In this document: piece after piece, positions 1 through 64,000 of the stretch
Position numbering within the stretch: the stretch's first letter is position 1
Layout of the letters: each line of letters opens with the position of its first letter
Source: an uncultured bacterium
Lineage (GTDB): Bacteria; Actinomycetota; Acidimicrobiia; Spongiisociales; ZC4RG35
Length of the DNA stretch: 64,000 nt
Reading direction: 5' to 3'
NCBI GenBank assembly: GCA_963825585.1
Contig: CAWGTX010000001.1
Location: 669,613 to 733,612, forward strand
The notes under the pieces: model-generated
The model's input: the letters and a program-made list of their open reading frames with translations, nothing else
Database searches by the model: none
What the model was told of the DNA's origin: nothing
Program-made: the position numbers and the translations under genes

Positions 1-1173
1 CGGCTGCGAGTGGCTCCGGGTGCCGGTTCGGTGCTCGATGGCCAAGAGACGCCGATCGACATCAGGGACATCGAGTTCCAGGACCTCCTTCCCCGGCCCG
101 AGATCGCCACCGACCTCGGCTCCGTCGAGGAACTGGTGCGGGGTCGTCGGGTGATGGTGACCGGTGCCGGCGGTTCGATCGGCTCTGAGATCGTGAACCA
201 GGTGCTCGCCTTCGAGCCGGCGGCGGTCATCGCCCTCGACAACGACGAGACCCACCTGCATGAGACCGTCCTCAGAGTGGGAGCCAAGGGAAGCCTGGTG
301 AAGTCGGTGCTCTGCGACATCCGCGACGCCGCCAAGCTCAACAAGGTGATGGCCGCCAACGCACCCGAGGTGGTGTTCCACGCTGCCGCCCTCAAACACG
401 TGCCCGTGCTCGAGCACTTCCCCGAAGAAGCAGTCTTCACCAACGTGCTCGGCACCAAGAACGTGATCGACGCCGTCTCCCGGGTGGGAGCCGACCGCTT
501 CGTGCTCATCTCGACCGACAAGGCAGTGGAGCCGTCCTCGGTGATGGGTGCAACCAAACGCATCGCCGAGATGCTCACCCAGGTCGCCAATCAGCGGCGC
601 GACGGATGCGTGTACACCTGCGTGCGGTTCGGCAACGTGTTGGGTTCCCGTGGCAGCGTGGTGCCGACCTTCGTGCACCAGATCCACTCCGGTGGTCCTG
701 TCACGATCACCGACCCGGCCATGACCCGGTTCTTCATGACGGTCCCCGAGGCGGTGCAGCTGGTGTTGCAGGCAGCCACCTTGGCGCAGGGCGGGGAAGT
801 CTTCGTGCTCGACATGGGTGAGCCCGTGAAGGTGATGGACCTTGCCCGTCGCATGATCCGGCTGGCGGGCCTGGTGCCCGGTCGTGACATCGAGGTCGCC
901 GTCACCGGCATCCGCCCCGGAGAGAAGCTCTACGAGATCCTCGCCGAGGTCCCGCTGCAGCCGAGCAGCCACCCCAAGATCAACCTCGCCCGGCCGCCGG
1001 CCCCGGGTGCGGTCTCGCTGCTCGATGCGATCCGCACGCTCGAGACGCTCGCCCGCAACGAGGCGTCCGAGGACCTGATCGGGATCGTGAAGGGTGTGGC
1101 CGCCATGACCACCGCCGACCAGGTCGTCGACCTACGCGAGCTCGACTCCGAAGAAGTCGTCACGTTGAAGTGA
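1..1173 (+). CDS. Polysaccharide biosynthesis protein, CapD/WbpM/PglF-like NAD-dependent nucleotide-sugar 4,6-dehydratase (C-terminal catalytic part; 5' end outside window)
   Basis: ORF 10..1173 has no upstream stop before the window edge. Rossmann motif VTGAGGSIGSE, SDR-type dehydratase body, and the acidic C-terminal tail typical of CapD-family proteins. Confidence 0.8.
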   Translation, partial: RLRVAPGAGSVLDGQETPIDIRDIEFQDLLPRPEIATDLGSVEELVRGRRVMVTGAGGSIGSEIVNQVLAFEPAAVIALDNDETHLHETVLRVGAKGSLVKSVLCDIRDAAKLNKVMAANAPEVVFHAAALKHVPVLEHFPEEAVFTNVLGTKNVIDAVSRVGADRFVLISTDKAVEPSSVMGATKRIAEMLTQVANQRRDGCVYTCVRFGNVLGSRGSVVPTFVHQIHSGGPVTITDPAMTRFFMTVPEAVQLVLQAATLAQGGEVFVLDMGEPVKVMDLARRMIRLAGLVPGRDIEVAVTGIRPGEKLYEILAEVPLQPSSHPKINLARPPAPGAVSLLDAIRTLETLARNEASEDLIGIVKGVAAMTTADQVVDLRELDSEEVVTLK

Positions 1174-1279
1174 TCGGTTGCGCCCGGGTCGTCCAGACCC
1201 GGGCACACCGCCGCTTGCGTGTTCTCCGCCAGCGGCTTCACTGTCCCGTGCACGTCCATCCTGCGAAGAGGCCGAACGT

Positions 1280-2074
1280 ATGAGCCTGCCCGCCACGATC
1301 GCCCGGAGATCGCTCAAGACCGCCTCGATGGTGTTCGACCGGTTCGGGCCTCCGCTGCGGGGGCCACGTCTTCTCATCTATCACCAGGTGGGTGCCGGTA
1401 ACGGCCAGGAGATGGATCTGGCGCTGGATGACTTCCGTCGGCAGATGACCTGGCTGGCGTCGACCGGTGGAGTTGTTTCGCTCGAGGATGCCCTCGTGAC
1501 CCCGGACGATCCCTCGGACCGCTACGTCATCACCTTCGACGACGGGTACGACGACATGTACCGCAACGGCTTTCCGATTCTCCGCGACCTGGGTCTGCCC
1601 TTCGTGCTGTATCTGACCACCCAACCGATCGAGAGCAGAGCGCCGCTCCGCGACGACGGGCTCTCCACTCCGTGCACCTGGGATCAGGTGGGCGACATGA
1701 TGGGCAGCGGTCTCGTGACCCTCGGAGCTCACACCCATTCCCATCCCGACTTCCGTCACATCTCCTCTGCTCACATCGAAGACGAGGTGGGAGTCTCGAA
1801 CCGTCTGATCACCGAACGGACCGGCCACGCTCCGCGTCACTTCACCTACACCTGGGGCTACTGGTCCGAGCAGGCCGACCCCATCGTGCGCGCCGCCTAC
1901 GACACGGCCACCGTTGCCGGCTGCAGGACGGCGCTGGGCGCTCCGGCCAACGCCATCCCACGCCTGCCGGTGCAGCTCACCGACGGGTTCGGCTTCTTCC
2001 GGGCCAGGATGCGGGGAGGGTTCCGTCTCGAGGACACGATCCGTCGTCGCCTCTCCGGGTACAACGGTCCCTGA
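1280..2074 (+). CDS. Polysaccharide deacetylase (NodB homology domain)
   Basis: ITFDDGY and HTHSH NodB motifs. ATG at 1280 (MSLPATIA) chosen over the longer Arg/Pro-rich ORF start at 1178. Confidence 0.75.
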   Translation: MSLPATIARRSLKTASMVFDRFGPPLRGPRLLIYHQVGAGNGQEMDLALDDFRRQMTWLASTGGVVSLEDALVTPDDPSDRYVITFDDGYDDMYRNGFPILRDLGLPFVLYLTTQPIESRAPLRDDGLSTPCTWDQVGDMMGSGLVTLGAHTHSHPDFRHISSAHIEDEVGVSNRLITERTGHAPRHFTYTWGYWSEQADPIVRAAYDTATVAGCRTALGAPANAIPRLPVQLTDGFGFFRARMRGGFRLEDTIRRRLSGYNGP

Positions 2075-2075
2075 C

Positions 2076-3236
2076 GTGGCGCACGTACTCCATGTGATCA
2101 ACCGTTTCGGTACGTCCGGCGGTGCCGAGAATCAGCTCTTCAACAATCTCCGGAGGTTCTCGCATCCGGACCTCACCCACAGCGTGGTTCATGTGTTCCG
2201 AGGTACCGGCGACGATCCGCTTCCCGAGATCCCCAAACACGCCCTGTTCGGTGTGGGGGAGTCCCCCGGCCGGCTGGCGATCATCCGGGCCCTCGACCGC
2301 TACGTGATGGACACCCGACCCGACATCCTGCACTGTTCGCTGGCGGACGCGGCCCTGGCCGCCCGCGTGGTCGGTCGGCGCAGACACATTCCGGTGGTCG
2401 AGAGCCTGGTCAACATCAGCCACGATCCGGTTCGCATCGTCGACAATCCCTCTGTGAGCCCGCTCAAGCTGGCCGGCCACCGGATGCTCGACCGCATCAC
2501 GATGCGGCATGTGACCCGCTTCCACGCCCTGACTCGGGCGGTGGCACGATCCTGGCAGGCGAACGTGGGTATCTCGGCCGACCGGACGGTGATCATCCCG
2601 CGTGGCATCGACGTCGAGGCCTTCGATCACCGTGCCGGCATCGATCGGGCCGCCCTGCGCCAGTCGATCGGCGTGGCGCCCGAGGTCCCGATGCTGCTGA
2701 ACGTCGCCCGACAGGAACCACAGAAAGGCCAGCGCTACCTGCTGGAGGCACTCCCCGCCATCATCGAGCGCCATCCGGAAGTCGTGGCCGTGTTCGCCGG
2801 CCGCGACGGCAACTCCTCACCGATGCTCCGCAAACTGGTGAGCGATCTGGGAATCGAGTCCCACATACGTTTCCTCGGCGTGCGGGACGACGTTCCGGCC
2901 CTGCTGATGGCGGCGGACGTGTTCGTGTTCCCGTCATTGTTCGAAGGGTTGGGGGTTTCGCTGCTGGAGGCGATGGCAGGCGGGGGTGCGGCCTGTGCGG
3001 TTTCGGACGCTCCGCCATTCGACGAGATCGTCGACCCGGGAACCACCGGGGTCATGTTCCGATCGGCAGACGCCAAGGCGTTGGCCGTCACCGTGTCGGC
3101 ACTGCTGGCCGACCCGGAGGCGAGGGCGAAGATGTCGGACGCGGCCCGAGCCGAGGTGATGGCCAACTACCGCATCGAGGCCGTCACCCGTCGACTCGAG
3201 GACATGTACCTGGGCGTGCTCGCCGAACGGCGCTGA
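2076..3236 (+). CDS. Glycosyltransferase family 4 (GT-B, group 1)
   Basis: HVINRFGTSGGAE N-terminus; C-terminal EGLGVSLLEAMAGG...D E-x7-E motif. GTG at 2076 sits 1 nt after the deacetylase stop, and the longer ORF start at 1914 overlaps the upstream gene. Confidence 0.8.
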   Translation: MAHVLHVINRFGTSGGAENQLFNNLRRFSHPDLTHSVVHVFRGTGDDPLPEIPKHALFGVGESPGRLAIIRALDRYVMDTRPDILHCSLADAALAARVVGRRRHIPVVESLVNISHDPVRIVDNPSVSPLKLAGHRMLDRITMRHVTRFHALTRAVARSWQANVGISADRTVIIPRGIDVEAFDHRAGIDRAALRQSIGVAPEVPMLLNVARQEPQKGQRYLLEALPAIIERHPEVVAVFAGRDGNSSPMLRKLVSDLGIESHIRFLGVRDDVPALLMAADVFVFPSLFEGLGVSLLEAMAGGGAACAVSDAPPFDEIVDPGTTGVMFRSADAKALAVTVSALLADPEARAKMSDAARAEVMANYRIEAVTRRLEDMYLGVLAERR

Positions 3237-3398
3237 ACCCGGATGTCTGTTGCCTTCCCGAGGGCGCCGCTGCCCTCGCACCGCCGGGATGGTGGCGGAC
3301 ATGACACATGTGAGCCGAACGTCCGAGGCTTCCACCGACACTCGCTTGCTTCGTGTTGCGGCTGCAGAGCACCACCTGGCTTGATGCGTCGTGCTGTT

Positions 3399-3908
3399 GG
3401 TCGATAGCAACGTCTGGCTGACTGCAGGGGATCGTCGTTCCCGAGACTTGTGCGGGATCGCTGCCTCCAGTCCGTCTGCCCTACCTGCTGCCTGTTTGTC
3501 GTGGCCGCTGAGTCGGGCGTCGCAACGTCCGGGCCCGGCGAGCGCTTCGGGAACGATGAGGTCGACTGGGATGATTTCGTCATGGCCGTCCACGATGATC
3601 GACGTCCCCCAGATTCCCGGACGATCGGGCTGGGTTCTCGCGAATCCGGCCGCGGTCATCAACTCGGCCTGATTCGGCTTATCGGCGAGGGTGGCAGGGT
3701 CGATGGCCAGGTCGGCATCTGTGGTGTAGCTGGCCGAGAACGACAGTGCGACCTCGTCGGTGCGCAGGTAAACGGCTTGTGCGCCCACCAGCACCAGCGA
3801 GCGGCGATGGTCGGCAAGAGCATCGAGCGCTTCCAGCAGGACCCGACGAGCCTCGACCATCAACCGAGGCGCGCTCGTCATGAGCAGGTACCCGAGGTGC
3901 GGCGCCAT
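3399..3908 (-). pseudogene. Possible Pol-beta/AbiEii-like nucleotidyltransferase remnant (N-terminal ~170 aa protein-like; remainder of ORF is antisense to the GT4 gene)
   Basis: ORF 2934..3908 has an N-terminus LVLVGAQAVYLRTDEVALSFSASYTTDADLAI resembling the G[SA]x9-13DxD nucleotidyltransferase motif. The region has lower GC than its flanks, and the ORF tail overlaps the GT4 gene on the other strand. Confidence 0.25.
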
Positions 3909-3984
3909 GCCGATGAGGCAGGGTTCACGGTCGATGGATTGCCGTTCGCCGGGAGGTCTCGGAGAAGGTGGGGCTGCGAGCGGT

Positions 3985-4833
3985 TCACGCCCAGTCAGCG
4001 ACCAGATCCCCGAAGCGTTCCTTCATGCGCTCGATTCGGGGCGCGTACATCGCTCTCAACTCGATTTCGAGTTCGGTTGGCATTGCGCTGCCACCGCCGC
4101 GGGATCCGACCAGGTCGGCGCCGGGTGCGCCGCGGTCGATCACGGTGTCGAGCGGGAAGGCATCCCAGTCGACATCGGTGCCGACGCCGAGGAAGTCGAA
4201 CAGCGAGATGAGCAGCGCCTTGGGGTCCGACACCATTCGGTCGTAGCTGTCGACCCACAGTCGCTCGGCCGGGTAGCGCTTCGTCCACCGGTCCACGATG
4301 CCCACGTAGTCGCCGCTGTCGAGGCTGTGGACCGAGCGGGCGTGGGCGATGTACTCGGACACCGGGACCGAGTCGACGGGGCGGTTGCGTTGGCGGGCCA
4401 CATTCATCTGGGCGTGTGACCAGGCACGGTCCACCGGGTGGCGGATCATCAGCAGCAGCCTGGCGTCGGGGAGCAGGTCGGCCACCACGTCGATCCGATC
4501 GGGGGTCAGCTCCGAGTAGTTCGGTGTGATCTCGCCGCGGAGGCGGTCCCTGGCGGCATCGAAGTGGGCGGCGTACCACCGCAACGAGTGGTGGTAGAAG
4601 TGGCAGAAGTAGTGCAGCTCCTTCTCGGGAGGAACGAACACGCCTGGATGTGCAGCCAGGCAATGGTGCAGCCAAGTGGAACCTGCCTTCGGGGCTCCCA
4701 GTCCGAGAAACTGCGGCAGCGCCAATTTGTCGCTGGACAGGACCCCCCGGCGTGTCAACGCCCGCTCCGGGGCCGAGATCGCGTACTCGGCCCTCTGCGC
4801 GGTCCGGACTACGCGCTTGACCGCCTGCTTCAT
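3985..4833 (-). CDS. PAPS-dependent sulfotransferase family protein
   Basis: 5'-PSB motif LGAPKAGSTWLHHCL (PKxGTTW-like). Start ATG (MKQAVKR) at 4833 is confirmed on the sequence and overlaps the stop of the upstream FemAB-like gene (ATGA). Confidence 0.8.
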   Translation of the reverse strand: MKQAVKRVVRTAQRAEYAISAPERALTRRGVLSSDKLALPQFLGLGAPKAGSTWLHHCLAAHPGVFVPPEKELHYFCHFYHHSLRWYAAHFDAARDRLRGEITPNYSELTPDRIDVVADLLPDARLLLMIRHPVDRAWSHAQMNVARQRNRPVDSVPVSEYIAHARSVHSLDSGDYVGIVDRWTKRYPAERLWVDSYDRMVSDPKALLISLFDFLGVGTDVDWDAFPLDTVIDRGAPGADLVGSRGGGSAMPTELEIELRAMYAPRIERMKERFGDLVADWA

Positions 4834-5879
4834 CGCACCCGTCCTTTCAACGCTTCGGCGGCTCTCCGTCGAAGTCCGACCGCCGCTCCCGCCATCCCAC
4901 GCTGCAACGACCAGGTGGTGTCGGCCGAGGGCACCGCCCCGAAGCGGCGTTTGTAGGCGTCGTCGCCACGCAGGAAGTCGAATGTGGTGGCGCCGGTCTC
5001 GGTGGCGTGGCGCATCGTCGTGCTCACCAACACCGACCCGAGGCTTTGTTTCACATAGTCCTGCGACCATCCGGTCTGGTAGTACGCGAACGTGGCGCCG
5101 AACCGAAACCCGTACAGCACCCCCACGATGTCGCCGTCGAGCCGCGCCACACACGCCATCGGCCCCCGGCCGTCCGAAGCCCCGTCGATGAGGTGTCGGT
5201 GGAACGCCTCGCGATCGCGGTCGAAGCTGGACCCCCATCCCATGCCCTCCGCCCGAACCGCATGCAGCTCGAGCAGACTACGGAAGACGGCCTCGTCGAT
5301 ACCGGAGGCCGGGACCATCGCAACGGAGATGCCGAGCTTGACGAGTTGCCGTTCGAAGTAGCGGAGTTTCTTGGCGAAATCCGCCGAACCGGGAAACCAT
5401 TCGTCGCCGGAACCGAGCGGAGCAACCAGGGTCGGGTTGTCCTCGATCTTGCTGAACCCGGCCTCGGCCAGGCCCTCGACGGACTCTGGCGCCATGTTGG
5501 ACAACACGATCGGGCCTGAGGTGGATTCGATCACCCAGCCTGCAACGTCCCGCCGCAAGCCCGGACGTGCCGGCCACCCGAGGTGGTCCCCGGCGCCGGC
5601 GCCACTGCCGGTGTTCACCCACATCCGTACCGCAGGTCCACCCGAGCGGAGGAGGGGCTGGTTCACGCGGGACACCGCGCAGACGGCCTCCAGAGCGCCC
5701 TCGGGGTCTCGCCACAGTCCGATCCGGGTCTCGGGGCGCCCCGCCAGACGGTCCCACCAGGCAACCGCCCAGGTCCCGGTCTGGAAGAACGAGCCGCCGG
5801 TGGACTCGGCGAGATCGTCCCATTCCGCCACCGGAAGCGCTTCGTCATCCGGTGCCACGACTGCGTCCGGACCTCTCAC
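4830..5879 (-). CDS. FemAB-like / BioF2-like GNAT acetyltransferase (Acetyltransf_6, CelD-like)
   Basis: 349-aa ORF with the FemAB/CelD-type architecture GSFFQTGTWA...VARLDGDIVGVLYGFRF...KRRFGA. Confidence 0.65.
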   Translation of the reverse strand: MRGPDAVVAPDDEALPVAEWDDLAESTGGSFFQTGTWAVAWWDRLAGRPETRIGLWRDPEGALEAVCAVSRVNQPLLRSGGPAVRMWVNTGSGAGAGDHLGWPARPGLRRDVAGWVIESTSGPIVLSNMAPESVEGLAEAGFSKIEDNPTLVAPLGSGDEWFPGSADFAKKLRYFERQLVKLGISVAMVPASGIDEAVFRSLLELHAVRAEGMGWGSSFDRDREAFHRHLIDGASDGRGPMACVARLDGDIVGVLYGFRFGATFAYYQTGWSQDYVKQSLGSVLVSTTMRHATETGATTFDFLRGDDAYKRRFGAVPSADTTWSLQRGMAGAAVGLRRRAAEALKGRVR

Positions 5880-5941
5880 GGAGCGAGTCCCGATGGATGG
5901 GTGGCGCTGGGAGGCATCGGCTCTATCCTGCTCGATCTCAC

Positions 5942-6460
5942 ATGGTCATCGGCCGCTATCACATCATCTCCTACGAGCGGGCTACCTCCATCGAGGGCTT
6001 CCGGGCGGACAAGGCGATCCGAATCGCGTCCGCCGCCGATCTCGATCTGCTCGCTCCGCTGCTGGCGCCGGGCGTGGATCACGCCGCCCGAATCGCCGCC
6101 GGCGGTGTCTGCGTGTGGGCGGCCACACCGGACGGTGCCCCGGCCGGGCTGCAGTGGGTCAACGTGTCCGGTCATCCCGACCGTCACTTCGGCGTCCTCA
6201 GCCGCCCCGGCAATGGCGTGGCCTACCTCAACCAGATCGTGGTGGACGACCGGTACCGGGTGCGGGGTTATGCCCCGCGGGTGATGATCGCTTCGATCGA
6301 GGCGGCCGGAAAGGCCGGATTCCCCAGGGTTCGGGGGTTGGTGGCGACCAGCAACACGACCATGCAGACGCTGGTGGAGGGGTTGGGGTTCGAACGGGTC
6401 GGGTCCCAGCGCGGCGTGCGGATCGGCCGCGACCTGACCGTCCGGGTGCCCGGGAACTGA
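5942..6460 (+). CDS. GNAT family N-acetyltransferase
   Basis: MVIGRYHII...; acetyl-CoA binding segment QIVVDDRYRVRGYAPRVMIASIEAAGKAGF. Start ATG at 5942 is in frame with ORF 5567..6460. Confidence 0.7.
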   Translation: MVIGRYHIISYERATSIEGFRADKAIRIASAADLDLLAPLLAPGVDHAARIAAGGVCVWAATPDGAPAGLQWVNVSGHPDRHFGVLSRPGNGVAYLNQIVVDDRYRVRGYAPRVMIASIEAAGKAGFPRVRGLVATSNTTMQTLVEGLGFERVGSQRGVRIGRDLTVRVPGN

Positions 6461-6732
6461 GCGACGCTCCGTGCCGGCCCGAGTATTGGTCTTGACCCAG
6501 GCCTGAATCAGCGCCCCGTGTTCGTAACTCCCCACCCGGAGCACTCTATTACCACCGGACCCGAGGGGAAGTAGGCCGCCCCAAAACCCAACGGGTTCAG
6601 TCCGAGACGGTTATCCAGCCCTTATCGCTCCGTTGGTGAATGTTGCCAAGCCCCTCCGGTAACGTCTCGAAGGCACCATCCTCTGGGTAACGGTGTTGCG
6701 TGGTGTGGGATCGCTGAGGCGAAGGTGGAAGC

Positions 6733-7389
6733 ATGAACAGGTTTTCGAGTACGTTCGAACGCCCGAAGCGGCGAAATCCGTCGGGTGCGGTCTTTTGGGT
6801 CTTCGTTTTCCTGGCGATTTCGATCCAGCCGCAGGTCCCGGCCTTCGCCCAGGTGTCGCCGTTCGACGACACCGCAGGATCGGTCCATGAGGCCGACATC
6901 GCCCTCCTCGCCGAGTGGGGGATCACCAAGGGTTGCACCGACTCCTCGTACTGCCCGGAGGTTTCGGTGACTCGAGGTCAGATGGCAGCATTCATGCGGC
7001 GATCGTTCGTGACACCCACCAGCCAATACGACTACTTCGGTGACGACGAAGACTCGGTGTTCGAAGCCGACATCAACTCGATCACGGGTGTGGGCATCAC
7101 CCAAGGATGCAATCCGCCCACCAGTTCGCAGTACTGCACCGACGACGTGCTCACCCGGGGTCAGATGGCTGCCTTCCTCCGTCGCACGCTGAGCCTCCCG
7201 GCAGGGCCCGACGTGTTCTCCGACGACGAGAACTCGGTGTTCGAGGCGGACATCAACGCTCTCGCCGCCGCCGGCATCGCCAAGGGGTGCTCCGATGGCC
7301 GGTTCTGCCCCGATGACGTGATCACGCGAGCACAGATGGCCAGCTTCCTGGTCAGGGCACTCGACCACCTCGGATGCCGGGGGGCATGA
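6733..7389 (+). CDS. Small secreted protein made of three SLH (S-layer homology)-like repeats
   Basis: Signal-like N-terminus. Three ~55-aa repeats F-DD--SVFEADI--L---GI--GC-----CP---VTRGQMAAFL-R-L match the SLH consensus (F.D....w...aI..L...GI..G.....F.P...iTRaE.A..L.ral), with an added conserved Cys pair. Confidence 0.7.
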   Translation: MNRFSSTFERPKRRNPSGAVFWVFVFLAISIQPQVPAFAQVSPFDDTAGSVHEADIALLAEWGITKGCTDSSYCPEVSVTRGQMAAFMRRSFVTPTSQYDYFGDDEDSVFEADINSITGVGITQGCNPPTSSQYCTDDVLTRGQMAAFLRRTLSLPAGPDVFSDDENSVFEADINALAAAGIAKGCSDGRFCPDDVITRAQMASFLVRALDHLGCRGA

Positions 7390-9077
7390 CCATGACAGAA
7401 CTCAACCGTCGACAGTTCCTCCGCCGCGCCGGGCTGGTGGCCGTCGCCACCGGAGTCCCTGCGGTGGCATCCGTCACCCGTCCGCAGGCCGCCCAGGCCG
7501 CCACGCTCACCACCGACACCACCGTGTCGACCCTCACCGTCGCAGCGGGCGAGGTGTACGAGTTCGACCCGAACCGATCGGTCACGCTCACCGTCACGGG
7601 CGGTGGCGACGCCGCGTTGATGGTGCTCGGCACGCTGCGGATGCGCCCGGCCAGCGCCGGCATCGTCCACAAGATCCGGTTCACCGGCGGCGGCGAGATC
7701 ATGGTGATGGACAATGGTCGTCTCGACATCCAAGGGACGACGAAACAGGCGTGGAACCGTACCGGCGACCATGCCACGTGGACCTCCCAGGATCAGCTGA
7801 TCGTCGCTCCCATCAACCCCGGCGACTACACGTTCCGCTCCTTCACCAAGGGTGGGACGGTTCAGCAGGTCAGCAACCGCCACGGTGTGTTCAAGGCCGA
7901 GGTGATGAACCTGACCCGCAACGTCGTGATCGAGGGCACCACCTCGGTTCCGATGCGGCGCATCATGCTCATGTCCAATGTCGCCCAGACCATCAACTAC
8001 GCCGAGGTCCGGTACGTGGGCGACCCCGACGAGATCGGCTTCTACCCGATCCACTTCCACCTGATGGGGGAGGGTGCCAGGGGGAGCGTGGTCGAGGGCA
8101 CCGTCGTGCACCACGCCTACCACCACGCGTTCGTCGTGCACGGCAGCCACGGCGTCACGCTGCGCGACTGTGTCGCCTACGACGTCGAGGCCGACGCCTA
8201 CTGGTGGGATCTGCCGCCCGAGAACGACTTCGACAACGACATCAACAACACCCACGACGTCGTGTACGAGAACTGCATCGCCGCCGACGTGCATCGGGCC
8301 GACCTCAACGATCCGGTTTCCCGGCCCAACGAGTTGTCCGGATTCCTCATGGGTGCGGGTGTCAACAACACGGTCCGTGGCTGCGTGGCCGTCGGGGTGG
8401 GCGGCGGGGTTCGGACATCCGGCTACCACTGGCCCTCGAAGGCGAACTCGCAGACCAGTCCCTGGGTGTTCGAGGACTGCATGACCCACAACAGCCGTGA
8501 GTACGGCATCTTCGTGTGGCAGAACACTGCATCCGAGCGTCACAACATCGATCGGTTCGTCTCGTTCAACAACGGGTTGGGACCGGTGAAGCACGGCGCA
8601 TACAACAACCGGGGATACCACTACCGCGACTGTGTGTTCTTCGGGAACGGCGGGGGCCTGGAACAGAACGCCCAGACCACCGTTCCCGAGAGCAACCAGA
8701 CCAAGGAGCGGCTGTCGTTCGAACGCACCGTTTTCGACGATGCGCCGGTTTCGCTGCTCATGGTCGACCACAACCTCGACCCGTCACAGCCAACGCTGTA
8801 CCTCGACTGTGAGTTCGCCGGACAGTTGGTCGTGAACAACGATCGCCGTCACGGCTGGTACGACTTCGTTCGGTGCAACGTCTCGGAGTCGGACTTCGAC
8901 CTCTCCGACATGAAGCCTGAGTCGATCATCCGGATCCAGGACGCCAACGGCGACGCCGTCGAGATCACCACGTCCGGCTCGCGATCGATCCCGGCGTTCT
9001 GGGACGGCTGGTCCTCGACGGTGCCCAAGCCCGGCCAGGAGTTCCCCGACTGGGATCCCTCCTGTGGTAATCGCTGA
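7383..9077 (+). CDS. Tat-signal secreted protein, probable right-handed beta-helix carbohydrate-active enzyme (function unknown)
   Basis: Twin-arginine motif NRRQFLRRAGLVAVATG...AQAA. Gly/Asn/Thr/Val-rich sequence with His clusters (IHFHLMGEG, HHAYHHAF). Its start overlaps the end of the SLH-repeat gene. Confidence 0.6.
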   Translation, partial: GMTMTELNRRQFLRRAGLVAVATGVPAVASVTRPQAAQAATLTTDTTVSTLTVAAGEVYEFDPNRSVTLTVTGGGDAALMVLGTLRMRPASAGIVHKIRFTGGGEIMVMDNGRLDIQGTTKQAWNRTGDHATWTSQDQLIVAPINPGDYTFRSFTKGGTVQQVSNRHGVFKAEVMNLTRNVVIEGTTSVPMRRIMLMSNVAQTINYAEVRYVGDPDEIGFYPIHFHLMGEGARGSVVEGTVVHHAYHHAFVVHGSHGVTLRDCVAYDVEADAYWWDLPPENDFDNDINNTHDVVYENCIAADVHRADLNDPVSRPNELSGFLMGAGVNNTVRGCVAVGVGGGVRTSGYHWPSKANSQTSPWVFEDCMTHNSREYGIFVWQNTASERHNIDRFVSFNNGLGPVKHGAYNNRGYHYRDCVFFGNGGGLEQNAQTTVPESNQTKERLSFERTVFDDAPVSLLMVDHNLDPSQPTLYLDCEFAGQLVVNNDRRHGWYDFVRCNVSESDFDLSDMKPESIIRIQDANGDAVEITTSGSRSIPAFWDGWSSTVPKPGQEFPDWDPSCGNR

Positions 9078-9210
9078 ACCCCATTGAGGCGACGGCCACC
9101 CGTGTTAGCCTGCTCAGCGGGGCGGCGGTAGAGCGCGGATTCCGGGACAAGTACCAATCGACGATCGGTGCGACGCGTTCCGGTTCTCCGCACCCGACAG
9201 GGGAAGGGCC

Positions 9211-10251
9211 ATGACGAGCGGAGATGTGATGACGGGTCCGGCGGTCGCCGGCAACGCAGAGACCAGGGGTGTGGTCGTTCGCGACGTCACCAAGGTCTAC
9301 AAGCCATCCTCGAAGGTGCTCAGCTTCCTGCTCCGTTCGCCCATCAAGAACGACGTTCACGCCCTCAACGGAATCAGCTTCTCGGTGCCCGCCGGGGAGA
9401 TCTGTGCTGTCGTCGGCCCCAACGGTGCCGGGAAGTCGACCACGTTCCGGATCCTGATCGGGCTGACCACCCCCACCACCGGCTCGGCCACCATCATGGG
9501 AATGAGCTGTGTGACCGAGTCGATGGAGGTCCGAAAGGTCATCGGATGGATGCCTTCGGAGGATCGAAGCCTGCTCATGCGCCTCAGCTGCGCCGACAAC
9601 CTGGTGTTCCACGGTCAGTTGCAGGGTCTCAACGGCAACAAGCTCAAGCAGCGCATCCAGGAGTCGCTCGATCTGGTGGGCATCGGGCACCGGGCCCGGG
9701 ACTCGGTGTTCTCGTTGTCATCCGGAATGCGGGCGCGGCTCCAGCTGGCCCGTTCGCTCCTGCATCAGCCCAAGGTGCTCATCCTCGACGAGCCCACCGC
9801 CACCGTCGACCCGATCGCCTCGTACGAACTCATCAACACCCTGCAGCGGGTTGCGGCTGAACGCAACATGTCGGTGCTCATCAGCTCGCACCGCCTCGAC
9901 GAGATCGAAGCGCTCAGCTCGCACGTGATCCTGCTCGACGGCGGCGCCATCAAGTACGACGGTGATCTCGAATCGCTCCGGGACCTGTGGACCCGGCCCA
10001 GGGTCGTCGCCGAGTTCCGGGATCCCGATGCGGCCCGGACCGCCGAGAAAGCCCTGTCGTCGGGTCAGGTGGTGGAAGTCGACACCACCGAGAGCATGGG
10101 AGTGGGCGGCCTTCTGGTCGCAGGGGCCACCATCGGAGACGTGGTGTCGTCGCTGCCGCCCGAATCCACTCGGGCGCTCATCACCATCCGGGAGGACCGA
10201 ATGCCCCTCCGTGACCTGCTCGCCGCCGTCTACCGGGGTGACCAGGTATGA
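9211..10251 (+). CDS. ABC transporter ATP-binding protein, ABC-2/Wzt/TagH-like polysaccharide exporter, with ~95-aa C-terminal extension
   Basis: Walker A GPNGAGKST, signature LSSGMRARL, Walker B LILDEPTATVD. Its stop overlaps the start of the downstream permease. Confidence 0.85.
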   Translation: MTSGDVMTGPAVAGNAETRGVVVRDVTKVYKPSSKVLSFLLRSPIKNDVHALNGISFSVPAGEICAVVGPNGAGKSTTFRILIGLTTPTTGSATIMGMSCVTESMEVRKVIGWMPSEDRSLLMRLSCADNLVFHGQLQGLNGNKLKQRIQESLDLVGIGHRARDSVFSLSSGMRARLQLARSLLHQPKVLILDEPTATVDPIASYELINTLQRVAAERNMSVLISSHRLDEIEALSSHVILLDGGAIKYDGDLESLRDLWTRPRVVAEFRDPDAARTAEKALSSGQVVEVDTTESMGVGGLLVAGATIGDVVSSLPPESTRALITIREDRMPLRDLLAAVYRGDQV

Positions 10252-11072
10252 AGCGCATCAAGGCGAAGCTGTGGAGGATGAAACAGACCTCTATGGCCTT
10301 CCTCCGTGCCGACATCGTCGAAGAGGCGAGTTATCCGATGTCGCTGGTGCTCGGCCAGGCCGGCATCGTTGTGCCGATCTTCGTGTCGTTCTTCATCGCC
10401 GACCTCGTCGGTGACTCCAGGGAGGTGGGTGGCGACTACCTCACGTTCGCCACCGTCGGGCTGGCCATGAGTGCCGCCCTCCAGGCCACCCTGCAGGGGT
10501 TCGGAACCCGGCTCCAACAGATCCAGGACCGCGGTCTGTTCGAGTCGATCCTGGTGGAGCCGATCAAATGGTTGTGGATGCCGGTCGCCATGAACCAGTG
10601 GAACATGTTCCGGGGGTTCATCAACGCCATCTTGTTGCTGCTCATCGGCAGTGCCCTCGGCGCCGACATCCGGCTGGCGGGCATCGGCGCCACTGTGGTG
10701 ATCGTGTTGGCGGGGATGGCGGCGGTCAGTTCGATCGGCATCCTTTCTGCCAGCCTGATGGTGCTCGCCAAACGTTCCCAGCCGGTGGTGGTGCTGTACG
10801 GCCTGGCCGCATCGATCTTCGGTGGCGCCCTGTTCTCGTTGTCGCAGCTGCCCACCTGGCTGCAACCGATCAGCTACCTCTTCCCGCACACCTACGTGCT
10901 CAACGGCGTCCGTTCGGCGTTGATGGACGATCCGGGCACCTTCGTGATGCCGGTTCCGGATGCGCTGCTCGGACTCGGCATCACAACCCTGGTGGTGGGC
11001 GGCATCGGGCTGTTCCTGTTCCAGAAGTCGTTGCAGACCGCCCGCGAACTCGGCCTGCTCAGCGGGTACTGA
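10248..11072 (+). CDS. ABC-2 type transporter permease (Wzm-like)
   Basis: Six-TM hydrophobic profile typical of ABC-2 permeases. ATGA overlap with the ATPase gene. Confidence 0.8.
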   Translation: MKRIKAKLWRMKQTSMAFLRADIVEEASYPMSLVLGQAGIVVPIFVSFFIADLVGDSREVGGDYLTFATVGLAMSAALQATLQGFGTRLQQIQDRGLFESILVEPIKWLWMPVAMNQWNMFRGFINAILLLLIGSALGADIRLAGIGATVVIVLAGMAAVSSIGILSASLMVLAKRSQPVVVLYGLAASIFGGALFSLSQLPTWLQPISYLFPHTYVLNGVRSALMDDPGTFVMPVPDALLGLGITTLVVGGIGLFLFQKSLQTARELGLLSGY

Positions 11073-11073
11073 C

Positions 11074-11940
11074 ATGACGGCCGTCAAGGAGCTCGCCCGC
11101 CAGAAGCTCTCGGTCAACGCCCGGCACCAGATCTCGCTCCTCCGGGTGAAATCACGGATGGCATGGCCGTCCATGGGCATGCTCCCGAACGTGCTCGTGA
11201 TCGGAGCCCAGCGGGCCGGCACGTCGTCGATCTACCGCTACCTCGGATCACATCCCGACGTGTTCGCCTCACTCCGCAAGGAGGTCGAGTACTTCTCGAC
11301 GCGGATGTCGATGGGGGAGCGCTGGTACCGGGCCCATTTCCCGTTGATCACCCGCCCCAAGCTGGCGTTCGAGGCAACCCCCGACTATCTGCTGCATCCA
11401 AGGGCGGCCGAACGTGCCGCCGCACGCATCCCCGACCTCAAAGCGGTGGCGCTCCTCCGAAGCCCCGTCACCCGGGCCTTCAGCCAGTACGGCCATCAGC
11501 GTCGTTTGAACAAGGAGCCGCTGAGCTTCATCGATGCGCTCCGGGCCGAGCCCGAGCGCATCGCCGGCGACCTGGATCGACTGGCCGCTGATCAGGACCA
11601 CCCCGGCATCGAAGTCCGCGTCCACGGCTACATGGAACGGGGCCGCTACGCCCCGCAACTCCAACGCTGGGTCGACGCCCTGGGACGCGAGCGCATCCAC
11701 GTGATCCGCACCGAAGACCTGTGGGCCGACCCGGCCGGCACGTACACCGGCCTGCTCGACTTCCTCGGCCTGCGCCACGTGATGCCCTCTTCCCTCGGCG
11801 AGAACTACAGCTACGTGAGGGACACCCCCAAACCCGAGAAGGCGATGCCGCCAGAAGCCGAGGCCCACCTCCGCCAGCAACTCCAGCCCGAGATCGAAGC
11901 GATCGAGGCGATGCTCGGGCGGCAGATGGGGTGGCTCTAG
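11074..11940 (+). CDS. PAPS-dependent sulfotransferase family protein
   Basis: LPNVLVIGAQRAGTSSIYRYL 5'-PSB motif. ATG at 11074 lies 2 nt after the permease stop. The longer ORF start at 10960 would overlap the permease. Confidence 0.8.
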   Translation: MTAVKELARQKLSVNARHQISLLRVKSRMAWPSMGMLPNVLVIGAQRAGTSSIYRYLGSHPDVFASLRKEVEYFSTRMSMGERWYRAHFPLITRPKLAFEATPDYLLHPRAAERAAARIPDLKAVALLRSPVTRAFSQYGHQRRLNKEPLSFIDALRAEPERIAGDLDRLAADQDHPGIEVRVHGYMERGRYAPQLQRWVDALGRERIHVIRTEDLWADPAGTYTGLLDFLGLRHVMPSSLGENYSYVRDTPKPEKAMPPEAEAHLRQQLQPEIEAIEAMLGRQMGWL

Positions 11941-11954
11941 TAGGCCGTTGACCC

Positions 11955-12194
11955 TTCACGGTTCACGGTTCGCCGTTCGGAGGTCACCGATCTGCGGCAC
12001 AACGTAGAACGTTCAACGTAGAACGTACGGGTCAGAGCGGTTCGGACGCCCAGCTACGAGTGATCGCCAGGCGGCGACTCCTCGGTTGACTTGGGCCAAG
12101 GCAGAACGTATCGACAATGCAGCGGATCAACAGGCCGACCTACCCGCCGGGCGGTCTCTTGCGTTTTGAGTTCAACGGTGAACGGTGAACGGTG
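11955..12194. repeat. Low-GC intergenic segment bracketed by imperfect inverted direct-repeat arrays (TTCACGGTTCACGGTT ... AACGGTGAACGGTGAA) with an internal AACGTAGAACGT x2 repeat
   Basis: Tandem heptamers at 11955-11980 and 12171-12194 are near reverse complements of each other. AACGTAGAACGTTCAACGTAGAACGT lies at 12001-12028. GC is clearly below the local average. Confidence 0.4.
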
Positions 12195-12195
12195 C

Positions 12196-12335
12196 TCAAC
12201 CCACCTTCCCGCTCGAGCATTGTGTCATCTTGGCGATGGACTCAAAGCTCTCGGGGACGAGCTCTGCGTCGTCGATCGCCAAGTCCGCCGAGCGAGAGCC
12301 GCCCTCGGCCAGGTCATCGAAAGGGCCACGGAGCA
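12196..12335 (-). pseudogene. Acyl carrier protein 3'-end fragment (paralogous to ACP gene at 17526..17771), lacks the Ser attachment site
   Basis: About 85 nt (12196-12285) are ~80% identical to the last codons of the ACP gene (17523-17610), translating DLAIDDAELVPESFESIAKMTQCSSGKVG versus DIEIDDEELVPENFESIAKITGLVSGKVG. No DSL motif upstream. It abuts the YciI gene. Confidence 0.5.
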
Positions 12336-12629
12336 CTAGCTGCGGGCGGCGAAGTCGCCGATGCCGAGGATCTGGTGGAGGTCCCAGTCGATCAGCTCGA
12401 AGCGGCATTCACCGCCGTCGGTGAACGGGTCGGCGGCTGCGATCCTGTGCGCCTCCTCCGCTGTGTCGGCCCTGATCAGGTAGAGGCTGACTGAGCGGTC
12501 TCGACTGGGACCCGACATCAGGACCGTGCCGGCCAGGTGCTGGTCTCTCATCCAGTCGAGATGCTCTTGCAGGGTCACCGTCCATTCGGAACGAGGGCGC
12601 AACGGACGACGCAGGCAAAGGAAGTACAC
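12336..12629 (-). CDS. YciI-like (YCII-related) domain protein
   Basis: 97-aa ORF with a typical YciI stretch, ...HLAGTVLMSGP...ADTAEEAHRIAAADPF... Confidence 0.65.
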   Translation of the reverse strand: MYFLCLRRPLRPRSEWTVTLQEHLDWMRDQHLAGTVLMSGPSRDRSVSLYLIRADTAEEAHRIAAADPFTDGGECRFELIDWDLHQILGIGDFAARS

Positions 12630-13155
12630 GGTCTCTCCATCCTCGTGGGCTAGCGATTGTTGCCGCTGTCGCCCGGTGGTGTCGGGAAACGGCGATGGCT
12701 GGGGAGCGAGGCACCGCAGTCAGCGGTGAGGTTCAGGAGAGCGGTCCGGGTGCCGGGGCGGCCTCGCCCAGCCAGATCGAAGGTCGCCGCCGCCGTCGAT
12801 CGAGAAGGTGTGATCCCGCTGTTGTCGGCAAGATGTTCGGCTCCGGCCTCGAGCTTCGTGCCTCGCCGAGCACGTACCAGCGGGAGATGCCCGGGTAGCG
12901 GCTGACCTCTCGAGGCAACACCCCGCTGGATCCTCCCCGGGCTCGAGCCGGATCGTCGCCTCCGCCCAGCCGCTGACCGACGGGAAGGGCGGTGAGCGCC
13001 CGTCGTACGAACCGCAGGACCTGCGTTCGAACGCGATCGGTCAACAAGGCTCAGGCGTGACCTCCCGTTCGCCTGCCGGCTCCCGACTCCCCGTCATGCC
13101 CGTGCTCACCGGGCGCAACAGTGCGTCTTCTCCCGGCGGTCTCGCCCCGTCGGGA

Positions 13156-13695
13156 TCACTGCCCGTCGTCCGGGCCGCTTGGGTCGGCCGATGTCGCCGG
13201 CAGGTCTCGAGCGTCGCCCGTCCGGTCGGCAAGGACGGGAGCAGTGAACGGGAGGGCGGGTGCCAGCGCGAGGCCGATCGGGGTGGCGAACCGGATGAGG
13301 GCGGCCACCACGACGACGGCGCCGAGTGCGAACCACAACCGACGCCCCACCGATGTGCCGGCATCCTCGCGGACGGTCACGGCCGCTCCCACGGCGTAGG
13401 CACCGATCAGTGCAGTGGCAGGGTCCGCCACCAGGAGGACACCGCCGATGCCGAGAGAGAGGACCAACGCCCACACGACGGCGCCCGCCGCACGGTCGTG
13501 ACCCGAGCCGAAAGCGGCAACCATGAACGCAGCCGGAATCAGTGCCAGCCCCAGCGCCCAGGCGGCAGCGATCGGCTCCTCGCTCGCGCCGGCCGCCACC
13601 CCTATGACGAGCGCCCAGAATGAGATCGTGACGACAGCTGTGGCGCCGGCGACACCGAGCAGAAGCCGACGCGGCGTCGTCGGATCGCCGAACAT
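13156..13695 (-). CDS. Hypothetical integral membrane protein
   Basis: 179-aa ORF with 4-5 hydrophobic helices, lying directly downstream of the ABC permease genes on the same strand. Confidence 0.45.
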   Translation of the reverse strand: MFGDPTTPRRLLLGVAGATAVVTISFWALVIGVAAGASEEPIAAAWALGLALIPAAFMVAAFGSGHDRAAGAVVWALVLSLGIGGVLLVADPATALIGAYAVGAAVTVREDAGTSVGRRLWFALGAVVVVAALIRFATPIGLALAPALPFTAPVLADRTGDARDLPATSADPSGPDDGQ

Positions 13696-13708
13696 CTCAG
13701 CCAGGTGA

Positions 13709-14653
13709 CTACCCCTTGACCGATCCGGCGGTGAGGCCCCTGACGAAGTATCGCTGCAACCCGAAGAACACCACGAGCGGCAGCGCCATGGTCAGGAATG
13801 CCCCGGCCGTCAGTAGGTGCCACGCCTCCCCACGCGAGCCGTTCAACTGGTTCAACGCGATCGTCAGGACCTCGACGTCGGCCGACGAGCCGAGGAACAC
13901 GAAGGCGACGAGGAAGTCGTTGAAGACCCAGAGGAACTGGAAGATGGCGAAGGCCGCCAAAGCCGGTACCGACAACGGGACGATCAGCCTCGTGAATATC
14001 GCAAAGTGATCGGCCCCGTCGATCTCCGCGGATTCGATCAGCGACGACGGCAGTGAACCGATGTAGTTCCTGAGGAGGTAGATCGCCAGGGGCAGCCCGA
14101 ACCCTGTGTGGGCGATCCAGACGCCGAGGAAGGTACCGTTCAGGTTCAGCGCCGGAAACAGCGTGAAGTCGCCGAACGAGATCCCGGACGTGTAGAGCCG
14201 GAGGATCGGGATGAGCGCCATCTGGAGCGGCACCACCAGCAACGCCACGACGACGACGAATATCGTCTGCCGACCCGGGAAATCCATCCAGGAGAACGCA
14301 TAGGCTGCGAACGCCGCGATCGTGATCGGGATCACCGTGGCGGGCACGGCCACCGTCACCGTGTTCACGAAAGCGTTCCCGAAGCCCTCGTCGAGGACGG
14401 TCCGATAGTTCGAGAGGGTCCACTGCGACGTGTCGGCGAACGTCGTGAACACGGTCCACCAACCCGTAGTGTTGATCGCTTGTGCCTCGCGGAACGAGCT
14501 CACGAGCAGTCCGAAGGTGGGAACCAACCAGATCAGCACCACCAGGGCGACGATGATGCGGATCAGCCACAGGCCACTCTCGGCTCCGACGTTCCCCTGT
14601 TCGCCGCGTGTTGGTGACGCCACTCTCTTTGCCGTTGCCGTGGTCGCCGTCAT
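13709..14653 (-). CDS. Carbohydrate ABC transporter permease (MalG-like)
   Basis: EAA-type loop [21 protein letters not shown] (MTATTATAK) confirmed at 14653, in an ATGA overlap with the upstream permease. The N-terminal 143 aa of track ORF 13709..15082 is an artefact. Confidence 0.85.
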
Positions 14654-15795
14654 CGCATCGCCTCCTCTGCCCGGAACCGTCTCACGTTGAGGATCATCAC
14701 CGGGATGACGGCCACGAACATGAACACGGCGACCGCAGCCCCTCGTCCGAAGTGTCTGAGTACGAAGAACTCGTCGATCATCTTCTGGGCGATGATCTCT
14801 GTGCCGAACTGTCCGCCTGTCATGACCCAGACGATGTCGAAGATCTTGAGGACATTGATCACCATCGTCGTGAGTACGACCACGATGGTCGACATGATGC
14901 TCGGCACGGTGACTCTCCAGAACACTGCCACCTCGGAGGCACCGTCGATCCGGGCCGCCTCGAGGATGTCGGTCGGGACGGCCTTGATGGCCGACGACAG
15001 GATCACCATGGCGAATCCGGTTTGCAGCCAGATCATGATGACCATCAGCAGCAGGTTGTTCCACGGCTGCTCCTGAAGCCACGGCACCGGGTCGGCGCCC
15101 ACACCGACCATGATGCCGTTGAACAGTCCGATCTGCTCACCGAACCCCTCCGGTCGGAAGTTGTAGACGAAGCGCCACACGATCGCCGCTCCGACGAACG
15201 AGATGGCCATCGGGAGGAAGATCATGGACTTCGAGATCGACTCAGCCCGCTTGAGCCTGTCGGCGAGCACCGCGAACCCGAGCCCGATCGCGGTGGCCAC
15301 CATCGGCACGACGATCACCCATCCGACGGTGTTGCGGATCGCCCGCAGCATCCGCTCGTTGGTGAACACGTATGCGTAGTTGTCGAGCCCGACGAAGGCG
15401 TCACCGGTGGGACCCGTGAAGCTCAGCCACAGGGTGTTGAACGCCGGATAGACGAGATAGATCGTGAGCACGACGATCGCCGGGCCCACGAAGGCAAACG
15501 GACGGACCTTCCGCCCGAGGCTGTCGGGCAGCAGCTTGATGAGCAGGTCCATGCCCCAGTAGAGGCCGAACACCCCGAACACGCCGACAACGAGCGCCAC
15601 CAGGATCACCATCGTGCGGGGAGCGTCCTGATTGCGAAGGAACAGGAACGACTGCCACAGCAGGATGAAAGCAACGATCGGGACCGCCAACGAGACGACG
15701 ATCCGCAGGACGCCGGCGGTCAGGCCGGCCTGTTCACGACTCGGAGAAGGCGGGGGCGGCGAGGCCGCGGGCTCTTGGATCGTGGGTGTGCTCAT
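14650..15795 (-). CDS. Carbohydrate ABC transporter permease (MalF-like)
   Basis: [21 protein letters not shown] loop with multiple TM segments. Start MSTPTIQEP at 15795. Confidence 0.85.
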
Positions 15796-15901
15796 CGCAG
15801 GTCTCTCCTCCTCCGGTCGGCTCCAATCGTGAGCCTCGGAGGGGGTGGCGGTGACCGCCACCCCCTCCGAGCATCTGGTTGTCCGGTGCTACCGGCTCAG
15901 C

Positions 15902-17131
15902 TCAGCCCGCCGGCCAAGCGGCATCGATCTCCTGCATCACCTGCTGGACGTTGTCGGGTCCACCGGTTGCGAAGTCGATCATGCCCTGCCACTCGGAACC
16001 GGATCCCACCTCGGGGGGCATCAGGTCCGAAGCGTCGAAGCGGGCCTCGCCACTGGCGATGGCGGCGATAAGTGTCTCGCTCGCCTGAGAGATCAACTCG
16101 TTGGTGTAGCAATCGGCGCCGACGTTGACGTTCGGCGAGATACGAGAGATCCCCTCGATCGAGCCCTGAGCACACTGCACATCGTCGGAGACGAATCGCT
16201 GCAGGAAATCCAGGACCTCCGGCCGATTGTTCAGCACGGCTGCCATCTCACCGGCGAACAACGCCCCCTCAGTACCGTCGATCGACGGGAACGGGAAGAA
16301 GTTGTAGTCCGTGATGGGGGTCAGGCCGTCCGGGAAGGCCTCGGGGTTCGCATCGAAGAAGTTCGTGATGAACGTCGCCTGCCGGTGCATGTAGCAGTTC
16401 GGCTTCTCGCGGTCACTGAACATGGGGTCCGGCGCATCGCGGAAGTCGATCGACGGAGTCTGACCCGCCCCGCCGAGCACGTAGCCCTCGCCGAACAGCA
16501 CCTCACCGAAGGTCTCGGCGGCTGCGATGATCTCGGGGCTGTCGAACTTGACCTCGTTGGTCACCCACTGGTCATAGACGTCGGTGCCGGCCTGGCGAAG
16601 GACGATGTCCTCCATCCAGTCGGTGGCCGGCCACCCGGTGGCGGCCTCCGAACCCAGTCCGATGCACCACGGGGTGCCACCGTCGGCGACGATCTGATCC
16701 GACAGCGCCAGCAATTCGTCCCAGGTCGTCGGCGGTGTGTAGCTGTTCGCCTCGAAGGCGTGGACGTTGTACCAGACCGCGCTCTTGAAGTTGACGTTGG
16801 TCGGGATCCCGTAGTGCTTCCCTTCCACCTCGCCCAGCGAGATGAGGTACTCACCGAAGACCGATTCGAGCTCGGCGATGTCGTACCCGAGATCCTCGAG
16901 CGCCACCAGGTTCCCCTGCTGGGCCTGGGACACCACCGCACCTGGCTGCGGCCAGATGGCGATGTCCGGCGGATCGCCGCCCTCGATGCGGATGACGATG
17001 TCCTGCTCGAAGCTGTCGGACCCCTCGAAGGTGGCGGTGTAGTCGACACCGTCGGCCCCGTTGATTCTCTCGTCGATCACCTGGCTGATGGCGGCGGCCT
17101 CGTCTCCGGTGGGTGCGCCGGTCACTTCCAC
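15902..17131 (-). CDS. Carbohydrate ABC transporter substrate-binding protein (family 1 SBP); no signal peptide in frame
   Basis: Homologous along its length to the lipoprotein SBP at 55332..56732. The track ORF starts at GTG 17131. The upstream in-frame stretch reads a GDADGGTDGGGSGENTGA linker but reaches a stop at about 17219 with no start codon or lipobox. Confidence 0.75.
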   Translation of the reverse strand: MEVTGAPTGDEAAAISQVIDERINGADGVDYTATFEGSDSFEQDIVIRIEGGDPPDIAIWPQPGAVVSQAQQGNLVALEDLGYDIAELESVFGEYLISLGEVEGKHYGIPTNVNFKSAVWYNVHAFEANSYTPPTTWDELLALSDQIVADGGTPWCIGLGSEAATGWPATDWMEDIVLRQAGTDVYDQWVTNEVKFDSPEIIAAAETFGEVLFGEGYVLGGAGQTPSIDFRDAPDPMFSDREKPNCYMHRQATFITNFFDANPEAFPDGLTPITDYNFFPFPSIDGTEGALFAGEMAAVLNNRPEVLDFLQRFVSDDVQCAQGSIEGISRISPNVNVGADCYTNELISQASETLIAAIASGEARFDASDLMPPEVGSGSEWQGMIDFATGGPDNVQQVMQEIDAAWPAG

Positions 17132-17201
17132 GGCCCCGGTGTTCTCGCCGGATCCTCCGCCATCGGTACCACCATCGGCGTCGCCTACTGGCGACCTGGG
17201 G

Positions 17202-17215
17202 TGTAAGCGCTTACA
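17202..17215. promoter_or_regulatory. Perfect 14-bp palindrome TGTAAGCGCTTACA (LacI-family operator-like, AGCGCT core) upstream of SBP gene
   Basis: Exact palindrome; shares the AGCGCT core with the CebR boxes at 56783 and 56884. Confidence 0.4.
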
Positions 17216-17525
17216 AGGCTAACCACAAGTCGATACGCACCGCAACCGATCGTTGGTCACTTTCTTGTGGGCCGATGGCCATCGAGATCGGGTGCGGACA
17301 ACGGGTGATCGGCGGGATCCGACCCGACCAACGATTCGGCCGACCTTCACCGACGGACTCTGGCGGTTGTCCTCGCCATGGTGACCCTCGCCGATACTTG
17401 GTCCCGTGTTCGGCTGGCCGGCCTCGAAGTGGTTTCCACTGCCGGCATTGGGGCGCGGTCGGTGCTCCTCGCCCTGTTCGGGTTGGTGTTCGGGGTCGCC
17501 CTGCTCGGGCGCGATTCCAACCGCG

Positions 17526-17771
17526 CTATCCGACCTTCCCGCTGACGAGTCCCGTGATCTTGGCGATGGATTCGAAGTTCTCGGGGACCAGCTCCTCATC
17601 GTCGATCTCGATGTCGTATTCGGTCTCGAGGAACGAGATGATTTTGAAGATGCCGAGGGAGTCCACCACTTCCTTCTCGAGGAGGGGATAGTCGGCGGTC
17701 AGGTCCTCGGGGGCGCCGTCCCAGCTCAGCTCGCCGGCGATGAAGTCACGGATCCCGATCTCGATGCTCAT
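17526..17771 (-). CDS. Acyl/peptidyl carrier protein (standalone)
   Basis: 81-aa ORF with the phosphopantetheine attachment motif VVDSLGIFKIISFLE. ATGA overlap with the upstream adenylation gene. Confidence 0.75.
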   Translation of the reverse strand: MSIEIGIRDFIAGELSWDGAPEDLTADYPLLEKEVVDSLGIFKIISFLETEYDIEIDDEELVPENFESIAKITGLVSGKVG

Positions 17772-19342
17772 AGGTGAACTCCTTCTGCTGATTGCTTCAG
17801 TTCTTGACGGTTGATCTTGCCGGTGGATGTCTTGGGGAGCACCTCGAGCAGTTCGAAGTGCTCGGGAATCATGTATGGCGGTACGGCTTCCTTGCAGTGG
17901 TGCAGCAGGTCGGCGACGGTGACGCCGTCCTTGACCGTAGCGAACCCGAACAGGCGATTCGTGACCAGATCGTCGGGTACCGCCACCACCGCGAACTCGA
18001 CCACTCCGGGGTGCCGGTACATCGCCGTTTCGATCTCGCCCAACTCGATGCGGTAGCCGCGGCTCTTGATCTGGTTGTCGCGGCGACCCAGGAAGGTGTA
18101 GTCGCCGTTCTCGTCTTCTCTGACCAGGTCGCCGGTCTTGTAGACCGGGTCGACGATCTCACCGGCGAACGGGTCGGGTGCGAGCCGTTCGGCCGTGCGG
18201 GCGGGGTCTCCCCAGTACCCGGCCATGACGGTGCCGGATCTGATCCACAGCTCACCAACCTCGCCCTTCGGCACCAAGGCCCCGTCTTCACTCACCACGT
18301 ACCCGTCGGTGTTGGGGATGGGACGACCGATGGGGATGTCGCCACCCTCCGGGTCCGGGATCGTCGGCACGTTGTAGAAGGTGCACACGTTGGTTTCGGT
18401 CGGCCCGTACAGATTCGAGAAATGCACGTGGGGGAGGAGGCTCATGAGCTGGCTCAGATACTTGGTGGGGAACACCTCGCCGGCGAACAGCATCCAACGC
18501 AAATCGGGGAAGGCGTCCTGCTCGAGCTTGCCCCGCTGCAACACCATCGACAGGATCGACGGCACCGAATACCACACCGTGATGCGGTGCTCTGAGATGA
18601 AGCGGTTGATCTTGACCGGGAACACCGACGCCATCGCCGGCACCAGGAACAGCGTCGCCCCGGCGTGGGCGCTCGAGTAGAGGTCGAGGATCGACAGATC
18701 GAAGTGGAAGGGGGCGTGGCTCGACAACCGATCGTCGTGGGTGATGCCGTACTCGTCGACGGTCCAGTTCACGAACACGAGGGCGTTCCGGTGCGTCAGC
18801 TTCACGCCCTTCGGTGCCCCGGTGGACCCCGACGTGTAGATGATGTAGGCGAGATCCTGATCGATCGCCCTGGCGTCGGGATCCTCGGAGGAGGCCGCCT
18901 CCACCTCTGATGACGCGACGAGTGTCAGACCGTCGATCGGGTCGGCCTCCCCGTCCATGACGATCACCGTCGCCAGCTGTGACGGCTCGGCGAGCTCGCT
19001 CCACGCGTCCCGGCGATCTGCGGCGCTGACGAGGACCTCGATACCGCAGTTGCCGACGATGTAGCCGGAGCGAGTGGTGGGGGCCTTCACGTCGATGGAC
19101 ACGTAGGCGGCGCCTGTCTTGAGGACGCCGTACACGCCGATGACGGCTTCGAGCGACTTGTCGAGGTAGAGCCCGACGCGGCTGCCACGGCTGACGCCGT
19201 GTGCCCGCAACGTGTTCGCCAGCCGGTTGGCGGCGGCGTTCAGCTCGGCGTACGTGAGCGATCGATCGCCGTCCACCACGGCGGGGTGGTCCGGATACAT
19301 CCGGGCCGATCGTTCGAGAAGTCCGTGCAGCGTGAAGCTCAT
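17768..19342 (-). CDS. Standalone amino-acid adenylation (A-domain) enzyme, DltA-like
   Basis: A-domain core motifs YTSGSTGAPKGV (A3), NLYGPTE (A5), YKTGDLVR (A7), LGRRDNQIKSRGYRIELGEIE (A8) and LPKTSTGKINR (A10). ATGA overlap with the upstream ACAD gene. Confidence 0.85.
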   Translation of the reverse strand: MSFTLHGLLERSARMYPDHPAVVDGDRSLTYAELNAAANRLANTLRAHGVSRGSRVGLYLDKSLEAVIGVYGVLKTGAAYVSIDVKAPTTRSGYIVGNCGIEVLVSAADRRDAWSELAEPSQLATVIVMDGEADPIDGLTLVASSEVEAASSEDPDARAIDQDLAYIIYTSGSTGAPKGVKLTHRNALVFVNWTVDEYGITHDDRLSSHAPFHFDLSILDLYSSAHAGATLFLVPAMASVFPVKINRFISEHRITVWYSVPSILSMVLQRGKLEQDAFPDLRWMLFAGEVFPTKYLSQLMSLLPHVHFSNLYGPTETNVCTFYNVPTIPDPEGGDIPIGRPIPNTDGYVVSEDGALVPKGEVGELWIRSGTVMAGYWGDPARTAERLAPDPFAGEIVDPVYKTGDLVREDENGDYTFLGRRDNQIKSRGYRIELGEIETAMYRHPGVVEFAVVAVPDDLVTNRLFGFATVKDGVTVADLLHHCKEAVPPYMIPEHFELLEVLPKTSTGKINRQELKQSAEGVHL

Positions 19343-20505
19343 GCGTCCACCGGTAGTCCCTGGAGTTTGGCGATCGTGTTGCGCATCGTCTCCGACGTTC
19401 CGGCCCAGATGGTGGCGGCCAGGCTGTCGCGGACGTGCTGTTGGATCTCGTGGTCATACAAGAAGCCGCGGACGCCGAACGGCTGCATGGCGTCGAGCAT
19501 GAACTGCTTGTACGTCTCTGTGACGAACAGCTTGGTGGCGGCTATGTCCTGCATCAGCGGCTGGGTCGATCCTCCCACCGACAGGCGTCCGGCGACGTCG
19601 TAGACGGCCATGCGAGCCATCTTGTGGCTGGTCACCAGGTCGGCGACCCGGGACGACACCTGCTGGAACGAACCGATCGGAGCGTCGTAGGCGTGACGGG
19701 TGCGGGTCCAGTCGGTGACGAGCCCAAGAACCCGCCGCATCGGGCCCAACAGGGCGGCCAGCACGGCGGATCGCTCCCAGCCAACCGATTCGGTGAGCAC
19801 GTTGAGACCGGCACCGGGCCGACCCACCACATGGCTCTTCGGGATCCTGACATCCTCGAAGATCAGCTCACCCATACGGACCGTACGGAAGCCGACCTTC
19901 TCGAAGTCCCGTCCGTACGAGGCTCCGGCACTTCTCATGTCCACCACGAAGGCACTCAGAGCGAACGGAGAGCGTCCTTCGCCGGTGAGGGCGAACACGA
20001 GGGCGACGTCGGCCATCGGGGCGTTGGTGATGTAGGCCTTGGCGCCGTTCAACACCCAGCCCTCGCCGTCTTTCACCGCCCGGGTCGAGGTCGAGTAGAT
20101 GTCGCTACCGGAGGCCTCTTCGGTGAAGGCGTAGGCGAGCGAGAGGTCGCCCCCGATCGCCGGCCGGACGACCGTCTCACGGACCTCTTCGGAAGCCATC
20201 ATCAGCAGGGGCATCTGCACTCCAAACACCTGCGATGCCATGGCGTAGAGCATGCCGCTGTCGGTGATGGCGGTCCCGATGCCCTCGAACGCGGCGACGG
20301 CGTGGGCCACGGACAGGCCACGGCCGCCCATCGTCTCGGGCATACACACTCCGAGGGCACCGGCGGAGGCGGCCGCCTTCCAGGTCTCGGGGTCGTATCC
20401 GCTGGGGTCGTCCCAGTTCTGGCGGGGTGCCGCCAGGCGAGCGGCGGCGACGCCCTCGAATTCGTCCCGGATCTCGTCGAGGGATGAGTCCTGCCAGGGT
20501 TGCAC
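19339..20505 (-). CDS. Acyl-CoA dehydrogenase family protein (ACAD-like, 2nd of pair)
   Basis: ACAD fold throughout (...GWVLNGAKAYITNA...). GTG at 20505 lies immediately after the upstream ACAD stop at 20508-20510. The longer track start at 20610 would overlap the upstream gene by ~100 nt. Confidence 0.8.
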   Translation of the reverse strand: MQPWQDSSLDEIRDEFEGVAAARLAAPRQNWDDPSGYDPETWKAAASAGALGVCMPETMGGRGLSVAHAVAAFEGIGTAITDSGMLYAMASQVFGVQMPLLMMASEEVRETVVRPAIGGDLSLAYAFTEEASGSDIYSTSTRAVKDGEGWVLNGAKAYITNAPMADVALVFALTGEGRSPFALSAFVVDMRSAGASYGRDFEKVGFRTVRMGELIFEDVRIPKSHVVGRPGAGLNVLTESVGWERSAVLAALLGPMRRVLGLVTDWTRTRHAYDAPIGSFQQVSSRVADLVTSHKMARMAVYDVAGRLSVGGSTQPLMQDIAATKLFVTETYKQFMLDAMQPFGVRGFLYDHEIQQHVRDSLAATIWAGTSETMRNTIAKLQGLPVDA

Positions 20506-20507
20506 GG

Positions 20508-21725
20508 CTACCAGTAACTCTCTTCGAGTTTGGTCACGTCGGTGCCGAGTGAGGCCTTGCCGACGTAGCGCAGGCAGTCGTCGCTCTTGGCCGGCATGAG
20601 ACCGCCACATCGGGCGTCGCGGTAGAGCCGTTCGAGCGGCATCCGTTTGGAGATGGTCGAGCCACCGCAGATGCGAATCGCCATCGAGGCCAGCTCCGGG
20701 GCGACCTCGCCCACCAGGTACTTGGCCCGGTGGATGGCGACGTTGGCTTCAGGTGTGCCGGGGCGTTCGGTCACGAGACGGGCCGCCTCGTAGGTGACGG
20801 CCCGGGCGGAGGCGAGCTTGATGTCCATCTCCCCGATCTGATACTGGACCACCGGGTCGTCGGCTCCCGTCTTGTCGGTGCCGGCGATGGTCTTCTTGGC
20901 GAGATAGTCGGTCGTGAACTCCATGATGGCCGTGGAGATCCCCAGATAGGCGCCGTTGTAGCCGCCCACCTGCCAGTGCGGCTGGCTGAGGAGCTTGTAG
21001 AAGGCCATGCCCTCACTGCCCATGAACAGCAGCTCCTTGGGAACGAACACATCCTGCAGATAGACGGTGTTCGACGTGGTACCCCGCATGCCCAGTACGT
21101 CCCACACCTCTTCGATGGTGATGCCGGCGGAATCCTTGGCGACGCAGAAGTACGAGAGCGTGGGGACCGATCCGGTGGTGTCATTGGCGGGTCGGGCGGC
21201 CACAACGTAGTAGTCGGCGAAGCCGGCCATCGACACGAACGACTTGACCCCGTTGAGAACGTATCCGTCGGGGGTTCGTTCATAGGTGGTCTTGAGCTGG
21301 CTGTACTTGGCCCCGACGCCGGGTTCGGTGGTGGCCGATGCGAACACCTTCCCGCCCTCGACCGCCTGGGCGAACAGCCAGTCGGCAAAGCCCCGCATTC
21401 GGTCGCCGTGGCGACCGGGGATCTCGGCCAGGTCGAGTTCGGCGACGCCACCCATCACGATGTTGTGCATGTTGTAGGTGAGGGCGGTGGCGGCGTGACC
21501 CTTGCCGATCTGTTCCAGCACCTTGGTGTAGGTCAGGAAGTCGGCGCCCATGCCACCTTTCGAGGCGGGGACCATGATGCCGAGCAGGCCGGCGGCTCTG
21601 AGGTCATCGAAGTCCTGGACCGGGAAGGAACCTTCCCGGTCGTGTTTCCCTGCTCGGGTCGCGAATACCTGACCCAGCTCTGAAGCGAGGTTGATAACGT
21701 GTCCCGGGTCAAGTGTCGTTTCCAT
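20508..21725 (-). CDS. Acyl-CoA dehydrogenase family protein (ACAD-like, 1st of pair)
   Basis: ACAD fold (YVLNGVKSFVSMAGFADYYVV..., C-terminal helical domain). ATG METTLDPG confirmed at 21725. Confidence 0.8.
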   Translation of the reverse strand: METTLDPGHVINLASELGQVFATRAGKHDREGSFPVQDFDDLRAAGLLGIMVPASKGGMGADFLTYTKVLEQIGKGHAATALTYNMHNIVMGGVAELDLAEIPGRHGDRMRGFADWLFAQAVEGGKVFASATTEPGVGAKYSQLKTTYERTPDGYVLNGVKSFVSMAGFADYYVVAARPANDTTGSVPTLSYFCVAKDSAGITIEEVWDVLGMRGTTSNTVYLQDVFVPKELLFMGSEGMAFYKLLSQPHWQVGGYNGAYLGISTAIMEFTTDYLAKKTIAGTDKTGADDPVVQYQIGEMDIKLASARAVTYEAARLVTERPGTPEANVAIHRAKYLVGEVAPELASMAIRICGGSTISKRMPLERLYRDARCGGLMPAKSDDCLRYVGKASLGTDVTKLEESYW

Positions 21726-21851
21726 GTGGACCTCCCCATCTACCGGTTGTCTGGTCCGCCCCCGAACCGTCCGCACCCATTCCTCACCCTGCCCGGCAGA
21801 CAGCGTAGTTGCTACCCGGTCGAGGCCAAGGGGGAAGGTTCCGACCGCGGG

Positions 21852-22769
21852 TCAGCGGTGTCGGATCGATGCGGTGACCCTGTCGATCCACTCGAACGAC
21901 AGGGAAAGGAACGCCTCCTGGCCGTCGACGGCCGGGAACCCGTGAATGGTGCCAGGGAGATCGCGAATGACCTCGACGGTGTCGCCGGCGCGGTCGAGGA
22001 TCGTTCCGAGCCGGCCTTCGGCGGCCCGATCGAACTCCCGAAGCAGGGGGTCGTCGAGTCCGTAGGCAACGAGCACCGGCACTCCACGGTCGACCATCTG
22101 GTCGAGTGGGTCGAGCAGCTGCTTGCTCACCCACCACAGCGGATCGCGTGCGCCAGCCGGCTTCACCCCGCCGGTGAGCTTGCGGGTGACCTGCTTCAGC
22201 TTGCTCCTGGCGAGCTTGACGTAGAAGGCCCGTCTGACCGGGTCCGTGAGGCCCTTGAAGGTCTTGGCCCTCAATGCGAGTGAGGCGTACTCACCGATCG
22301 AACGGTCCCGCGCCATCCGCTCCGCCACCGCTTCGGTGCGTTCGTAGCTACCCACAGGCGGCGTGGCCATCAGGACACCGACGACGTCGTCGAGGAGCGG
22401 CGCAGTGGACAGTGCCGTCCGTGAAGAGAAGCACGCACCGGCGAGCACGATCGGTCCGGCCCCGTGTTGGCGCAACACCTCGGCGGCGGCCACGGCGTCC
22501 TCGGTGAACGGGGCGCTCAGGCGAAGCTCGCCCACGGTACCGGTTGACTCGCCCAGCCCGTGGTAGTCGAATCTCAAACAGGTGTAGCCACGTGACGCCA
22601 GGTCTCGGGATATCCGAACCGCCAGTCGGTTACGTTGCAGCGAGACGTTGACTGTGTCGCCGCCCTGGATCACGAGCACGCCCACACCGTTGGACTGTTC
22701 GGGGTGCGAAATGATCCCGAACAGTCGCGCACCAACGGCGTCGAAGAAGACCGGCGTTTCGTTGATCAT
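21852..22769 (-). CDS. Alpha/beta-hydrolase fold protein (paralog 1; candidate Cys nucleophile in LAGACFSS elbow)
   Basis: VLVIQGGDTVN...RFDYHGLGESTG resembles the HGxGxS region of alpha/beta hydrolases. ATG MINETPVFF at 22769 is in an ATGA overlap with paralog 2. Confidence 0.55.
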   Translation of the reverse strand: MINETPVFFDAVGARLFGIISHPEQSNGVGVLVIQGGDTVNVSLQRNRLAVRISRDLASRGYTCLRFDYHGLGESTGTVGELRLSAPFTEDAVAAAEVLRQHGAGPIVLAGACFSSRTALSTAPLLDDVVGVLMATPPVGSYERTEAVAERMARDRSIGEYASLALRAKTFKGLTDPVRRAFYVKLARSKLKQVTRKLTGGVKPAGARDPLWWVSKQLLDPLDQMVDRGVPVLVAYGLDDPLLREFDRAAEGRLGTILDRAGDTVEVIRDLPGTIHGFPAVDGQEAFLSLSFEWIDRVTASIRHR

Positions 22770-23620
22770 GGGCGAACCTCCGCCAGCCATCCGGCGGTGA
22801 GATCGACGAGAGCGTCGTCGAGCAGTGCACCCTCCTCCGGTCTGAGCAGGTTGACGTCCTGGTGGAACCACCACGCCTCTTCGAACTCGAGAGGGTGGAC
22901 TGTGGCATCCCGTCCAGCTGCCTCGGCGACAGTCGTCGCGGCGGTGATGTCCTTGCGGATGTCCGTGGAGCGGCCGAGTTGTGCAATCAACACCGGGCCG
23001 GTTCCGGCGCCGACTTCCAGGGACCTGGTCAACGAACTATCGCGCAGTCCTTTTGTCACGGAGAATCCGGCGATGTCGAGGGAGCCGCCGGTGGAGAACT
23101 CATCCTCGAGATCGGCGGCTGTCCTGTTGCCCCCGTGTTTCACTCCGAGGATCAGCACCGCCCGGGTCAGCTCGCGGAAATAGCGTTTGCCTTCGTTGAC
23201 CGGCTCCCAGAACACGAGGCGCGACTCGGGAGCGGTGACCGGTGTGGTGGCGAGGGCAGCGAGGCGGGTGGCCACCACGTCGATGGTGCCGACCCCGGCC
23301 ACCTCGAGCAGGCGGTCGATGGCGGTTGACGCATCGGCGGCCATGGAGTCGATGGTGAGATCGGATGCCTCGCCTGAGCTGTTGCCGGTCCCGCGGTAGT
23401 GGAACCGTTGGGCGGCGAAACCCAGCGACGCCAGCCGCCGGCCGAGCATCACCTCCCGGCGGTTGTTCTTGAGGAACTCCGAGTGGAGCGGGGAGCAAAT
23501 GAGCACCCGGCCGATCGGATCCGATGCCGGAAGATGGGTGACGCCGAATAGATCACCGAAGAAGCCCACCTGTTCGGTGGTGCCGTCACCCAGCTCCAAT
23601 GTCGTCACTCGTGCCCCCAT
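22766..23620 (-). CDS. Alpha/beta-hydrolase fold protein (paralog 2; nucleophile position replaced, VATRLAA)
   Basis: Alignable with paralog 1 (VLICSPLHSEFLKNNRREVMLGRRLASLGFAAQRFHYRGTGNSSG versus VLVIQGGDTVNVSLQRNRLAVRISRDLASRGYTCLRFDYHGLGESTG), but lacks the G-x-Nu-x-G elbow. Confidence 0.5.
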   Translation of the reverse strand: MGARVTTLELGDGTTEQVGFFGDLFGVTHLPASDPIGRVLICSPLHSEFLKNNRREVMLGRRLASLGFAAQRFHYRGTGNSSGEASDLTIDSMAADASTAIDRLLEVAGVGTIDVVATRLAALATTPVTAPESRLVFWEPVNEGKRYFRELTRAVLILGVKHGGNRTAADLEDEFSTGGSLDIAGFSVTKGLRDSSLTRSLEVGAGTGPVLIAQLGRSTDIRKDITAATTVAEAAGRDATVHPLEFEEAWWFHQDVNLLRPEEGALLDDALVDLTAGWLAEVRP

Positions 23621-23818
23621 CGGTGAGCAGCATAGAGGTAGTGGGTCCTACGGGAAGTGGTTCCTCCGGGAGGAGACTTGGACTGGTCTTGGTGTTCGCT
23701 TCACCTTCCGACCCGCACAATGTTGGCTCCTCGGCCAGGGACGTGGGGGGACCACGATGAAGCCGGCGGGGAAGCCTTGGGTCACCGGGGTTGGGGCGAA
23801 CGCTCGACGGGAGATGCC

Positions 23819-25009
23819 ATGTGGAAGCGGTTTCGACGGTTCGGCGGCGCGGCGGGGATGGTGGGTCTCGCCGCTCTGGTGGTGCTCGGAGTGACGCCGG
23901 TTCCGGCCACGGCCGCACCGGGTGACGTCGGTGTGCTGGGTTGCTCGAACACTGCCATCGCTGCCATCGGGTACAACCAGGTCTCGGATGTCGGTCGGTT
24001 GTGGCCCGCGTCCACCGACGACAACCCCTTTGCCGATTACTGGGGCAACGACATCGTGAAGTGGGCTGACGTGAACGGTCAGGGTCGCAGCGCTTGGGCA
24101 GCGTTCGATGCCGAGCTCGGTGCCAACCCCTCCACAACCGCCGTGTGGTTCCAGGTGTGCGTCCGGGCCGAGACTCCGGGCTCGACCGTCACCGTCGACA
24201 CGATCGTCGCCGAGATCCGGCGACGGCTCCCGCAAGTCACCGTCTACGCCAGTCCTCTCGACGACACTCCCTCGTGCCTGATCGGTGATCCGGACCTTTC
24301 GCTCGAGTACGTGGACCATCTCGTGGACACCGGTCAGGCCTTGCGCGGTCCGACTTTGAGTCCTCTTCCGCCCGACCAGGTGAAGGGTTGCCACGCCTCC
24401 GGCGACGGCATCGACCTGCACGGTGCCGATCTGGCGGCCTTCTTCGACGATGGTGCACTACCCCAGCCCGGCCCTGAACCGAGCGGATTCGTCGACGTCG
24501 GATCGGACCACGTGTTCTCGGCCGATATCGCCTGGCTGGCCGCCCGGGGGATCACCGTTGGATGCAACCCCCCCTCCAACGACCGCTTCTGTCCGGAAGA
24601 ACCGGTGTCACGCGGCCAGATGGCGGCGTTCCTCGCACGTGCGCTCTCGCTGCCCCCATCCGAAGTCGACGCATTCGCAGACGACGCCGGCTCTGTGTTC
24701 GAAGCCGAGATCGACGCCCTCGCCGCAGCCGGCATCACGTCCGGATGCTCGTCGCAGGGCTTCTGTCCCGACGATCCGGTCACGCGGGCGCAGATGGCGA
24801 CGTTCCTCGTCAACGCCTTCGACCTGACCGGGGGCGAGGGGACCGACCTCTTCAGCGACGACAGCGGCGTCCACGAGTTGGACATCGACACGCTCGGAAC
24901 CTCGGGCGTGACCCAGGGCTGCAACCCGCCGCTCAACGATCGCTACTGCCCCGACGATCCCGTCACGAGAGGCCAGATGGCCGCATTCCTGCATCGCGCC
25001 GAGGGGTGA
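23819..25009 (+). CDS. Secreted protein with unknown ~200-aa N-terminal domain and four C-terminal SLH-like repeats
   Basis: Signal peptide MWKRFRRFGGAAGMVGLAALVVLGVTPVPATAAPGD, then four repeats of the type FVDVGSDHVFSADIAWLAARGITVGCNPPSNDRFCPEEPVSRGQMAAFLARAL. Confidence 0.7.
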   Translation: MWKRFRRFGGAAGMVGLAALVVLGVTPVPATAAPGDVGVLGCSNTAIAAIGYNQVSDVGRLWPASTDDNPFADYWGNDIVKWADVNGQGRSAWAAFDAELGANPSTTAVWFQVCVRAETPGSTVTVDTIVAEIRRRLPQVTVYASPLDDTPSCLIGDPDLSLEYVDHLVDTGQALRGPTLSPLPPDQVKGCHASGDGIDLHGADLAAFFDDGALPQPGPEPSGFVDVGSDHVFSADIAWLAARGITVGCNPPSNDRFCPEEPVSRGQMAAFLARALSLPPSEVDAFADDAGSVFEAEIDALAAAGITSGCSSQGFCPDDPVTRAQMATFLVNAFDLTGGEGTDLFSDDSGVHELDIDTLGTSGVTQGCNPPLNDRYCPDDPVTRGQMAAFLHRAEG

Positions 25010-25074
25010 CGCCGAAGGCAGAACGCTGAACGCCCAGAGGAGCGAGGGAGTGGCACGCTGCGAACACCTGCTCG

Positions 25075-25102
25075 CAGCCAGCAGCCAGCAGCCAGCAGCC
25101 AG
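25075..25102. repeat. (CAGCCAG)4 heptamer tandem array, member of dispersed GCTGGCT-repeat family
   Basis: Exact 4x heptamer in the convergent intergenic region. Confidence 0.6.
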
Positions 25103-25116
25103 ATCCTTCCCTGGCG

Positions 25117-25956
25117 CTACTCCGGCGCTATTCCCCGATCGGCCGAGACCGCCAGGATGGCTCCGGCCACTGCGAGAGCGATGAAGGACACGCCTGCCGC
25201 AGCCTGACCGGAGCCGGCTACTGCCACGATCTGGGTGCCGGCGCCCACCACGACCAGTTGGGCGATCAGCCAGGCCCCCATCGGCGCCTTGGAGAAACGG
25301 TCGATCCCGAGGACTGACATGAGCGCCAGTCCCGACCAGGCGCCGAACACCGACACCACTCGGGGGGATCCGCCGTCCAGCGTTGCCCAGGCGGCGAGAC
25401 CGGCGAACGCACCCAGGGCGGGGCCGGTGAAGATCGGCTTTTCGCCGACGACTGCGGCGAGTGACAAGACGAGTGTGGCTCCGAGGAGGGCCCTGGCGAT
25501 CTCGGTGTCGGGAACGCTCGCCCACACGGCGAAGGCGGCGCCGCCGATGACGACACCGACCGTTCTCGGATCGGCTCTCCCGAATCTCCGAGGTCCCCAA
25601 ATCGCGGCGGTGGTGAACAGGGTCGATACGGCCACCGGCCAAACCACGGCGGGCCGCCAGGAGGTGTCGGCGATCACGAACGAGATCGACGCCGTGGACA
25701 CCTCGGACAGGACGGGACGGGCGAGCAGACCCGTGGTCAGGGCGAGGCCGACCGAGGCCAGTACCGGCAACGGATCGAACCTGCCGACGATGAACGTGGA
25801 ACCGCCCACGCCGACCAGCAGCGCGGCAGCACCAGTCCAGCCGATCCTGATCCGCGCCACGAGACCCACCACCAGGCAACCGATCGCCAGACCGAGGCCG
25901 AAGAGGAACCACCTGTCCGACGTGAGCGAAAGGAGGGTTGCGACTTCGTCGCTCAC
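25117..25956 (-). CDS. Hypothetical polytopic membrane protein
   Basis: Only the C-terminal ~280 aa of track ORF 25117..26784 is hydrophobic and protein-like; the remainder is antisense to lpdA. Proposed GTG start at 25956 (VSDEVATLL). Confidence 0.45.
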   Translation of the reverse strand: MSDEVATLLSLTSDRWFLFGLGLAIGCLVVGLVARIRIGWTGAAALLVGVGGSTFIVGRFDPLPVLASVGLALTTGLLARPVLSEVSTASISFVIADTSWRPAVVWPVAVSTLFTTAAIWGPRRFGRADPRTVGVVIGGAAFAVWASVPDTEIARALLGATLVLSLAAVVGEKPIFTGPALGAFAGLAAWATLDGGSPRVVSVFGAWSGLALMSVLGIDRFSKAPMGAWLIAQLVVVGAGTQIVAVAGSGQAAAGVSFIALAVAGAILAVSADRGIAPE

Positions 25957-26196
25957 GAGAACCCGACCAGGAACCAGATGGCTCCGGCGGCGAGGATCAC
26001 CAACGCCACGGCCGCGGCGGCCATCAAAAGGTATCGCGTCTGCACGCCGGGAGGCTACACGTCGTCTGCACAGCAGCCAGGTATCGGCTGCGGAGAGTGG
26101 TCGCTGCATTCGATTGCAGCGTTCGGATGGAAGGGTCACGATCGGCCCGTGACCCACTACCCTCTGGTGGGTAGTTCCCGAAAGGACGGATCGAGG

Positions 26197-27567
26197 GTGT
26201 ACGACATCGTGGTCGTCGGAGGTGGCCCTGGCGGGTACGCCTCGGCGCTGTACGCGCACAATTTCGGCTTGTCGGTCGCCCTCGTCGATGAGGAGCGTCC
26301 CGGTGGCACCTGCCTCATCCGAGGATGTATCCCCGCCAAACAGTGGATTCAGATCGCCGAGGTGTTCGCAACGGTTCGGCATGCCTCCGACTTCGGGGTG
26401 ATCACCTCCGAGCCCCAACTCGACTGGGATGCTGCCATCGCCAGGAAGAACCAGACGGTCGAGGGGCTGCTCAAAGGTCTGTCCGGTCTGCTGAAGCAAC
26501 GCAAGGTGGACGTGATCGACGGGTTCGGTCGCCTCGACGGTCCCGGCAAGGTGGTCGTTTCCGGGGCCGAGGGCGAGCGGACCGTGGCGGGTCGGGCGAT
26601 CATCATGGCCACCGGTTCGCATGCCCGCTCGATCCCGCCATATCCGGTGGACGGCGTTCGGATCGTGACGTCCGATCACGCCCTCGACTGGCCGGCCCGA
26701 CCCGACCGGGTCGCCATCGTCGGCGGCGGTGTGATCGGGTGTGAGTTCGCCAGTCTGCTCACAGACCTCGGCTCCGAGGTCCACGTGTTCGAGGTGATGG
26801 ACCAGATCCTGCCCGGCGGTGACCCCGATGCTGCGAAGCAGCTCGAGCGCCAGCTCTCACGCCGCGGCGTGAAGTTCCACGTCGGGATCGGGGTCGGCGA
26901 ACCGAAGGTCGGCGCCGGAGCTGTGGTGGTGCCGTTCGGCGACTCCTCGGTGGAGGTCGATGTCGTCCTCATGGCGGTCGGGCGTGGCCCCAACACCGCC
27001 AACGTGGGCTTCGATACCACCAAGGCGGTTGTCGACCGTGGCTTCGTCGTCGTCGATCTGGCGACCATGCAGACCGCCGAGCCGGGCGTCTACGCGGTGG
27101 GCGACATCGTGGCCGGCTCGCCCCAGCTCGCCCACGTCGCCTTCGCGGAGGCCATCGCCGCCGTGACCCACATCGCCACCGGGCGGCTGGCGTCGGTCGA
27201 TTACCGGGCGATCCCCCGGGTCACCTACACCCATCCCGAAGTCGCGGAGGTGGGCCTCACCGAGGCGCAGGCGCGCGAGTCGGGTGTCGAGGTGGAGGTC
27301 ACCAAACATGCCTTCAACGGTGTGGGCAGGGCGATCATCATCGGACAGAACCAGGGCTTCGTGAAGGTCATTGCCGAGAAGGATGGACCGATTCTCGGTG
27401 CTGCGGTGGTCGGCCCCCAGGCGGGGGAGATGATCCACGAGCTGATGTACTCGGTCGGGTGGGAGGCCCTCCCCTCCGAGGCCGCGGCATTCATCCACGC
27501 TCATCCCACCCTCTCGGAGGCCGTGGGGGAGACACTCATGGGCGCGGCCGGCAGGGCCCTGCACTGA
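26197..27567 (+). CDS. lpdA: Dihydrolipoyl dehydrogenase (E3)
   Basis: FAD motif DIVVVGGGPGGYASAL, redox disulfide GGTCLIRGCIPAK, C-terminal HAHPTLSEA dimerisation motif. GTG at 26197 preceded by AAAGGACGGA. Confidence 0.85.
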   Translation: MYDIVVVGGGPGGYASALYAHNFGLSVALVDEERPGGTCLIRGCIPAKQWIQIAEVFATVRHASDFGVITSEPQLDWDAAIARKNQTVEGLLKGLSGLLKQRKVDVIDGFGRLDGPGKVVVSGAEGERTVAGRAIIMATGSHARSIPPYPVDGVRIVTSDHALDWPARPDRVAIVGGGVIGCEFASLLTDLGSEVHVFEVMDQILPGGDPDAAKQLERQLSRRGVKFHVGIGVGEPKVGAGAVVVPFGDSSVEVDVVLMAVGRGPNTANVGFDTTKAVVDRGFVVVDLATMQTAEPGVYAVGDIVAGSPQLAHVAFAEAIAAVTHIATGRLASVDYRAIPRVTYTHPEVAEVGLTEAQARESGVEVEVTKHAFNGVGRAIIIGQNQGFVKVIAEKDGPILGAAVVGPQAGEMIHELMYSVGWEALPSEAAAFIHAHPTLSEAVGETLMGAAGRALH

Positions 27568-27586
27568 TTTCCAGGAGAGGTAGGCG

Positions 27587-29502
27587 ATGGCGACAACGGT
27601 GAGCATGCCCCAGTTGGGTGAGACGGTGACCGAAGGGACGATCCTTCGGTGGGCGAAGCAGGTCGGCGACACGATTTCGGCCGACGAGGTGCTGGTGGAG
27701 ATCTCGACCGACAAGGTCGACACCGAGGTGCCTTCGCCGGCGTCCGGTGTGGTGTTGGAGATCCTGGTCGCCGAAGGTGACACGGTGGCTGTGGGCACTG
27801 CCCTCGCCCTGATCGGTGAGGCCTCCGATGCGACCGGTGGCTATCCGAGTCCTGAACCCGAGCCCGCGAAGGCGCCCGCCCCGGCAGAGTCCGCCGCCCA
27901 GCCTGCCCCCGATTCGGCAGCAGCCACCGCTGCCGAGCCGGCGGCGCCGGCCCCCGCCCCGGAACCCCAACCCGCCGCTCAACCGGCCGCCTCAGCCCCC
28001 GCCGCCACCGTGACGATGCCCCAGTTGGGTGAGACGGTGACCGAAGGGACGATCCTTCGGTGGGCGAAGCAGGTCGGCGACACGATTTCGGCCGACGAGG
28101 TGCTGGTGGAGATCTCGACCGACAAGGTCGACACCGAGGTGCCTTCGCCGGCGTCCGGTGTGGTGTTGGAGATCCTGGTCGCCGAAGGTGACACGGTGGC
28201 TGTGGGCACTGCCCTCGCCCTGATCGGAGAGGCCTCGGGCTCGACCGGAGCTGCCCCCCAGCCGGCGCCCCCTGCCCCTGAGACAGCCCCCCAGCCGGCC
28301 TCCGAGCCGGCTCCCCAGGAGGCAGGGCCGACGCCCCCGTTCAGGGGGAGGGCCAGTCGTCGTCCCAGGCGGCGCCGTCAACCGAACCCTCGCCCGCCCC
28401 CGCCGCCGCATCAGGGGAAGGATCCGCTCCTGGGGGCCGTCTGCTGTCGCCGGTTGTCCGCCGACTCGTTCGCGAGAACGGCCTCGACGTCGATCGCATC
28501 CCCGGAACCGGCGAGGGTGGTCGCATCACCCGGAAGGACGTCGAGTCCTTCGTCGCTGCCGCCGCTTCCGCACCGGCGGCCTCGGCACCGGCAACTCAGA
28601 CTCCCGCCGCCGAGACCACCCAGCCTCCACCGGCCGAGGCGCCGGCTGCTGCTCCCGCCGCTCCTGCCGCCGAGTCGACTCCGGCAGCCGCTCCCGTAGC
28701 CTCTGTGTCTGCCCCGGCCTCGGTGCCGGCTCCGACGCCGGCCGCTCGCCCCACCCCGCCCACACCGGTGGCCGCATCGGGTGGCGACGAGACGGTCGAG
28801 TTGGACAGACTCCGGGTGCGTATCGGCGAGAACATGATCCGGGCCAAGCAGACCGCGGCCCACGTGTGGACCTCGGTGGAAGTCGACTACGAGCGGGTCG
28901 AGCGAGTTCGGCAGCGTCACAAGGACGCGTTCAAGGCCGCCGAGGGCTTCTCGCTCACGTACCTCCCGTTCATCGCCCGGGCCACCGTCGACGCCCTTCA
29001 GGAGTTCCCGGTGGTCAACTCGTCGTTCTACCTCGAAGAACGCAAGGCCGTGTTCCACAGGGCCGTGAATCTCGGCATCGCCATCGACCTCAACCAGAAG
29101 GGCCTGGTGGTGGCCTCGGTCAGGTCGTCCGACGGTCTCCGGCTCGTCGGGATCGCCCGCCAGATTCGCGCTCTGGCCGACAAGGCACGGGACGGGAAGC
29201 TCGACCCCGACGATGTGTCCGGCTCCACCTTCACCATCACCAACCCGGGGCCGTTCGGATCGTTCATGTCGGCGCCGATCATCAACGTCCCCAACACCGG
29301 CATTCTGTCGACCGAGACGGTCACCAAGCGACCGGCGGTCGTGACGGGCGCAGACGGTGAGGACGTGATCGCCATCCGTCACATCGGCTACCTGGGCCTC
29401 ACCTGGGATCACCGGGCCTTCGACGGCTCCACCGCCGTCCTGTTCCTACAGCGCATCAAGCAGAACCTGGAGAGTTGGGACTGGGAGCAAGAACTCGCCT
29501 GA
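27587..29502 (+). CDS. 2-oxoacid dehydrogenase E2 acyltransferase (two lipoyl domains, PSBD, catalytic domain), reading frame interrupted near 28330
   Basis: Lipoyl domains ([11 protein letters not shown]) in the 27587 frame. PSBD ([39 protein letters not shown]) and catalytic domain (DHRAFDG) continue in the frame of ORF 28705..29502. The frame change sits at a C5 run (gacgcccccgtt) and is repaired by one extra C. Confidence 0.8.
27605..28227 (+). repeat. Perfect 212-nt tandem duplication (27605-27816 and 28016-28227) encoding identical lipoyl domains
   Basis: 100% nucleotide identity between the two copies, offset 411 nt. The mirrored antisense ORFs 26857..27798 and 27979..28209 share an identical N-terminal peptide. 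Confidence 0.85.
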
Positions 29503-30060
29503 TGGCGAAGAGCTCCTATGTGGCCGAGATCCGATCGTTGGTCGGATCTGGCCCCTCATGCTGTCGTCTGCGGCGGCAGTGGTGCTGGACGAGGCCGGTC
29601 GCATCCTGCTGAGCCGCCATGAGGTCGGTGACCGATGAGTGATCCCGGGCGGCATCATCGATCCCGAGGAGAATCCGGCGCAGGGCCATGGTGCGAGAGG
29701 TGAAGGAGGAGACCGGCCTGGACGTGGTACCAGTCCGGCTGGTGGGTGTGGGGCGGCACACCGGAGCAATGGTCAGCTCGAGGCGATTCCCAAGTCGATG
29801 GCGGTGATCGCAGTCGTACTCGACGGAACCATCATCACCGCCTGTGGATCAACGCCACCTACAACGCCATCTCCGACGCCGATGGCAAGCCGTACCAGGT
29901 CGTCAAGTTCGCCTCGATCGAGTCCGCCAGGGAGGGCGACGCCGGGCGGCCTCGACCGCTGCATCGGCGGTCGACGATTCCTCCCAGGACACGACGGCAG
30001 AGGGCGCCGAGTTGCGGGCGATGGCAGACTGACGCTGTCATCCGGAGCGCCCCCTCCTGC
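29502..30060 (+). pseudogene. NUDIX hydrolase pseudogene (at least 3 frameshifts)
   Basis: Nudix-box pieces spread across three frames: [17 protein letters not shown] / PLMLSSAAAVVLDEAGRILLSRHEVGDR / VIPGGIIDPEENPAQ / MVREVKEETGLDVVPVRLVGVWGG. The ATG overlaps the E2 stop (TGATG). Confidence 0.5.
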
Positions 30061-30194
30061 GACGTAGTACCCGCCCGGGTCCTGATGAGGTGTCGAGTTC
30101 CTGGGCTTCGCGTTCCCTGCTGAGACCGTCTGGGGTCCCGACCGACGATTGCACGCTGCCTTCCCATGTGACCGCAGTCGGGCATAGTGACGGG

Positions 30195-31559
30195 GTGCGC
30201 GTCGTTCTGGCTTCACTCACAGTGCTGTCGCTCATGTCCGTTGCAGGTCAGGCGGCCGCTGACGACTACCCGTCCGGCCGTTTCGATGATGACGACCGCC
30301 ACCCGGCCGAGGTGGCGATGAACGTCCTCGCCGACTGGGGCGTCGTCGACGGGTGCAACCCGCCGGCCAACACCCACTCGTGTCCGGACTCGTCGGTCAC
30401 CAGGGCCGAGGCGGCCAAGATCGTGGTCGAGATCGGTGAGTTCACCGGAGGGCTACTGGAGGGCGGTGGCGGCGAGACTGATCGTTTCGTCGACGACGGA
30501 GAGGCGCTCGGTGGCGGTGCGGAGCGATACTTCGAAACACTGGCCGGCATCGCTGCGCTCCATGGTTGCGATCCGCCCACCAACAGACGCGTCTGCCCCG
30601 ATCGAGGGGTCACACGGGGCCAGATCGCCAAGATTCTCGTCGCCGCCTACGGACTCGAAGCACCCGCCGACCACGACGCTCCCTGGGCCGACATCAACGG
30701 GGAGTTCTACGCCGATGCCGCTCGCATCGCCTCCTACCACGGGATGTGGGACGAGCGTTCCCGCTTCGACGGTCACCAGCGTGCGACCCGCGGCGAGCTG
30801 GCGACGGCAGCGCTCGAGGCCTCCGGGACGACGGTGTGCCGCCCAGACCCGTTCACCCAGGCCCACGTGGCCGAATTGGAGGATCGGTATCCGGGAAAGC
30901 TGATCACCGCCCACGTCTACGACACCAGGACCGGATGCCACTACCGGCTCTCGCACGACAATCGCCAGCGCACGGCATCGGTGTTCAAGGTGATGGTGAT
31001 GGCGGGCACGCTCCTGGAAGCACAGGACGACGGACGTGCCGTGTCCACCTGGGAGCTGAGCCAACTGGATCCCATGATCACCGAATCGGCCAACGGTCCG
31101 GTCCGCTCGCTTTGGTACTCGTTCGGTGCGGCACCCTGGTACCGCAATCAGGGTCGAATCTTCGGACTGGAGGACACCACGGTCCGCGGCGACGACGGCA
31201 GCGCCTGGGGCCTCACCACCACGTCGGCTGCCGATCAGGTCGACCTGATCCGGCAGGTTCTCCTCGGAGACTGGGGTCCTCTTTCCGCCGAGTCGCAGGC
31301 CCTTGCGATCGACCTCATGACCGACGTGGTGCCCAGCCAGACCTGGGGCGTGACCGCCGGAGTCCCAGACGGATGGACCGTCGCCCAGAAGAACGGCTTT
31401 GCGGGCATCACCATCAACTCGGTCGGCTGGGTCGACGAACCGGGGTCCAGCAACGGTTACGTGGTCGCCATCCTGAGCCAGGGATGGCCCGATCACCCCA
31501 GCGGCATCGCGGCTGTGGAGCGAGTCAACCGGTGGGTGGCGGAGGCGATGACGGAGTGA
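30195..31559 (+). CDS. Secreted protein: N-terminal SLH-like repeats fused to class A beta-lactamase-like / serine-hydrolase (PBP-like) domain
   Basis: Signal VRVVLASLTVLSLMSVAGQAAA (GTG 30195, uncertain). SLH-like repeats (GVVDGCNPPANTHSCPDSSVTRAEAAKIVV; ALHGCDPPTNRRVCPDRGVTRGQIAKILV). Serine-hydrolase motifs SVFK (SxxK), SAN (SxN) and KNG (KTG-like). Confidence 0.6.
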   Translation: MRVVLASLTVLSLMSVAGQAAADDYPSGRFDDDDRHPAEVAMNVLADWGVVDGCNPPANTHSCPDSSVTRAEAAKIVVEIGEFTGGLLEGGGGETDRFVDDGEALGGGAERYFETLAGIAALHGCDPPTNRRVCPDRGVTRGQIAKILVAAYGLEAPADHDAPWADINGEFYADAARIASYHGMWDERSRFDGHQRATRGELATAALEASGTTVCRPDPFTQAHVAELEDRYPGKLITAHVYDTRTGCHYRLSHDNRQRTASVFKVMVMAGTLLEAQDDGRAVSTWELSQLDPMITESANGPVRSLWYSFGAAPWYRNQGRIFGLEDTTVRGDDGSAWGLTTTSAADQVDLIRQVLLGDWGPLSAESQALAIDLMTDVVPSQTWGVTAGVPDGWTVAQKNGFAGITINSVGWVDEPGSSNGYVVAILSQGWPDHPSGIAAVERVNRWVAEAMTE

Positions 31560-31560
31560 A

Positions 31561-31679
31561 GCTGCTGGCTACTGGCTTCTAGCTGCTGGCCCGGACTCAC
31601 AACGAGAGAAGGTGCTCTAGCGGCCAGCTCGTCGCTCGTCGTGCAAAACCCAGGAGCCAGCAGCCAGCAGCCAGTAGCC
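31561..31679. repeat. Intergenic repeat element with inverted (GCTGGCT)n-type arms (GCTGCTGGCTACTGGCTTCTAGCTGCTGGC ... CCAGGAGCCAGCAGCCAGCAGCCAGTAGCC)
   Basis: The two arms are near reverse complements of each other, placed between the beta-lactamase-like gene and lipB. Confidence 0.5.
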
Positions 31680-31719
31680 GATTCGCCGCTATCTCTCGCA
31701 TCGTGGTACCAATCGGGCT

Positions 31720-33396
31720 GTGAGTACCACTCTGAGGGTTCGTTGGCTGGGTCGGCTTCCGTACAAGGAGGCGTGGGATCTCCAACGCGCCATTCACGAA
31801 GGGCGGGTAGGCGGCCGGACCGCTGACGACTACCTGCTACTGCTCGAACATCCGCATGTCTACACCATCGGGCGCAACGGCAACGGGTCGAACCTCCTGA
31901 TCGACGAGGCGGACCTTGGTGACATCGGCGCCGAGATCCACCGGGTGGATCGTGGGGGTGACATCACCTATCACGGTCCCGGTCAGCTGGTCGGATACCC
32001 GATCATCCAACTCGACAATCCGATGCAGGTGGTGCCGCACGTCCGGCGGCTGGAAGAGGTGCTGATCGCCACCCTGGCCGAGTGGGGGATAGCGGGCTGG
32101 CGGGAAGAGGGACTGACCGGAGTGTGGACCGAGCGTGGAAAGGTCGCCGCCATCGGCGTGCGCGTGGCCCGCCAGGTCACGATGCACGGGTTCGCGCTCA
32201 ACCTCGATCCCGACATGGCGTACTTCCAGCGGATGAACCCATGCGGGATCGCAGATCGACCCGTGACCTCCGTCGCGGAGCTGCTGGGGAGCCGGATCTC
32301 ACTCGAGGAGGCCACCGAGACGCTCATCCCGCAGTTCGCCCGGGTCTTCGGTGCCGGACAGCCCGAGGTCCAGAAGGCCGCGTTCGTACGCGGCCAGGGC
32401 CGCCAGCGTGAGTTCGAGGTCGACCGCCTCCTGGCCGACGGGACGTTCTCGCTCGAGAAGCGAACGGCCGAACCGGTGCTCATCAGCGGTCGGCTCCCGG
32501 GAGAGCCGGCGAGGCCGGATTGGATGAAGGTGACCGCCCGGATGGACGGCGACTATCTCGAGCTCAAGAAGATGATGCGGGGCATGGAGCTGCACACCGT
32601 CTGCGAGGAGGCGGGTTGTCCGAACATCTTCGAGTGCTGGGGGATGGGCACCGCCACGCTCATGATCCTCGGGGACAAGTGCACCCGGGCCTGTTCGTTC
32701 TGCAATGTCACCACGGGGCGGCCCACCGAACTCGACGTGATGGAGCCGTTCCGGGCCGCCGGTGCCGTCGCCTCGATGAACCTCAAACATGCCGTCATCA
32801 CCTCGGTCAACCGTGACGACCTCGACGACGGCGGTTCAGGCATCTTCGCCCAGACCATCGCAGAGAGTCGTCGGCGTTCTCCGGGAACCGACATCGAGGT
32901 CCTCATCCCCGACTTCAAGGGGGAAGTCGAGCCGCTCGAGACGTTGATGGCGGCCCGACCGGACGTCCTCAACCACAACACCGAGACGGTGTTGCGACTC
33001 CAGCGCGACATCCGGACGTCGGCCAACTATGGGCGATCGTTGGCGCTGCTGGCGAGGGCGCGCTGGCTCAATCCCGACGGCCTGACCAAGTCGGGGCTGA
33101 TCGTCGGGATGGGTGAAAGCGACGAGGAGGTCCTGGGGACTCTGGCCGATCTGAGGGCGGTGGGGGTCGACATCATCACCATCGGGCAGTACCTGCGGCC
33201 GACAGCACGTCACCGTCCCATCCACCGGTACGTCCACCCGGATCAGTTCGCCCGGTTCAAGGAGTACGGCGAGGCGATCGGTATTCCCCACGTCGAGTCG
33301 GGCCCATTGGTCCGGTCCAGTTATCACGCCAAGGACTCGGTCGAGCGGCTGACACCCGACCGACAATTCACACCAGTGACCATCGGAAGGCGCTGA
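31720..33396 (+). CDS. lipB-lipA: Octanoyltransferase LipB fused in-frame to lipoyl synthase LipA (single 558-aa ORF)
   Basis: The N-terminal ~220 aa is LipB (RVDRGGDITYHGPGQLVGYPI). The C-terminal ~320 aa is LipA (CEEAGCPNIFEC and radical-SAM CTRACSFC). About 50 aa of linker joins them, with no in-frame stop between. Confidence 0.75.
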   Translation: MSTTLRVRWLGRLPYKEAWDLQRAIHEGRVGGRTADDYLLLLEHPHVYTIGRNGNGSNLLIDEADLGDIGAEIHRVDRGGDITYHGPGQLVGYPIIQLDNPMQVVPHVRRLEEVLIATLAEWGIAGWREEGLTGVWTERGKVAAIGVRVARQVTMHGFALNLDPDMAYFQRMNPCGIADRPVTSVAELLGSRISLEEATETLIPQFARVFGAGQPEVQKAAFVRGQGRQREFEVDRLLADGTFSLEKRTAEPVLISGRLPGEPARPDWMKVTARMDGDYLELKKMMRGMELHTVCEEAGCPNIFECWGMGTATLMILGDKCTRACSFCNVTTGRPTELDVMEPFRAAGAVASMNLKHAVITSVNRDDLDDGGSGIFAQTIAESRRRSPGTDIEVLIPDFKGEVEPLETLMAARPDVLNHNTETVLRLQRDIRTSANYGRSLALLARARWLNPDGLTKSGLIVGMGESDEEVLGTLADLRAVGVDIITIGQYLRPTARHRPIHRYVHPDQFARFKEYGEAIGIPHVESGPLVRSSYHAKDSVERLTPDRQFTPVTIGRR

Positions 33397-33450
33397 TGGT
33401 TGACGATCCGGGCACACGATGAGGTGGCGAACAGTGGAAGGAGCGACAGA

Positions 33451-33480
33451 GGTCCTGTCGTCGGAGCGGTCGACAGGACC
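33451..33480 (+). terminator. Candidate stem-loop terminator downstream of lipB-lipA (10-bp perfect stem GGTCCTGTCG/CGACAGGACC)
   Basis: Perfect inverted repeat with a 10-nt loop, 55 nt after the lipA stop; no U-tract. Confidence 0.35.
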
Positions 33481-33716
33481 AGCAGGGGCAGGTCCGACAT
33501 CCCTGTCCGCTGAACCTCGATGAACAGGCGGTGACAGAGCGCACGGAATGATTCTCGGCGGACCGAAGGGCGTGGAACATCCGCCCATCGTGGATGTGTC
33601 GTATACGACGTATCGACCTATTGTCGAGCCGTCGCGGCGTCGCCTGGGTGGAGGGTTGGCACCAGGTTCTACCAGCGGTTTGAGGTCATTTGAGAAGGGG
33701 GAGAGGGGCTCATCGG

Positions 33717-34880
33717 ATGAGGGTGCTACACGTTGTGGACAGCCTGGCGGGGTCGGGGGGCGCAGAGCATGGGCTCGTGCGTGAGATCACCCGCTTCTCA
33801 CCGCATGTAGAGCAGCGTGTGGTCCGTCTGTACGAACGGGCCGAGCTGGAGCCACTCCTCACCGATGCCGGGATCGAGGTGACGGCGCTGGGGTTCGCCG
33901 CGACCTCCGGCTCGCGTACCTTTCCGCAGGCCGCACTGAAACTCCGGCCGATCGTGAAGGCGTACCGTCCGGAGGTCATCCACACCAGTCTGTTTCTCGG
34001 CAATCTGGTCGGCCAGATGGCGGCGAGGTCGACGGGAATTCCAGTGCTTTCGACGTTCGTGCTGTCGGGAGACCTGGCGTTGCTCAAGGCAACCCAGCCG
34101 GGAGCGGCGTCCCTGAAAGCAGCGGGTATCCGGCGGATCGCCGCACTGTCGGCCCGCCTCAGTGGCGCCAGTTTCCGCGCTCTGTCCAACGATGCCCGCA
34201 TCACCAACTGCCGGCTTCTCGGCGTGCCCTTCGACCGGGTCGAAGTGATTCCGCGGGGTGTCCCGGAACCGGTGGGCCAGCTCATGACGCGTGCCGATCT
34301 GGGCCTGCCCGACGATGTTCCACTCATCGTCAACGTGGCCCGCGTTGCCGCCCAGAAGGGGCAGGTCCATCTGCTCAGGAGCTTCGCTTCCCTGCGCCTG
34401 CAGCGGCCCGATGCCCATCTCGTCATCGTGGGCAGGGCGGGTGACGCCGAACGGAGCGTCGACGGCGAGATCGCCCGGCTCGGTCTGACGGGTCATGTGA
34501 CGATGCTCGGGTACACGCCGTACGCCCGTCACGTGGTCTCGCACGCCTCGGTGTTCGCCTTCAGTTCGCTGATGGAAGGTCTGGGCACCGCGGTGATCGA
34601 GGCACTGGTGGCGAAAGTGCCGGTGGTGGCGTTCGACATCCCCCCGGTTCGAGACGCGACCGACAACGGACGTGGGGCGAGGCTGGTGCCTCTGGGCGAT
34701 GAAGCGGGATTCACCGCCGGGCTCCTCGCCGGTCTTCAAGGTGAACTCGCCACGGTCGCCGATCACGGTGCGACCTTTGCGGCCGAGCACGGCAACCTCG
34801 ACGACATCTCTGCCCGGCTCGAGCGACTGCTGACATCGGTCGCCGCGCGCAAACCGGTGGGTGCGTCTCTGGACCACTGA
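33717..34880 (+). CDS. Glycosyltransferase family 4
   Basis: MRVLHVVDSLAGSGGAEHG N-terminus and EGLGTAVIEALVAKVPVVAFD E-x7-E region. ATG preceded by GAAGGGGGAGAGGGG. Confidence 0.8.
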   Translation: MRVLHVVDSLAGSGGAEHGLVREITRFSPHVEQRVVRLYERAELEPLLTDAGIEVTALGFAATSGSRTFPQAALKLRPIVKAYRPEVIHTSLFLGNLVGQMAARSTGIPVLSTFVLSGDLALLKATQPGAASLKAAGIRRIAALSARLSGASFRALSNDARITNCRLLGVPFDRVEVIPRGVPEPVGQLMTRADLGLPDDVPLIVNVARVAAQKGQVHLLRSFASLRLQRPDAHLVIVGRAGDAERSVDGEIARLGLTGHVTMLGYTPYARHVVSHASVFAFSSLMEGLGTAVIEALVAKVPVVAFDIPPVRDATDNGRGARLVPLGDEAGFTAGLLAGLQGELATVADHGATFAAEHGNLDDISARLERLLTSVAARKPVGASLDH

Positions 34881-35829
34881 CCTTCCGTTTGGGCGGTCTC
34901 CGGCTACATTCTTCGCCGTGGTGGGTAGCGGAAACGCCGGCAGTCCGGTTCGGGGTCCCCGAACAGAGGCCCTCTTCGATCGCGCCCTCGGTCTCGGAAT
35001 GGTGGGCCGGCTGGCTCGAATCACCGTCAACGCCCCGCTGCGGGTACTGGCCTATCACGACATCAAGGACGCGGATGGGTTCGCAGCGCAGATGGAACAC
35101 ATCGCAGAGCGATACCGACCCGTCTCGGTAGCCGATGTCGTCGAGTGGCTGGACGGTGGCACGTTGCCCCCGGCGGCGGTGTGGGTGACCTTCGATGACG
35201 CAGACCCCACCGTCGTGGAAGATGGATTGCCCGTGCTCGAGCACTACGACGTGCCCGCCACCATGTTCATCTGTCCGGGCGTGATCGACACCGACCGGCC
35301 GTACTGGTGGCAGATCGTGGAGCGGACTGCGCCCACCGAGGTGGGGGGATTGAAACTGGCGGAGGATGGCCGACGCCTGGAACGGGTGGCCGAACTCTCC
35401 GATACCTACGTCGAGCGCCATGGCGCCCGTCCCACCCACGAACAGCTGACTCGTATCCAGCTGGAACGCTGGCTCGAGTCGGGGAGAGACATCGGCAACC
35501 ACACGTGGGACCACCCGCTCCTCGACCGCTGTGACGACGCAGAGCAGGAGCGCCAGATCGTGATGGCGCACGACTGGATCCTCGATCGTTTCGCCCCCGA
35601 ACATCTGGTGTTCGCCTACCCCAACGGGAATCGGTCACCCCACGCAGAGGTGGTGCTGAACCGGCTCGGCTACCGGGTGAGCGTTCTGTTCGACCATCGT
35701 CTGACCTCGTTGGCCGCGAGCGGGAGGTTGTCCCGGCTCCGGACGAACGCCGACGGGGACCTTGCCCGCTTCCGCTCGATCGTGTCGGGTGTGCATCCCA
35801 CCATCCACCGCCTACGCGGCGGGCGATGA
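34861..35829 (+). CDS. Polysaccharide deacetylase (NodB homology)
   Basis: VTFDDADP and HTWDHP NodB motifs. GTG at 34861 overlaps the GT4 stop by 20 nt; alternative ATG at 34999. Confidence 0.75.
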   Translation: MRLWTTDLPFGRSPATFFAVVGSGNAGSPVRGPRTEALFDRALGLGMVGRLARITVNAPLRVLAYHDIKDADGFAAQMEHIAERYRPVSVADVVEWLDGGTLPPAAVWVTFDDADPTVVEDGLPVLEHYDVPATMFICPGVIDTDRPYWWQIVERTAPTEVGGLKLAEDGRRLERVAELSDTYVERHGARPTHEQLTRIQLERWLESGRDIGNHTWDHPLLDRCDDAEQERQIVMAHDWILDRFAPEHLVFAYPNGNRSPHAEVVLNRLGYRVSVLFDHRLTSLAASGRLSRLRTNADGDLARFRSIVSGVHPTIHRLRGGR

Positions 35830-35906
35830 TCGCGGTCGGGAGCCTGGTCGGCAGCCCCACAGATTCCCAGACGAGTCATCGTGCTCGGTCCACCTAGGAT
35901 CGAGGA

Positions 35907-36995
35907 ATGTTCGACTACCACCAGCGGATCCGGCGGGCCCGTGGAGTCATGGATCGACTGGGCATCGACTGCCTGCTCGTTTCCGTCGGGCCCGACCTCC
36001 CGTACCTGACCGGGTACGAGGCCATGGCTTCCGAACGCCTCACGATGCTCGTCGTGGGACGGGAGGACGAAGCGACCCTGGTGATACCCGAGCTCGAGGC
36101 TCCCCGGGTTGCACCAGGACCGTTCCGGATCAGGGCGTGGTCGGAGACCGACGACCCAACAGGCATCGTTGCGTCGCTCGCCGGCAGACCCGCGGTCGCC
36201 GCCGTGGGTGACCACATGAGGGCGGTGTTCCTGCTCGGTCTCCTGCCGCTGCTGCCGGCCACCACCTTCGTCCCGGCTTCGGTGCTCACCCGGGTGCTGA
36301 GGGAGGTGAAGGAGCCCGCCGAAGTCGAGGCTCTTCGGGCGGCGGCGCAGGCGGTCGACCGGATCGCCGGAAGCATCCCCAGCGAGGTGCGGTTCGGGGG
36401 ACGGAGCGAGCAGGCGGTGGCGCGTGACATCGTCGAGATGACGCTGGGCGAAGGCCACGAAACCGCTTCGTTCTGGATCGTGGCGACAGGACCCAACTCC
36501 GCTTCGCCGCACCACGAACCGGGAGACCGGGTCATCGCCCGGGGCGATTCGGTGGTGGTGGACTTCGGGGGGCGGATGAGCGGCTACTGCTCGGACATCA
36601 CCCGCACGTTCGTGGTGGGGGAGCCGTCGGCGGAGCTGTCCGAGGTGCATTCCGTGGTCGCGGCCGCCCAGGCGGCGGCCCGATCGCATGCTCGGACAGG
36701 TGTGACGGCTGCTTCGGTGGACGCCGCCGCGCGTGAGGTGATCACCGATGCCGGCTACGGCGCGTACTTCGTCCACCGACTGGGGCACGGTATCGGGTTG
36801 GAAGGGCACGAACATCCCTATCTGGTGGCGGGCAACCAGCAGATCCTCCAACCCGGCAATGCGTTCTCGATCGAACCGGGCATCTACCTACCGGATCGGT
36901 TCGGCGTGAGGATCGAGGACATCGCCGTGATCGCCTCGGACGGCAGTCTCGACGTCCTCAACCGGTCGGATCGGTCGCTGCGTACGGTGGATTGA
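35907..36995 (+). CDS. M24 family Xaa-Pro aminopeptidase / creatinase-fold metallopeptidase
   Basis: Metal-ligand pattern DFGGRMSGYCSDITRT ... HRLGHGIGLEGHE ... SIEPGIY ... RIEDIAV. Confidence 0.8.
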   Translation: MFDYHQRIRRARGVMDRLGIDCLLVSVGPDLPYLTGYEAMASERLTMLVVGREDEATLVIPELEAPRVAPGPFRIRAWSETDDPTGIVASLAGRPAVAAVGDHMRAVFLLGLLPLLPATTFVPASVLTRVLREVKEPAEVEALRAAAQAVDRIAGSIPSEVRFGGRSEQAVARDIVEMTLGEGHETASFWIVATGPNSASPHHEPGDRVIARGDSVVVDFGGRMSGYCSDITRTFVVGEPSAELSEVHSVVAAAQAAARSHARTGVTAASVDAAAREVITDAGYGAYFVHRLGHGIGLEGHEHPYLVAGNQQILQPGNAFSIEPGIYLPDRFGVRIEDIAVIASDGSLDVLNRSDRSLRTVD

Positions 36996-37007
36996 CGCCC
37001 TTGGCGT

Positions 37008-38000
37008 TCAGCTGATCGTGACCACGATGCGGGTTCGGCGAATCAGCACATCCTGGTGGTACCAGCGGCCCTCGATCGAGAAGCTACCCGACGCCGGCGT
37101 GACGACCGTGTGGTTCCAGTTTCTCGTCACAACGGCTCCTGTCGACGTCTCGACCGGGGCCGGTCTCGGCCGTTGGGTGCCGTCGATGAGCAGATCGAAA
37201 CGGGTCGTCGAGGATCGGAAAGCCCCTTCCTCGCCTCCGACGAACGGAAGGACGTGGTCCCATCCCTCCGCCACCGAGATGCGCCGGTTTGGTCCACTGG
37301 TGGCGCTCCCGGAGCATGCGGTGCCGTCTTTCGAGCAGAACCAGCCTCGCGCCAGGTCGACCAACGGGGGCCGTTGGGGAAGCGCCAGCGCGCGTGCGAG
37401 AAACGATGCCATCTGTTCCCGTGTGACCGAGTTGGATGGGCAGTAGCGATCGTTGTCTGGTGGATTGCAGCCGACCGTGATCCCCGCCGTGGCGAGTCGT
37501 TCGATGTCGGCCTCGAACACCGAGCCGTTGTCGTCGACGAAGTCCACGTCGCCGCGGTCGGTGAGATCGAGAGCCCGCACCAGAAACGACGCCATCTGGC
37601 CTCTCGTGACCGGGGCATTCGGGCAGAACAGGGTGTTGCCGGGCGGGTTGCATCCCCGCGAGATGCCGGTGGCTGCGAGCCACTCGATGTCCCCCTCGAA
37701 CACGGTCCCCGTCGCGTCCGAGAACGAGGCGTCAGGCCCGATTGCGACACTGCCCTCGAATCCGCGTCGGAGGAAGGCTGCCATCTGTCCCCTCGTGACC
37801 GTCGCCTGCGGACAGAACCTGTCGGAGGTGGGTGGATTGCAGCCGACCGTGACACCGGCCGCGGCGATCGCCTCGATTGCCGACTCGTGCACCGAGGTGT
37901 CGTCGTCGGTGAAGCGTCCGGACAGGCGAGCGGCGCCGGCCGGTGCCACCGACCAGAGGAGTGCACTCACGACCACCAACGCGAGAGTCCGGGACTTCAC
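37008..38000 (-). CDS. Secreted protein with three SLH-like repeats and ~110-aa C-terminal domain of unknown function
   Basis: GTG at 38000 (VKSRTLALVVVSALLWSVAPAGAA signal), in a GTGA overlap with the upstream gene. Repeats as in 6733..7389. The N-terminal 237 aa of track ORF 37008..38711 is Arg-rich artefact. Confidence 0.65.
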   Translation of the reverse strand: MKSRTLALVVVSALLWSVAPAGAARLSGRFTDDDTSVHESAIEAIAAAGVTVGCNPPTSDRFCPQATVTRGQMAAFLRRGFEGSVAIGPDASFSDATGTVFEGDIEWLAATGISRGCNPPGNTLFCPNAPVTRGQMASFLVRALDLTDRGDVDFVDDNGSVFEADIERLATAGITVGCNPPDNDRYCPSNSVTREQMASFLARALALPQRPPLVDLARGWFCSKDGTACSGSATSGPNRRISVAEGWDHVLPFVGGEEGAFRSSTTRFDLLIDGTQRPRPAPVETSTGAVVTRNWNHTVVTPASGSFSIEGRWYHQDVLIRRTRIVVTIS

Positions 38001-38452
38001 GGAGCGATCTCCAGTCCCGCCAGCACAGTGTTGATCTGGCCGATCACGTCGGCGCGGTCGACATGCGACCCGACCACGATGTAGAGGCAGAAGGCACGCC
38101 CGGCATGAGTGAAGAACCGTTGCACGCCCGACATACCGGTAACGCGTGTGTGGAGGACGTCGCGGTCGAAGTCGTCGGTCGACACGAACCGGGGAGCCCC
38201 CTCGGTTGCGAACAGGGCCGTGCCCACGCTCTCGGGCCCGTACTCGTAGAGCACGACGAGCGCGTCGCCGGGTTCCATCACCATGATGGCACCACCACCG
38301 AAATCGCCCCGCCCGGGGGGTAGCGGGAAGTTGGCCAGATGGGCCACCGTCGGTCTGACCGCACCGTCCTCGAGCAGGTTGAGGCCCTCGTCGAGCTGGC
38401 CCTCCCAGCCGGCAGGGAGGTCGGCGCCGATGCCGCGTCCGTTGAGTCTCAT
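37997..38452 (-). CDS. Hypothetical protein (152 aa)
   Basis: ATG MRLNGRG confirmed at 38452. 4-nt overlaps with both neighbours, so it is embedded in the operon. Confidence 0.4.
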   Translation of the reverse strand: MRLNGRGIGADLPAGWEGQLDEGLNLLEDGAVRPTVAHLANFPLPPGRGDFGGGAIMVMEPGDALVVLYEYGPESVGTALFATEGAPRFVSTDDFDRDVLHTRVTGMSGVQRFFTHAGRAFCLYIVVGSHVDRADVIGQINTVLAGLEIAP

Positions 38453-39021
38453 GATCCGACCAGCCCGATGACTGACCCGCCGGCGAGCAACGCAACCGCT
38501 GCCGTGAGTCGGGCGGGCGTGGTGAGACGGGCCATGGTCTCGTGGAATCGACCGAGGCGTGACGGTCGGTCGATCCAGCCGGCGGCGAGCAGTGGGATCG
38601 CCCGTCCTCCACCGAACAGCATCCCTGCGATCGCACCGACGATCGGGTCGCCCATGAGGGCAAGGGCAACCACGAGAGCCGGCACCGCCCACGTGACGAC
38701 ATAGGTCGCAAATCCGATCCCCAGTTGAGCGCCGAAGGAGATCCCGTACACCCAACCTCGGAAGGTGCCGATCCACCGCTCGTTGACCTGGCGATGGAGC
38801 CACGGAACGGGTACAGCGGCGAGGTCGGCGACCCCGGCGGCCACGACCACCGCGGCCACCCATACCGGTGACGGTCGTGTGGCCAGCACGGAACCTACGA
38901 GCGCGGAGGTGGTGCCAAGGACGGCACCGGAGGTCATCGAGCCGACCGTGAACGCCGTCACGGTGACCCACCATCGGTTGGAGCGTGCCCGCTCACCGAG
39001 CGGGTGGATGCTGGACAGCAT
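38449..39021 (-). CDS. Hypothetical integral membrane protein (operon member)
   Basis: 190-aa ORF with 4-5 TM helices and no CxxC. Confidence 0.45.
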   Translation of the reverse strand: MLSSIHPLGERARSNRWWVTVTAFTVGSMTSGAVLGTTSALVGSVLATRPSPVWVAAVVVAAGVADLAAVPVPWLHRQVNERWIGTFRGWVYGISFGAQLGIGFATYVVTWAVPALVVALALMGDPIVGAIAGMLFGGGRAIPLLAAGWIDRPSRLGRFHETMARLTTPARLTAAVALLAGGSVIGLVGS

Positions 39022-39089
39022 CGATTCTCCTCAGGGTGACCAGCTCGAGCGGAGTGCGGCGAAGACCGCTGCGATGTAGACGGCGGTGG

Positions 39090-39818
39090 TCATGTGACCT
39101 CACCGGTCGGGCGTTGGTACAACACGGGGTCCCCCGGGGCGATCCCGGCCCGACGGAGTTCTTCTTCGGAGTCGGCCAGCCGATCGGTCGTGGAGCGGTG
39201 CAGAGGAATGCTCTCGGCGACGTCGCCCAGAGCCCGGTCCACGAGGCCAACCAGTTGCTGCCAGCCGGCCGCCGCCCCGTCGCCCACCACGACACCGCGA
39301 TCGGAATCGACCAGTGCGAAGTAGGGCGTGAACGGCACCTTGAAGTCGTCCCACGCCTCCGACGACATGATGGTCAGCGGATCGGACGGAGCCAGGCGCC
39401 GAATGTCACCCAGCGACTCGTCCATCGCCGACTTGGTCACGATGACCGTCCGTACCCCGCCACGAGGGGACTCGTGTCCGTCCTTGGCGAACTCCGCCCA
39501 AAAGGTCTTGCAGGTGCTGCAGCCCGAGGAGAGGAAGGCGAGGAGCGTGTAGCCACGCGAACCCTGCAGCGCCACCGACACGGTTGCTCCCTGCGGGCTC
39601 ATCCCGGTGATTGCGGTCCCGGGTGCCTCCTGCAGGGCGCGTGGCCGGCGGGTGGGGGAGAGCGGAACGGCAGCGGGGGCGTGGGCCGACGTGTGGTCGT
39701 CTCCCGCCCCGAGCTCGTGAAGCCGGCGAAGGATCTCGGCGTGACTGCGCAGCAGTCCGGCGACCAGCACGGCGAGCAGGAGGATGACGACACCCTCGAT
39801 CACCACGATCGCCGTCAT
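39090..39818 (-). CDS. Membrane-anchored thioredoxin-like protein (TlpA/ResA/MauD-like, CxxC)
   Basis: ATG MTAIVVIEGVVILLLAVLVAGLL (TM anchor) confirmed at 39818. Thioredoxin-fold active site FLSSGCSTCKTFW. Confidence 0.7.
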   Translation of the reverse strand: MTAIVVIEGVVILLLAVLVAGLLRSHAEILRRLHELGAGDDHTSAHAPAAVPLSPTRRPRALQEAPGTAITGMSPQGATVSVALQGSRGYTLLAFLSSGCSTCKTFWAEFAKDGHESPRGGVRTVIVTKSAMDESLGDIRRLAPSDPLTIMSSEAWDDFKVPFTPYFALVDSDRGVVVGDGAAAGWQQLVGLVDRALGDVAESIPLHRSTTDRLADSEEELRRAGIAPGDPVLYQRPTGEVT

Positions 39819-41152
39819 TCGATCCTCCCCCACACGACCGGCGTGCCGGTTGCGTCGCCGAACGTGAAGCTCGAGTCCGCTCCACCAGTCGTCCAACTGT
39901 TGCGCAGCGACCACACGCCACCGGAGAACCATCCGGGCAGAGTCCGGCCCGAGCCCGTCCAGTCGCCGGCCACCGGGACACCGCCACCGCTGAAGGTGAT
40001 GTCGATCTCTGGAGAGCCACCGCTGTTGGTGTTGCGCAGCAGCCACCGCTCGCCGCGTACCATCCCGGGGGAGTCCACCCCGTCGCCGTTCCAGTCGCCG
40101 ACCACGGGAATGTCGCCGGCCTGCCCGAACGTGAACTCGATGTCGGCAGCGCCGGCGCTGTTCGAATTCCGCAACAGCCAGCGGTTGCCCCGCACCACGC
40201 CGATGGTCGCAACCCCGGTGCCGTTCCAGTCGCCCACAACGGGGATGTCGCCCAGGGTGCCGTAGCGAACGACGAGGTCGGGAAGACCCGACCCCGGAAC
40301 CTGGCGGATGTACCAGGTGAGGGTCTCGTCGCCATCGATGCCGAGGCGGGCGCCCCGTACCACCGCCGGGGTCTCCAAGCCGCTCCCCGAGAAGTCGGCC
40401 ATGAGTGGCACATCCCCCGGAAGGCCGTAGGTGAAGTCGGACTGGGAAGCGCCGCTGGTCAAACCGTCGCGCAACGCCCAGGCATTCGATGTCACCACAC
40501 CGGGCCGAGCCGGAACGGGAGGGTTGTCACCGGTGTCGAACGGATGCAGGCAAGCGGCGTCATGGGTGCGGGTGTTCTGGTCGACGGCGTCGGAGCGGGT
40601 GCAGGAGGAGTCCCATTCCCAGGGCGGTACGCAGGTGATGACCCGGCATTCGATCGGCCCCAGACACTCGATGTTCTGGTTGCACTGGCCGTACCTGAAT
40701 CGGGTGCAGCCGACCTTCCAGTTGCCGCAGTCGTTGTTGGCACAGCGACAGGAGGTGCCGGCACATTCGGGGCTGCACGTACCCGAACCCCCGCAGCCGC
40801 AACTCCCACAGGAGGACGAGTTGCAGTCCATGTAGTACCGGGACCCGCCACCGCAGTATCCCGACCCTTCGGCGCGCCACCAGCCGGCGATCATCGATCC
40901 GGGAGGACAGGTGTTGACGCCGGTCATCGTGCAGCAGAACTGGGTGTAGCCACCGTCGGCGCAACGGGTTCCACCCGGGCAGTTCGAGGGGGTGCGGACG
41001 ACCGCCGAATACGCCGAGCCGGGGCGGAGGATGTACACGGCGGGGGCGGTCGCCAGGGCCGAGCCGACGATGGCGCTCCGCCGCAGGAACCCCCGGCGAC
41101 TGGTGCGTTGCTCGAGGAAGCCCGCGGCCCTGTCGACGAACGATCCACTCAT
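39815..41152 (-). CDS. Tat-signal secreted protein: extremely Cys-rich N-terminal domain (about 26 Cys in about 150 aa) followed by FG-GAP-like beta-propeller repeats
   Basis: SRRGFLRRSAIVGSALATAPAVY twin-arginine signal. Cys-rich run CPGGTRCADGGYTQFCCTMTGVNTCPP...CGSCGCGGSGTCSPECAGTSCRCANNDCGNWKVGC. Repeats DIPVVGDWNGDGVDSPGMVRGERWLLRN x5. Confidence 0.65.
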   Translation of the reverse strand: MSGSFVDRAAGFLEQRTSRRGFLRRSAIVGSALATAPAVYILRPGSAYSAVVRTPSNCPGGTRCADGGYTQFCCTMTGVNTCPPGSMIAGWWRAEGSGYCGGGSRYYMDCNSSSCGSCGCGGSGTCSPECAGTSCRCANNDCGNWKVGCTRFRYGQCNQNIECLGPIECRVITCVPPWEWDSSCTRSDAVDQNTRTHDAACLHPFDTGDNPPVPARPGVVTSNAWALRDGLTSGASQSDFTYGLPGDVPLMADFSGSGLETPAVVRGARLGIDGDETLTWYIRQVPGSGLPDLVVRYGTLGDIPVVGDWNGTGVATIGVVRGNRWLLRNSNSAGAADIEFTFGQAGDIPVVGDWNGDGVDSPGMVRGERWLLRNTNSGGSPEIDITFSGGGVPVAGDWTGSGRTLPGWFSGGVWSLRNSWTTGGADSSFTFGDATGTPVVWGRIE

Positions 41153-41751
41153 GACCGCCCCGTCCGGGCTGCCGCAATCGTGGCGGGCATCTCGGCGAGG
41201 ATCAGATACAGGAGGTAGGTGGCCAACGCAGCGAAGACCATGACTCCGCCGGCTTCGAGGGCGTCGGAGCCGAAACGGTCGAACAGGCTGGCTCGGCCCG
41301 CCGCGCCGGCCGACCCGGCTGCAAGCGCGAGGTTCACGACGACATGGCTACGGGTGGGGGGCGTGTCCCGTTTCCCGAAGCACCCGCAGCTCTGGATCGG
41401 CAGGTCCCGACGAAGCGCCCAGGCGACGAAACCGGCGAACCCGACGTAGAGGGACGCCACCGCCAGGCCCGCCGCCGGATGTGGGGTGACCAGGGCCGAC
41501 GCGCCCGCCGCGATCTCGACGAGACCCAGCGCGGTGACAGCCGCGCGGTTCGCAGGCAGACGGGCAGCACGAAGCGCACCCGTGGTTGGGCCCCCGTCCG
41601 CCAGTTTGGCTCCCCCGCTCAGGATCAGCAGCAAGGCTGCGATCACGAGCATGCTTTCCAGCAGCATCGTGACGAGGCTAGTCCAAGCGGTGGGGGAAGC
41701 GACCACACGTTCAGAACGTCGCTGGGCGGTCGCTTCATCCTTCTGGCGCAT
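41149..41751 (-). CDS. MauE/DoxX-family redox-associated membrane protein (CGC motif)
   Basis: TM-rich protein with the SCGCFG motif. Candidate ATG starts at 41751, 41667 and 41652; the track start at 41955 is probably too long. Confidence 0.6.
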   Translation of the reverse strand: MRQKDEATAQRRSERVVASPTAWTSLVTMLLESMLVIAALLLILSGGAKLADGGPTTGALRAARLPANRAAVTALGLVEIAAGASALVTPHPAAGLAVASLYVGFAGFVAWALRRDLPIQSCGCFGKRDTPPTRSHVVVNLALAAGSAGAAGRASLFDRFGSDALEAGGVMVFAALATYLLYLILAEMPATIAAARTGRS

Positions 41752-41797
41752 CTCCGACGTTCGGATACTGTGTGGACCGGGAACAAGGGAGCGGATC

Positions 41798-42739
41798 ATG
41801 AAGACACTCGTCACCGGCGGCGCCGGTTTCATCGGATCGAACATCGCGCGCGCACTACTCGAACGGGGCGACGAGGTGCGGATCATCGACGACTTCGCCA
41901 CCGGGCGGCGCCAGAACGTCGAAGGGCTCGACGTCGAACTCATCGAGGCCACCATCGAGGACCCCGAGGCGGTGGCGCGAGCCGTCGAGGGAGTCGAGGT
42001 GGTGTTTCACCAGGCCGCCCTCCCCAGCGTGAAGCGAAGCGTGGACAACCCTGCTCGGACGCACTCGGTCAACGCCACCGGGTCGCTCAACGTCTTGAAC
42101 GCCGCCCGCATGGCCAACGTCAGGCGGGTCGTGTACGCCTCGTCATCGAGCGCATACGGCAACACCCCCACGCTCCCAAAGCACGAAGGTATGGTCACGG
42201 CCCCTCTCTCGCCGTACGCCGTCGCCAAGCTGGCAGGCGAGCAGTACTGCAAGGCATTCGCCCATGTCTACGATCTCGAGACGGTGGCTCTGCGCTACTT
42301 CAACGTGTTCGGGCCCCATCAGGACCCCACCAGCCACTATTCGGCGGTGATCCCGCTGTTCACCACCGCCCTCCTCGAGGGGCGAGCGCCAGTCATCCAC
42401 GGCGACGGCGAACAGACCCGCGACTTCACCTACGTCGACAACGTGATCCAGGCGAACTTGAAGGCGGCCGCCGCCGACTCCCGGTCCTCAGGCGAGGCAA
42501 TGAACATCGCCTGCGGTTACCGCGTCAGTCTCAACCAGCTGCTGGTGGCCATCGGCGAGACGCTCGGGAACACCGACTACCAGGTCACCCACACCGAGAC
42601 CCGTGCCGGCGACGTACGCGACTCACTCGCCGACATCTCCAAAGCCCGCGACCTCATCGGCTACGAACCCACCGTCCTGCTCGAAGAGGGTCTGAAGAAG
42701 ACGGTCGAGTGGTTCGTGGGAGCGGGCGCGAACGCGTAG
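41798..42739 (+). CDS. NAD-dependent nucleotide-sugar epimerase/dehydratase (UDP-GlcNAc/UDP-Glc 4-epimerase-like, extended SDR)
   Basis: MKTLVTGGAGFIGSNIA Rossmann motif and catalytic YAVAK (YxxxK). ATG at 41798 preceded by AAGGGA. Confidence 0.85.
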   Translation: MKTLVTGGAGFIGSNIARALLERGDEVRIIDDFATGRRQNVEGLDVELIEATIEDPEAVARAVEGVEVVFHQAALPSVKRSVDNPARTHSVNATGSLNVLNAARMANVRRVVYASSSSAYGNTPTLPKHEGMVTAPLSPYAVAKLAGEQYCKAFAHVYDLETVALRYFNVFGPHQDPTSHYSAVIPLFTTALLEGRAPVIHGDGEQTRDFTYVDNVIQANLKAAAADSRSSGEAMNIACGYRVSLNQLLVAIGETLGNTDYQVTHTETRAGDVRDSLADISKARDLIGYEPTVLLEEGLKKTVEWFVGAGANA

Positions 42740-42888
42740 TTGACCCAGGGGGGACGACCCCCCTGACCCCCCGCCGGTTGTGGTGGTGCGGCACTCGCGT
42801 GGTGGGCCGGGGTGTTCAACAGGCCGCGCATACGTTTGCCACGTGGAGCGACGAGCTGCGAGCTGCGAGCGAAACCTTGGCTGCTGGC

Positions 42889-43077
42889 TGCTGGCTGCTG
42901 GCTGCTGGCTGCTGGCTGCTGGCGAAGAGTCGTCCGAAGCAGCGCGAAAGGGGCTGGGTCGACCGCTCCGGCGTGAGGACCGCTGCCGCTCTGCCCCATC
43001 TGTCGCGGCTTCGCTGCGCTTCCGGGCGTTCTGCGTTCTGCGTCTGGCTGGCAGCTGGTAGCTGGTAGCTACCAGCT
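42889..43077. repeat. Intergenic repeat element: (CTGGCTG)4-5 array at 42889-42916 and 11-bp-stem palindrome AGCTGGTAGCT-GGT-AGCTACCAGCT at 43053-43077
   Basis: Exact heptamer array. Perfect hairpin overlapping the stop of the convergent CysQ gene. Confidence 0.6.
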
Positions 43078-43849
43078 ACTTCGTGATCTCCTGAACCGCT
43101 TCCATCAGCGCTCCATTCGTTGCGAGGAAGCCTGTCAGGAGTGGGTCGGGGCGGTTGAAGCGGGGTTGTGTTCCGTCGAGGAATCGCACCTGGCCGCCAC
43201 CGGCCACCACCAGGGCGGCACCGCCGACCACGTCCCACTCGTTCTTGGGGACCAGGGTCCAGGTGGCGTCGGCCAGGCCTGCAGCCACCAGGCCGAGTTT
43301 GTAGGCGACCGAGCCCATGTTGCGGACTGAGACCGGGGTACGGAAGAAGCGGTCCCACTCACCCCGCTTGACTTCGCTGCGGCTGGCGAGCACGAGTGCG
43401 CCGTCGATCGACCGGGTGGATGTGACGCCGGCCGGCTGACCGTTCAGCGTGACCCCGTGGCCAACCGCACCGAGGATGAGGTGGTTGGGCCCGGGCGCCA
43501 GGATGCCCCCGGCGACCGGGAGACCGTCCTCGACCAGCCCGATGGAGACGCACCACTCCGGGATGCCGTCGACGAACTCGCGGGTGCCGTCGAGCGGATC
43601 TACCACCCACACCCGGGAACACTCGAGGCGGCCCACGTCGTCGGCGGTCTCCTCGGAGAGCCATCCTTCTCCCGCCTCGAGCAGGGACTCCTTCATGATG
43701 GCGTCGATGAGGATGTCGGCCTCGGTCACCGGATCGCCCCCGGCCTTTGCGGAGGCGGCCACCGAACCCGCCGTGAACGACTGGAGGGCGGATCCGGCGC
43801 GCGTGAGCGCCGCCTCGATGCGGTCCAGATCCTTGGTGTACTTGCTCAT
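43076..43849 (-). CDS. cysQ: Inositol-monophosphatase family protein, probable 3'(2'),5'-bisphosphate nucleotidase (CysQ-like PAP phosphatase)
   Basis: WVVDPLDGT and WDVVGG motifs. Lies next to the cysDN-cysC genes and a sulfate-type transporter. Confidence 0.65.
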   Translation of the reverse strand: MSKYTKDLDRIEAALTRAGSALQSFTAGSVAASAKAGGDPVTEADILIDAIMKESLLEAGEGWLSEETADDVGRLECSRVWVVDPLDGTREFVDGIPEWCVSIGLVEDGLPVAGGILAPGPNHLILGAVGHGVTLNGQPAGVTSTRSIDGALVLASRSEVKRGEWDRFFRTPVSVRNMGSVAYKLGLVAAGLADATWTLVPKNEWDVVGGAALVVAGGGQVRFLDGTQPRFNRPDPLLTGFLATNGALMEAVQEITK

Positions 43850-43862
43850 CTCACTCCAGGTT

Positions 43863-45629
43863 TCACGAGGGCCAGAACAGTGGCACGGCCACCACGATCG
43901 TCGTGACCATCACGACGGTGAGTGGCGCGCCCAGACGGACGTAGTCGGAGAACCGGTAGCCGCCGGGGCCGTAGACCATCGTGTTGGTCTGGTACCCGAT
44001 CGGTGTGAGGAACGACGCAGATGCTGCCACGGCGACAGCGATGGCGGCGCCCCGTGCGTCCAGACCGGCCGGCCCCGCTGCCGCCATCGCAATGGGGAAC
44101 ATGAGGAGTGCGGCGGCGTTGTTGGTGACGAGCTCAGTGAGAACCACGGTCGCCAGCACCAACCCGAGCAGCACTCCGGTGGGACCGAGCGGATCGAAGA
44201 TCGACGTGAGGGCGCCGGCGAGCACCTCGGCCAAGCCCGACGATTCGACAGCGGCCGCCAACCCGAATGCGGCGGCGATGACGCCGATCACCTCGAGGTC
44301 GACGGCCCGTCGGGCCTCGTCGGGTGAGAGGATCCGGAGCGCGATCAGGAGCAGCGATGCCACCAACGAACCCTGCAGGATCGGGACGACCCCAAGCGCC
44401 GCCAGCGTCACGAGGCCCACGAGCAGCAGCCCCACGATCTTGGCGTTCCGCGACGTGATGGGAGGCGTGGCGTCCATCTCGGCAACCAGGATGAAGTCGA
44501 GACGGTGCCGCCACCGATCACGGAAACCCGGATCGGCGATCACGATGAGCGTATCACCCACGCGGAGTGGAACGGTGCCGAGCTTGGCGTCGACCAGTTG
44601 TCCGGATCGGGAGATGGCGAGCACCGCAGCCTGGTAGCGGCTCCGAAAACCGACGTCGACCAGTGTGCGTCCGACCAGGGGCGACTCGGCCCCGATCACC
44701 GCCTCGAAGTACCGCACCATCGGGTCGAGGCTGAGCACGTGTTTCTCCTCCGCCGAACGCAGCCCTTTCATCGACCGGAGGTCCAGCACTTCGTCGGCCC
44801 GACCCACGAATCTCAGGCGGTTCTCACCACGAAGAACCGTCTCCGGGCGGACCGGAGCGATGACCGTGTCGCCCCGGTCCACCGCGGCCAGGAACACTGC
44901 GTTCAGGTGGCGGAGTCCGGCTTCCTCGACGGTCGAGCCATCCATGGGGCCGCCGGTCTCGACGACCATTTCCACGGTGAAGCGGTTCGAGTCTTCGATC
45001 AGCCCCTCGCGCACCGAACGGCGGGGCGGAAGCACCCTCGGAGCCAGGGCAACAACGAGGATGGTCCCCACCACGGCCACGGGGAGACCGACCTTTCCGA
45101 TCTCGAAGAAACCGATCGGGTCGAGTCCGGCTGCATCCATCTGGCCGGAGATCACGAGGTTGGTGGAGGTGCCGATCACGGTCATGACCCCGCCGAGGAT
45201 GGCCGCGAACGACAGCGGCATGAGTAACTTCGACGGCGAGATACCGCGGCGTTCCGCCCACGCCGAAACCTGGGGCGCCAGCATCGCCACGATCGGCGTG
45301 TTGTTGAGGAATCCCGACACGAGAACCGTGGGTGTCAGCAGCCTGAGAAGCGGTCTCCGGAGCACGCCCCGCTCCCCGAGCGTCTTTCGCACGAGCGGTG
45401 ACAGGGCCCCGGTCTTGTCGACCGACGCGGCGAGCACGTAGAGAGCCGCCACCGTGATCGGCCCCGGATTCGAGAACCCCGAGAATGCCTGCCCGACATC
45501 GATGACTCCGATGACGAGCAATGTGACCGTGCCGGCGAAAACGGCCGTGGCGGGAGACGTCAGATCACGCACCAGTGCCACGAGCACGGCGGCGACGACG
45601 AGAAGGGTGAACCAGGCATCAGGAGTCAT
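43863..45629 (-). CDS. SLC13/DASS family anion transporter with two central TrkA-C (RCK_C) domains; putative sulfate permease
   Basis: 588-aa ORF with N- and C-terminal TM repeats flanking two RCK_C-like domains (...GRTLVDVGFRSRYQAAVLAISRSG...). Confidence 0.75.
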   Translation of the reverse strand: MTPDAWFTLLVVAAVLVALVRDLTSPATAVFAGTVTLLVIGVIDVGQAFSGFSNPGPITVAALYVLAASVDKTGALSPLVRKTLGERGVLRRPLLRLLTPTVLVSGFLNNTPIVAMLAPQVSAWAERRGISPSKLLMPLSFAAILGGVMTVIGTSTNLVISGQMDAAGLDPIGFFEIGKVGLPVAVVGTILVVALAPRVLPPRRSVREGLIEDSNRFTVEMVVETGGPMDGSTVEEAGLRHLNAVFLAAVDRGDTVIAPVRPETVLRGENRLRFVGRADEVLDLRSMKGLRSAEEKHVLSLDPMVRYFEAVIGAESPLVGRTLVDVGFRSRYQAAVLAISRSGQLVDAKLGTVPLRVGDTLIVIADPGFRDRWRHRLDFILVAEMDATPPITSRNAKIVGLLLVGLVTLAALGVVPILQGSLVASLLLIALRILSPDEARRAVDLEVIGVIAAAFGLAAAVESSGLAEVLAGALTSIFDPLGPTGVLLGLVLATVVLTELVTNNAAALLMFPIAMAAAGPAGLDARGAAIAVAVAASASFLTPIGYQTNTMVYGPGGYRFSDYVRLGAPLTVVMVTTIVVAVPLFWPS

Positions 45630-45683
45630 GAGACGAAGCTACGGTCTAGCAGCTCTCGCCATTTCGGATATCCTGTGCTGCTC

Positions 45684-46589
45684 ATGTCGTACCAGCTGGA
45701 CCACCTGCGCGCGCTCGAAGCCGAGTCGATCCACATCATCAGGGAAGCAGTGGCCGAGGGCGAACGCCCCGTGCTGCTGTTCTCCGGGGGCAAGGACTCG
45801 GCTGTCGTTCTGCGCCTCGCCGTCAAGGCGTTTCACCCTGCCCGCCTTCCGTTTCCGGTCATGCACGTCGATACCGGGCACAACTTCCCCGAGGTGATCG
45901 AGTTCCGCGACCGAACCGTCGCCGAGCTCGGCTGCACCCTCATCGTCGCCTCCGTACAGGAGTCGATCGATGCGGGTCGTGTCGTCGAGGAGACCGGCCC
46001 CCGGGCCAGTCGCAATCGACTCCAAACCGAGTCGCTGCTCTCGGCGATCGAGGAGAACCAGTTCGACGTCGTGTTCGGGGGTGCCCGGCGTGACGAGGAG
46101 AAGGCCCGTGCCAAGGAGCGGGTGTTCAGCTTCCGGGACGACTTCGGTCAGTGGGATCCGAAGAACCAGCGGCCCGAGCTTTGGAATCTCTACAACGCCC
46201 GCCATCGCAAGGGTGAGCATCTCCGGGTGTTCCCGATCTCGAACTGGACCGAGATGGACATCTACCAGTACATCCTCGACGAGCAGATCGACCTTCCGTC
46301 GGTGTACTTCTCCCACACCCGCCGTGTGTTCGAGCGGGACGGCATGCTCATGGCCGAGAACCCCCATCTCACCCTCATGGACAGCGAAGAGATCTTCGAG
46401 CGGGTGGTGCGGTTCCGCACGGTTGGCGACATGACCTGCACCGGCGCATTCGAATCGGTCGCCGCCAACATCGAGGACATCATCATCGAGGTGGCGGCCA
46501 GCCGTGTCACCGAACGTGGCGCCAGCCGGGCCGATGACAAGACGACCGAGGCCGCCATGGAGGATCGCAAGCGTGAGGGGTATTTCTAG
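45684..46589 (+). CDS. cysD: Sulfate adenylyltransferase subunit 2
   Basis: PAPS-reductase-fold PP-loop LFSGGKDSAVVL. Alternative GTG start at 45675. Confidence 0.9.
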   Translation: MSYQLDHLRALEAESIHIIREAVAEGERPVLLFSGGKDSAVVLRLAVKAFHPARLPFPVMHVDTGHNFPEVIEFRDRTVAELGCTLIVASVQESIDAGRVVEETGPRASRNRLQTESLLSAIEENQFDVVFGGARRDEEKARAKERVFSFRDDFGQWDPKNQRPELWNLYNARHRKGEHLRVFPISNWTEMDIYQYILDEQIDLPSVYFSHTRRVFERDGMLMAENPHLTLMDSEEIFERVVRFRTVGDMTCTGAFESVAANIEDIIIEVAASRVTERGASRADDKTTEAAMEDRKREGYF

Positions 46590-47870
46590 ATGACGCCCGA
46601 GATCTCCCAGCGGATGGAACTCGTCCGCCTCGCCACCACCGGCTCGGTGGACGACGGCAAGTCGACTCTCATCGGTCGACTGCTGTACGACACCAAACAG
46701 ATCTTCGAAGACCAGATGGAGGCGATCGAAGAGGCCTCCAGGCGACGGGGCACCGACTACGTCGACCTGGCGCTGCTCACCGACGGACTCCGGGCCGAAC
46801 GCGAACAGGGCATCACCATCGATGTCGCCTACCGGTACTTCGCCACGCCCAAACGGAAGTTCGTGCTGGCCGACACCCCCGGACACGTCCAGTACACCCG
46901 CAACATGGTGACGGGTGCATCGACGGCCGATATCGCCCTCATCCTCATCGACGCTCGCAAGGGCATCCTCGAGCAGACGCGTCGCCATTCGTTCATCGCC
47001 TCGCTCCTCCAGGTGCCCCACCTGGTGCTGTGCGTGAACAAGATGGACCTGGTCGATTACAGCGAGGAGCGGTACGACGAGTTGGTGGAGGAGTTCCGCC
47101 AGTTCGCCACCCGCCTCGACATCACCGACCTGCGTTTCGTGCCGGTGTCGGCGCTGGTGGGTGACAACATCGTCGACGAGAGCCTCAACACCCCGTGGTA
47201 CAAGGGCCCATCGGTCCTCCACCTTCTCGAGGACATCCACGTGGGTAGCGACCGAAACATGATCGACTGCCGGTTCCCGGTGCAATATGTGATCCGTCCC
47301 CACACGATGGAGCATCAGGACTACCGGGGCTATGCCGGGCAGATCCAGGGTGGGGTCTTCAAGAAGGGCGACGAGGTCATCGTGCTGCCCGCCGGATTCA
47401 CCACCAGGATCGCATCGATCGACACGTTCGACGGTCCTGTCGAAGAGGCGGCGCCGCCGGCCTCGGTGGTGATCCGGCTCGAGGACGAGATCGACATCAG
47501 CCGCGGCGACATGATCTGTCGCCCCCACAACCAGCCGCACGTCGGCCAGGATCTCGACGCCATGGTCTGCTGGCTGTCGGACACGGCAACGCTGCGTCCT
47601 GGCGCCAAGTACGCCATCAAGCACACGAGCCGTTGGGCCCGTGCGATGGTCAAGGACGTCCAGTACCGGCTGAACATCAACACGCTGCATCGCGACGAGG
47701 AGGCCGATTCGATCGGGCTCAACGAGATCGGCCGGATCCGTCTCCGGACCACCGTGCCGATGTTCTTCGACGAGTACCGCCGCAACCGTGACACCGGATC
47801 GTTCATCCTCGTCGACGAGGCCACCAACAACACGGTGGGAGCGGGCATGATCACCGGGCCAGCGGTCTGA
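46590..47870 (+). CDS. cysN: Sulfate adenylyltransferase subunit 1 (GTPase), not fused to APS kinase
   Basis: G1 GSVDDGKSTL, G3 DTPGH, G4 NKMD. Starts 1 nt after the cysD stop. Confidence 0.9.
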   Translation: MTPEISQRMELVRLATTGSVDDGKSTLIGRLLYDTKQIFEDQMEAIEEASRRRGTDYVDLALLTDGLRAEREQGITIDVAYRYFATPKRKFVLADTPGHVQYTRNMVTGASTADIALILIDARKGILEQTRRHSFIASLLQVPHLVLCVNKMDLVDYSEERYDELVEEFRQFATRLDITDLRFVPVSALVGDNIVDESLNTPWYKGPSVLHLLEDIHVGSDRNMIDCRFPVQYVIRPHTMEHQDYRGYAGQIQGGVFKKGDEVIVLPAGFTTRIASIDTFDGPVEEAAPPASVVIRLEDEIDISRGDMICRPHNQPHVGQDLDAMVCWLSDTATLRPGAKYAIKHTSRWARAMVKDVQYRLNINTLHRDEEADSIGLNEIGRIRLRTTVPMFFDEYRRNRDTGSFILVDEATNNTVGAGMITGPAV

Positions 47871-47878
47871 GAATGCAG

Positions 47879-47966
47879 GCTGCTAGCTGCTGGCTTCTGG
47901 CTGCTGGCTGGAAGCCAGGGGCGGCGAGCAGGAGCGTCTCTGGCTGGTAGCTGGTAGCCAGTAGCT
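47879..47966. repeat. Intergenic repeat element of the GCTGGCT family (arms GCTGCTAGCTGCTGGCTTCTGGCTGCTGGCTGG ... CTGGCTGGTAGCTGGTAGCCAGTAGC) between cysN and cysC
   Basis: Same motifs as the elements at 25075, 31561 and 42889. Confidence 0.5.
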
Positions 47967-47989
47967 CGCCGCTGAGTATTGGAGTCTTC

Positions 47990-48580
47990 ATGTCTGTGAC
48001 CGAGAACGTGGTTTGGCATCCGGGGGCGGTGTCGCGCGAGGAGCGGGCTGCCGTCACGGGTGGTCTGGGCGCCACGGTGTGGCTGACCGGGCTGTCGGGC
48101 TCGGGTAAGTCGACGATCGCCCACCGTACCGAGCAGGCGTTGGTGGCGATGGGGCGGGCCGCCTACGTGTTGGACGGCGACAACCTCCGTCACGGGCTCA
48201 ACGGCGATCTCGGGTTCACGTCGGGTGACCGAACAGAAAACGTACGACGGGTGGGCGAGGTGGCCCGGTTGATGGCCGACTCGGGTCTCGTGGTGCTGGT
48301 ACCGGTGATCAGCCCGTACCGGGCAGACCGGGACCGGGTTCGACGAATCCACCAGGTCGCCGACGTGCCGTTCCACGAGGCATTCGTCGACACGCCGATC
48401 GAGGTGTGCGAGCAGCGTGACCCCAAAGGCCTCTACAAGAAGGCCCGGGCAGGCGAGATCAAGGGTTTCACCGGGATCGACGATCCGTACGAGGCGCCGT
48501 TGCAGCCCGAGTTGGTGCTTCGCACTGCCGAGCTGAGCGTCGACGAAGCCGTCCGGGCGATCATCGACCATCTGGCATGA
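47990..48580 (+). CDS. cysC: Adenylylsulfate (APS) kinase
   Basis: Walker A LTGLSGSGKSTIA and the APS-kinase fold. Confidence 0.9.
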   Translation: MSVTENVVWHPGAVSREERAAVTGGLGATVWLTGLSGSGKSTIAHRTEQALVAMGRAAYVLDGDNLRHGLNGDLGFTSGDRTENVRRVGEVARLMADSGLVVLVPVISPYRADRDRVRRIHQVADVPFHEAFVDTPIEVCEQRDPKGLYKKARAGEIKGFTGIDDPYEAPLQPELVLRTAELSVDEAVRAIIDHLA

Positions 48581-48716
48581 CCTCCCGAATCGACAGGACT
48601 CCTTGACTCCCGCCGCGGTCGTGGGACAGTGTTCGGGCGGGTAGAGGCGGGGGCGTTTCACCATGACCGGTCGGTCGTACACTCACCCGTTCGAGTCGTG
48701 AGGATGGAAGGTCGAG

Positions 48717-50399
48717 ATGGGGAACACGCTTCAGTCGAGCATCTACGAACTGGCCCAGGCCGACCCGGATGCCAGGGCACTCGGGTTCTACGCGGCTGAC
48801 CGGACCTGTGATTGGATCAGTCGCGGTGAGCTGCTCTCCGGCGCCGAGGCTGCCGCCGCCCGGCTTTCGGAGATGGGTCTGGTCGAGGGCGCCGTCTGCG
48901 TCCAGGTGCCCTACAACGATCGGTTCGCCGCCGAAGTACTACTGGGCACGCTCGCACTGGGAGCGCTGCCCCTACTGGTGGCACCTCCGGCCATCCAGGG
49001 CCTGAACTCGAGCCTGCCCGACATCCTTCACGGCATCATCGAACGTACATCGGCACCCGTCGTGGTGGCGGCCGACACCGTCTCCGGGATGCGCGAAGAC
49101 CTCATGGCCCGGCACCCCGGCACCACGTTCGCGTTCGGAGCCGGCGAGTTCGATTCGGCCGGCGGCAGCGTCGACTGGGTGATGCGGGGTAGCGACGATC
49201 TGGCCGGCCTCCAGCTCACATCCGGCACCACCGGCTTCCCCCGGATCTGTATGTGGCGTCAGGAGAACGTGATGGCGGCCCTCGACGGGATGGCCACCGC
49301 CATGGACGTGAGCAGCGAGGACACCTACCTGAACTGGACCCCGCTCTATCACGACATGGGACTCATGAACAACTTCATGCTGTGCCTCACACGGGGTATC
49401 CCGCTGGTCATGATGAGCCCGTTCGACTTCGTCAAGCGTCCCGTCTCGTGGATGCGCGGTGTGTTCGACACCGGCGCCACCATCACCTGGTCGCCCAACT
49501 TCGGGTTCGCCCTGGCCGCCCAGCGGGTCCGGAGCGCCGAGATGGACGGCATCAGCCTCGACCACGTCCGTGGTTTCTGGAACGCCGCCGAGCGCATCCA
49601 CTACGAGACCATCGTCGCCTTCAAGGAGCGGTTCGCCCCGTTCGGACTTCGGCCCGACGCCGTGAAGACCAACTTCGGCTGCGCCGAGAATGTCGGTGGC
49701 GCCACTTTCACGCCACCGAACGAGGAGGTGCCGGTCGAGCACATCGACGCCAACACACTCCACGAGGATCAGGTGGCGAACGTGGTCGCCAAAGGCGAGT
49801 TCTCGGTGCCGACGGTCGGCTGTGGGAAGGCCCACCCCGGCATCACGATCCACATCCTCGACGACATCGGCAAAGACCTGCCCGACGGTCACGTGGGGTA
49901 CCTCGCCCTCGACACGGCCTCCCGGATGGAGGGCTACCTGCACGACCCCGAGGCCACCGCCGCCGCTTTCCACGGTGATCTGCTCAAGACCGGCGACCTC
50001 GGCTACCTCCGCGACGGAGAGTTCTTCTGGACGGGCCGGGCCAAGGAACGGATCGCCGTCCGAGGCCGCAAGATCGATCCCTCCGACTTCGAGGCGGCGC
50101 TCCTCAAGATCCCCGACCTCCGGACCGGCTCGTTCGCAGCGTTCGGGACCGACGACGCCAAGCTCGGTACACAGCGGGTCGTGATCATCAGCGAGGTGCG
50201 CGACGAACGCGAACAGACCGCAGACGAGATCAGGGCCGCCGTGAAGCAGGCCGTGTTCGAGCGTCTCGGTGTGGGTGTCGACGACGTCGTCCTCGTCGCG
50301 CAGGGAACACTGACCAAGACGTCTTCGGGCAAACGTCGTCACCGGCACTTCGCCGAGATGTACGAGCGTGGCGGACTGGCGGAGTACGAGATCGCCTGA
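48717..50399 (+). CDS. Fatty-acyl-AMP ligase (FAAL)-like adenylating enzyme
   Basis: LQLTSGTTGFPRICM, TGDLGY and GRAKERIAVRGRKID motifs, with the FAAL-type insertion region; 560 aa. Confidence 0.75.
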   Translation: MGNTLQSSIYELAQADPDARALGFYAADRTCDWISRGELLSGAEAAAARLSEMGLVEGAVCVQVPYNDRFAAEVLLGTLALGALPLLVAPPAIQGLNSSLPDILHGIIERTSAPVVVAADTVSGMREDLMARHPGTTFAFGAGEFDSAGGSVDWVMRGSDDLAGLQLTSGTTGFPRICMWRQENVMAALDGMATAMDVSSEDTYLNWTPLYHDMGLMNNFMLCLTRGIPLVMMSPFDFVKRPVSWMRGVFDTGATITWSPNFGFALAAQRVRSAEMDGISLDHVRGFWNAAERIHYETIVAFKERFAPFGLRPDAVKTNFGCAENVGGATFTPPNEEVPVEHIDANTLHEDQVANVVAKGEFSVPTVGCGKAHPGITIHILDDIGKDLPDGHVGYLALDTASRMEGYLHDPEATAAAFHGDLLKTGDLGYLRDGEFFWTGRAKERIAVRGRKIDPSDFEAALLKIPDLRTGSFAAFGTDDAKLGTQRVVIISEVRDEREQTADEIRAAVKQAVFERLGVGVDDVVLVAQGTLTKTSSGKRRHRHFAEMYERGGLAEYEIA

Positions 50400-50986
50400 T
50401 GGCTGCCTTCGACCCGGCTGATGGGCTGTTCGTGGCCCAGTTCGATCGGCCCTCCGATCTGGAGCCGGTGAATCTACGGGCACTTTCACCCATGCAGCGG
50501 GCGCTCATGGTCATCGACGGGACCGTCACCAAATTCCTCGAGGCGTACTGCATGGAGCCGATCGAGGTCACAACGCTCGGCCAGGCCGAGCAGACGCTCG
50601 AAGTCGGCCAGGAGTGGCTCGATGTGAAGGCGGGGCGCGAGGTGCTCGCTCGTCACGTGACGCTCACCGGCGGATACAGCGGTGACCTGTACGCCTATGC
50701 CATCTCGCTCACCAACCCCGCCGCCATCCCCCGCGACATTCGTGCCGCCATGGAGATCCAGGGGGGCAGCGTCGGACGCATCCTCCTGTCGTCGCGCGTG
50801 GAGCAGCGTCGAGAAGTGCTGTGGTACGGCAAGGAATCGGCCGACGGCCTTCCCGACGCGCTCCGTGACCAGTACGACGGCGACCTGCTGAGCCGGGCCT
50901 ACCGCATCATGATGGGTGGGCGGCCGGTGATCATGATCATCGAGAAGTTCCCGTTCCGGGCCGACACCGCCCCGAACCACGACTGA
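50399..50986 (+). CDS. Chorismate-lyase-like (UbiC/UTRA fold) protein
   Basis: 195-aa ORF. DGTVTKFLEAY resembles the UbiC DSMTKRFEQ motif, and RREVLWYG resembles its WLREILL region. TGATG overlap with the FAAL gene. Confidence 0.4.
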   Translation: MAAFDPADGLFVAQFDRPSDLEPVNLRALSPMQRALMVIDGTVTKFLEAYCMEPIEVTTLGQAEQTLEVGQEWLDVKAGREVLARHVTLTGGYSGDLYAYAISLTNPAAIPRDIRAAMEIQGGSVGRILLSSRVEQRREVLWYGKESADGLPDALRDQYDGDLLSRAYRIMMGGRPVIMIIEKFPFRADTAPNHD

Positions 50987-51000
50987 GAAGGAAGGCACAC

Positions 51001-52290
51001 GTGGACGCTCGCCAGATCGGCTCGCTCATGGAGACGTTGGGCCGGGACGCCCTCGGTCAACTGCAACTCCGCAAGTTCCAGCTGGTGCTCGATCAGATGC
51101 TCGGCACCAACGCCTTCTACGCCGCCAAGTTCGGCGCAGTCGGAGTCCACAACTCGCGCGACATCACCGGTTGGGAGGACTTCCGGCGGCTCCCCTTCAC
51201 CACGAAGAAGGAGCTGTCGGCTGACCAGGCGGACAACCCGCCGTACGGCTCGAACCTGAGCTTCCCCCGCGACGCCTACGTGAAGATCCACCAGACGTCC
51301 GGGACCACCGGTGAGCCGTTGCGATGCCTCGACACGGCCGAGTCGTGGGACTGGTGGGCCGAGTGCTGGGCGTCGGTGTTCCGCGCTGCCGGCGTGACGG
51401 CTTCGGATCGCGTGTTCTACGGGTTCTCGTTCGGGCCGTTCATCGGTTTCTGGAGCTCCTACGAGGGTGCACGGAAGGTGGGTGCGCTCGCCTTTCCCGG
51501 TGGGGGCATGTCGTCGTTTCAGCGGCTCAAGGCGATCCTGACCAACGAGATCACCGTGCTGGTGTGCACCCCCACCTACGCCCTGCACCTGGCCGAGGTG
51601 GCCGAACAGGAAGGCATCGACCTGTCGAAGTCATCGGTCACCACCACCATTCATGCCGGCGAGCCGGGGGCGGGCCTTCCCGCCACCCGTGCCCGCATCC
51701 AGAAGGCGTGGGGGGCGCGGACCTTCGATCACGCCGGTGCCACCGAGGTGGGGGCGTGGGGCTTCGAATGCATCGAACAGTCAGGCCTGCACGTCAACGA
51801 GGGTGAATTCATCGTCGAGATCATCGATCCGGCGACCGGAGACCCCGCCGAGGAAGGTGAGGTCGTGATCACGAACCTCGGCCGTCCCGGCTACCCCGTA
51901 TTCCGGTACCGCACCGGAGACCGCGCCAAGATCGACACCAGCCCATGCTCATGCGGTCGCACATACGCCCGCCTCGAAGGCGGCGTGATCGGTCGGGTCG
52001 ACGACGTGCTCATCGTCCGTGGCATCAACGTGTTCCCGTCGGCCATCGAGAACATCCTCCGTTCGATCCCGGAGATCGGCGAGTTCGCCGTCGACGTGTA
52101 CCGAACCCATGAGCTCGACGACATGGTGATCCGGGTCGAGGTCACCTCCGGCGACACCACCGAAGTGGTAGCCGCCGCCGACAACGCCATCCGCAACGCC
52201 CTCAGCCTGCGGGCCAGAGTCGAATCGGTCGAGTTCGGGACGTTGCCCCGCTTCGATCTCAAGGCCCGGCGGTTCACCGACCATCGGTGA
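51001..52290 (+). CDS. PaaK/CapK-family adenylate-forming enzyme (phenylacetate-CoA ligase / F390 synthetase-like)
   Basis: QTSGTTGEPL and YRTGD motifs with the PaaK-family C-terminal domain. Confidence 0.75.
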   Translation: MDARQIGSLMETLGRDALGQLQLRKFQLVLDQMLGTNAFYAAKFGAVGVHNSRDITGWEDFRRLPFTTKKELSADQADNPPYGSNLSFPRDAYVKIHQTSGTTGEPLRCLDTAESWDWWAECWASVFRAAGVTASDRVFYGFSFGPFIGFWSSYEGARKVGALAFPGGGMSSFQRLKAILTNEITVLVCTPTYALHLAEVAEQEGIDLSKSSVTTTIHAGEPGAGLPATRARIQKAWGARTFDHAGATEVGAWGFECIEQSGLHVNEGEFIVEIIDPATGDPAEEGEVVITNLGRPGYPVFRYRTGDRAKIDTSPCSCGRTYARLEGGVIGRVDDVLIVRGINVFPSAIENILRSIPEIGEFAVDVYRTHELDDMVIRVEVTSGDTTEVVAAADNAIRNALSLRARVESVEFGTLPRFDLKARRFTDHR

Positions 52291-52412
52291 CAGGTCCGTC
52301 GGAAGAGGGGACCCACACGCCCGCACCGGTTTGGTGGAACTGCATGGGCGGCTGGTGTGGATCGCCCCCGTCCCTCGGGGATCCCGTGGTCACGGGCGGG
52401 CGGCCAAGCAGC

Positions 52413-53378
52413 TCACGATCGCTGATACACCCTTACATAGTCGACGTACATGTGCTGGGGGAACTCGGTGTCGAGAGGGATCGGCCCTCCCAGGGTGCCG
52501 CCGAGGGCCAGGTTGAGAATGATGAAGAACGGTTGATCGAAGACCCATTCGCGGCCGCCCAACGACTCCGGGCCGAGGTCGTAGTACTCCTCGCCGTCGT
52601 AGAACCAGCGAATGCCTTCCTCGTCCCAGTCGATGGCGAAGGTGTGGAAGTCGTCACCGACGATGTAGTCCCGGCGGTTCCACCGGGTGAGCCCTCCGGC
52701 TCCGGCGTAGCCAGGTCCGTGCAGCGTGCCGAGCACCAGGTCCGGCTCCCGCCCCATGTACTCCATGATGTCGATCTCGCCGATGTCAGGCCAGTTGCTC
52801 TGAATCGGGTCGGCGGGGTCGCGCTCGAAGTCTGCCCCGAGCATCCAGAACGCCGGCCACGTGCCCACGCCGGTCGGCGGCTTGATGCGTGCCTCGATCC
52901 GCCCGTACTGGAACTCCCGCAGGTCCTGGGTGATGAGGCGGGCGGAGGTGTAATACGACTCCTCGAACCGTTCGAAACGCCCTTCGATCACCAGCAGACC
53001 GTTCTGGACCCGGGCGTTCTCCGGGCGGTCGGTGTAGTACTGAGCCTCGCCGTTGCCCCATCCCCAGCCGCCGATGTCGTAAGTCCAATTGGACGGATCG
53101 ATGGCGTCGCCATCGAACTCGTCGCTCCACACCAGCTCCATGCCCTCCGGTGGCTCGATCGGAATGGGCTCCGGTGCCGGGATCGTGGTGGTCGTCGTCT
53201 CCGGCACCGTCGTGGATGTCGTGGTCGGCTCGGGTGCCATCGTGGTGGTTGTCTCGACCTGGGGCGTCCCCATGGTCGTGGTGCCGGTACCTGCGGTCGA
53301 CTGGCAGGCGCCCATCGCCAGTAGAACGAACGCCATGACCAGGTACGCCGGTCGTCGAACCGTCGTCACTCGACCCAC
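52413..53378 (-). CDS. GH16 family beta-1,3(4)-glucanase lipoprotein with Thr/Pro-rich linker
   Basis: Lipobox LLAMGAC. GH16 catalytic motif EIDIME and the jelly-roll fold. Last gene of the ABC import operon. Confidence 0.8.
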   Translation of the reverse strand: MGRVTTVRRPAYLVMAFVLLAMGACQSTAGTGTTTMGTPQVETTTTMAPEPTTTSTTVPETTTTTIPAPEPIPIEPPEGMELVWSDEFDGDAIDPSNWTYDIGGWGWGNGEAQYYTDRPENARVQNGLLVIEGRFERFEESYYTSARLITQDLREFQYGRIEARIKPPTGVGTWPAFWMLGADFERDPADPIQSNWPDIGEIDIMEYMGREPDLVLGTLHGPGYAGAGGLTRWNRRDYIVGDDFHTFAIDWDEEGIRWFYDGEEYYDLGPESLGGREWVFDQPFFIILNLALGGTLGGPIPLDTEFPQHMYVDYVRVYQRS

Positions 53379-53397
53379 CTCTCGTGATTGCGGGGAC

Positions 53398-54297
53398 TCA
53401 GCCCTTGACGGCTCCTGCGGTGAGGCCGCCGATGATGTAGCGCTGCAGGAACATGAACAGAATGAGCATCGGGAGCATCAACATGAGCACCGCCGAGGCG
53501 ATACCCGGCCAGTTGCTCCCGTACACGCCCTCGAACACGATCAATCCCCTCGTGATCGGGAAGTAGTCCTGGTTCGTGAGGTAGATCGTTGGGAGAATCA
53601 GCTCGTTCCAGATACCGATCGCATGGAGCACGGTGACCGTCGCCACCGCCGGCCTGATCAACGGGAAGATCACCGTGAGCACATACCGGATGTAGCCCGA
53701 GCCATCGACAGCCGCCGATTCGTCGAGCTCGCGGGGAATCGACTTCATGTAGTTGACCAGGATGATCATGCCGATCGGGTTGATGAGGAACAACAGGATG
53801 TAGCCGGGACGAGTGTTGTACAGGCCCAGATTCAGGATCAACTGGAACTGTGGAATCAGTGCCGGGGGAAGGAACAGGGCCACGACGTACATGGTCAGGA
53901 TCGCACCGCTGCCCTTGAAGTACCCCCGGGCGATCGGAAACGCCACGAAGAGCGACGTCGCAATGAAGACGGCGGTGGCGATGGCGGTGTACAGGGCCGA
54001 GTTGAGCATGTACTGCGGGAAGTTGGCGAGCTCCCAGGCCTCGCCGAAGTTTGCCAGGCTCGGATCGGTCACGATGGCGGCCGGGTCCTTCAGGTACTGC
54101 GGCAGGGTCTTCAGCGCCGTGTTGACCAGCATGAAGAGCGGCCACAGGTAGAACACGGCAACCAGACCGAGCATGACATACGAGAAGATCTTCAGGAGCC
54201 GTGATCGCGCCGTGACGCTGGCCGGTTCCTTCTCGGTGAGATCCATCACCTGGTCGAGGGTCTTGGTGACCCCGTGTTGTTCGAGGGCGTCACTCAT
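53398..54297 (-). CDS. Carbohydrate ABC transporter permease (MalG-like)
   Basis: EAA loop AAVDGSGYIRYVLTVIFP with six TM segments. ATGA overlap with the upstream permease. Confidence 0.85.
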   Translation of the reverse strand: MSDALEQHGVTKTLDQVMDLTEKEPASVTARSRLLKIFSYVMLGLVAVFYLWPLFMLVNTALKTLPQYLKDPAAIVTDPSLANFGEAWELANFPQYMLNSALYTAIATAVFIATSLFVAFPIARGYFKGSGAILTMYVVALFLPPALIPQFQLILNLGLYNTRPGYILLFLINPIGMIILVNYMKSIPRELDESAAVDGSGYIRYVLTVIFPLIRPAVATVTVLHAIGIWNELILPTIYLTNQDYFPITRGLIVFEGVYGSNWPGIASAVLMLMLPMLILFMFLQRYIIGGLTAGAVKG

Positions 54298-55232
54298 CCC
54301 ATGTACCTCGCTTCTCTCCAGCTGACGTACTTGTTGGCCAAGAATCCGATGATCAGGACCAGGAAGAACAGCACGATTGACGCTGCGGCGGCGAAGCCCT
54401 GGCGGAACGCCGGGGAGTCACCTTGTCCGAAACCCTCCGCAAAGACCAGGTAGCCGAGCACCTGGGTTCCGGGCTTGTAGCCGATCAGCACCAGGAACAG
54501 CTGCCAGGCCTGCAGCGACCCGATGATGTTCAAGAGGAAGTTCGTGTTGATCGCCGGCGTGAGCTGTGGCCAAGTGATGCTGCGGAACAGCGACCATCCG
54601 CTCGCGCCGTCGATTCGAGCCGCCTCGTAGAGGTCGGTGTTGATGGTCTGCATGCCGGCCAGGAAGATGACCATGGTGACGCCGACATTGGCCCAGATCT
54701 GGACCACGATCACCCAGCCAAAGGCTTCACCGGGCTGCCCGCCCAGGAACTCAGAGGAAAGCCCGAACCAATCGAACATCATTGCCATGGGCCCTCCCCG
54801 CGGCTGGAGAAAGAGCTTCCACATGAGGCCCTGGATCACCACGCCGAGGATCACCGGCAGGAAGAAGAGGGTACGGAAGAACGTCCGACCCTTCAGCTTC
54901 TGGTTCACCAGGAGCGCCAGGATCAGACCAATGGTGAACTGAACGAAGGTGACGATCACGGAGAACTGGAGTGTTCTCAACGTGGCGTCGAGGTTGTCTC
55001 TGGAGGCAAGGCCCCGGAACAGGAACTCGTCGTAGTTGTCGAGTCCGATCCAGTTGACCGGCGCCCCCCTGAGTCCGCTTGCGTCGGTGAAGGAGTACCC
55101 CACCGTCGCCAGCGAGGGGCCGAGGGCGATCAGTACGTACAGGAGAACGCCGGGGATCAGGAGCATGAGGGGCGTGAAGCGCCGCCCCCTGCCGGCACTG
55201 CCGAACAGATAGTTCTTGTTCATGATCGCCAT
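54294..55232 (-). CDS. Carbohydrate ABC transporter permease (MalF-like)
   Basis: EAA loop [19 protein letters not shown] with TM segments. Confidence 0.85.
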   Translation of the reverse strand: MAIMNKNYLFGSAGRGRRFTPLMLLIPGVLLYVLIALGPSLATVGYSFTDASGLRGAPVNWIGLDNYDEFLFRGLASRDNLDATLRTLQFSVIVTFVQFTIGLILALLVNQKLKGRTFFRTLFFLPVILGVVIQGLMWKLFLQPRGGPMAMMFDWFGLSSEFLGGQPGEAFGWVIVVQIWANVGVTMVIFLAGMQTINTDLYEAARIDGASGWSLFRSITWPQLTPAINTNFLLNIIGSLQAWQLFLVLIGYKPGTQVLGYLVFAEGFGQGDSPAFRQGFAAAASIVLFFLVLIIGFLANKYVSWREARYMG

Positions 55233-55331
55233 CGAATCATGCCTCCCCGGTCTGTTGCCTCTTCCGGAGGGTCCTCGCCGCTGTGGCGAGGACCCTCCGT
55301 CGGAGGTGTGCTATTCGGTGTCTACTCGGTG

Positions 55332-56732
55332 CTACCCGGCGCTGAGGCCGGCCTCGAGGTCTGCTTGCGCCTGATCGGCGAGGGCTTTCGCATCGTCCCA
55401 CTCGTTGTACGGTGTGAACCACGACGCTCCCTGCCAGGCATTCGCCCACTGCCCGGCACCGGTCGGTGCGACCCAGATCTGCTCGAAGGCGGTGCGATAG
55501 TTGGCGAGAAGCGGCGCAACCGCGTCACCAACCGTGCTGTCGAGCGTCGCCGTGGGCTGCGTGGGAATGAAGCCCGTTGCGTCCACGAATGCCTGGTAGT
55601 TGTCGGGGTCCGAGATGGCTGCGAGATACGCCTTTGCCACATCCGGGTTCGGCGTGTCCTCGGCGATCATGAAGCTGAGGTCGTACTTGCCGAACAAGTA
55701 TTGGTTGTCGGCCGGATCATCGGATCCCGGGACGGGAACGTAGGTCCAGGCGAAGTCGGGCTCGAAGCCTTCGAGGTTGGCGCCCTGCCACGTGCCGGTG
55801 GGCAAGAAAGCCACATCGCCGGCCGCGTACCGGGCCGTGGCCTCGTCGTGGCTGAGACCTGTCACACCCGGTTCGAGCATGTCCTGAGCATACACCTGGA
55901 GCTTCTCCATGAGCTCGAGGCCCTCACCCTCGTTCCACTTGATCTCGCCGGTCCACAGGCCTTCGGACAGCGCGGCCTGGTCGGGGAACTGTGCCCCGAG
56001 AATGCCGTAGGAACCCACGAAGATCGGCCACACGTCGCCGCCGCCCTGCGTCATGCAGGCGTAGTCGGCAGCGATGATGGTCTCACATGCGGCGACCAGT
56101 TCGCTCCACGTCGTCGGGATCTCCACTCCGACCTCGGCCAACAGATCGGTGTTCGTGAACATACCGCTGAAGGCGCTGCGACCCATGTTGATGGCGTACA
56201 CGCTCCCATTGAACGAACCGGCATCCTGGATGGTCGGCTCGTCGAAGTTCTGGACGAATGGCTCATCGGTGATGTCCATGATCAGCCCGGCCTCGATCAG
56301 CTGCTGCCACGTTGGGGGGGAGCTGATGCCCGACATGTACGGCTGGATGCCGTTGGTGAACCCAGCACATGGCGCCACGCAGTAGTCGATCACATCGACG
56401 TCTGACGCCGAGAGCCGGGTCTGGATCGAGGTGGGCATGTCCTCGGGAGTCACGACCGACATGTCGACGGTGACCCCGGGGTTCGCGGCCTCGAAGTCGG
56501 CGTTGAACGAATCCATGTACTCGGTGAACGCCGGGTTCTGGTGGATCAGCACCCGCAGGGTGACATCCTCGCCGGGGCTCGCGGCACCTGTGGTGTCGGT
56601 GCCGGCGGAGGTCGTCGCCGTTTCCCCACCGGTGGCCGCGGTCGTGTCTGCGCTGTCGTCGCCACCACAGGCCGCGATGACCAGCGCTAGAACGACGAGA
56701 AGCGCTGTCGCCAGGCTTCGTCTTTTCCTCAT
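55332..56732 (-). CDS. Carbohydrate ABC transporter substrate-binding lipoprotein
   Basis: Lipoprotein signal LVVLALVIAAC+G followed by a low-complexity linker and the SBP family 1 fold. Confidence 0.85.
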   Translation of the reverse strand: MRKRRSLATALLVVLALVIAACGGDDSADTTAATGGETATTSAGTDTTGAASPGEDVTLRVLIHQNPAFTEYMDSFNADFEAANPGVTVDMSVVTPEDMPTSIQTRLSASDVDVIDYCVAPCAGFTNGIQPYMSGISSPPTWQQLIEAGLIMDITDEPFVQNFDEPTIQDAGSFNGSVYAINMGRSAFSGMFTNTDLLAEVGVEIPTTWSELVAACETIIAADYACMTQGGGDVWPIFVGSYGILGAQFPDQAALSEGLWTGEIKWNEGEGLELMEKLQVYAQDMLEPGVTGLSHDEATARYAAGDVAFLPTGTWQGANLEGFEPDFAWTYVPVPGSDDPADNQYLFGKYDLSFMIAEDTPNPDVAKAYLAAISDPDNYQAFVDATGFIPTQPTATLDSTVGDAVAPLLANYRTAFEQIWVAPTGAGQWANAWQGASWFTPYNEWDDAKALADQAQADLEAGLSAG

Positions 56733-56782
56733 GATCAGTCCTCCTCGTACGAATCCGGGTTGCGCCCTCTTCTGCGACGCTA

Positions 56783-56796
56783 TGGGAGCGCTCCCA
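56783..56796. promoter_or_regulatory. CebR/CelR-type LacI-family operator, perfect 14-bp palindrome TGGGAGCGCTCCCA
   Basis: Exact match to the CebR box known from Streptomyces/Thermobifida cellulolytic regulons. About 50 nt upstream of the SBP operon start. Confidence 0.6.
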
Positions 56797-56883
56797 TTCG
56801 ATGGGATCGCTGGTTCGACTATACGCTAGGCAAGCTATGAACGTCAAGGGATTGACCCGGCCGTCACAACTCGATAACTTCCC

Positions 56884-56897
56884 TGGGAGCGCTCCTA
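56884..56897. promoter_or_regulatory. Second CebR-type box TGGGAGCGCTCCTA (1 mismatch), upstream of LacI gene
   Basis: 13 of 14 positions match, in the divergent promoter region. A GGCAGAACGA x2 direct repeat lies nearby at 56955-56975. Confidence 0.5.
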
Positions 56898-57007
56898 CCG
56901 AAAGGGCTCCTCGAAGAGTGTCCTCTCCTCGAAGAGCGTTCTCATGGCGAACTAGGCAGAACGAGGCAGAACGAGATGGGAAGAGACCCGAGGACGAGGA
57001 AAGTGCG

Positions 57008-58135
57008 ATGAACCTCACGCTCGAAGACATCGGTCGACTGGCTGGGGTGTCGCGTTCGACCGTGTCTCGGGTCATCAACCACCATCCCAGCGTGAAGCCG
57101 TCGGTTCGCGAGCGGGTCGAGGAGGTGATTCGACGGACCGGTTACACGCCCAATGTGGCGGCGCGATCGCTCGTTTCCGGCCGCAGCGGCGTCATCGGCC
57201 TCGTCATCCCCAGTCGGGTGCACGCCCTCTTCGAAGATCCATACTTCTCTCGACTCATCCAAGGGATCAGCACCGCGTGCAACCAGGCGGGAAACACGCT
57301 GTCGCTGTTCCTGTTCCAGAACGAAGAGGAGGAGGGCGCCCTCTACCCGCGGGTGGTCACCTCCGGGTTCCTCGACGGTCTCATCATCACAGCCACCCGG
57401 ATGGCCGATCCTCTCCTGGCGAGGATGGCCGGGGGTGAGCTCCCGGTGGTGATGATCGGCCGTCCCGATGTGGGGGGGCTCAGCTATGTCGATGCCGACA
57501 ACCGTGGCGGTGCCCGGATGGCTGCGACGCATCTGATCGAACTCGGGTACGAGAGGATCGCTCTCCTCGGCGCCCCGGTTTCGACGACCGCCGGCGTCGA
57601 CCGGCTGAACGGCTTCATCGAAGGATTGGCGCTGCACGGACGAGCGCTCCACCCGAGCCTGCGAGTCGACGGCGACTATTCGGAGGCGAGCGGTTACCGG
57701 GGGATGTTGGAACTGATTCCCCGGAAGCCGAATGCCGTGTTCGTCGCCTCCGACACCATGGCGGTCGGCGCGCTCAGGGCGTTGCGCGAAGCGGCGGTAC
57801 GTGTCCCCGACGACATGGCGGTGGTGAGCTTCGATGGCCTTCCCGCATCGGAGAAGGCCGTGCCGCCACTCACCACCATCCGCCAGCCGGTCGCCGACAC
57901 CGGCGCCCGGGCGGTCGGAATGCTGAACAACCTCGTGATCGGGGCGGCCAGGGCGCCGATGGTCGAGATCATGCCGGTCGAACTGGTGATTCGGGAGTCC
58001 TCCGGAGGGACGAGATCGCCCGCCCAGCGCGAGGCCGGTGATCCGAGCCGGATGGACGGCGCGGGCGGCGAGCCGCTCCGGGATCCAGGAGATGTCGAAG
58101 GGGACGAAACGGACGAGGGAGAGAGGGAGCAATGA
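57008..58135 (+). CDS. LacI-family transcriptional regulator (CebR-like)
   Basis: HTH LEDIGRLAGVSRSTVSRVIN followed by a periplasmic-binding-protein-fold sugar-binding domain. ATG at 57008; acidic C-terminal tail. Confidence 0.85.
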   Translation: MNLTLEDIGRLAGVSRSTVSRVINHHPSVKPSVRERVEEVIRRTGYTPNVAARSLVSGRSGVIGLVIPSRVHALFEDPYFSRLIQGISTACNQAGNTLSLFLFQNEEEEGALYPRVVTSGFLDGLIITATRMADPLLARMAGGELPVVMIGRPDVGGLSYVDADNRGGARMAATHLIELGYERIALLGAPVSTTAGVDRLNGFIEGLALHGRALHPSLRVDGDYSEASGYRGMLELIPRKPNAVFVASDTMAVGALRALREAAVRVPDDMAVVSFDGLPASEKAVPPLTTIRQPVADTGARAVGMLNNLVIGAARAPMVEIMPVELVIRESSGGTRSPAQREAGDPSRMDGAGGEPLRDPGDVEGDETDEGEREQ

Positions 58136-61100
58136 TGAGCGGATCGATCTTCACGAAGAAACGGCGGGGCACGGCCGCCGTGGCGGTGCTGCTCGTGACG
58201 TCGCTGCTGGTGGCGGGGCCGGCGGTGCCGCCGGCAGCTCAGGCGGCCACCACCACGGTCGTCTTCGACGACATGGAGCACGGCGACCCCTTTGCAAACG
58301 GGTGGTTCAGCTTCGGCGGGGACGTCGGAGGGGGCGGCATCGCGGCCAACTCGACCGACCTGCCCCCCTTCGACGGCGGTGCGTTCTCGCTCGAGACCGG
58401 GTGGGGGTCGGGCGGTGTTCCGGGCTTCTACGGGGGATTCGGCCGAACCAGCCCGACCGATCTGACCGGGCTCGACCACCTGAACCTCTGGATCAACCCC
58501 GATCCCGGTCAGGACTACACCCTGGAGATCAATCTGCAGGACGACGACGACGCCGACACAGCCCCCGACGACGAGTTCCAGTACAACTGCGTCGTGGCGG
58601 CGGCGGGACCGTGCGCGATGGCTGGCGGCGGATGGCAGCTCGTCTCGATCCCCTTGGCAGACTTCCTCGACGACAACTCCTTCCTCACGGGCGGCAACGG
58701 TGTTCTCGGACCCGACCTGCTCAACGTGGTGATCGCCGTGATCGGCAACTCCGGGAGCGACGCCACGTTCCGCACCGACTACTGGGCGTTCTCGACCGGC
58801 CCCCTCTCGGGTGGGTCGACCGTCATCGACGACTTCGAGTCGCCCCTGACCGAAGGCTTCTTGACATTCAGCGACGGCAGCGCGATCTCGATCGCCCTGA
58901 CCGACGCCCCACCTGCTCCCGTTCCCGGATCGATCGCCGGCAACACCGTGCTCGACATGTCGGGTGACGTCGCCTCGTTCGCCGGGTTCGTTCACGCCTT
59001 CGACAGCGCCGATCCGGCCACCTGGGTCAGCCAGGACTGGAGCGGGTCGGAGGGCTTCCGGTTCTGGGTCTACGGGCAGAGCAGCGGGAACACCCTCTTC
59101 GTCGACATCCTCGACAATCGCAACCCGGGGTCGGCGGTCGACGACGCCGAGCGGTTCTCGGTCAGCTTCGTCGACGACTTCTCCGGATGGCAGCAACTCG
59201 AGTTCCCGTTCTCGGACTTCGTGCGCAAGGACATCGGCAACGGTGCTCCCAACGATGGCCTCACCCTCACCCAGGTCCACGGGTACGCCTTCGGCCTGCT
59301 CAACACGGGTGGGGCCCGGACCTACTACTTCGACGACGTCGAGCGGTACGGGGTAGCGGAGATCCCGCCGTTGGCCGTGACCTTCTCCAACGCCAACTTC
59401 GACGTGACGGAGGGCGACAGCGGATCGTTCACCATCAAGCTGAACCGGCCGATGAACGCCGACGACCCTGCCGAGGCGACGGTGCAGTACACGTCCGAGC
59501 CCTCCTCGGCGACGGCCGACCGCGACTACCTGCCGGTCGCAGGCAGCGTCACCTTCCTCAACGGTGGTCCGTCCGAGGTCGCCGTGGCGTTCACAACCAT
59601 CGAGGACAGCAAATGGGAGGGCAATGAGCGGGCGATCCTCCGGCTCTCCAACCCCCAGGGGGCCGAAGCCGGGTTCCTCATGCAGGCGGCGGCGACCGTC
59701 GTCGACGACGATCCGTACGAGCCGTTCCTGCTCGATGACTTCGAGCGGTCCCCCGACCTGTGGGACTCGACCGACAACGTCGAACTCAGCCGGATCGAAC
59801 TCGCCGCCGGCGACACCCTCGCCCGCCCCGGGCAGGACGACTTCGAGGGCGTCCTCCAGGTCGAGGGGCCGCTCGCGGTCGACATCCTGATCGAGGGCAA
59901 CCCCTGCTCCGCCGGCAACGGTGTGGTACCGGTGGCGCTGCTGAGCACCGCCGACTTCGACGCCACCACCGTCGACCACGCGACGGTGACCGTCGGCGAC
60001 GCCACCGAGACGCACACCAGCGGACGCAACAAGACCCCGACCCGCCACGAGGAGGACGTCAACGGTGACGGACTCACCGACCTCCTCTTCCACGTCCGCG
60101 CCAACGAGATCGGCGTCGAGTGCGGCGAGCCGATCCCGTTCAACGGCTGGACCTACGACGGCCGGCCGGTCACGGCGGGCGGGTCCGACGCCGGTCTCAT
60201 GCGGGACTTCCCGATCGGCCAGGACTGGACCGACGGCGAATCGCTGACCTTCTGGTACCACGGCACCGGAACCGGCGACACCGTCACCGTCCATCTCGCC
60301 GACAACCGCGCTCCCGATCCGGGGCCTGCGGGCTGGACGCTCGCCTGGGCCGATGAGTTCGGCGACCCCGCCGGCACGCCCCCGAGCGCCGCCAATTGGG
60401 GATATGAGATCGGCGACGGGACGGTGAACGGGATCCCCGGTTGGGGCAACGACGAGTTCCAGTACTACACCGACGATCCCGCCAACGCCTCGACCGACGG
60501 ATCGGGCAACCTGGTCATCACGCTCGACGAGGCGGACGGATCGCTCCTGTGCTACTACGGCGAGTGCTCGTACACCTCGGCGCGGCTGGTCACCAAGCAC
60601 AAGGCCGAGTTCGCCTACGGTCGGATCGAAGCCCGCATCCAGGTTCCCGACGGTGAGGCGGGTCTGTGGCCGGCCTTCTGGAGTCTCGGGACCGACATCG
60701 ACGTCGTCGACTGGCCCCAGACCGGTGAGATCGACTTCATGGAGTACGTGAGCCGTCTGCCGAACGAGATATTCGGCACCATCCACGGCCCGGGCTACGC
60801 AGGAGGCCAGAGCTTCGGCAACGTCTACGACTTCGACGGGCCGGTCGCCGACCAGTTCCACACCTTCACGATCGAATGGCAACCGGATCGGATCGACTGG
60901 TTCGTCGACGGCATCCAATACCACTCGGCGACCCCGACCGACGTCGCCCCCAATCAGTGGGTCTTCAACGACGCCGTCTACCTACTGCTCAACATGGCGA
61001 TCGGAGGCAACTTCGGAGGGACCATCAGCGAGGACCTGACGCTCCCGCAATCGATGAAGGTCGATTACGTGCGGGTGTACCAGGGCCCCGACACCGCCGA

Positions 61101-61446
61101 GCGGTTCGAGGCGAGCTTCGCCGACGACACCGAGGGTTGGCGTCTGGTCGAGGTGCCGTTCGATGCCTTCACCCGGTCCGCCGACCAGCCCGAGGGTGCG
61201 CCCAACGACGGTCTCGGACTGGACGAGGTGTGGGGCTACGGGTTCACCCTGCCCGACTCGGGTCTGCCCGAGGGTGTCACCTGGTTCGACCAGGTGCGCG
61301 TGAAGGAACTGCCTCCCCCCACCGAGCTGGTGGTGACCAGCCTCGCCAACGATGGCGCCGGCTCGCTGCGCGAGGCGGTGGCCCGGGTCGCCACCGGCGG
61401 AACCGTCACCTTCGATCCGGCGCTGGCCGGGGGAGGATCGAACTGA
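58132..61446 (+). CDS. Secreted multidomain GH16 beta-glucanase (signal peptide, CBM-like beta-sandwich modules, Calx-beta domain, GH16 catalytic domain EIDFME, C-terminal CBM-like module)
   Basis: Signal KKRRGTAAVAVLLVTSLLVAGPAVPPAAQAA. GH16 motif GEIDFMEY. Calx-beta-like segment VTFSNANFDVTEGDSGSFTIKLNRP. ATGA overlap with the LacI gene. Confidence 0.8.
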   Translation: MMSGSIFTKKRRGTAAVAVLLVTSLLVAGPAVPPAAQAATTTVVFDDMEHGDPFANGWFSFGGDVGGGGIAANSTDLPPFDGGAFSLETGWGSGGVPGFYGGFGRTSPTDLTGLDHLNLWINPDPGQDYTLEINLQDDDDADTAPDDEFQYNCVVAAAGPCAMAGGGWQLVSIPLADFLDDNSFLTGGNGVLGPDLLNVVIAVIGNSGSDATFRTDYWAFSTGPLSGGSTVIDDFESPLTEGFLTFSDGSAISIALTDAPPAPVPGSIAGNTVLDMSGDVASFAGFVHAFDSADPATWVSQDWSGSEGFRFWVYGQSSGNTLFVDILDNRNPGSAVDDAERFSVSFVDDFSGWQQLEFPFSDFVRKDIGNGAPNDGLTLTQVHGYAFGLLNTGGARTYYFDDVERYGVAEIPPLAVTFSNANFDVTEGDSGSFTIKLNRPMNADDPAEATVQYTSEPSSATADRDYLPVAGSVTFLNGGPSEVAVAFTTIEDSKWEGNERAILRLSNPQGAEAGFLMQAAATVVDDDPYEPFLLDDFERSPDLWDSTDNVELSRIELAAGDTLARPGQDDFEGVLQVEGPLAVDILIEGNPCSAGNGVVPVALLSTADFDATTVDHATVTVGDATETHTSGRNKTPTRHEEDVNGDGLTDLLFHVRANEIGVECGEPIPFNGWTYDGRPVTAGGSDAGLMRDFPIGQDWTDGESLTFWYHGTGTGDTVTVHLADNRAPDPGPAGWTLAWADEFGDPAGTPPSAANWGYEIGDGTVNGIPGWGNDEFQYYTDDPANASTDGSGNLVITLDEADGSLLCYYGECSYTSARLVTKHKAEFAYGRIEARIQVPDGEAGLWPAFWSLGTDIDVVDWPQTGEIDFMEYVSRLPNEIFGTIHGPGYAGGQSFGNVYDFDGPVADQFHTFTIEWQPDRIDWFVDGIQYHSATPTDVAPNQWVFNDAVYLLLNMAIGGNFGGTISEDLTLPQSMKVDYVRVYQGPDTAERFEASFADDTEGWRLVEVPFDAFTRSADQPEGAPNDGLGLDEVWGYGFTLPDSGLPEGVTWFDQVRVKELPPPTELVVTSLANDGAGSLREAVARVATGGTVTFDPALAGGGSN

Positions 61447-62399
61447 GCGGGCCGATCGTCGCCACCCGCGACATCACGGTCGACGCATCGAATGCTTCCG
61501 GCCTCACCCTCGACGGGCGGGGCATCGACCGGGTGCTCATTGTCGAAGCCGGGGCAACCGTGGCCGTGAGCCACCTCACGATGGCCGACGGCTACGGCTT
61601 CCAATTGGCGGGTTGCGTGCTCAACAACGGGGCGTTGACCCTCGACACGGTGACGGTCACCGACTGCGAGATGACGACCGACGCAGGCGACTTCTGGCAG
61701 GGTGGCGGCGGGATCTACAACGGTGAGAACTCGGCCCTGCACCTGATCGACAGCACCGTGTCGAACAACTCCAGCGGCTGGGCCGGAGGCGGCGTGTACT
61801 CCTTCTTCGGCTCGTCGACCACGCTCGAGCGGAGCACGATCAGCGGCAACACCGCCCAGGACGTCGGTGGTGGACTGCGGCTTCTCTCAGGCGCCACGGT
61901 CGTCAACTCGACGGTCAGCGGCAACACGTCGACCGGCTGGCACGGCGGGGCGATGTTCATCACCGACGGTGTGGTCGACATCACCAACGGCACCATCGCC
62001 GGCAACGGCGCCCCGGCCGGCACGGCCGGTGGCCTCTTCGTCGGCACGTTCGGCGCTTCGGCGGCGGCACTCAACCTGCAGAACACGATCGTCGCCGGCA
62101 ACGGCGACCTCGGATGTTTCCAGGGGTTCTTCGGCGCCGGCGCAGTGACGCTGACCTCGCTCGGGAACAACGTGTTCACCGACGGCACCTGCAACTCGGT
62201 GGCAAGCGATCAGGTGGTGGCGGATGTCGGGCTCGGGGTTCTCGCCGACAACGGCGGCCCGACTCGGACCCATTCACTGCTCGAAGCCAGCCCCGCCCTC
62301 GACGAAGCCGATGCCGCGGCCTGCCCCGTGACGGATCAACGGGGCGTGCCCCGTCCGCAACGGGCGGGGTGTGATGTCGGAGCGTTCGAGTTGGAGTGA
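61440..62399 (+). CDS. Right-handed parallel beta-helix repeat domain; probable out-of-frame C-terminal continuation of the GH16 protein
   Basis: Read in the frame of ORF 60876..62399, the sequence continues IELSGPIVATRDITVDASNASGLTLDGRG and then the beta-helix repeats. The upstream ORF ends ...TVTFDPALAGGGSN* at a GGGGG run. Confidence 0.5.
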   Translation, partial: ELSGPIVATRDITVDASNASGLTLDGRGIDRVLIVEAGATVAVSHLTMADGYGFQLAGCVLNNGALTLDTVTVTDCEMTTDAGDFWQGGGGIYNGENSALHLIDSTVSNNSSGWAGGGVYSFFGSSTTLERSTISGNTAQDVGGGLRLLSGATVVNSTVSGNTSTGWHGGAMFITDGVVDITNGTIAGNGAPAGTAGGLFVGTFGASAAALNLQNTIVAGNGDLGCFQGFFGAGAVTLTSLGNNVFTDGTCNSVASDQVVADVGLGVLADNGGPTRTHSLLEASPALDEADAAACPVTDQRGVPRPQRAGCDVGAFELE

Positions 62400-62415
62400 C
62401 AACCTCCCGATTCGT

Positions 62416-62439
62416 GGGTTCCGGCCTCGGCCGGAACCC
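62416..62439 (+). terminator. Candidate hairpin GGGTTCCGGCC-TCG-GCCGGAACCC between beta-helix ORF and GH3 gene
   Basis: Perfect 11-bp stem with a 3-nt loop; no U-tract. Confidence 0.4.
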
Positions 62440-62470
62440 ACGCACCCACCTACTCCAGGATCAACCACCA

Positions 62471-64000
62471 TGACCGCCAGCTCCGTGAACATCGATCTTC
62501 TCGTCGACGCGATGACCGTCGCCGAGAAGATCGGGCAGATGACACAGGTCTCCAACGACAGCATCACCCCGGCCGAGGTGGCCGACCATTTCATCGGGTC
62601 GGTGCTCAGCGGTGGGGAGGGCAACCCGACGCCGAACACTCCCGCGAACTGGGTCGACATGGTGGGCGGCTTCGTCGACGCCGCCGCCGGCAGCCGCCTG
62701 GGGGTTCCTCTCGTCTACGGGATCGACGCCGTGCATGGGCACAGCAACGTCCGGGGTGCCACGATCTTTCCCCACAACATCGGCCTTGGCTCGGTCGCCG
62801 ACCCGGACCTGGTCGAGCGGATCGGGCGGGCAACCGCCACCGAGATGCTGGCGACCGGCGTGCGGTGGGCCTTCGCTCCTACGGTGGCGGTACCTCAGGA
62901 CCTGCGCTGGGGCCGCACGTACGAGGGATATGGGAGAGACCCGGGGCTGGTGGCGACGCTGGGCGCCGCACTGGTCCGCGGGCTCCAGGGCTCGGAGATC
63001 GGCACGGCGAGAGTACTGGCATGTCCCAAGCACTTCGTGGCGGATGGAGCCACCTCATGGGATACCGCACCCCACTTCGACTGGACCGATTGGTGGGACG
63101 GTTGGGGGGATGGCTGGCGAATCGATCAGGGCGATGCACGGATCACCGAGGACGAGTTGCGTGCCGTTCACCTCCCGCCCTATCGGGCCGCCATCGATGC
63201 CGGCGCCATGACCGTGATGGCGTCGTACAGCTCCTGGAATGGTGTCAGGCTCCACGAGCATCAGCGGCTGCTCACCGATGTCCTCAAAGGCGAGTTGGGC
63301 TTCGGTGGATTCGTCGTGACCGACTGGATGGGAATCGACCAGATCGGGCCGAACTACGACGAGGCGGTGGTGAAGGCCATCAATGCCGGCATCGACATGG
63401 TCATGGTTCCGATCGACTACCAGCGCTTCCTGAACGCCATGAAGCGAGCAGTCGCCGACGGCGACATCGCCATGGGGCGGATCGACGATGCGGTGCGACG
63501 CATCCTCACGGCCAAGGCGGCCGCCGGACTGTTCGACCCAGTCCCCGATGCCCCACCGTTGAGCATGATCGGCTCAGCGGCACATCGAAGCCTCGCATCC
63601 GAGGCCGTGCGACGAAGCGCCACCCTGCTCAAGAACGACCGTGCCCTGCCCCTCGCCCCCACCACTCGAACGATCCGGGTGGCCGGGCCCGCCGCCGATG
63701 ACATCGGCCTCCAATGCGGAGGGTGGACCGTCGGTTGGCAGGGCGGAATCGGTTCGACGACCGAAGGCAGCACCCTGCTCGAGGGCCTGCGCAGCTCCGT
63801 CCCGTGCGAGGTGGCATACGACCCGTCCGGCGTCTTCCCCGATGGCGGTGGGGCCGACGTGGGTGTCCTCTGCATCGCCGAGCCGCCCTACGCCGAGGGC
63901 CCCGGCGACTGCGCCTCGCCCGAACCGAGCAGCGAGGATCGGGCGATCTTCTCCCGGATGCGAGCTTCGAGCCACATCCTCATCCTGGTGGTGTATTCGG
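62471..64000 (+). CDS. GH3 family beta-glucosidase (BglX-like), 3' end beyond window
   Basis: Manually translated open frame from the ATG at 62471 to the window end. It is absent from the ORF track because it has no stop. GH3 motifs KHFVADG and GFVVTDW (catalytic Asp). Confidence 0.85.

Follow-up and report, generated by a model that had tools for sequence, protein, structure and literature searches.

Lipoyl-domain repeats apparently homogenised by gene conversion, and a probable one-base error, in the SucB/DlaT-type E2 gene of an uncultured Acidimicrobiia bacterium

The window (the whole stretch of 64,000 nt that was analysed) comes from an uncultured Acidimicrobiia bacterium and contains its lpdA-E2 operon. 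The lpdA gene (positions 26197 to 27567, forward strand, GTG start codon) is intact and encodes the E3 component, dihydrolipoyl dehydrogenase. Its product matches the TIGR01350 model over the full length (459 bits; cut-off, 409), contains the Pfam domains Pyr_redox_2 and Pyr_redox_dim, and shares 96% amino acid identity with its counterpart at the related locus L071 (dN/dS 0.037). Directly downstream lies the gene for the E2 acyltransferase, the stop codon of which is overlapped by the ATG of a NUDIX hydrolase pseudogene (29503 to 29790, forward strand). Positions 31720 to 33396, on the same strand, encode a fusion of octanoyltransferase (LipB) and lipoyl synthase (LipA) of 558 amino acids, in which NCBIfam recognises LipB at residues 3–210 and lipoyl synthase at residues 265–544; the product modifies the lipoyl domains of E2. 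The fusion is encoded in a single frame (one HSP) in 99 related Acidimicrobiia loci. No NCBIfam model for a LipB-LipA fusion was matched above cut-off; an exception model exists for the LplA-LipA fusion. The neighbourhood is presumably shared with the dlaT-lipB-lipA region of M. tuberculosis, where lipB and lipA are also found downstream.

As deposited, the domains of E2 do not lie in a single continuous frame. The first-frame part (27587 to 28338, forward strand, beginning with the ATG at 27587) covers both lipoyl domains, linker 1, and the initial half of linker 2, and Pfam detects Biotin_lipoyl twice in it. Lipoyl domain 1 (∼27596–27817) carries its lysine codon, AAG, at 27713–27715 within the motif TDKV, a DK(A/V) turn; lipoyl domain 2 (∼28007–28228) has the same motif, with the lipoyl-lysine codon at 28124–28126. 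Linker 1, between them (27818 to 28006, forward strand), is rich in alanine and proline and bears no relation to linker 2. In the second frame follow the peripheral-subunit (E3) binding domain (28441 to 28545, forward strand; residues 286–320 of the repaired protein according to Pfam), which is conserved with L071, and the catalytic acyltransferase domain (28783 to 29502, forward strand, up to the stop codon; Pfam 2-oxoacid_dh at residues 400–631, positions 28783–29478) with the active-site motif DHRAFDG, of the DHRxxDG type, at 29407–29427. The initial annotation had proposed that one added C restores a continuous E2, and this was confirmed: the protein repaired by one base has 638 amino acids and scores 537.5 bits against the SucB_Actino model TIGR02927 (equivalog cut-off, 423.45). 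Its domain order is lipoyl–linker–lipoyl–linker–E3-binding–linker–catalytic, and Pfam finds two Biotin_lipoyl domains, E3_binding (3.6e-13), and 2-oxoacid_dh (3.7e-63) in it. By these matches, E2 is an actinobacterial acyltransferase of the SucB/DlaT type, ordinary in kind. Domain order and DHRxxDG motif are those of the known SucB_Actino/DlaT proteins (DlaT of M. tuberculosis, Rv2215; AceF of C. glutamicum), from which the locus differs in that the ORF is broken by 1 nt, in that lpdA lies directly upstream, and in that lipB and lipA are fused. Nothing at the E2 locus amounts to a new kind of system.

The best relatives of the window are uncultured Acidimicrobiia, with full-length E2 proteins of at most 70% identity. 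The closest genome, the metagenome-assembled genome (MAG) JBHJOH01, to which the loci L031 and L071 belong, is collinear with the window over positions 17686–39024 at 82–87% nucleotide identity. Its short-read assembly breaks within E2, in the Ala/Pro linker 3 between the E3-binding and the catalytic domain (where L071 ends and L031 starts), and the E2 gene is a recurrent assembly breakpoint. No sequence of the same species was recovered by exact-protein look-ups (with six window products, among them the E2 pieces of 370 and 265 amino acids, lpdA, lipBA, and a CysN-like protein), by a scan of GTDB genome contigs (best match 82–87% at the nucleotide level, a different species), or by a scan of metagenome contigs, in which no closer match turned up. 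A protein search with the hypervariable linker and E3-binding region returned, as the best match, 95% identity over half of the query, again from JBHJOH01.

The lipoyl domains are encoded by an exact direct repeat. Positions 27605–27816 and 28016–28227 (forward strand) are identical in 212 of 212 nt, as the initial annotation had stated, with a start-to-start spacing of 411 nt, and this identity is beyond chance. Similarity reaches slightly further, over 27596–27837 and 28007–28248 (242 nt, 97%), and then stops abruptly: in consecutive 30-nt bins across the two copies, identity is 37, 37, and 93%, then 100% in six bins, then 80, 40, and 53%, the linker flanks (37–53%) being at chance level. 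The same holds for all 14 genes examined in this way, in each of which identity between the copies drops to chance (13–60%) exactly at the domain borders. That the two lipoyl domains themselves are identical, as was initially claimed, is true for a core of 70 residues; at the protein level their ends differ, both at the start (TVSMPQ versus TVTMPQ) and in the residues following LIGEAS. A very recent duplication had been named as one possible source of the identity. Had a 411-nt unit been duplicated in tandem only recently, linker 1 would also stand behind copy 2, but the linker that actually follows copy 2 is unrelated to linker 1; such a duplication was therefore rejected. Moreover, the clade already has two domains: in the comparison of lipoyl-domain copy number with orthologues that had been suggested at the outset, the Acidimicrobiia MAG relatives were also of the two-domain type.

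To compare the copies within and between genomes, 222-nt domain segments were taken from every related locus having two lipoyl domains (related loci are denoted by L-numbers, the window sequence by WIN, the first and second domain by d1 and d2). Nucleotide identity between d1 and d2 of the same gene was 100% in L010, 99.1% in L004, 98.6% in the window, 95.9% in L071, 95.5% in L002, 93.2% in L001 and L008, and 89% in L003 and L012, and ranged between 68 and 76% in L005, L006, L007, L009, L048, and L049. In a neighbour-joining tree, the copies grouped by genome in WIN, L071, L004, L010, and L008, and by position (d1 with d1, d2 with d2) in L005/L009/L048/L049 and in L003/L012. Thus, d1 of the window is 98.6% identical to d2 of the window and just 90.1% identical to its orthologue, d1 of the sister L071. 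As both genes have two domains and in both the gene's own copies are the closer ones, homogenisation must have taken place after the split, and in both genomes. Selection at the protein level cannot account for this pattern: dS between the window and the sister genome is 0.47–0.63, yet the two copies show no difference across 212 nt. Within-genome pairing, the spread of identities, and tracts limited by the domain borders together lend good support to ongoing gene conversion, which the initial annotation had listed among its alternatives. With high confidence, the repeat would therefore appear, from these comparisons, to be an old duplication homogenised by gene conversion, that is, a case of concerted evolution.

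Could the identity of the copies, or their number, be a product of the assembly, because polishing homogenised the copies or a loop in the assembly graph was miscounted? For short reads, an exact repeat of 212 nt with a period of 411 nt does constitute an ambiguous loop, the short-read contig of the closest relative ends inside the E2 gene, and L012 contains a run of N in linker 1. However, pairs of copies with 93–100% identity recur across independent assemblies made with different tools (the Flye-style long-read assemblies L001, L002, and L004; contig L010), and linkers 1 and 2, being unique sequences, anchor exactly two copies. An origin in the assembly is therefore very unlikely, and so is the assembly collapse or expansion that had initially been considered as the source of the identity, given the 93–100% found in independent assemblies of relatives.

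Gene conversion thus offers the better account of the repeat. An old tandem duplication of lipoyl segments would have been homogenised again and again by intragenic conversion, presumably via homologous recombination of the direct repeats, which lie at a spacing of 411 nt; the last such event in the window genome would have been recent enough to leave 212 identical nucleotides, the non-homologous linkers being free to evolve. In a tree of the catalytic domain, genes with one and with two lipoyl domains are interleaved and at least five changes of state are required, which fits occasional unequal exchange between the repeats. In the open-access literature, a search for reports of lipoyl domains evolving in concert or by gene conversion returned nothing relevant. 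The homogenisation is, nevertheless, a process of a known kind and not a new one. As in concerted evolution of intragenic and tandem repeats in general, the copies within a genome of the window type are closer to each other than to their orthologues, synonymous sites are included, and the tracts end at the limits of homology.

The textbook case of tandem lipoyl domains is AceF (E2p) of E. coli, which has three such repeats. There, as in the window, the lipoyl repeats are similar at the DNA level and separated by Ala/Pro-rich linkers; the copies in aceF of E. coli K-12 are, however, ∼79% identical, compared with 100% over 212 nt in the window, and homogenisation is demonstrably recurrent in the lineage of the window. 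The window is thus an extreme case, but of a pattern already known. What it adds is a clean and measurable instance of concerted evolution within one essential gene, with identities from 68% to 100% across sister lineages. Conversion also explains the frequent breaks of short-read assemblies in the E2 gene, and because of it phylogenies of lipoyl domains cannot be read as orthology.

The second feature of the E2 gene is the break in its reading frame. The ORF starting at the ATG 27587 (mod3=2) remains open to 28699 but encodes Arg/Pro-rich junk beyond ∼28340; the E3-binding and catalytic domains belong to another frame (mod3=1), whose open stretch runs from 28281 to 29502. The latter frame contains no ATG, GTG, or TTG before 28705, and the downstream part could thus not be made as a separate functional protein. 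The change from mod3=2 to mod3=1 can be placed only within ∼28327–28340, an interval that starts where the Arg-rich stretches of the downstream frame end and stops ahead of the Phe-Arg-Gly junk of the upstream frame, and the only homopolymer in it is a run of five C. This run (28334–28338) begins 107 nt past the end of the repeat and forms, with five G at 28344–28348, the inverted repeat CCCCC-GTTCA-GGGGG (28334 to 28348, forward strand), the probable site of the missing base. In a tblastn search with the E2 of a relative, the frame switched between 28324 and 28333; an alignment to the closest relative is no more precise, because the linker has diverged too far, with gaps of 9 and 11 nt upstream and two placements that score about equally. 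A switch of frame at a C5 run ∼100 nt behind the repeat, ahead of the E3-binding and catalytic domains, is what the initial annotation had described, and it was borne out.

We consider it fairly probable that the break is an error of sequencing, consensus calling, or assembly, and that the real gene would be longer by one base (in the simplest case, C6 in place of C5) and encode the continuous E2 of 638 amino acids. The site is a homopolymer within a perfect hairpin of five G:C pairs, in a GC-rich linker of low complexity, and errors of base calling and consensus are typical of such contexts. The sequence behind the break is conserved: the catalytic domain is 97% identical to that of L031 in amino acids and 84% in nucleotides, with a dN/dS of 0.038 (lpdA: 0.037), which shows that strong purifying selection has acted on E2 downstream of the break. 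No second lesion was found in the 1.17 kb that follow the break. Nor was the break shared with any relative, the full-length ones being continuous; the closest one, L071, reads QAPVQAETQ across the linker without interruption.

Frame-broken E2 genes do occur elsewhere in public data, and their distribution is telling. They account for 5 of 110 related genes and are scattered over the tree (106 of the 111 gene copies scored were continuous, with the repaired window counted in). Four of the five are found among the 15 genes from MFD MAGs with contigs named “contig_N”, which we take, from this naming, to be nanopore assemblies, compared with one among the 95 others (Fisher p = 0.001); the fifth, in L012, is due to a stretch of N within an (EP)n linker. 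The same MFD MAGs also have frame-broken lipBA genes. Sporadic E2 breaks in public data therefore track the assembly technology. The individual MFD breaks affect E2 in L050, L056, L064, and L066 and lipBA in L004, L024, L056, L059, and L066; with up to two breaks in a single gene, gene calls at these loci are unreliable. The window resembles the homopolymer indel artefacts of long-read MAGs in having a deficit of one base, in a G/C run, in a conserved gene, and its uninterrupted passage through the 212-nt repeat suggests a long-read or hybrid assembly. It has, however, ∼10-fold fewer breaks than the MFD MAGs (1 in ∼55 genes, compared with ∼1 in 4 E2 genes). Three observations count against an artefact. 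First, the ∼54 other ORFs of the window have full-length Pfam matches or match a relative in a single frame, and among the 142 G/C runs of five or more only the C5 run breaks a gene, which means that indel errors are rare (at most ∼1 per 64 kb). Second, such a break is absent from all 94 contiguous assemblies of relatives that are not MFD MAGs, so that an error would be unusual if the window was assembled from short reads. Third, real decay is present next to E2, in the NUDIX pseudogene.

A generally error-ridden assembly was rejected, as a Viterbi scan of codon usage, Pfam, and matches to relatives agree in showing only E2 and the NUDIX gene as broken. Three further switches of the Viterbi path were not taken as frameshifts: the one at 39833 reflects adjacent overlapping genes, the one at 25959 lies in a region that the 346-aa ORF of a relative matches in one frame, and the one at 50396 falls where two ORFs (48717–50399 and 50399–50986), each with a near-full-length Pfam match, share one base.

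The absence of the base may instead be real, a very recent frameshift that is either fixed in the strain or a variant caught in the population consensus; we regard this as possible, if rather doubtful. E2 would then be truncated behind lipoyl domain 2 and inactive, its E3-binding and catalytic domains remaining untranslated, and the cell would need another E2 paralogue or a different route to acetyl-CoA and succinyl-CoA. As no start codon precedes 28705 in the second frame, the break would truly inactivate. The base-level quality of the window looks high, and wherever a flanking gene has a counterpart in the relative, the two match in a single frame, E2 and the NUDIX gene excepted. Backup E2s may exist, as some related MAGs have two related E2 loci (for example, L020/L023 and L050/L059), which are either paralogues or duplicates introduced by binning. 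Decay does occur in this operon: in comparison with the intact 159-aa orthologue of L031, L001, and L002, the adjoining NUDIX gene carries four or more lesions, a nonsense substitution among them, and is a true pseudogene. The lesions comprise a 1-nt deletion at ∼29547, a change of TGG to TGA at 29636–29638, a 1-nt insertion at ∼29684, and a 2-nt deletion at ∼29745; the HSPs lie in three frames, the 3′ half cannot be aligned, and Pfam finds the NUDIX domain in a translation repaired by hand. This decay is far older than anything in E2, however, and the two cannot be one event. With a dN/dS of 0.038 and no further lesion in 1.17 kb, a mutation in E2 could only be extremely young relative to the decay of the NUDIX gene. 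It would also have hit a SucB_Actino equivalog of a central-metabolism complex, situated between an intact lpdA and an intact lipBA, and none of the relatives has it. If it is real nonetheless, a free-living actinobacterium would have lost an enzyme of central metabolism only very recently.

It is least probable of all, to a degree that makes it hardly credible, that the cell overcomes the break by slippage in transcription or by −1 frameshifting of the ribosome, or that it is a reversible phase-variation switch between C5 and C6. The shift required is indeed −1, the homopolymer at which it lies adjoins a small hairpin, and reversible homopolymer frameshifts have precedents in actinobacteria; the 7C tract in glpK of M. 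tuberculosis is one. Yet the site contains no heptamer of the form X XXY YYZ (the codons are ACG CCC CCG TTC, and the tRNA in the P site would have to re-pair with GCC). The 106 nt downstream do not fold into a stable structure either: their minimum free energy of −43.3 compares with a mean of −47.6 for shuffled sequences (z = +1.19), and 179 of 200 shuffles were at least as stable. Five C are few for slippage or phase variation, contingency tracts usually consisting of at least 7 G or C, and nothing is conserved: in every relative, the closest included, the frame continues across a linker of unrelated sequence. A genuinely reversible C5, with the C-run in the hairpin acting as an on/off switch or as a site of low-level −1 slippage for the single SucB/DlaT-type E2, is in itself highly improbable; it would enable a subpopulation to shut down the pyruvate/2-oxoglutarate dehydrogenase complex.

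Of the alternatives that the initial annotation had offered for the break, a homopolymer error or a genuine lesion, both are thus still the right ones, and the evidence leans towards the error; the slippery site is unsupported, as there is no heptamer, no stable downstream structure (as the shuffles above indicate), and no such break in relatives. With a technical error as the favoured reading, the gene is best annotated as one SucB/DlaT-type E2 with a probable one-base error, rather than as two genes or, with any confidence, as a pseudogene.

A number of observations concern the remainder of the window. At 45675–48580, 3985–5238, and 10960–11940, genes for sulfate activation (PAPS-reductase-like/CysD, CysN-like GTPase, APS kinase) are found along with genes for glycosyltransferases, polysaccharide deacetylases, and a pair of sulfotransferases. 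This set suggests the synthesis of a sulfated cell-envelope polysaccharide. Between 11936 and 13245, ∼1.3 kb score as non-coding, except for a small ORF on the minus strand (12336–12629); scans of the whole window, this segment included, for tRNAs and Rfam families gave no match. The protein encoded at 30090–31559 has a long N-terminal region followed by a beta-lactamase-like domain. S-layer-homology (SLH) domains are present in three proteins, encoded at 6733–7389, 23657–25009, and 37011–38120.

Follow-up and report, generated by a model that had tools for sequence, protein, structure and literature searches.

Does the 558-codon frame near the middle of a 64,000-nucleotide stretch of Acidimicrobiia DNA (the whole of which is referred to here as the window) encode a single protein that joins an octanoyltransferase (LipB) to a lipoyl synthase (LipA), or does it represent two separate genes that only appear to be joined? 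Translation of this plus-strand frame at 31720..33396 shows no internal stop, and the 558-aa product, which is already deposited in NCBI/ENA (100% identical, on a 1.06-Mb contig), consists of three parts, i.e., LipB (residues 3-213), a connector (214-263), and LipA (264-545), with both enzyme domains complete and all catalytic motifs of both halves intact (Table 1). Pfam searches with the protein identified LplA-B_cat at 15-206 (E 1e-48), LIAS_N at 266-300, and Radical_SAM at 315-477; PF21948, PF16881, and PF04055 thus occur together, with both domains in one stop-free frame that is kept in relatives, as expected for a LipB-LipA fusion. The motifs RVDRGGDITYHGPGQ, CEEAGCPNIFEC, and CTRACSFC, which had been quoted in a preliminary description of this locus, were all found, and the linker of ~50 aa given there is also correct, as alignment to solved structures ends the LipB core (4-213) at residue 213 and begins the LipA core (264-543) at residue 264, leaving a gap of about 50 residues. 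An AlphaFold2 model of the whole two-domain chain reached a pLDDT of 89.4 and a pTM of 0.90 with a 116-sequence alignment, while a rerun with the shallower alignment of window-clade sequences only gave a worse model (pLDDT 75.5).

Table 1. Location of the fused gene, its functional elements, and neighbouring features in the window
Feature	Position	Strand	Basis or remark
lpdA (E3, dihydrolipoamide dehydrogenase), first gene of the conserved lpdA-E2-lipBA cluster	25978..27567	+	Pfam Pyr_redox_2, Pyr_redox_dim
E2 acyltransferase gene (lipoylation substrate), split over two frames	27587..29502	+	Pfam
489-aa ORF with C-terminal beta-lactamase-family domain	30090..31559		between E2 gene and fusion
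Long hairpin in the 160-nt leader (upstream gene to fusion start)	31567..31679	+	complementarity, RNA fold
Fused lipB::lipA CDS	31720..33396	+	558 codons plus stop, GTG start; ORF list and translation
LipB octanoyl-[ACP]:protein N-octanoyltransferase domain, residues 3-213	31726..32358	+	NF010925, TIGR00214, structure alignment
RVDRGGDITYHGPGQ motif of LipB half	31942-31986	+	residues 75-89
LipB catalytic Lys141	32140-32142	+	in GKVAAIG; aligned to 1w66
LipB catalytic Cys175	32242-32244	+	in NPCGI; aligned to 1w66
Inter-domain connector, residues 214-263	32359..32508	+	conservation, dN/dS, AlphaFold2
LipA lipoyl synthase domain, residues 264-545	32509..33354	+	NF004019, TIGR00510, structure alignment
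In-frame ATG (Met269), candidate internal start for free LipA	32524..32526	+	clade alignment
Auxiliary-cluster motif CX4CX5C (C295, C300, C306) of LipA half	32602-32637	+	spans CEEAGCPNIFEC, residues 295-306
Radical-SAM motif CX3CX2C (C321, C325, C328) of LipA half	32680-32703	+	CTRACSFC, residues 321-328
C-terminal RSSY motif (532-535) of LipA half	33313-33324	+	aligned to M. tuberculosis LipA

The best 120 database relatives, which were drawn from independent NCBI, ENA, JGI, and Logan assemblies, showed 74-100% identity, lengths of 541-593 aa, and the identical three Pfam domains. In the best 22 loci from species-representative genomes (21 labelled Acidimicrobiia, Acidimicrobiaceae, or Actinomycetota, and one, L015, labelled Boseongicola), the matched region forms one stop-free frame, including the junction wherever the contig reaches it; the Acidimicrobiia locus L025 (54% identical) is likewise open across the lipB-lipA junction. 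With a profile built from more distant fusions, the top 120 matches were all fusions of 530-622 aa, with named sources that were almost all Acidimicrobiales or Acidimicrobiaceae. Comparison of the linker with close relatives thus indicates that the fusion is lineage-wide, with all 120 best homologues and all junction-spanning loci fused, and a search for relatives with a stop codon at the matching site yielded only a distant Bacteroidota locus (L023) and none in the lineage of the window.

With regard to the connector, 15 invariant and 13 nearly invariant positions were found inside residues 214-263 among 106 clade members, and three motifs could be recognized, i.e., E-x-Q-x2-AF-x-RGQG, FEVDRLLxxGTFS (32413-32451), and GRLPGEPxRP, which runs into the LipA N-terminus. 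Connector length varies by whole codons only, and dN/dS was 0.195 for the connector, 0.138 for LipB, and 0.107 for LipA, in a comparison in which synonymous sites were near saturation (pS about 0.66). AlphaFold2 predicted a strand (216-219) and two helices (233-239 and 245-249) in the connector, with pLDDT values of 64-81; pLDDT was <50 at 223-229 with the 116-sequence alignment and at 223-243 with the shallower alignment. Judged by its sequence conservation, the connector is a conserved module under purifying selection and no variable spacer. An assembly or sequencing artefact, in which a stop or an indel between separate lipB and lipA genes was missed, is therefore extremely improbable; while the nearby E2 gene in the same window is frame-broken, in a stretch rich in C runs, such that this contig is not free of indel errors or real frameshifts, no stop interrupts the junction in 120 of 120 close homologues that stem from independent projects or in any of the best 22 genome loci whose contig extends that far, and neither the low dN/dS of the connector nor its whole-codon length differences and invariant residues fit a missed stop. 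The in-frame fusion claimed initially is thus borne out by a single stop-free frame, by fusion in every close relative examined, and by a connector that evolves as coding sequence, and these comparisons confirm the product as a true LipB-LipA fusion, neither two genes nor a missed stop.

Both halves belong fully to their families by profile score and keep all catalytic residues. The LipB half scored 217.6 bits against the NCBIfam equivalog NF010925 at 3-210 (cut-off 155), 156.2 bits against TIGR00214 (cut-off 83.55), and 166 bits against PF21948 (cut-off 27), and Foldseek searches of the PDB with the AlphaFold2 model found a LipB fold (TM 0.94 to T. thermophilus LipB 2qhs and 0.88 to M. tuberculosis LipB 1w66). 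Alignment to both of these structures matched the Lys/Cys dyad, with C175 and K141 as the counterparts of the dyad in 1w66; according to Ma et al. 2006, as cited in PMC12246082, the catalytic dyad of M. tuberculosis LipB is C176/K142. K141, C175, and H156 are invariant in 116 fusion proteins spanning two phyla. The LipA half scored 398.8 bits against the lipoyl synthase model NF004019 at 265-544 (cut-off 203) and 342.9 bits against TIGR00510 (cut-off 310.25), and its model has a LipA fold (TM 0.92 to 5exk and 0.90-0.94 to human LIAS chains). CX3CX2C, CX4CX5C, and the serine ligand of RSSY are all present, and all three motifs match those of M. tuberculosis LipA 5exi, which can be aligned over 264-543; the six Cys as well as R532, S533, and S534 are invariant in the 116 fusions, and Y535 is nearly invariant. 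The window protein thus shares families, catalytic residues, and folds with LipB (Rv2217) and LipA (Rv2218) of M. tuberculosis and with LipB and LipA of E. coli (LipB half aligned to 1w66 over 4-203, TM 0.88; LipA half aligned to 5exi, TM 0.92). By contrast, these organisms have two proteins, whereas the window encodes one polypeptide, with a 50-residue connector for which the solved structures offer no equivalent.

As fused domains sometimes decay, one half might be a degenerate, non-catalytic scaffold, e.g., a dead LipB that merely docks the lipoyl domain for LipA. Nothing specific favours such a scaffold, and it is very improbable given that both halves exceed equivalog or subfamily cut-offs, that the 116 fusions show little or no variation in the Cys/Lys dyad, both cluster motifs, and RSSY, and that dN/dS is as low as 0.14 for LipB and 0.11 for LipA. 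A search of the 64-kb window for a second lipB or lipA found none. Sequence and structure model together make it very probable that the 558-aa ORF encodes one bifunctional polypeptide with an expected mass of 61 kDa, predicted to catalyse both the octanoyl transfer and the sulfur insertion of de novo protein lipoylation.

A different possibility is that one ORF yields two proteins, through internal initiation at Met269 (32524) or through cleavage at 223-229, either of which would free LipA (and LipB) and reduce the fusion to a co-expression device. Residues 223-229 are predicted by AlphaFold2 to be disordered, and Met269 is invariant in the clade (106 members), while unfused LipAs of M. tuberculosis, human, and T. 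elongatus have Ile or Leu at this position; in the window, the Met269 ATG is also preceded by GAGG 9 nt upstream. However, this GAGG is unique to the window, where it arises via an AGG Arg codon; the Arg codon at this site is CGN in 18 of 18 relatives, and an SD-like motif within 20 nt of Met269 was found in only one of the 18 (GGAG in L012). The internal ribosome-binding site and start for free LipA that had been suggested are thus not backed by a conserved ribosome-binding signal. SD-independent internal initiation could still take place, since Met269 is invariant and a LipA begun there would have approximately the length of T. elongatus LipA. Against production of two proteins, no dip in synonymous diversity was found around Met269 (1.44-1.52 bits at four-fold sites of codons 241-270 vs a gene mean of 1.40), other fusion lineages have Leu at the Met269 position (L024), and the connector 5' of Met269 is strongly conserved as protein, which would be unexpected if it were discarded. 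We thus consider the production of two proteins improbable and a single bifunctional polypeptide the preferred reading.

The fusion gene belongs to a cluster that also encodes an E2 substrate. The order lpdA-E2-lipBA was also found in L002, L004-L008, L010-L012, L016, L021, and L022, and in relatives the fusion gene lies directly 3' of the gene for the E2 substrate, and its start codon often overlaps the E2 stop (GTGA or ATGA in L002, L006, L012, and L021), which would be consistent with translational coupling of the two genes. In mycobacteria, too, lipB is followed by lipA downstream of an E2 gene. The E2-lipB-lipA order described initially therefore holds for the clade, but in the window one inserted gene, the 489-aa ORF, separates E2 from the fusion. 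The E2 gene encodes two lipoyl domains, one peripheral-subunit-binding domain, and one catalytic domain; Pfam identified Biotin_lipoyl twice in 27587..28699 and 2-oxoacid_dh in 28705..29502, and comparison with the intact E2 of relatives places the frame switch between 28234 and 28339. The hairpin in the leader of the fusion gene consists of two 24-nt arms of heptamer repeats (GCCAGCA) that are 92% complementary and flank a 65-nt spacer, and the predicted fold of 31555-31725 has a free energy of -77.7 kcal/mol (z = -3.6). Against Rfam, positions 25000-36000 produced nothing beyond chance matches below threshold, with no family for this hairpin, and promoter and terminator scans over 31400-33800 found none. 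Arrays of GCCAGCA-type heptamers also recur at other intergenic sites in the window.

The preliminary description had considered the architecture unusual; while the fusion is real, it is less unusual than was assumed. Among the best 150 representatives of clusters at 50% identity, 72 are LipB-LipA fusions, and a further seven have the reverse order (LipA-LipB). As far as sequence comparison goes, the fusion extends through the whole class Acidimicrobiia and is common in Thermodesulfobacteriota, and hence not rare. Two short representatives near the lineage, P0202 (243 aa, LipB only) and P0187 (296 aa, LipA only), may reflect true gene fission or faulty gene calls. Some apparent fusions were rejected, including many full-query matches in Bacteroidota, which represent adjacent, separately framed lipA-then-lipB genes, as well as Thermaceae L076 and Desulfobacterales L074, in which lipB and lipA are separate and in different frames. 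The fusion probably originated when a lipB gene lost the stop codon that had separated it from an adjacent lipA gene in the same frame. In the Bacteroidota locus L023, lipB ends in a stop that is followed, after 9 nt, by a same-frame lipA with an ATG start, and from its sequence this arrangement is a plausible precursor-like state.

Fusions in Thermodesulfobacteriota, e.g., in the cultured Desulfonema limicola (P0294, 519 aa; named 'Multifunctional fusion protein' in UniRef), share domain order, the three Pfam domains, and all catalytic residues with the window protein; however, overall identity is just 37-45%, and their connector, which has fewer residues, could not be aligned. In its LipA half, the window protein shows 52-61% identity to unfused LipAs but only 46-50% to the fused ones of Thermodesulfobacteriota, and these pairwise identities suggest separate fusion events in the two groups. 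Fusion by stop loss has likely happened more than once in bacteria.

A lipoyl-attachment enzyme N-terminal to LipA is also found in NCBIfam NF053790 (LplA_LipA_fuse; bifunctional lipoate-protein ligase/lipoyl synthase), but there the N-terminal partner is an ATP-dependent LplA ligase, whereas that in the window is a LipB octanoyltransferase. The window protein falls outside NF053790, with 360.2 bits as compared to a cut-off of 800 and a match to model positions 324-605 (LipA half) only. Enzymes of lipoate assembly have repeatedly undergone fusion, fission, and domain reordering, as described for the lipoate ligases Lpl(AB), Lpl(BA), and LplA+LplB (PMC10332631). Lpl(AB) and Lpl(BA) join a catalytic and an accessory domain that serve one reaction, whereas LipB-LipA joins two consecutive reactions, and the LipB-LipA fusion is absent from that survey. 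Full-text searches of open-access papers yielded no description of a natural LipB-LipA fusion. Overall, the LipB-LipA fusion is a genuine and unstudied but modest variant of a known pathway.

By the mechanism of its family, the LipB domain would use octanoyl-ACP to load Cys175 with octanoate in thioester linkage, with Lys141 assisting, and would then octanoylate the lipoyl-lysine in the lipoyl domains of E2 (and in GcvH). In the LipA domain, the radical-SAM [4Fe-4S] cluster (C321/C325/C328) and two SAM would abstract hydrogen at C6 and C8, and two sulfurs would be inserted from its own auxiliary cluster (C295/C300/C306 plus Ser533 of RSSY). The fusion would fix a 1:1 ratio of both activities and hold LipA where its protein-bound substrate arises; a direct hand-off (channeling) of the octanoylated lipoyl domain from LipB to LipA is hypothetical but plausible. 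It is conceivable, if rather unlikely, that the conserved connector (FEVDRLLxxGTFS, GRLPGEP) is itself a functional element that docks the E2/GcvH lipoyl domain or ACP, or gates the hand-off, such that LipB would deliver the octanoylated lipoyl domain to LipA without letting it go; repeated independent fusions, in Acidimicrobiia, in Thermodesulfobacteriota, and in lineages with the LipA-LipB order, would then reveal a physical LipB-LipA partnership that is non-covalent where the genes are separate.

While the fusion leaves the known pathway chemistry unchanged, it affects how genomes are read. In NCBI and JGI, the names given to these proteins go no further than 'lipoyl synthase' or 'lipoic acid synthetase', and there is no NCBIfam model for the LipB-LipA fusion; metabolic reconstructions of Acidimicrobiia and of many Desulfobacterota are therefore expected to score lipB as missing, and lipoate auxotrophy or a salvage-only lifestyle may be wrongly inferred. 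The fusion may also serve as a simple shared character of the class Acidimicrobiia, and it is an example of the recurrent joining of consecutive pathway steps. Finally, a natural covalent LipB-LipA pair would be a convenient object for studying how the octanoylated lipoyl domain passes from the transferase to radical-SAM sulfur insertion, and would show whether a sacrificial LipA gains from its position at the site of substrate production.

Translation of the fused lipB::lipA open reading frame (ORF), which starts with GTG, proceeds without interruption; among NCBIfam models, LipB is matched by the N-terminal part of the product (NF010925, 217.6 bits vs. a cut-off of 155) and lipoyl synthase by the C-terminal part (NF004019, 398.8 bits vs. 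a cut-off of 203; TIGR00510, 342.9 bits vs. a cut-off of 310). Sequence comparison with T. thermophilus 2qhs and M. tuberculosis 1w66 places the LipB core at approximately residues 4-213, and comparison with M. tuberculosis 5exi places the LipA core at residues 264-543, so that the two cores are joined by a connector of ~50 residues (214-263). The in-frame LipB-LipA ORF with a linker of about 50 aa proposed in the preliminary description is thus borne out, and the motifs quoted there are located at residues 75-89, 295-306, and 321-328. Each half is an ordinary representative of its family, LipB or LipA; the protein as a whole does not belong to LplA_LipA_fuse, the sole curated fusion family in NCBIfam (360 bits vs. 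a cut-off of 800), which matches only its LipA half.

Features of the lipoylation cluster and its surroundings (window coordinates, or residues of the fused protein where stated)
Feature	Position	Strand	Remarks
Fused lipB::lipA ORF	31720..33396	+	GTG start, 558 codons
Lipoyl ligase A/B catalytic domain	residues 15-206		Pfam
End of LIAS_N domain	residues 266-300		Pfam
Radical_SAM domain	residues 315-477		Pfam
E2, first frame	27587..28699		two lipoyl domains of identical amino-acid sequence, then Arg/Pro-rich nonsense
E2, other frame	28282..29502		peripheral-subunit-binding and catalytic domains
489-aa ORF	30090-31559		between E2 and fusion; C-terminal beta-lactamase-family domain
SLH-domain (S-layer homology) ORF	23657-25009	+	large
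SLH-domain ORF	37008-38711	-	large
GT4 glycosyltransferase	33690-34880		immediately 3' of fusion
Polysaccharide deacetylase	34861-35829		immediately 3' of fusion
Heptamer arrays	25070-25100, 31561-31590, 31649-31679, 42879-42923, 47878-47908		GCCAGCA (TGCTGGC on opposite strand)
Related unit GGTAGCT	43045-43080, 47943-47965

LipB acts through an acyl-thioester intermediate on the active-site Cys of a Cys/Lys dyad, and LipA uses two SAM and two [4Fe-4S] clusters, the auxiliary cluster being the sulfur donor. The corresponding residues align to the M. tuberculosis enzymes, including the LipB dyad (C175, K141), the LipA auxiliary-cluster cysteines (C295, C300, C306), and the radical-SAM cysteines (C321, C325, C328) and RSSY motif; all are invariant in 116 aligned fusions from both phyla in which fusions were found (see below), save Y535, which is nearly invariant. 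An AlphaFold2 model built on this 116-fusion alignment had a mean pLDDT of 89.4 and a pTM of 0.90; in Foldseek searches, its C-terminal half matched M. tuberculosis LipA with a TM of 0.92 and its N-terminal half matched LipB with TMs of 0.94 and 0.88, and no solved chain spanned both halves.

An assembly artefact, in which the junction would not truly be one frame, is contradicted by independent data. Of the homologues in a collection of 5.8 billion proteins, the top 120 (74-100% identity; from NCBI, ENA, JGI, and Logan assemblies) are 541-593 aa long, and all of them share the three Pfam domains of the window protein. When one genome per species was scanned, 22 close loci were found (71-92% identity), almost all of them with an Acidimicrobiia label; in all 22, the match runs in one frame without a stop, including the lipB-lipA junction where the contig extends that far. 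The junction is also open in L025, an Acidimicrobiia locus of lower similarity (54% identity), and a stop between lipB and lipA, as separate genes would have, was found in none of these loci for which the junction is covered. The sole frame break in L025 (7187-7191) sits within the LipA half, at query residue ~405; E3 is disrupted at this locus too, a pattern suggestive of indel errors in the assembly.

The connector itself was examined in a codon alignment of the window and 18 of the close loci, where it shows a mean pN of 0.24, a mean pS of 0.66, and a median dN/dS of 0.195 (LipB, 0.138, and LipA, 0.107, by the same measure), and where all length differences are whole codons. In the 106 clade members compared, 15 positions of the 214-263 segment are invariant and 13 more are nearly so; these residues form the motifs E-x-Q-x2-AF-x-RGQG, FEVDRLLxxGTFS, and GRLPGEPxRP. 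Together, these observations argue that the connector is translated in the fusion frame and selected as protein, and its strong conservation hints that it may be more than a passive tether. AlphaFold2 predicts a short strand at 216-219, low confidence at 223-229, and helices at 233-239 and 245-249 with moderate confidence; a second run with clade sequences only gave a poorer model in which the connector was not resolved.

The preliminary description also raised the possibility of free LipA from an internal start, for which the in-frame ATG at Met269 is the best candidate, as this residue is invariant in the clade, LipA begun there would be similar in length to the T. elongatus enzyme, and, in the window, GAGG precedes the ATG with 9-nt spacing. 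However, this GAGG relies on an AGG arginine codon unique to the window (CGN in 18/18 relatives), no SD-like motif lies within 20 nt of the ATG in 17 of the 18 relatives, and four-fold-site diversity near codons 241-270 is not lowered (1.44-1.52 bits vs. a gene mean of 1.40). Internal initiation is therefore unsupported, although SD-independent initiation at Met269 would be compatible with the sequence.

In an exhaustive HMMER search against 1.84 billion cluster representatives (50% identity), the best 150 matches were sorted by the query's two halves: 72 have LipB followed by LipA in one chain (~50 of them with both halves covered almost completely), with 6 to ~140 residues between the cores; the others comprise 67 with LipA alone, four with LipB alone, and seven in reverse order. 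The reverse-order LipA-LipB fusions (P0156, P0166, P0167, P0168, P0181, P0208, and P0210) are 469-542 aa long with connectors of 1-25 residues. All 120 top hits of a profile made from less similar fusions, both GC-rich and GC-poor, were of fusion length, and those with a named source are almost all labelled Acidimicrobiales or Acidimicrobiaceae, which argues that the fusion is class-wide in Acidimicrobiia, with connectors that differ between orders. With L024, a 536-aa fusion (41% identity) from a low-GC genome of unclassified origin, as a second query, a further large clade was retrieved, belonging to Thermodesulfobacteriota (Desulfarculaceae, Desulfobacteraceae, Desulfocapsaceae, and cultured Desulfonema limicola, whose protein is named 'Multifunctional fusion protein' in UniRef). 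The architecture is thus less unusual than initially suggested. Unfused LipAs match the window LipA half more closely (61% identity for P0187, 52-56% for others) than do Desulfobacterota fused proteins (only 46-50%), and the connectors of the Thermodesulfobacteriota fusions cannot be aligned with those of the Acidimicrobiia clade; these data suggest independent fusion events. In a Bacteroidota MAG (L023, 5488-7173), lipB (252 aa) and lipA (305 aa) share one frame, separated by one stop and 9 nt, a plausible precursor state one mutation short of fusion. P0187 (296 aa, LipA only) and P0202 (243 aa, LipB only, 69% identical to the window LipB half) could be genuine fissions in or close to the fused lineage, or gene calls that frameshifts have interrupted.

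In relatives, the fusion belongs to a conserved cluster, lpdA (E3), E2, and lipB::lipA, and in L002, L006, L012, and L021 the E2 stop codon and the start codon of the fusion share bases (GTGA or ATGA, around 5998-6001). Such an arrangement typically marks translational coupling, implying that in these relatives the modifying enzyme would be made together with its protein substrate. The 489-aa ORF, whose N-terminal segments are repeated (e.g., VTRAEAAKIVV, VTRGQIAKILV), intervenes in the window and in L001, the window's closest relative, but not in other relatives, where the fusion directly follows E2. The window E2 gene (27587-29502) is split across two frames, with the switch somewhere in 28234-28339, within a Pro/Ala-rich segment where C runs are numerous, while relatives have E2 in one intact frame; the break is either an assembly indel or a genuine frameshift. 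No second lipA or lipB was found within the 64-kb window. Large SLH-domain ORFs flank the cluster, and glycosyltransferase and deacetylase genes follow it. The fusion's 160-nt leader contains a long hairpin with 24-nt arms, formed by two opposite-orientation arrays of a 7-nt tandem unit that recurs in dispersed intergenic arrays of 2 to 6.5 copies (none expected by chance); these arrays match no Rfam family.

Overall, the gene encodes two complete, constrained catalytic domains in a single conserved reading frame, operon-linked to E2, and hence probably a real, conserved, bifunctional LipB-LipA enzyme that is typical of Acidimicrobiia and recurrent elsewhere. The fusion would octanoylate the lipoyl-lysine from octanoyl-ACP, and the same protein would then turn the octanoyl group into lipoyl; fusion would fix a 1:1 stoichiometry and bring the two activities into proximity, and the lipoyl domain could possibly be handed directly between the two sites. 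We found no description or experimental characterisation of a natural LipB-LipA fusion in the open-access full-text literature, and a 2023 phylogenomic survey of lipoate assembly treats other fusions without describing this one (PMC10332631). Hundreds of such proteins are already in public databases, where automatic UniRef names flag at least one as a fusion and NCBI and JGI name them lipoyl synthase. The practical value of the finding thus lies in annotation correction and in a natural fused system for the study of inter-enzyme hand-off.

What the first reader, a model, noticed from the sequence alone, without database searches (positions are those of the whole stretch)
37008..41751. MauE/MauD-like oxidative-folding pair in an operon with a Tat-exported, extraordinarily cysteine-rich beta-propeller protein and an SLH protein
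Six minus-strand genes are coupled by ATGA/GTGA overlaps: a MauE/DoxX-family membrane protein with the SCGCFG motif; a Tat-signal protein with about 26 Cys in a 150-aa N-terminal domain followed by about five FG-GAP-like repeats (GDWNGDG); a membrane-anchored CxxC thioredoxin (TlpA/MauD-like); a polytopic membrane protein; a hypothetical protein; and an SLH-repeat surface protein.

The arrangement parallels the methylamine dehydrogenase cluster, in which the Tat-exported, disulfide-rich MauA light chain needs MauE and MauD for maturation. There is no amine dehydrogenase here. This looks like a dedicated extracytoplasmic redox-folding or cofactor-maturation system for a novel Cys-rich secreted protein, possibly metal-binding or cross-linked, displayed at the cell surface with an SLH partner.
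Basis: partly seen in the sequence, partly recalled or inferred. Interest (0 to 1): 0.75.

Follow-up and report, generated by a model that had tools for sequence, protein, structure and literature searches.

The report
Mau-like folding operon, selenocysteine MauF

Summary
Six minus-strand genes (37008..41667) are joined by five 4-nt ATGA/GTGA overlaps.

The genes are:
- MauE (Pfam PF07291, CGCFG active-site motif).
- A Tat-signal protein with 22 Cys in 144 residues plus five ~45-aa GDWNGDG-type repeats.
- A membrane-anchored CxxC thioredoxin distantly related to MauD.
- A polytopic membrane protein.
- A 151-aa protein of unknown function.
- An SLH protein.

New findings:
1. The membrane protein is a homologue of MauF (family profile vs P. 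denitrificans MauF, hhalign 98.8%, E=9e-17).
2. Its reading frame runs through an in-frame TGA in the motif WSP-U-G. The same position is TGA in 42 related loci and Cys in 10 loci and in MauF. Two hairpins with compensatory changes follow it. In one relative, selD-selA-selB-tRNA-Sec lie next to the cluster. Public gene calls truncate the protein at this codon.
3. The Cys-rich domain founds a large unannotated family (at least 480 clusters, at least 592 species). It is almost always next to MauE, the thioredoxin and the unknown protein, and usually next to the MauF homologue, in several gene orders.
4. Its leader and first ~45 mature residues resemble the methylamine dehydrogenase light chain (MauA), but curated MauA models do not match.

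No MauB or MauG is present. Best reading: a dedicated Mau-type oxidative-folding module. Its biochemical function has not been tested.

The parts
41149..41667 (-). MauE-family membrane protein (172 aa) with the C94-G-C96-F-G active-site motif. It is a DsbB-like disulfide-generating protein.
   Evidence: Pfam PF07291 E=3.5e-16, 60.1 bits. The family profile vs P. denitrificans MauE gives hhalign 96%, E=4.9e-9. The CXC-F-G motif and the conserved Lys (TM1) and Glu (TM2) match those described for MauE in bioRxiv 10.64898/2026.03.05.709764.
39815..41152 (-). Tat-leader protein of 445 aa. Leader: residues 1-49 (41006..41152). Cys-rich domain: residues 50-215 (40508..41005), with 22 Cys. Five ~45-aa repeats of W-x-L-R-N ... 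G-D-x-P-V-x-G-D-W-N-G-D-G: residues 216-445 (39818..40507).
   Evidence: TIGR01409 TAT signal. Cys positions and GC3. The family has 480 clusters and is found in at least 592 species. AF2 model pLDDT 89.4. Repeats are visible in alignment A8. No Pfam or NCBIfam model covers the Cys-rich domain.
39090..39818 (-). MauD-like thioredoxin-fold protein (242 aa) with an N-terminal membrane anchor and a C100-S-T-C103 motif.
   Evidence: BLASTP vs P. denitrificans MauD E=3e-6. Family hhalign vs MauD 95.2%, E=2.6e-8. Weak Pfam AhpC-TSA and Thioredoxin_2 matches. TIGR02661 MauD does not match.
38449..39093 (-). MauF homologue (214 aa). Residue 21 is encoded by an in-frame TGA at 39031..39033 (selenocysteine) in the motif R-S-S-W-S-P-U-G-E-S. 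Public gene calls start at ATG 39021 and give 190 aa.
   Evidence: BLASTP vs MauF E=2e-5, with the alignment starting at S-x-W-S-P-[U/C]-G. Family hhalign vs MauF 98.8%, E=8.8e-17. The position is TGA in 42 loci and Cys in 10. Pfam DsbD_TM improves from E=0.006 to 0.0009 and extends to profile position 8 when the N-terminal 24 aa are added. Database homologues are truncated.
38988..39022 (-). SECIS-like element inside the coding sequence. Hairpin 1 is at 39007..39022 (GAUGCU-GUCC-AGCAUC). Hairpin 2 is at 38988..39004 (CCCGCUC-GGU-GAGCGGG). They lie 8 and 26 nt after the UGA.
   Evidence: The minimum-free-energy fold is exactly these two hairpins, at -19.5 kcal/mol. Across 42 sequences, 98.4% of cells are paired, against 33-46% when the partners are slid. 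Three base pairs of hairpin 2 show compensatory changes: CG/UA, GC/CG, CG/UA. Hairpin 1 is absent in the Cys-type loci.
37997..38452 (-). Conserved 151-aa protein of unknown function with no signal peptide or TM helix, so presumably cytoplasmic.
   Evidence: Adjacent in 50 of 51 well-flanked loci. No Pfam, NCBIfam or PDB match. No similarity to any P. denitrificans Mau protein.
37008..38000 (-). Secreted SLH-repeat protein (330 aa). It has three SLH-like repeats, each with a G-C-N-P-P...C-P cysteine pair, plus a ~110-aa C-terminal domain.
   Evidence: Pfam SLH E=1e-11. Adjacent in 22 of 51 loci only, so it is a lineage-specific accessory.
41668..41797 (.). 130-bp divergent intergenic region between MauE and a plus-strand epimerase-like gene. 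It is the presumed promoter region of the operon.
   Evidence: Position only. No sigma-70 consensus was detected. This is an inference.

Best explanation
The operon encodes a dedicated Mau-type oxidative-folding (maturation) module together with its client protein.

The client is a 445-aa protein exported by a Tat-type leader that resembles the leader of methylamine dehydrogenase light chains. Its mature N-terminal domain has 22 cysteines, an even number in 86 of 94 relatives. They most likely form 11 disulfides outside the cytoplasm.

Proposed roles of the components:
- MauE (CGC motif) generates disulfides in a DsbB-like way and passes electrons to quinone.
- The membrane-anchored MauD-like CxxC thioredoxin carries oxidising equivalents to the client, shuffles its disulfides, or both.
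- The MauF homologue is a polytopic membrane protein whose single conserved redox residue is a selenocysteine (a cysteine in some relatives and in Paracoccus MauF). It acts as a third thiol/selenol relay, plausibly supplying the reducing or isomerising branch in the manner of CcdA/DsbD.
- The conserved 151-aa cytoplasmic protein is an unknown helper, possibly a chaperone for the leader or the unfolded client.
- The C-terminal repeats of the client and the co-transcribed SLH protein place the product at the cell wall.

Shown here: the gene structure, the homologies, the UGA/Cys alignment with a SECIS-like element, and the conserved linkage.

Inferred: the direction of electron flow, the roles of MauF and of the 151-aa protein, disulfide bonding as opposed to metal binding, and the wall location.
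For: Operon structure and coding quality.

Component identities:
- MauE membership. A MauE homologue complements E. coli dsbB through a CXC site: bioRxiv 10.64898/2026.03.05.709764.
- MauD-likeness.
- MauF homology.

Selenocysteine:
- Conserved in-frame TGA aligned with Cys.
- Structure and covariation of the downstream element.
- selD-selA-selB-tRNA-SeC directly upstream of the cluster in L063.
- Sec machinery reported in another Acidimicrobiia order: bioRxiv 10.64898/2026.04.03.716425.

Linkage in 51 loci with enough flanking sequence:
- Thioredoxin in 50.
- Unknown protein in 50.
- MauE in 48.
- MauF-like in 36.
- Distant members L085 and L086, with other C-terminal domains, keep all five genes in different orders.
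- Two family members are fused to MauE.

Client:
- Tat signal.
- Even Cys count in 86 of 94 domains.
- Confident compact AF2 model.
- C-terminal partners are mostly wall-binding or lectin-type modules: LGFP 28 of 95, CW_binding_2, SLH, FG-GAP_3, ricin, tectonin.

Resemblance to MauA:
- Leader plus domain vs MauA family: hhalign 97%, E=4e-11.
- HMMER up to 32.8 bits, against <=5.6 bits for shuffled sequences.
- Mature-domain motif: P=0.004.
Against: - No biochemical data exist for any component of this operon.
- The thioredoxin fails the curated MauD model, and the Cys-rich domain fails PF02975 and TIGR02659.
- Much of the leader similarity is generic to Tat signals. Fourteen unrelated Tat leaders score 3-17 bits, against a median of 20.7 for MauA leaders.
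- MauF-like has only one conserved redox residue, unlike the two-Cys relays CcdA and DsbD, and it is missing next to the cluster in 15 of 51 loci. It is therefore not indispensable everywhere, and its role is a guess.
- Tat normally exports folded proteins, which fits awkwardly with folding after export.
- The positively charged segment after the thioredoxin's anchor leaves its sidedness uncertain. The same is true of MauD.
- Sec machinery was not found in the 64-kb window itself.
- I could not inspect the model coordinates, so disulfide pairing was not checked.
Confidence: 0.62

Rival explanations
1. The Cys-rich domain is a quinoprotein. On this view it is a distant, single-chain relative of the TTQ-bearing light chains of methylamine and aromatic amine dehydrogenases. 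The MauE/D/F module would serve cofactor biogenesis as well as disulfide formation, and the C-terminal repeat domain would play the part of the propeller heavy chain.
For: - MauA-like leader and the C-x5-C-x-DG-x3-CC-x7-CPPGT-x5-W motif.
- Residues W91, W92, R105, D109, F152-R-Y-G155, R170 and T194 are 100% invariant, which looks like an active site. In low-stringency alignment W92 falls near MauA W57 and D109-C110 near MauA D76-C77.
- All three small-subunit-specific Mau helpers are present.
- Many family members carry propeller-type C-terminal domains: Beta-prop_PLL, FG-GAP_3, DUF346, tectonin.
Against: - No MauG, flavoprotein hydroxylase, MauB or amicyanin is present in the window or in 83 related loci.
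- PF02975 and TIGR02659 do not match.
- Mature-domain profile comparisons are not significant: hhalign 8%, HMMER about 3 bits.
- The candidate second Trp (W178) is Tyr or Val in 17% of members.
Confidence: 0.14
2. MauE and the thioredoxin are the organism's general DsbB/DsbA-type housekeeping pair. Their position beside a Cys-rich gene would have no specific meaning.
For: MauE homologues act as generalist DsbB replacements, and most MauE-containing species lack MauA (bioRxiv 10.64898/2026.03.05.709764). The SLH protein in the same operon also has paired cysteines, so there may be several clients.
Against: Linkage of the Cys-rich domain gene with MauE (48 of 51), the thioredoxin (50 of 51) and the unknown protein (50 of 51) survives several rearrangements of gene order and changes of C-terminal domain. 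MauE-client fusions exist. Translational coupling by 4-nt overlaps is present.
Confidence: 0.14
3. The TGA at 39033-39031 is a true stop. On this view a 20-codon upstream ORF is a coupling or leader peptide, and the membrane protein starts at ATG 39021 as in public annotation.
For: An AGGAG Shine-Dalgarno-like sequence lies 5 nt before ATG 39021. All database gene calls give proteins of about 190 aa. No tRNA-Sec or sel gene was found within the 64-kb window.
Against: - The codon aligns with Cys in 10 Acidimicrobiia orthologues and in Paracoccus MauF, with conserved residues on both sides: R-S-x-W-S-P-[U/C]-G.
- The upstream 20 codons keep their frame and hydrophobic character while diverging in sequence.
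- The 'AGGAG' is simply the Gly-Glu codons GGN-GAR, which are conserved as protein.
- The downstream hairpins show compensatory substitutions, some of which change the amino acid.
- selD-selA-selB-selC abut the cluster in L063.
Confidence: 0.05
4. The Cys-rich domain is an extracellular metal-binding module (metallothionein-like or a metal-cluster module). The redox proteins would keep its thiols reduced or load the metal.
For: Dense CxC, CC and CxxC motifs such as C-G-S-C-G-C-G-G-S-G-T-C. A MauE study cited in the preprint suggested reductase behaviour. The MauF family scores weakly against the DsbD_TM and DsbD_2 models. From background knowledge, the same superfamily contains metal transporters.
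Against: The Cys number is even in 91% of members although the count varies from 16 to 28. The domain is extracytoplasmic and sits next to a DsbB-like oxidase. The AF2 model is compact, mostly beta and confident without ligands. The invariant residues are aromatic or charged rather than His/Cys clusters.
Confidence: 0.05

Closest known systems
mauFBEDA... methylamine dehydrogenase cluster of Paracoccus denitrificans / Methylobacterium extorquens (accessory genes mauF, mauE, mauD acting on the light chain MauA)
   Same: Homologues of all three helpers specific to the small subunit are present and adjacent to a small, Cys-dense client with a Tat leader. The client's leader and its first ~45 mature residues resemble MauA. 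MauF's conserved W-S-P-C-G site is retained.
   Different: There is no MauB heavy chain, MauG, amicyanin, MauJ, MauM or MauN. The client has 22 Cys against 12 and is about 40 residues longer. It is fused to wall-binding repeats and fails the MauA models. MauF carries Sec instead of Cys. An extra conserved 151-aa protein is present. The host is a monoderm actinobacterium.
DsbB-DsbA and VKOR-thioredoxin disulfide-generating pairs
   Same: A four-helix membrane protein with a periplasm-facing Cys pair is combined with a thioredoxin-fold carrier. MauE homologues complement an E. coli dsbB mutant.
   Different: The active site is CXC rather than CXXC. The system appears dedicated to one client family and includes a third membrane redox protein (MauF-like) and a cytoplasmic partner.
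CcdA / DsbD (DsbD_TM, DsbD_2) transmembrane thiol-disulfide relays
   Same: Weak profile similarity: DsbD_TM E=0.0009 for the full-length protein and DsbD_2 in some homologues. The redox residue sits in an S-P-C-like motif at TM1.
   Different: The score is below Pfam's gathering threshold. There is only one conserved redox residue instead of two, and that residue is selenocysteine.
Known prokaryotic selenoprotein families (as listed in PMC13188914; NCBIfam selenoprotein models)
   Same: The hallmark signature is present: an in-frame UGA aligned with Cys in orthologues, a stem-loop just downstream, and a redox context.
   Different: No listed family corresponds to MauF or to a W-S-P-U-G membrane protein. 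No NCBIfam model hits the protein. The SECIS-like element is a tandem pair of short hairpins encoded by the invariant peptide S-M-L-S-S-I-H-P-L-G-E-R.

Membership tests
MauE (Pfam PF07291) | Profile score above Pfam's gathering threshold | tested here: met
   60.1 bits against 27, E=3.5e-16.
MauE (Pfam PF07291) | CXC active site followed by F-G, with a conserved Lys in TM1 and Glu in TM2 | tested here: met
   S-C94-G-C96-F-G. K in 'SGGAKL' and E in 'GLVEIA'. The family consensus keeps them. The motif is as described in bioRxiv 10.64898/2026.03.05.709764.
MauE (Pfam PF07291) | Disulfide-generating activity (dsbB complementation) | not testable with these tools
   Requires an experiment.
MauD (NCBIfam TIGR02661) | Match to the equivalog model | tested here: not met
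   No hit at E<=1. P. denitrificans MauD scores 383.7 bits.
MauD (NCBIfam TIGR02661) | Membrane-anchored thioredoxin fold with CxxC, encoded next to mauE | tested here: met
   C-S-T-C motif. BLASTP vs MauD 3e-6. hhalign 95.2%. Similar anchor plus LxRxxxxLxxR segment.
MauF | Sequence homology to an annotated MauF (no curated Pfam or NCBIfam model exists) | tested here: met
   hhalign 98.8%, E=8.8e-17 over 166 columns. BLASTP 2e-5. tblastn of MauF hits 36 related loci, best 3.7e-13. MauF itself has no Pfam or NCBIfam hit.
MauF | Conserved Cys in S-T-W-S-P-C-G after TM1 | tested here: met
   The position is occupied by UGA (Sec) in the window and 41 other loci, and by Cys in 10.
MauF | Part of a methylamine dehydrogenase cluster (mauB, mauA, mauG) | tested here: not met
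   No MauB or MauG hits.
Methylamine/aromatic amine dehydrogenase light chain (PF02975, TIGR02659) | Match to the family profiles | tested here: not met
   No Pfam hit at E<=10. No TIGR02659 hit at E<=1. The family HMM vs PDB gives no hit.
Methylamine/aromatic amine dehydrogenase light chain (PF02975, TIGR02659) | Long Tat leader with a conserved N-region | tested here: inconclusive
   hhalign on the leader alone gives 97%, E=6e-11. Generic Tat leaders also score up to 17 bits, against a MauA median of 20.7.
Methylamine/aromatic amine dehydrogenase light chain (PF02975, TIGR02659) | Light-chain fold | tested here: inconclusive
Methylamine/aromatic amine dehydrogenase light chain (PF02975, TIGR02659) | Two Trp forming TTQ, plus MauG for its synthesis | tested here: not met
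   W91 and W92 are invariant, but the candidate partner W178 is present in only 83% of members. There is no MauG. The cofactor itself is not testable here.
Bacterial selenoprotein | In-frame UGA aligned with Cys in homologues, with conservation on both sides | tested here: met
   42 Sec-type and 10 Cys-type loci plus MauF.
Bacterial selenoprotein | Stem-loop (SECIS) immediately downstream of the UGA | tested here: met
   Two hairpins, 98.4% paired, with 3 covarying pairs. No Rfam family matches.
Bacterial selenoprotein | selA, selB, selC and selD in the same genome | tested here: inconclusive
   Not found in the 64-kb window. All four lie directly next to the cluster in the related locus L063.
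DsbD_TM / CcdA (PF02683) | Score above the gathering threshold, and two conserved TM cysteines | tested here: not met
   19.1 bits against 27.1. There is only one conserved Cys/Sec.
SLH domain protein (PF00395) | Profile match | tested here: met
   45.1 bits against 20.8.
FG-GAP / beta-propeller | Profile match or predicted propeller fold for the C-terminal repeats | tested here: inconclusive
   No Pfam hit for this protein. FG-GAP_3 is found in 6 of 95 family members. Five repeats are visible. There is no significant PDB sequence hit. The structure of this part was not predicted.

The most novel reading that the evidence does not exclude
The Cys-rich domain is an unrecognised, widespread actinobacterial class of wall-anchored enzymes with a protein-derived cofactor. 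These enzymes would be descended from the same stock as TTQ dehydrogenase light chains, and the fused propeller or repeat domain would stand in for the heavy chain. MauF, MauE and MauD (with selenocysteine in MauF) would form the ancestral three-part machine that builds such Cys-dense, cofactor-bearing domains. Methylamine dehydrogenase would then be only one specialised offshoot.
Probability: 0.13. Interest if true: 0.9.

Novelty: new variant of a known kind. Interest (0 to 1): 0.74.

Why it matters
[quoted passage not shown] Only MauE has recently gained a biochemical role, as a DsbB-like protein (2026 preprint). Finding the same trio locked to a different and much larger client family (at least 480 sequence clusters, at least 592 species) suggests that they form a general module for Cys-dense exported domains. 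It also offers a second system in which to work out what MauF and MauD do.
- **A new selenoprotein family.** The MauF homologue is a membrane selenoprotein absent from the 2026 selenoproteome review (PMC13188914) and without an NCBIfam model. Public annotation truncates it: the best 120 database homologues are almost all 184-197 aa and are named 'hypothetical', 'TauE/SafE' or 'CcdA'.
- **Mechanistic and practical interest.** A selenol in a transmembrane thiol relay bears on how many disulfides are formed and proof-read. It may also be useful for producing disulfide-rich proteins.
- **A domain with no annotation.** The Cys-rich domain has no Pfam or NCBIfam model and no convincing structural neighbour.

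Tried and rejected
**Searches on the Cys-rich protein that found nothing useful**
- phmmer and hmmsearch of the Cys-rich protein and family against PDB sequences gave only spurious armadillo-repeat hits, or none.
- The first AF2 run, with a 12-sequence alignment, gave pLDDT 44 and was discarded.
- hhalign of the shallow 12-sequence profile vs MauA gave probability 1.4%. Deeper profiles were needed.
- Foldseek vs PDB found nothing. The afdb50 library was unavailable.

**Tests of the MauA resemblance that weakened it**
- Mature domain alone vs MauA is not significant by hhalign or HMMER.
- The leader similarity was discounted after a control with 14 generic Tat leaders.

**The 151-aa protein**
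- It has no relation to MauJ, MauG, MauM, MauN, MauB or amicyanin.
- It has no PDB hit.
- The idea that it is a Tat chaperone is a guess only.

**Other dead ends**
- A PDB profile search with the C-terminal repeats gave only a marginal muramidase hit, E=0.024.
- Rfam found nothing on the SECIS region.
- ARAGORN found no tRNA in the window.
- The window's own proteins are not on record in the contig index. The cluster look-up gave no accession. The source organism is therefore known only as Acidimicrobiia-like, from the nearest loci at 86-90% identity.
- Weak SelB-like tblastn hits in the window (46629-47861) and several loci, at about 25% identity, are most likely other translational GTPases. 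I did not count them as SelB.
- Literature searches found no paper on a Sec-containing MauF or on this Cys-rich family.

Full report
**1. What is in the sequence**

The region lies in DNA of 64-69% GC. Between a convergent plus-strand gene ending at 36995 and a divergent plus-strand epimerase-like gene starting near 41798, six minus-strand ORFs are packed head to tail. The five junctions, read directly from the sequence, are all 4-nt overlaps:
- tcATGAgt (41152-41149)
- gaATGAcg (39818-39815)
- caATGAcc (39093-39090)
- tcATGAga (38452-38449)
- ccGTGAag (38000-37997)

Consensus scans find no promoter-like or terminator-like site inside the block. Third-position GC of every gene, including both halves of the Cys-rich ORF (0.84-0.85), matches the neighbouring genes at 0.77-0.87. 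The Cys-rich frame is therefore genuine coding sequence.
- The domain has 22 cysteines (residues 58-201), not about 26.
- MauE probably starts at 41667.
- The thioredoxin/membrane-gene overlap exists only if the membrane gene is read through a TGA.

**2. Identities of the six products**

- *MauE.* Pfam PF07291 scores 60.1 bits against a cut-off of 27. The protein has the S-C-G-C-F-G motif. A 2026 preprint shows that MauE homologues replace DsbB in E. coli and that this CXC motif is required. It also describes the conserved F-G after the motif and a conserved Lys and Glu in TM1 and TM2. All of these are present here.
- *Thioredoxin-like protein* (C100-S-T-C103). Pfam scores are only weak, and NCBIfam's MauD equivalog TIGR02661 does not match.
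  - It does align with P. denitrificans MauD: BLASTP E=3e-6 over the CxxC and cis-Pro regions.
  - An 80-sequence family profile matches MauD at 95.2% probability, E=2.6e-8.
  - The two proteins share the same unusual N-terminus: M-T, then about 22 hydrophobic residues, then L-x-R-x-x-x-x-L-x-x-R.
- *SLH protein.* Confirmed by PF00395, E=1e-11.
- *151-aa protein.* It matches nothing in Pfam, NCBIfam or PDB, nor any Mau protein.

**3. The polytopic membrane protein is a MauF homologue with a selenocysteine codon**

The 190-aa ORF (ATG 39021) gave only a sub-threshold DsbD_TM hit that began at profile position 34. Upstream, an ATG at 39093 overlaps the thioredoxin stop codon. It opens a 20-codon hydrophobic stretch in the same frame, which ends in TGA (39033-39031).

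The same arrangement appears in the related locus L003. There the upstream residues have diverged, the motif around the TGA is identical, and a downstream hairpin carries a compensatory G-C to C-G change.

The evidence across related loci is as follows:
- *UGA/Cys alignment.* Across the loci fetched from species genomes, 42 distinct sequences have TGA in R-S-x-W-S-P-[TGA]-G-E-S-M-L-S-S-I-H-P-L-G-E-R. Ten have a Cys codon at that position, in W-S-P-C-G-L-S-M-L-S-T-I-T-P.
- *MauF homology.* P. denitrificans MauF, fetched with its cluster as L084, aligns from exactly this point: S-T-W-S-P-C-G, BLASTP E=2e-5. A 52-sequence family profile matches MauF at 98.8%, E=8.8e-17 over 166 columns. MauF itself finds 36 of the loci by tblastn, best E=3.7e-13.
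- *RNA structure.* The 51 nt from the UGA fold into two adjacent hairpins. In 42 sequences, 98.4% of the proposed pairs are standard pairs, against 33-46% when the partners are slid. Three pairs of the second hairpin show changes on both sides (CG/UA, GC/CG, CG/UA), some of which alter the encoded amino acid. The Cys-type genes lack the first hairpin.
- *Sec machinery.* In L063, selD, selA (PF03841, 2e-98), selB (SelB winged-helix and beta-barrel domains) and tRNA-SeC lie immediately upstream of the cluster. Sec machinery has also been reported in another Acidimicrobiia order.

I did not find sel genes in the 64-kb window itself. Public databases hold this family almost entirely as proteins of about 190 aa, named 'hypothetical', 'TauE/SafE' or 'CcdA'. 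A 2026 review of prokaryotic selenoproteins lists nothing like it, and no NCBIfam model hits it.

I rate the selenoprotein reading at about 0.9. It is bioinformatic evidence only.

**4. The Cys-rich protein**

It has a Tat signal and a mature domain of about 165 residues with no Pfam or NCBIfam model.

- *Size of the family.* A word-indexed search found only 19 relatives. An exhaustive profile search found 480 clusters at 50% identity. A scan of one genome per species found at least 592 species. The best 80 hits are almost all Acidimicrobiia MAGs, the closest at 86-90% identity.
- *C-terminal parts.* The domain is always N-terminal, and what follows it varies: LGFP repeats in 28 of 95, then CW_binding_2, FG-GAP_3, SLH, DUF346, ricin, tectonin and Beta-prop_PLL. 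Two members are fused to MauE. Most of these are wall-binding or carbohydrate-binding modules.
- *Conservation.* Cys counts range from 16 to 28 and are even in 86 of 94 domains. Beyond the cysteines, N80, P83, G90, W91, W92, R105, D109, F152-R-Y-G155, R170 and T194 are invariant.

**5. Is the client related to MauA?**

I noticed by eye that N-x-C-P-P-G-T...W and Y-x-D-C resemble the light-chain sequence. I checked my recalled MauA sequence against PDB entries 1mg2_B and 3c75_L.

- *Evidence for a relationship.*
  - Deep profiles of leader plus domain (94 against 115 sequences) give hhalign 97.2%, E=4e-11, covering the leader through C-P-P-G-T.
  - The family HMM scores real MauA precursors at up to 32.8 bits, against <=5.6 bits for shuffled ones.
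- *Evidence against, or weakening it.*
  - The leader alone carries most of the signal.
  - Unrelated Tat leaders score 3-17 bits, against a MauA median of 20.7.
  - The mature domains alone reach only P=0.004 over 22 columns.
  - PF02975 and TIGR02659 do not match.

My judgement is that shared ancestry of the N-terminal half is plausible, at roughly even odds, but unproven. Membership of the light-chain family is not established. MauB, MauG, amicyanin, MauJ, MauM and MauN are absent from the window and from all loci. The candidate second Trp is not invariant. A TTQ cofactor is therefore unlikely, though a different cross-link cannot be excluded.

**6. Linkage**

In the 51 species loci with at least 1.5 kb upstream and 4.5 kb downstream of the Cys-rich gene:

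| Neighbouring gene | Loci with it adjacent (of 51) |
|---|---|
| Thioredoxin | 50 |
| 151-aa protein | 50 |
| MauE | 48 (38 by tblastn, 10 more by a C-G-C-F-G ORF about 0.5 kb upstream) |
| MauF homologue | 36 |
| SLH gene | 22 |

Gene order varies between loci:
- Window: E-client-D-F-hyp-SLH.
- L063: client-D-F-hyp-E.
- L034, L037 and L040: client-D-hyp-F.
- L085: D-F-hyp-E-client.
- L086: E-D-F-hyp-client.

L085 and L086 carry CW_binding_2/LGFP-type clients, and both have Sec-type MauF. Linkage that survives reshuffling argues for a functional unit rather than inherited synteny.

**7. Mechanism**

The best-supported reading is a dedicated oxidative-folding module of the Mau type:
- MauE acts as the quinone-linked disulfide generator.
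- The MauD-like thioredoxin carries or isomerises disulfides on the outer face of the membrane.
- The MauF homologue is a third membrane redox relay, made more reactive by selenium. The most economical guess is that it forms the reducing or proof-reading branch that a domain with 11 disulfides would need.
- The 151-aa protein is a cytoplasmic helper.
- The client is then held at the wall by its repeats, next to an SLH protein.

Only the homologies, the recoding signal and the linkage are shown here. The electron path, the sidedness of the thioredoxin and of the Sec loop, and the client's activity are inferred. The invariant W-W, R-Y-x-x-D and F-R-Y-G-Q residues suggest a binding or catalytic site of unknown specificity.

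**8. Novelty and verdict**

This is not merely a MauE/MauD-like pair. It is the full MauF/E/D helper set without the dehydrogenase, attached to a new, large client family, and with a previously unannotated selenocysteine in MauF. I class it as a new variant of a known kind. I give it high interest for two reasons: it offers a tractable route to the long-unresolved roles of MauF and MauD, and it adds a membrane selenoprotein family that current annotation truncates.

Noticed in passing
window 39031-39033 (TGA), 38988-39022 (hairpins), minus strand: An in-frame TGA in the membrane-protein gene, followed by two conserved hairpins. It is a selenocysteine codon that public gene calls treat as a stop, so the product is annotated as 190 aa instead of 214 aa.
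   Followed up: yes
L063 1639-5750: selD, selA, selB and tRNA-SeC (anticodon TCA) lie directly upstream of the Cys-rich/MauD/MauF/hyp/MauE cluster in an Acidimicrobiales MAG. This physically links the Sec machinery to this selenoprotein operon.
   Followed up: yes
L012-L015, L022, L028, L036, L042, L044, L045, L048, L050, L059, L068, L082, L083: In 15 of 51 well-flanked loci no MauF-like gene lies beside the cluster, and the thioredoxin is followed directly by the 151-aa gene. I did not check whether these genomes lack Sec machinery or carry the MauF homologue elsewhere.
   Followed up: no
L023, L034, L037, L040, L041, L046, L051, L054, L070, L079: The Cys-type MauF homologues have a relaxed peptide after the Cys (G-L-S-M-L-S-T-I-T-P-M-A-E-R) and lack hairpin 1. 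In Sec-type genes the invariant S-M-L-S-S-I-H-P-L-G-E-R therefore seems to be constrained by the RNA structure as much as by the protein.
   Followed up: partly
L002 10001-11329; L003 888-2230: In these two metagenome assemblies the Cys-rich gene is split by frameshifts. They are probably assembly errors (L002 also splits its neighbouring genes), but I did not test this. They shorten the database proteins P0002 and P0017.
   Followed up: no
window 37008-38000 (SLH protein): Each of the three SLH-like repeats contains a conserved cysteine pair (G-C-N-P-P...C-P), and the linker has W-F-C-S-K-D-G-T-A-C. The SLH protein may therefore be a second disulfide client of the same operon.
   Followed up: no
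window 33690-36995 and 41798-42739; L002 1-9115: The operon sits among genes that look like envelope-glycan genes: a glycosyltransferase-like gene, a polysaccharide-deacetylase-like gene and an NAD-epimerase-like gene. I read these from motifs only. The syntenic locus L002 shows glycosyltransferases and ABC_tran/ABC2_membrane transporter genes upstream, and an SLH/polysaccharide-lyase gene downstream of the cluster.
   Followed up: no
proteins P0020-P0167: Two representatives of the Cys-rich family also contain a MauE domain. I did not determine whether these are true fusions or merged gene calls.
   Followed up: no
window 46629-47861: There is a weak (25% identity) tblastn match to the SelB GTPase region. 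It is most likely another translational GTPase and not SelB. I did not examine it further.
   Followed up: no
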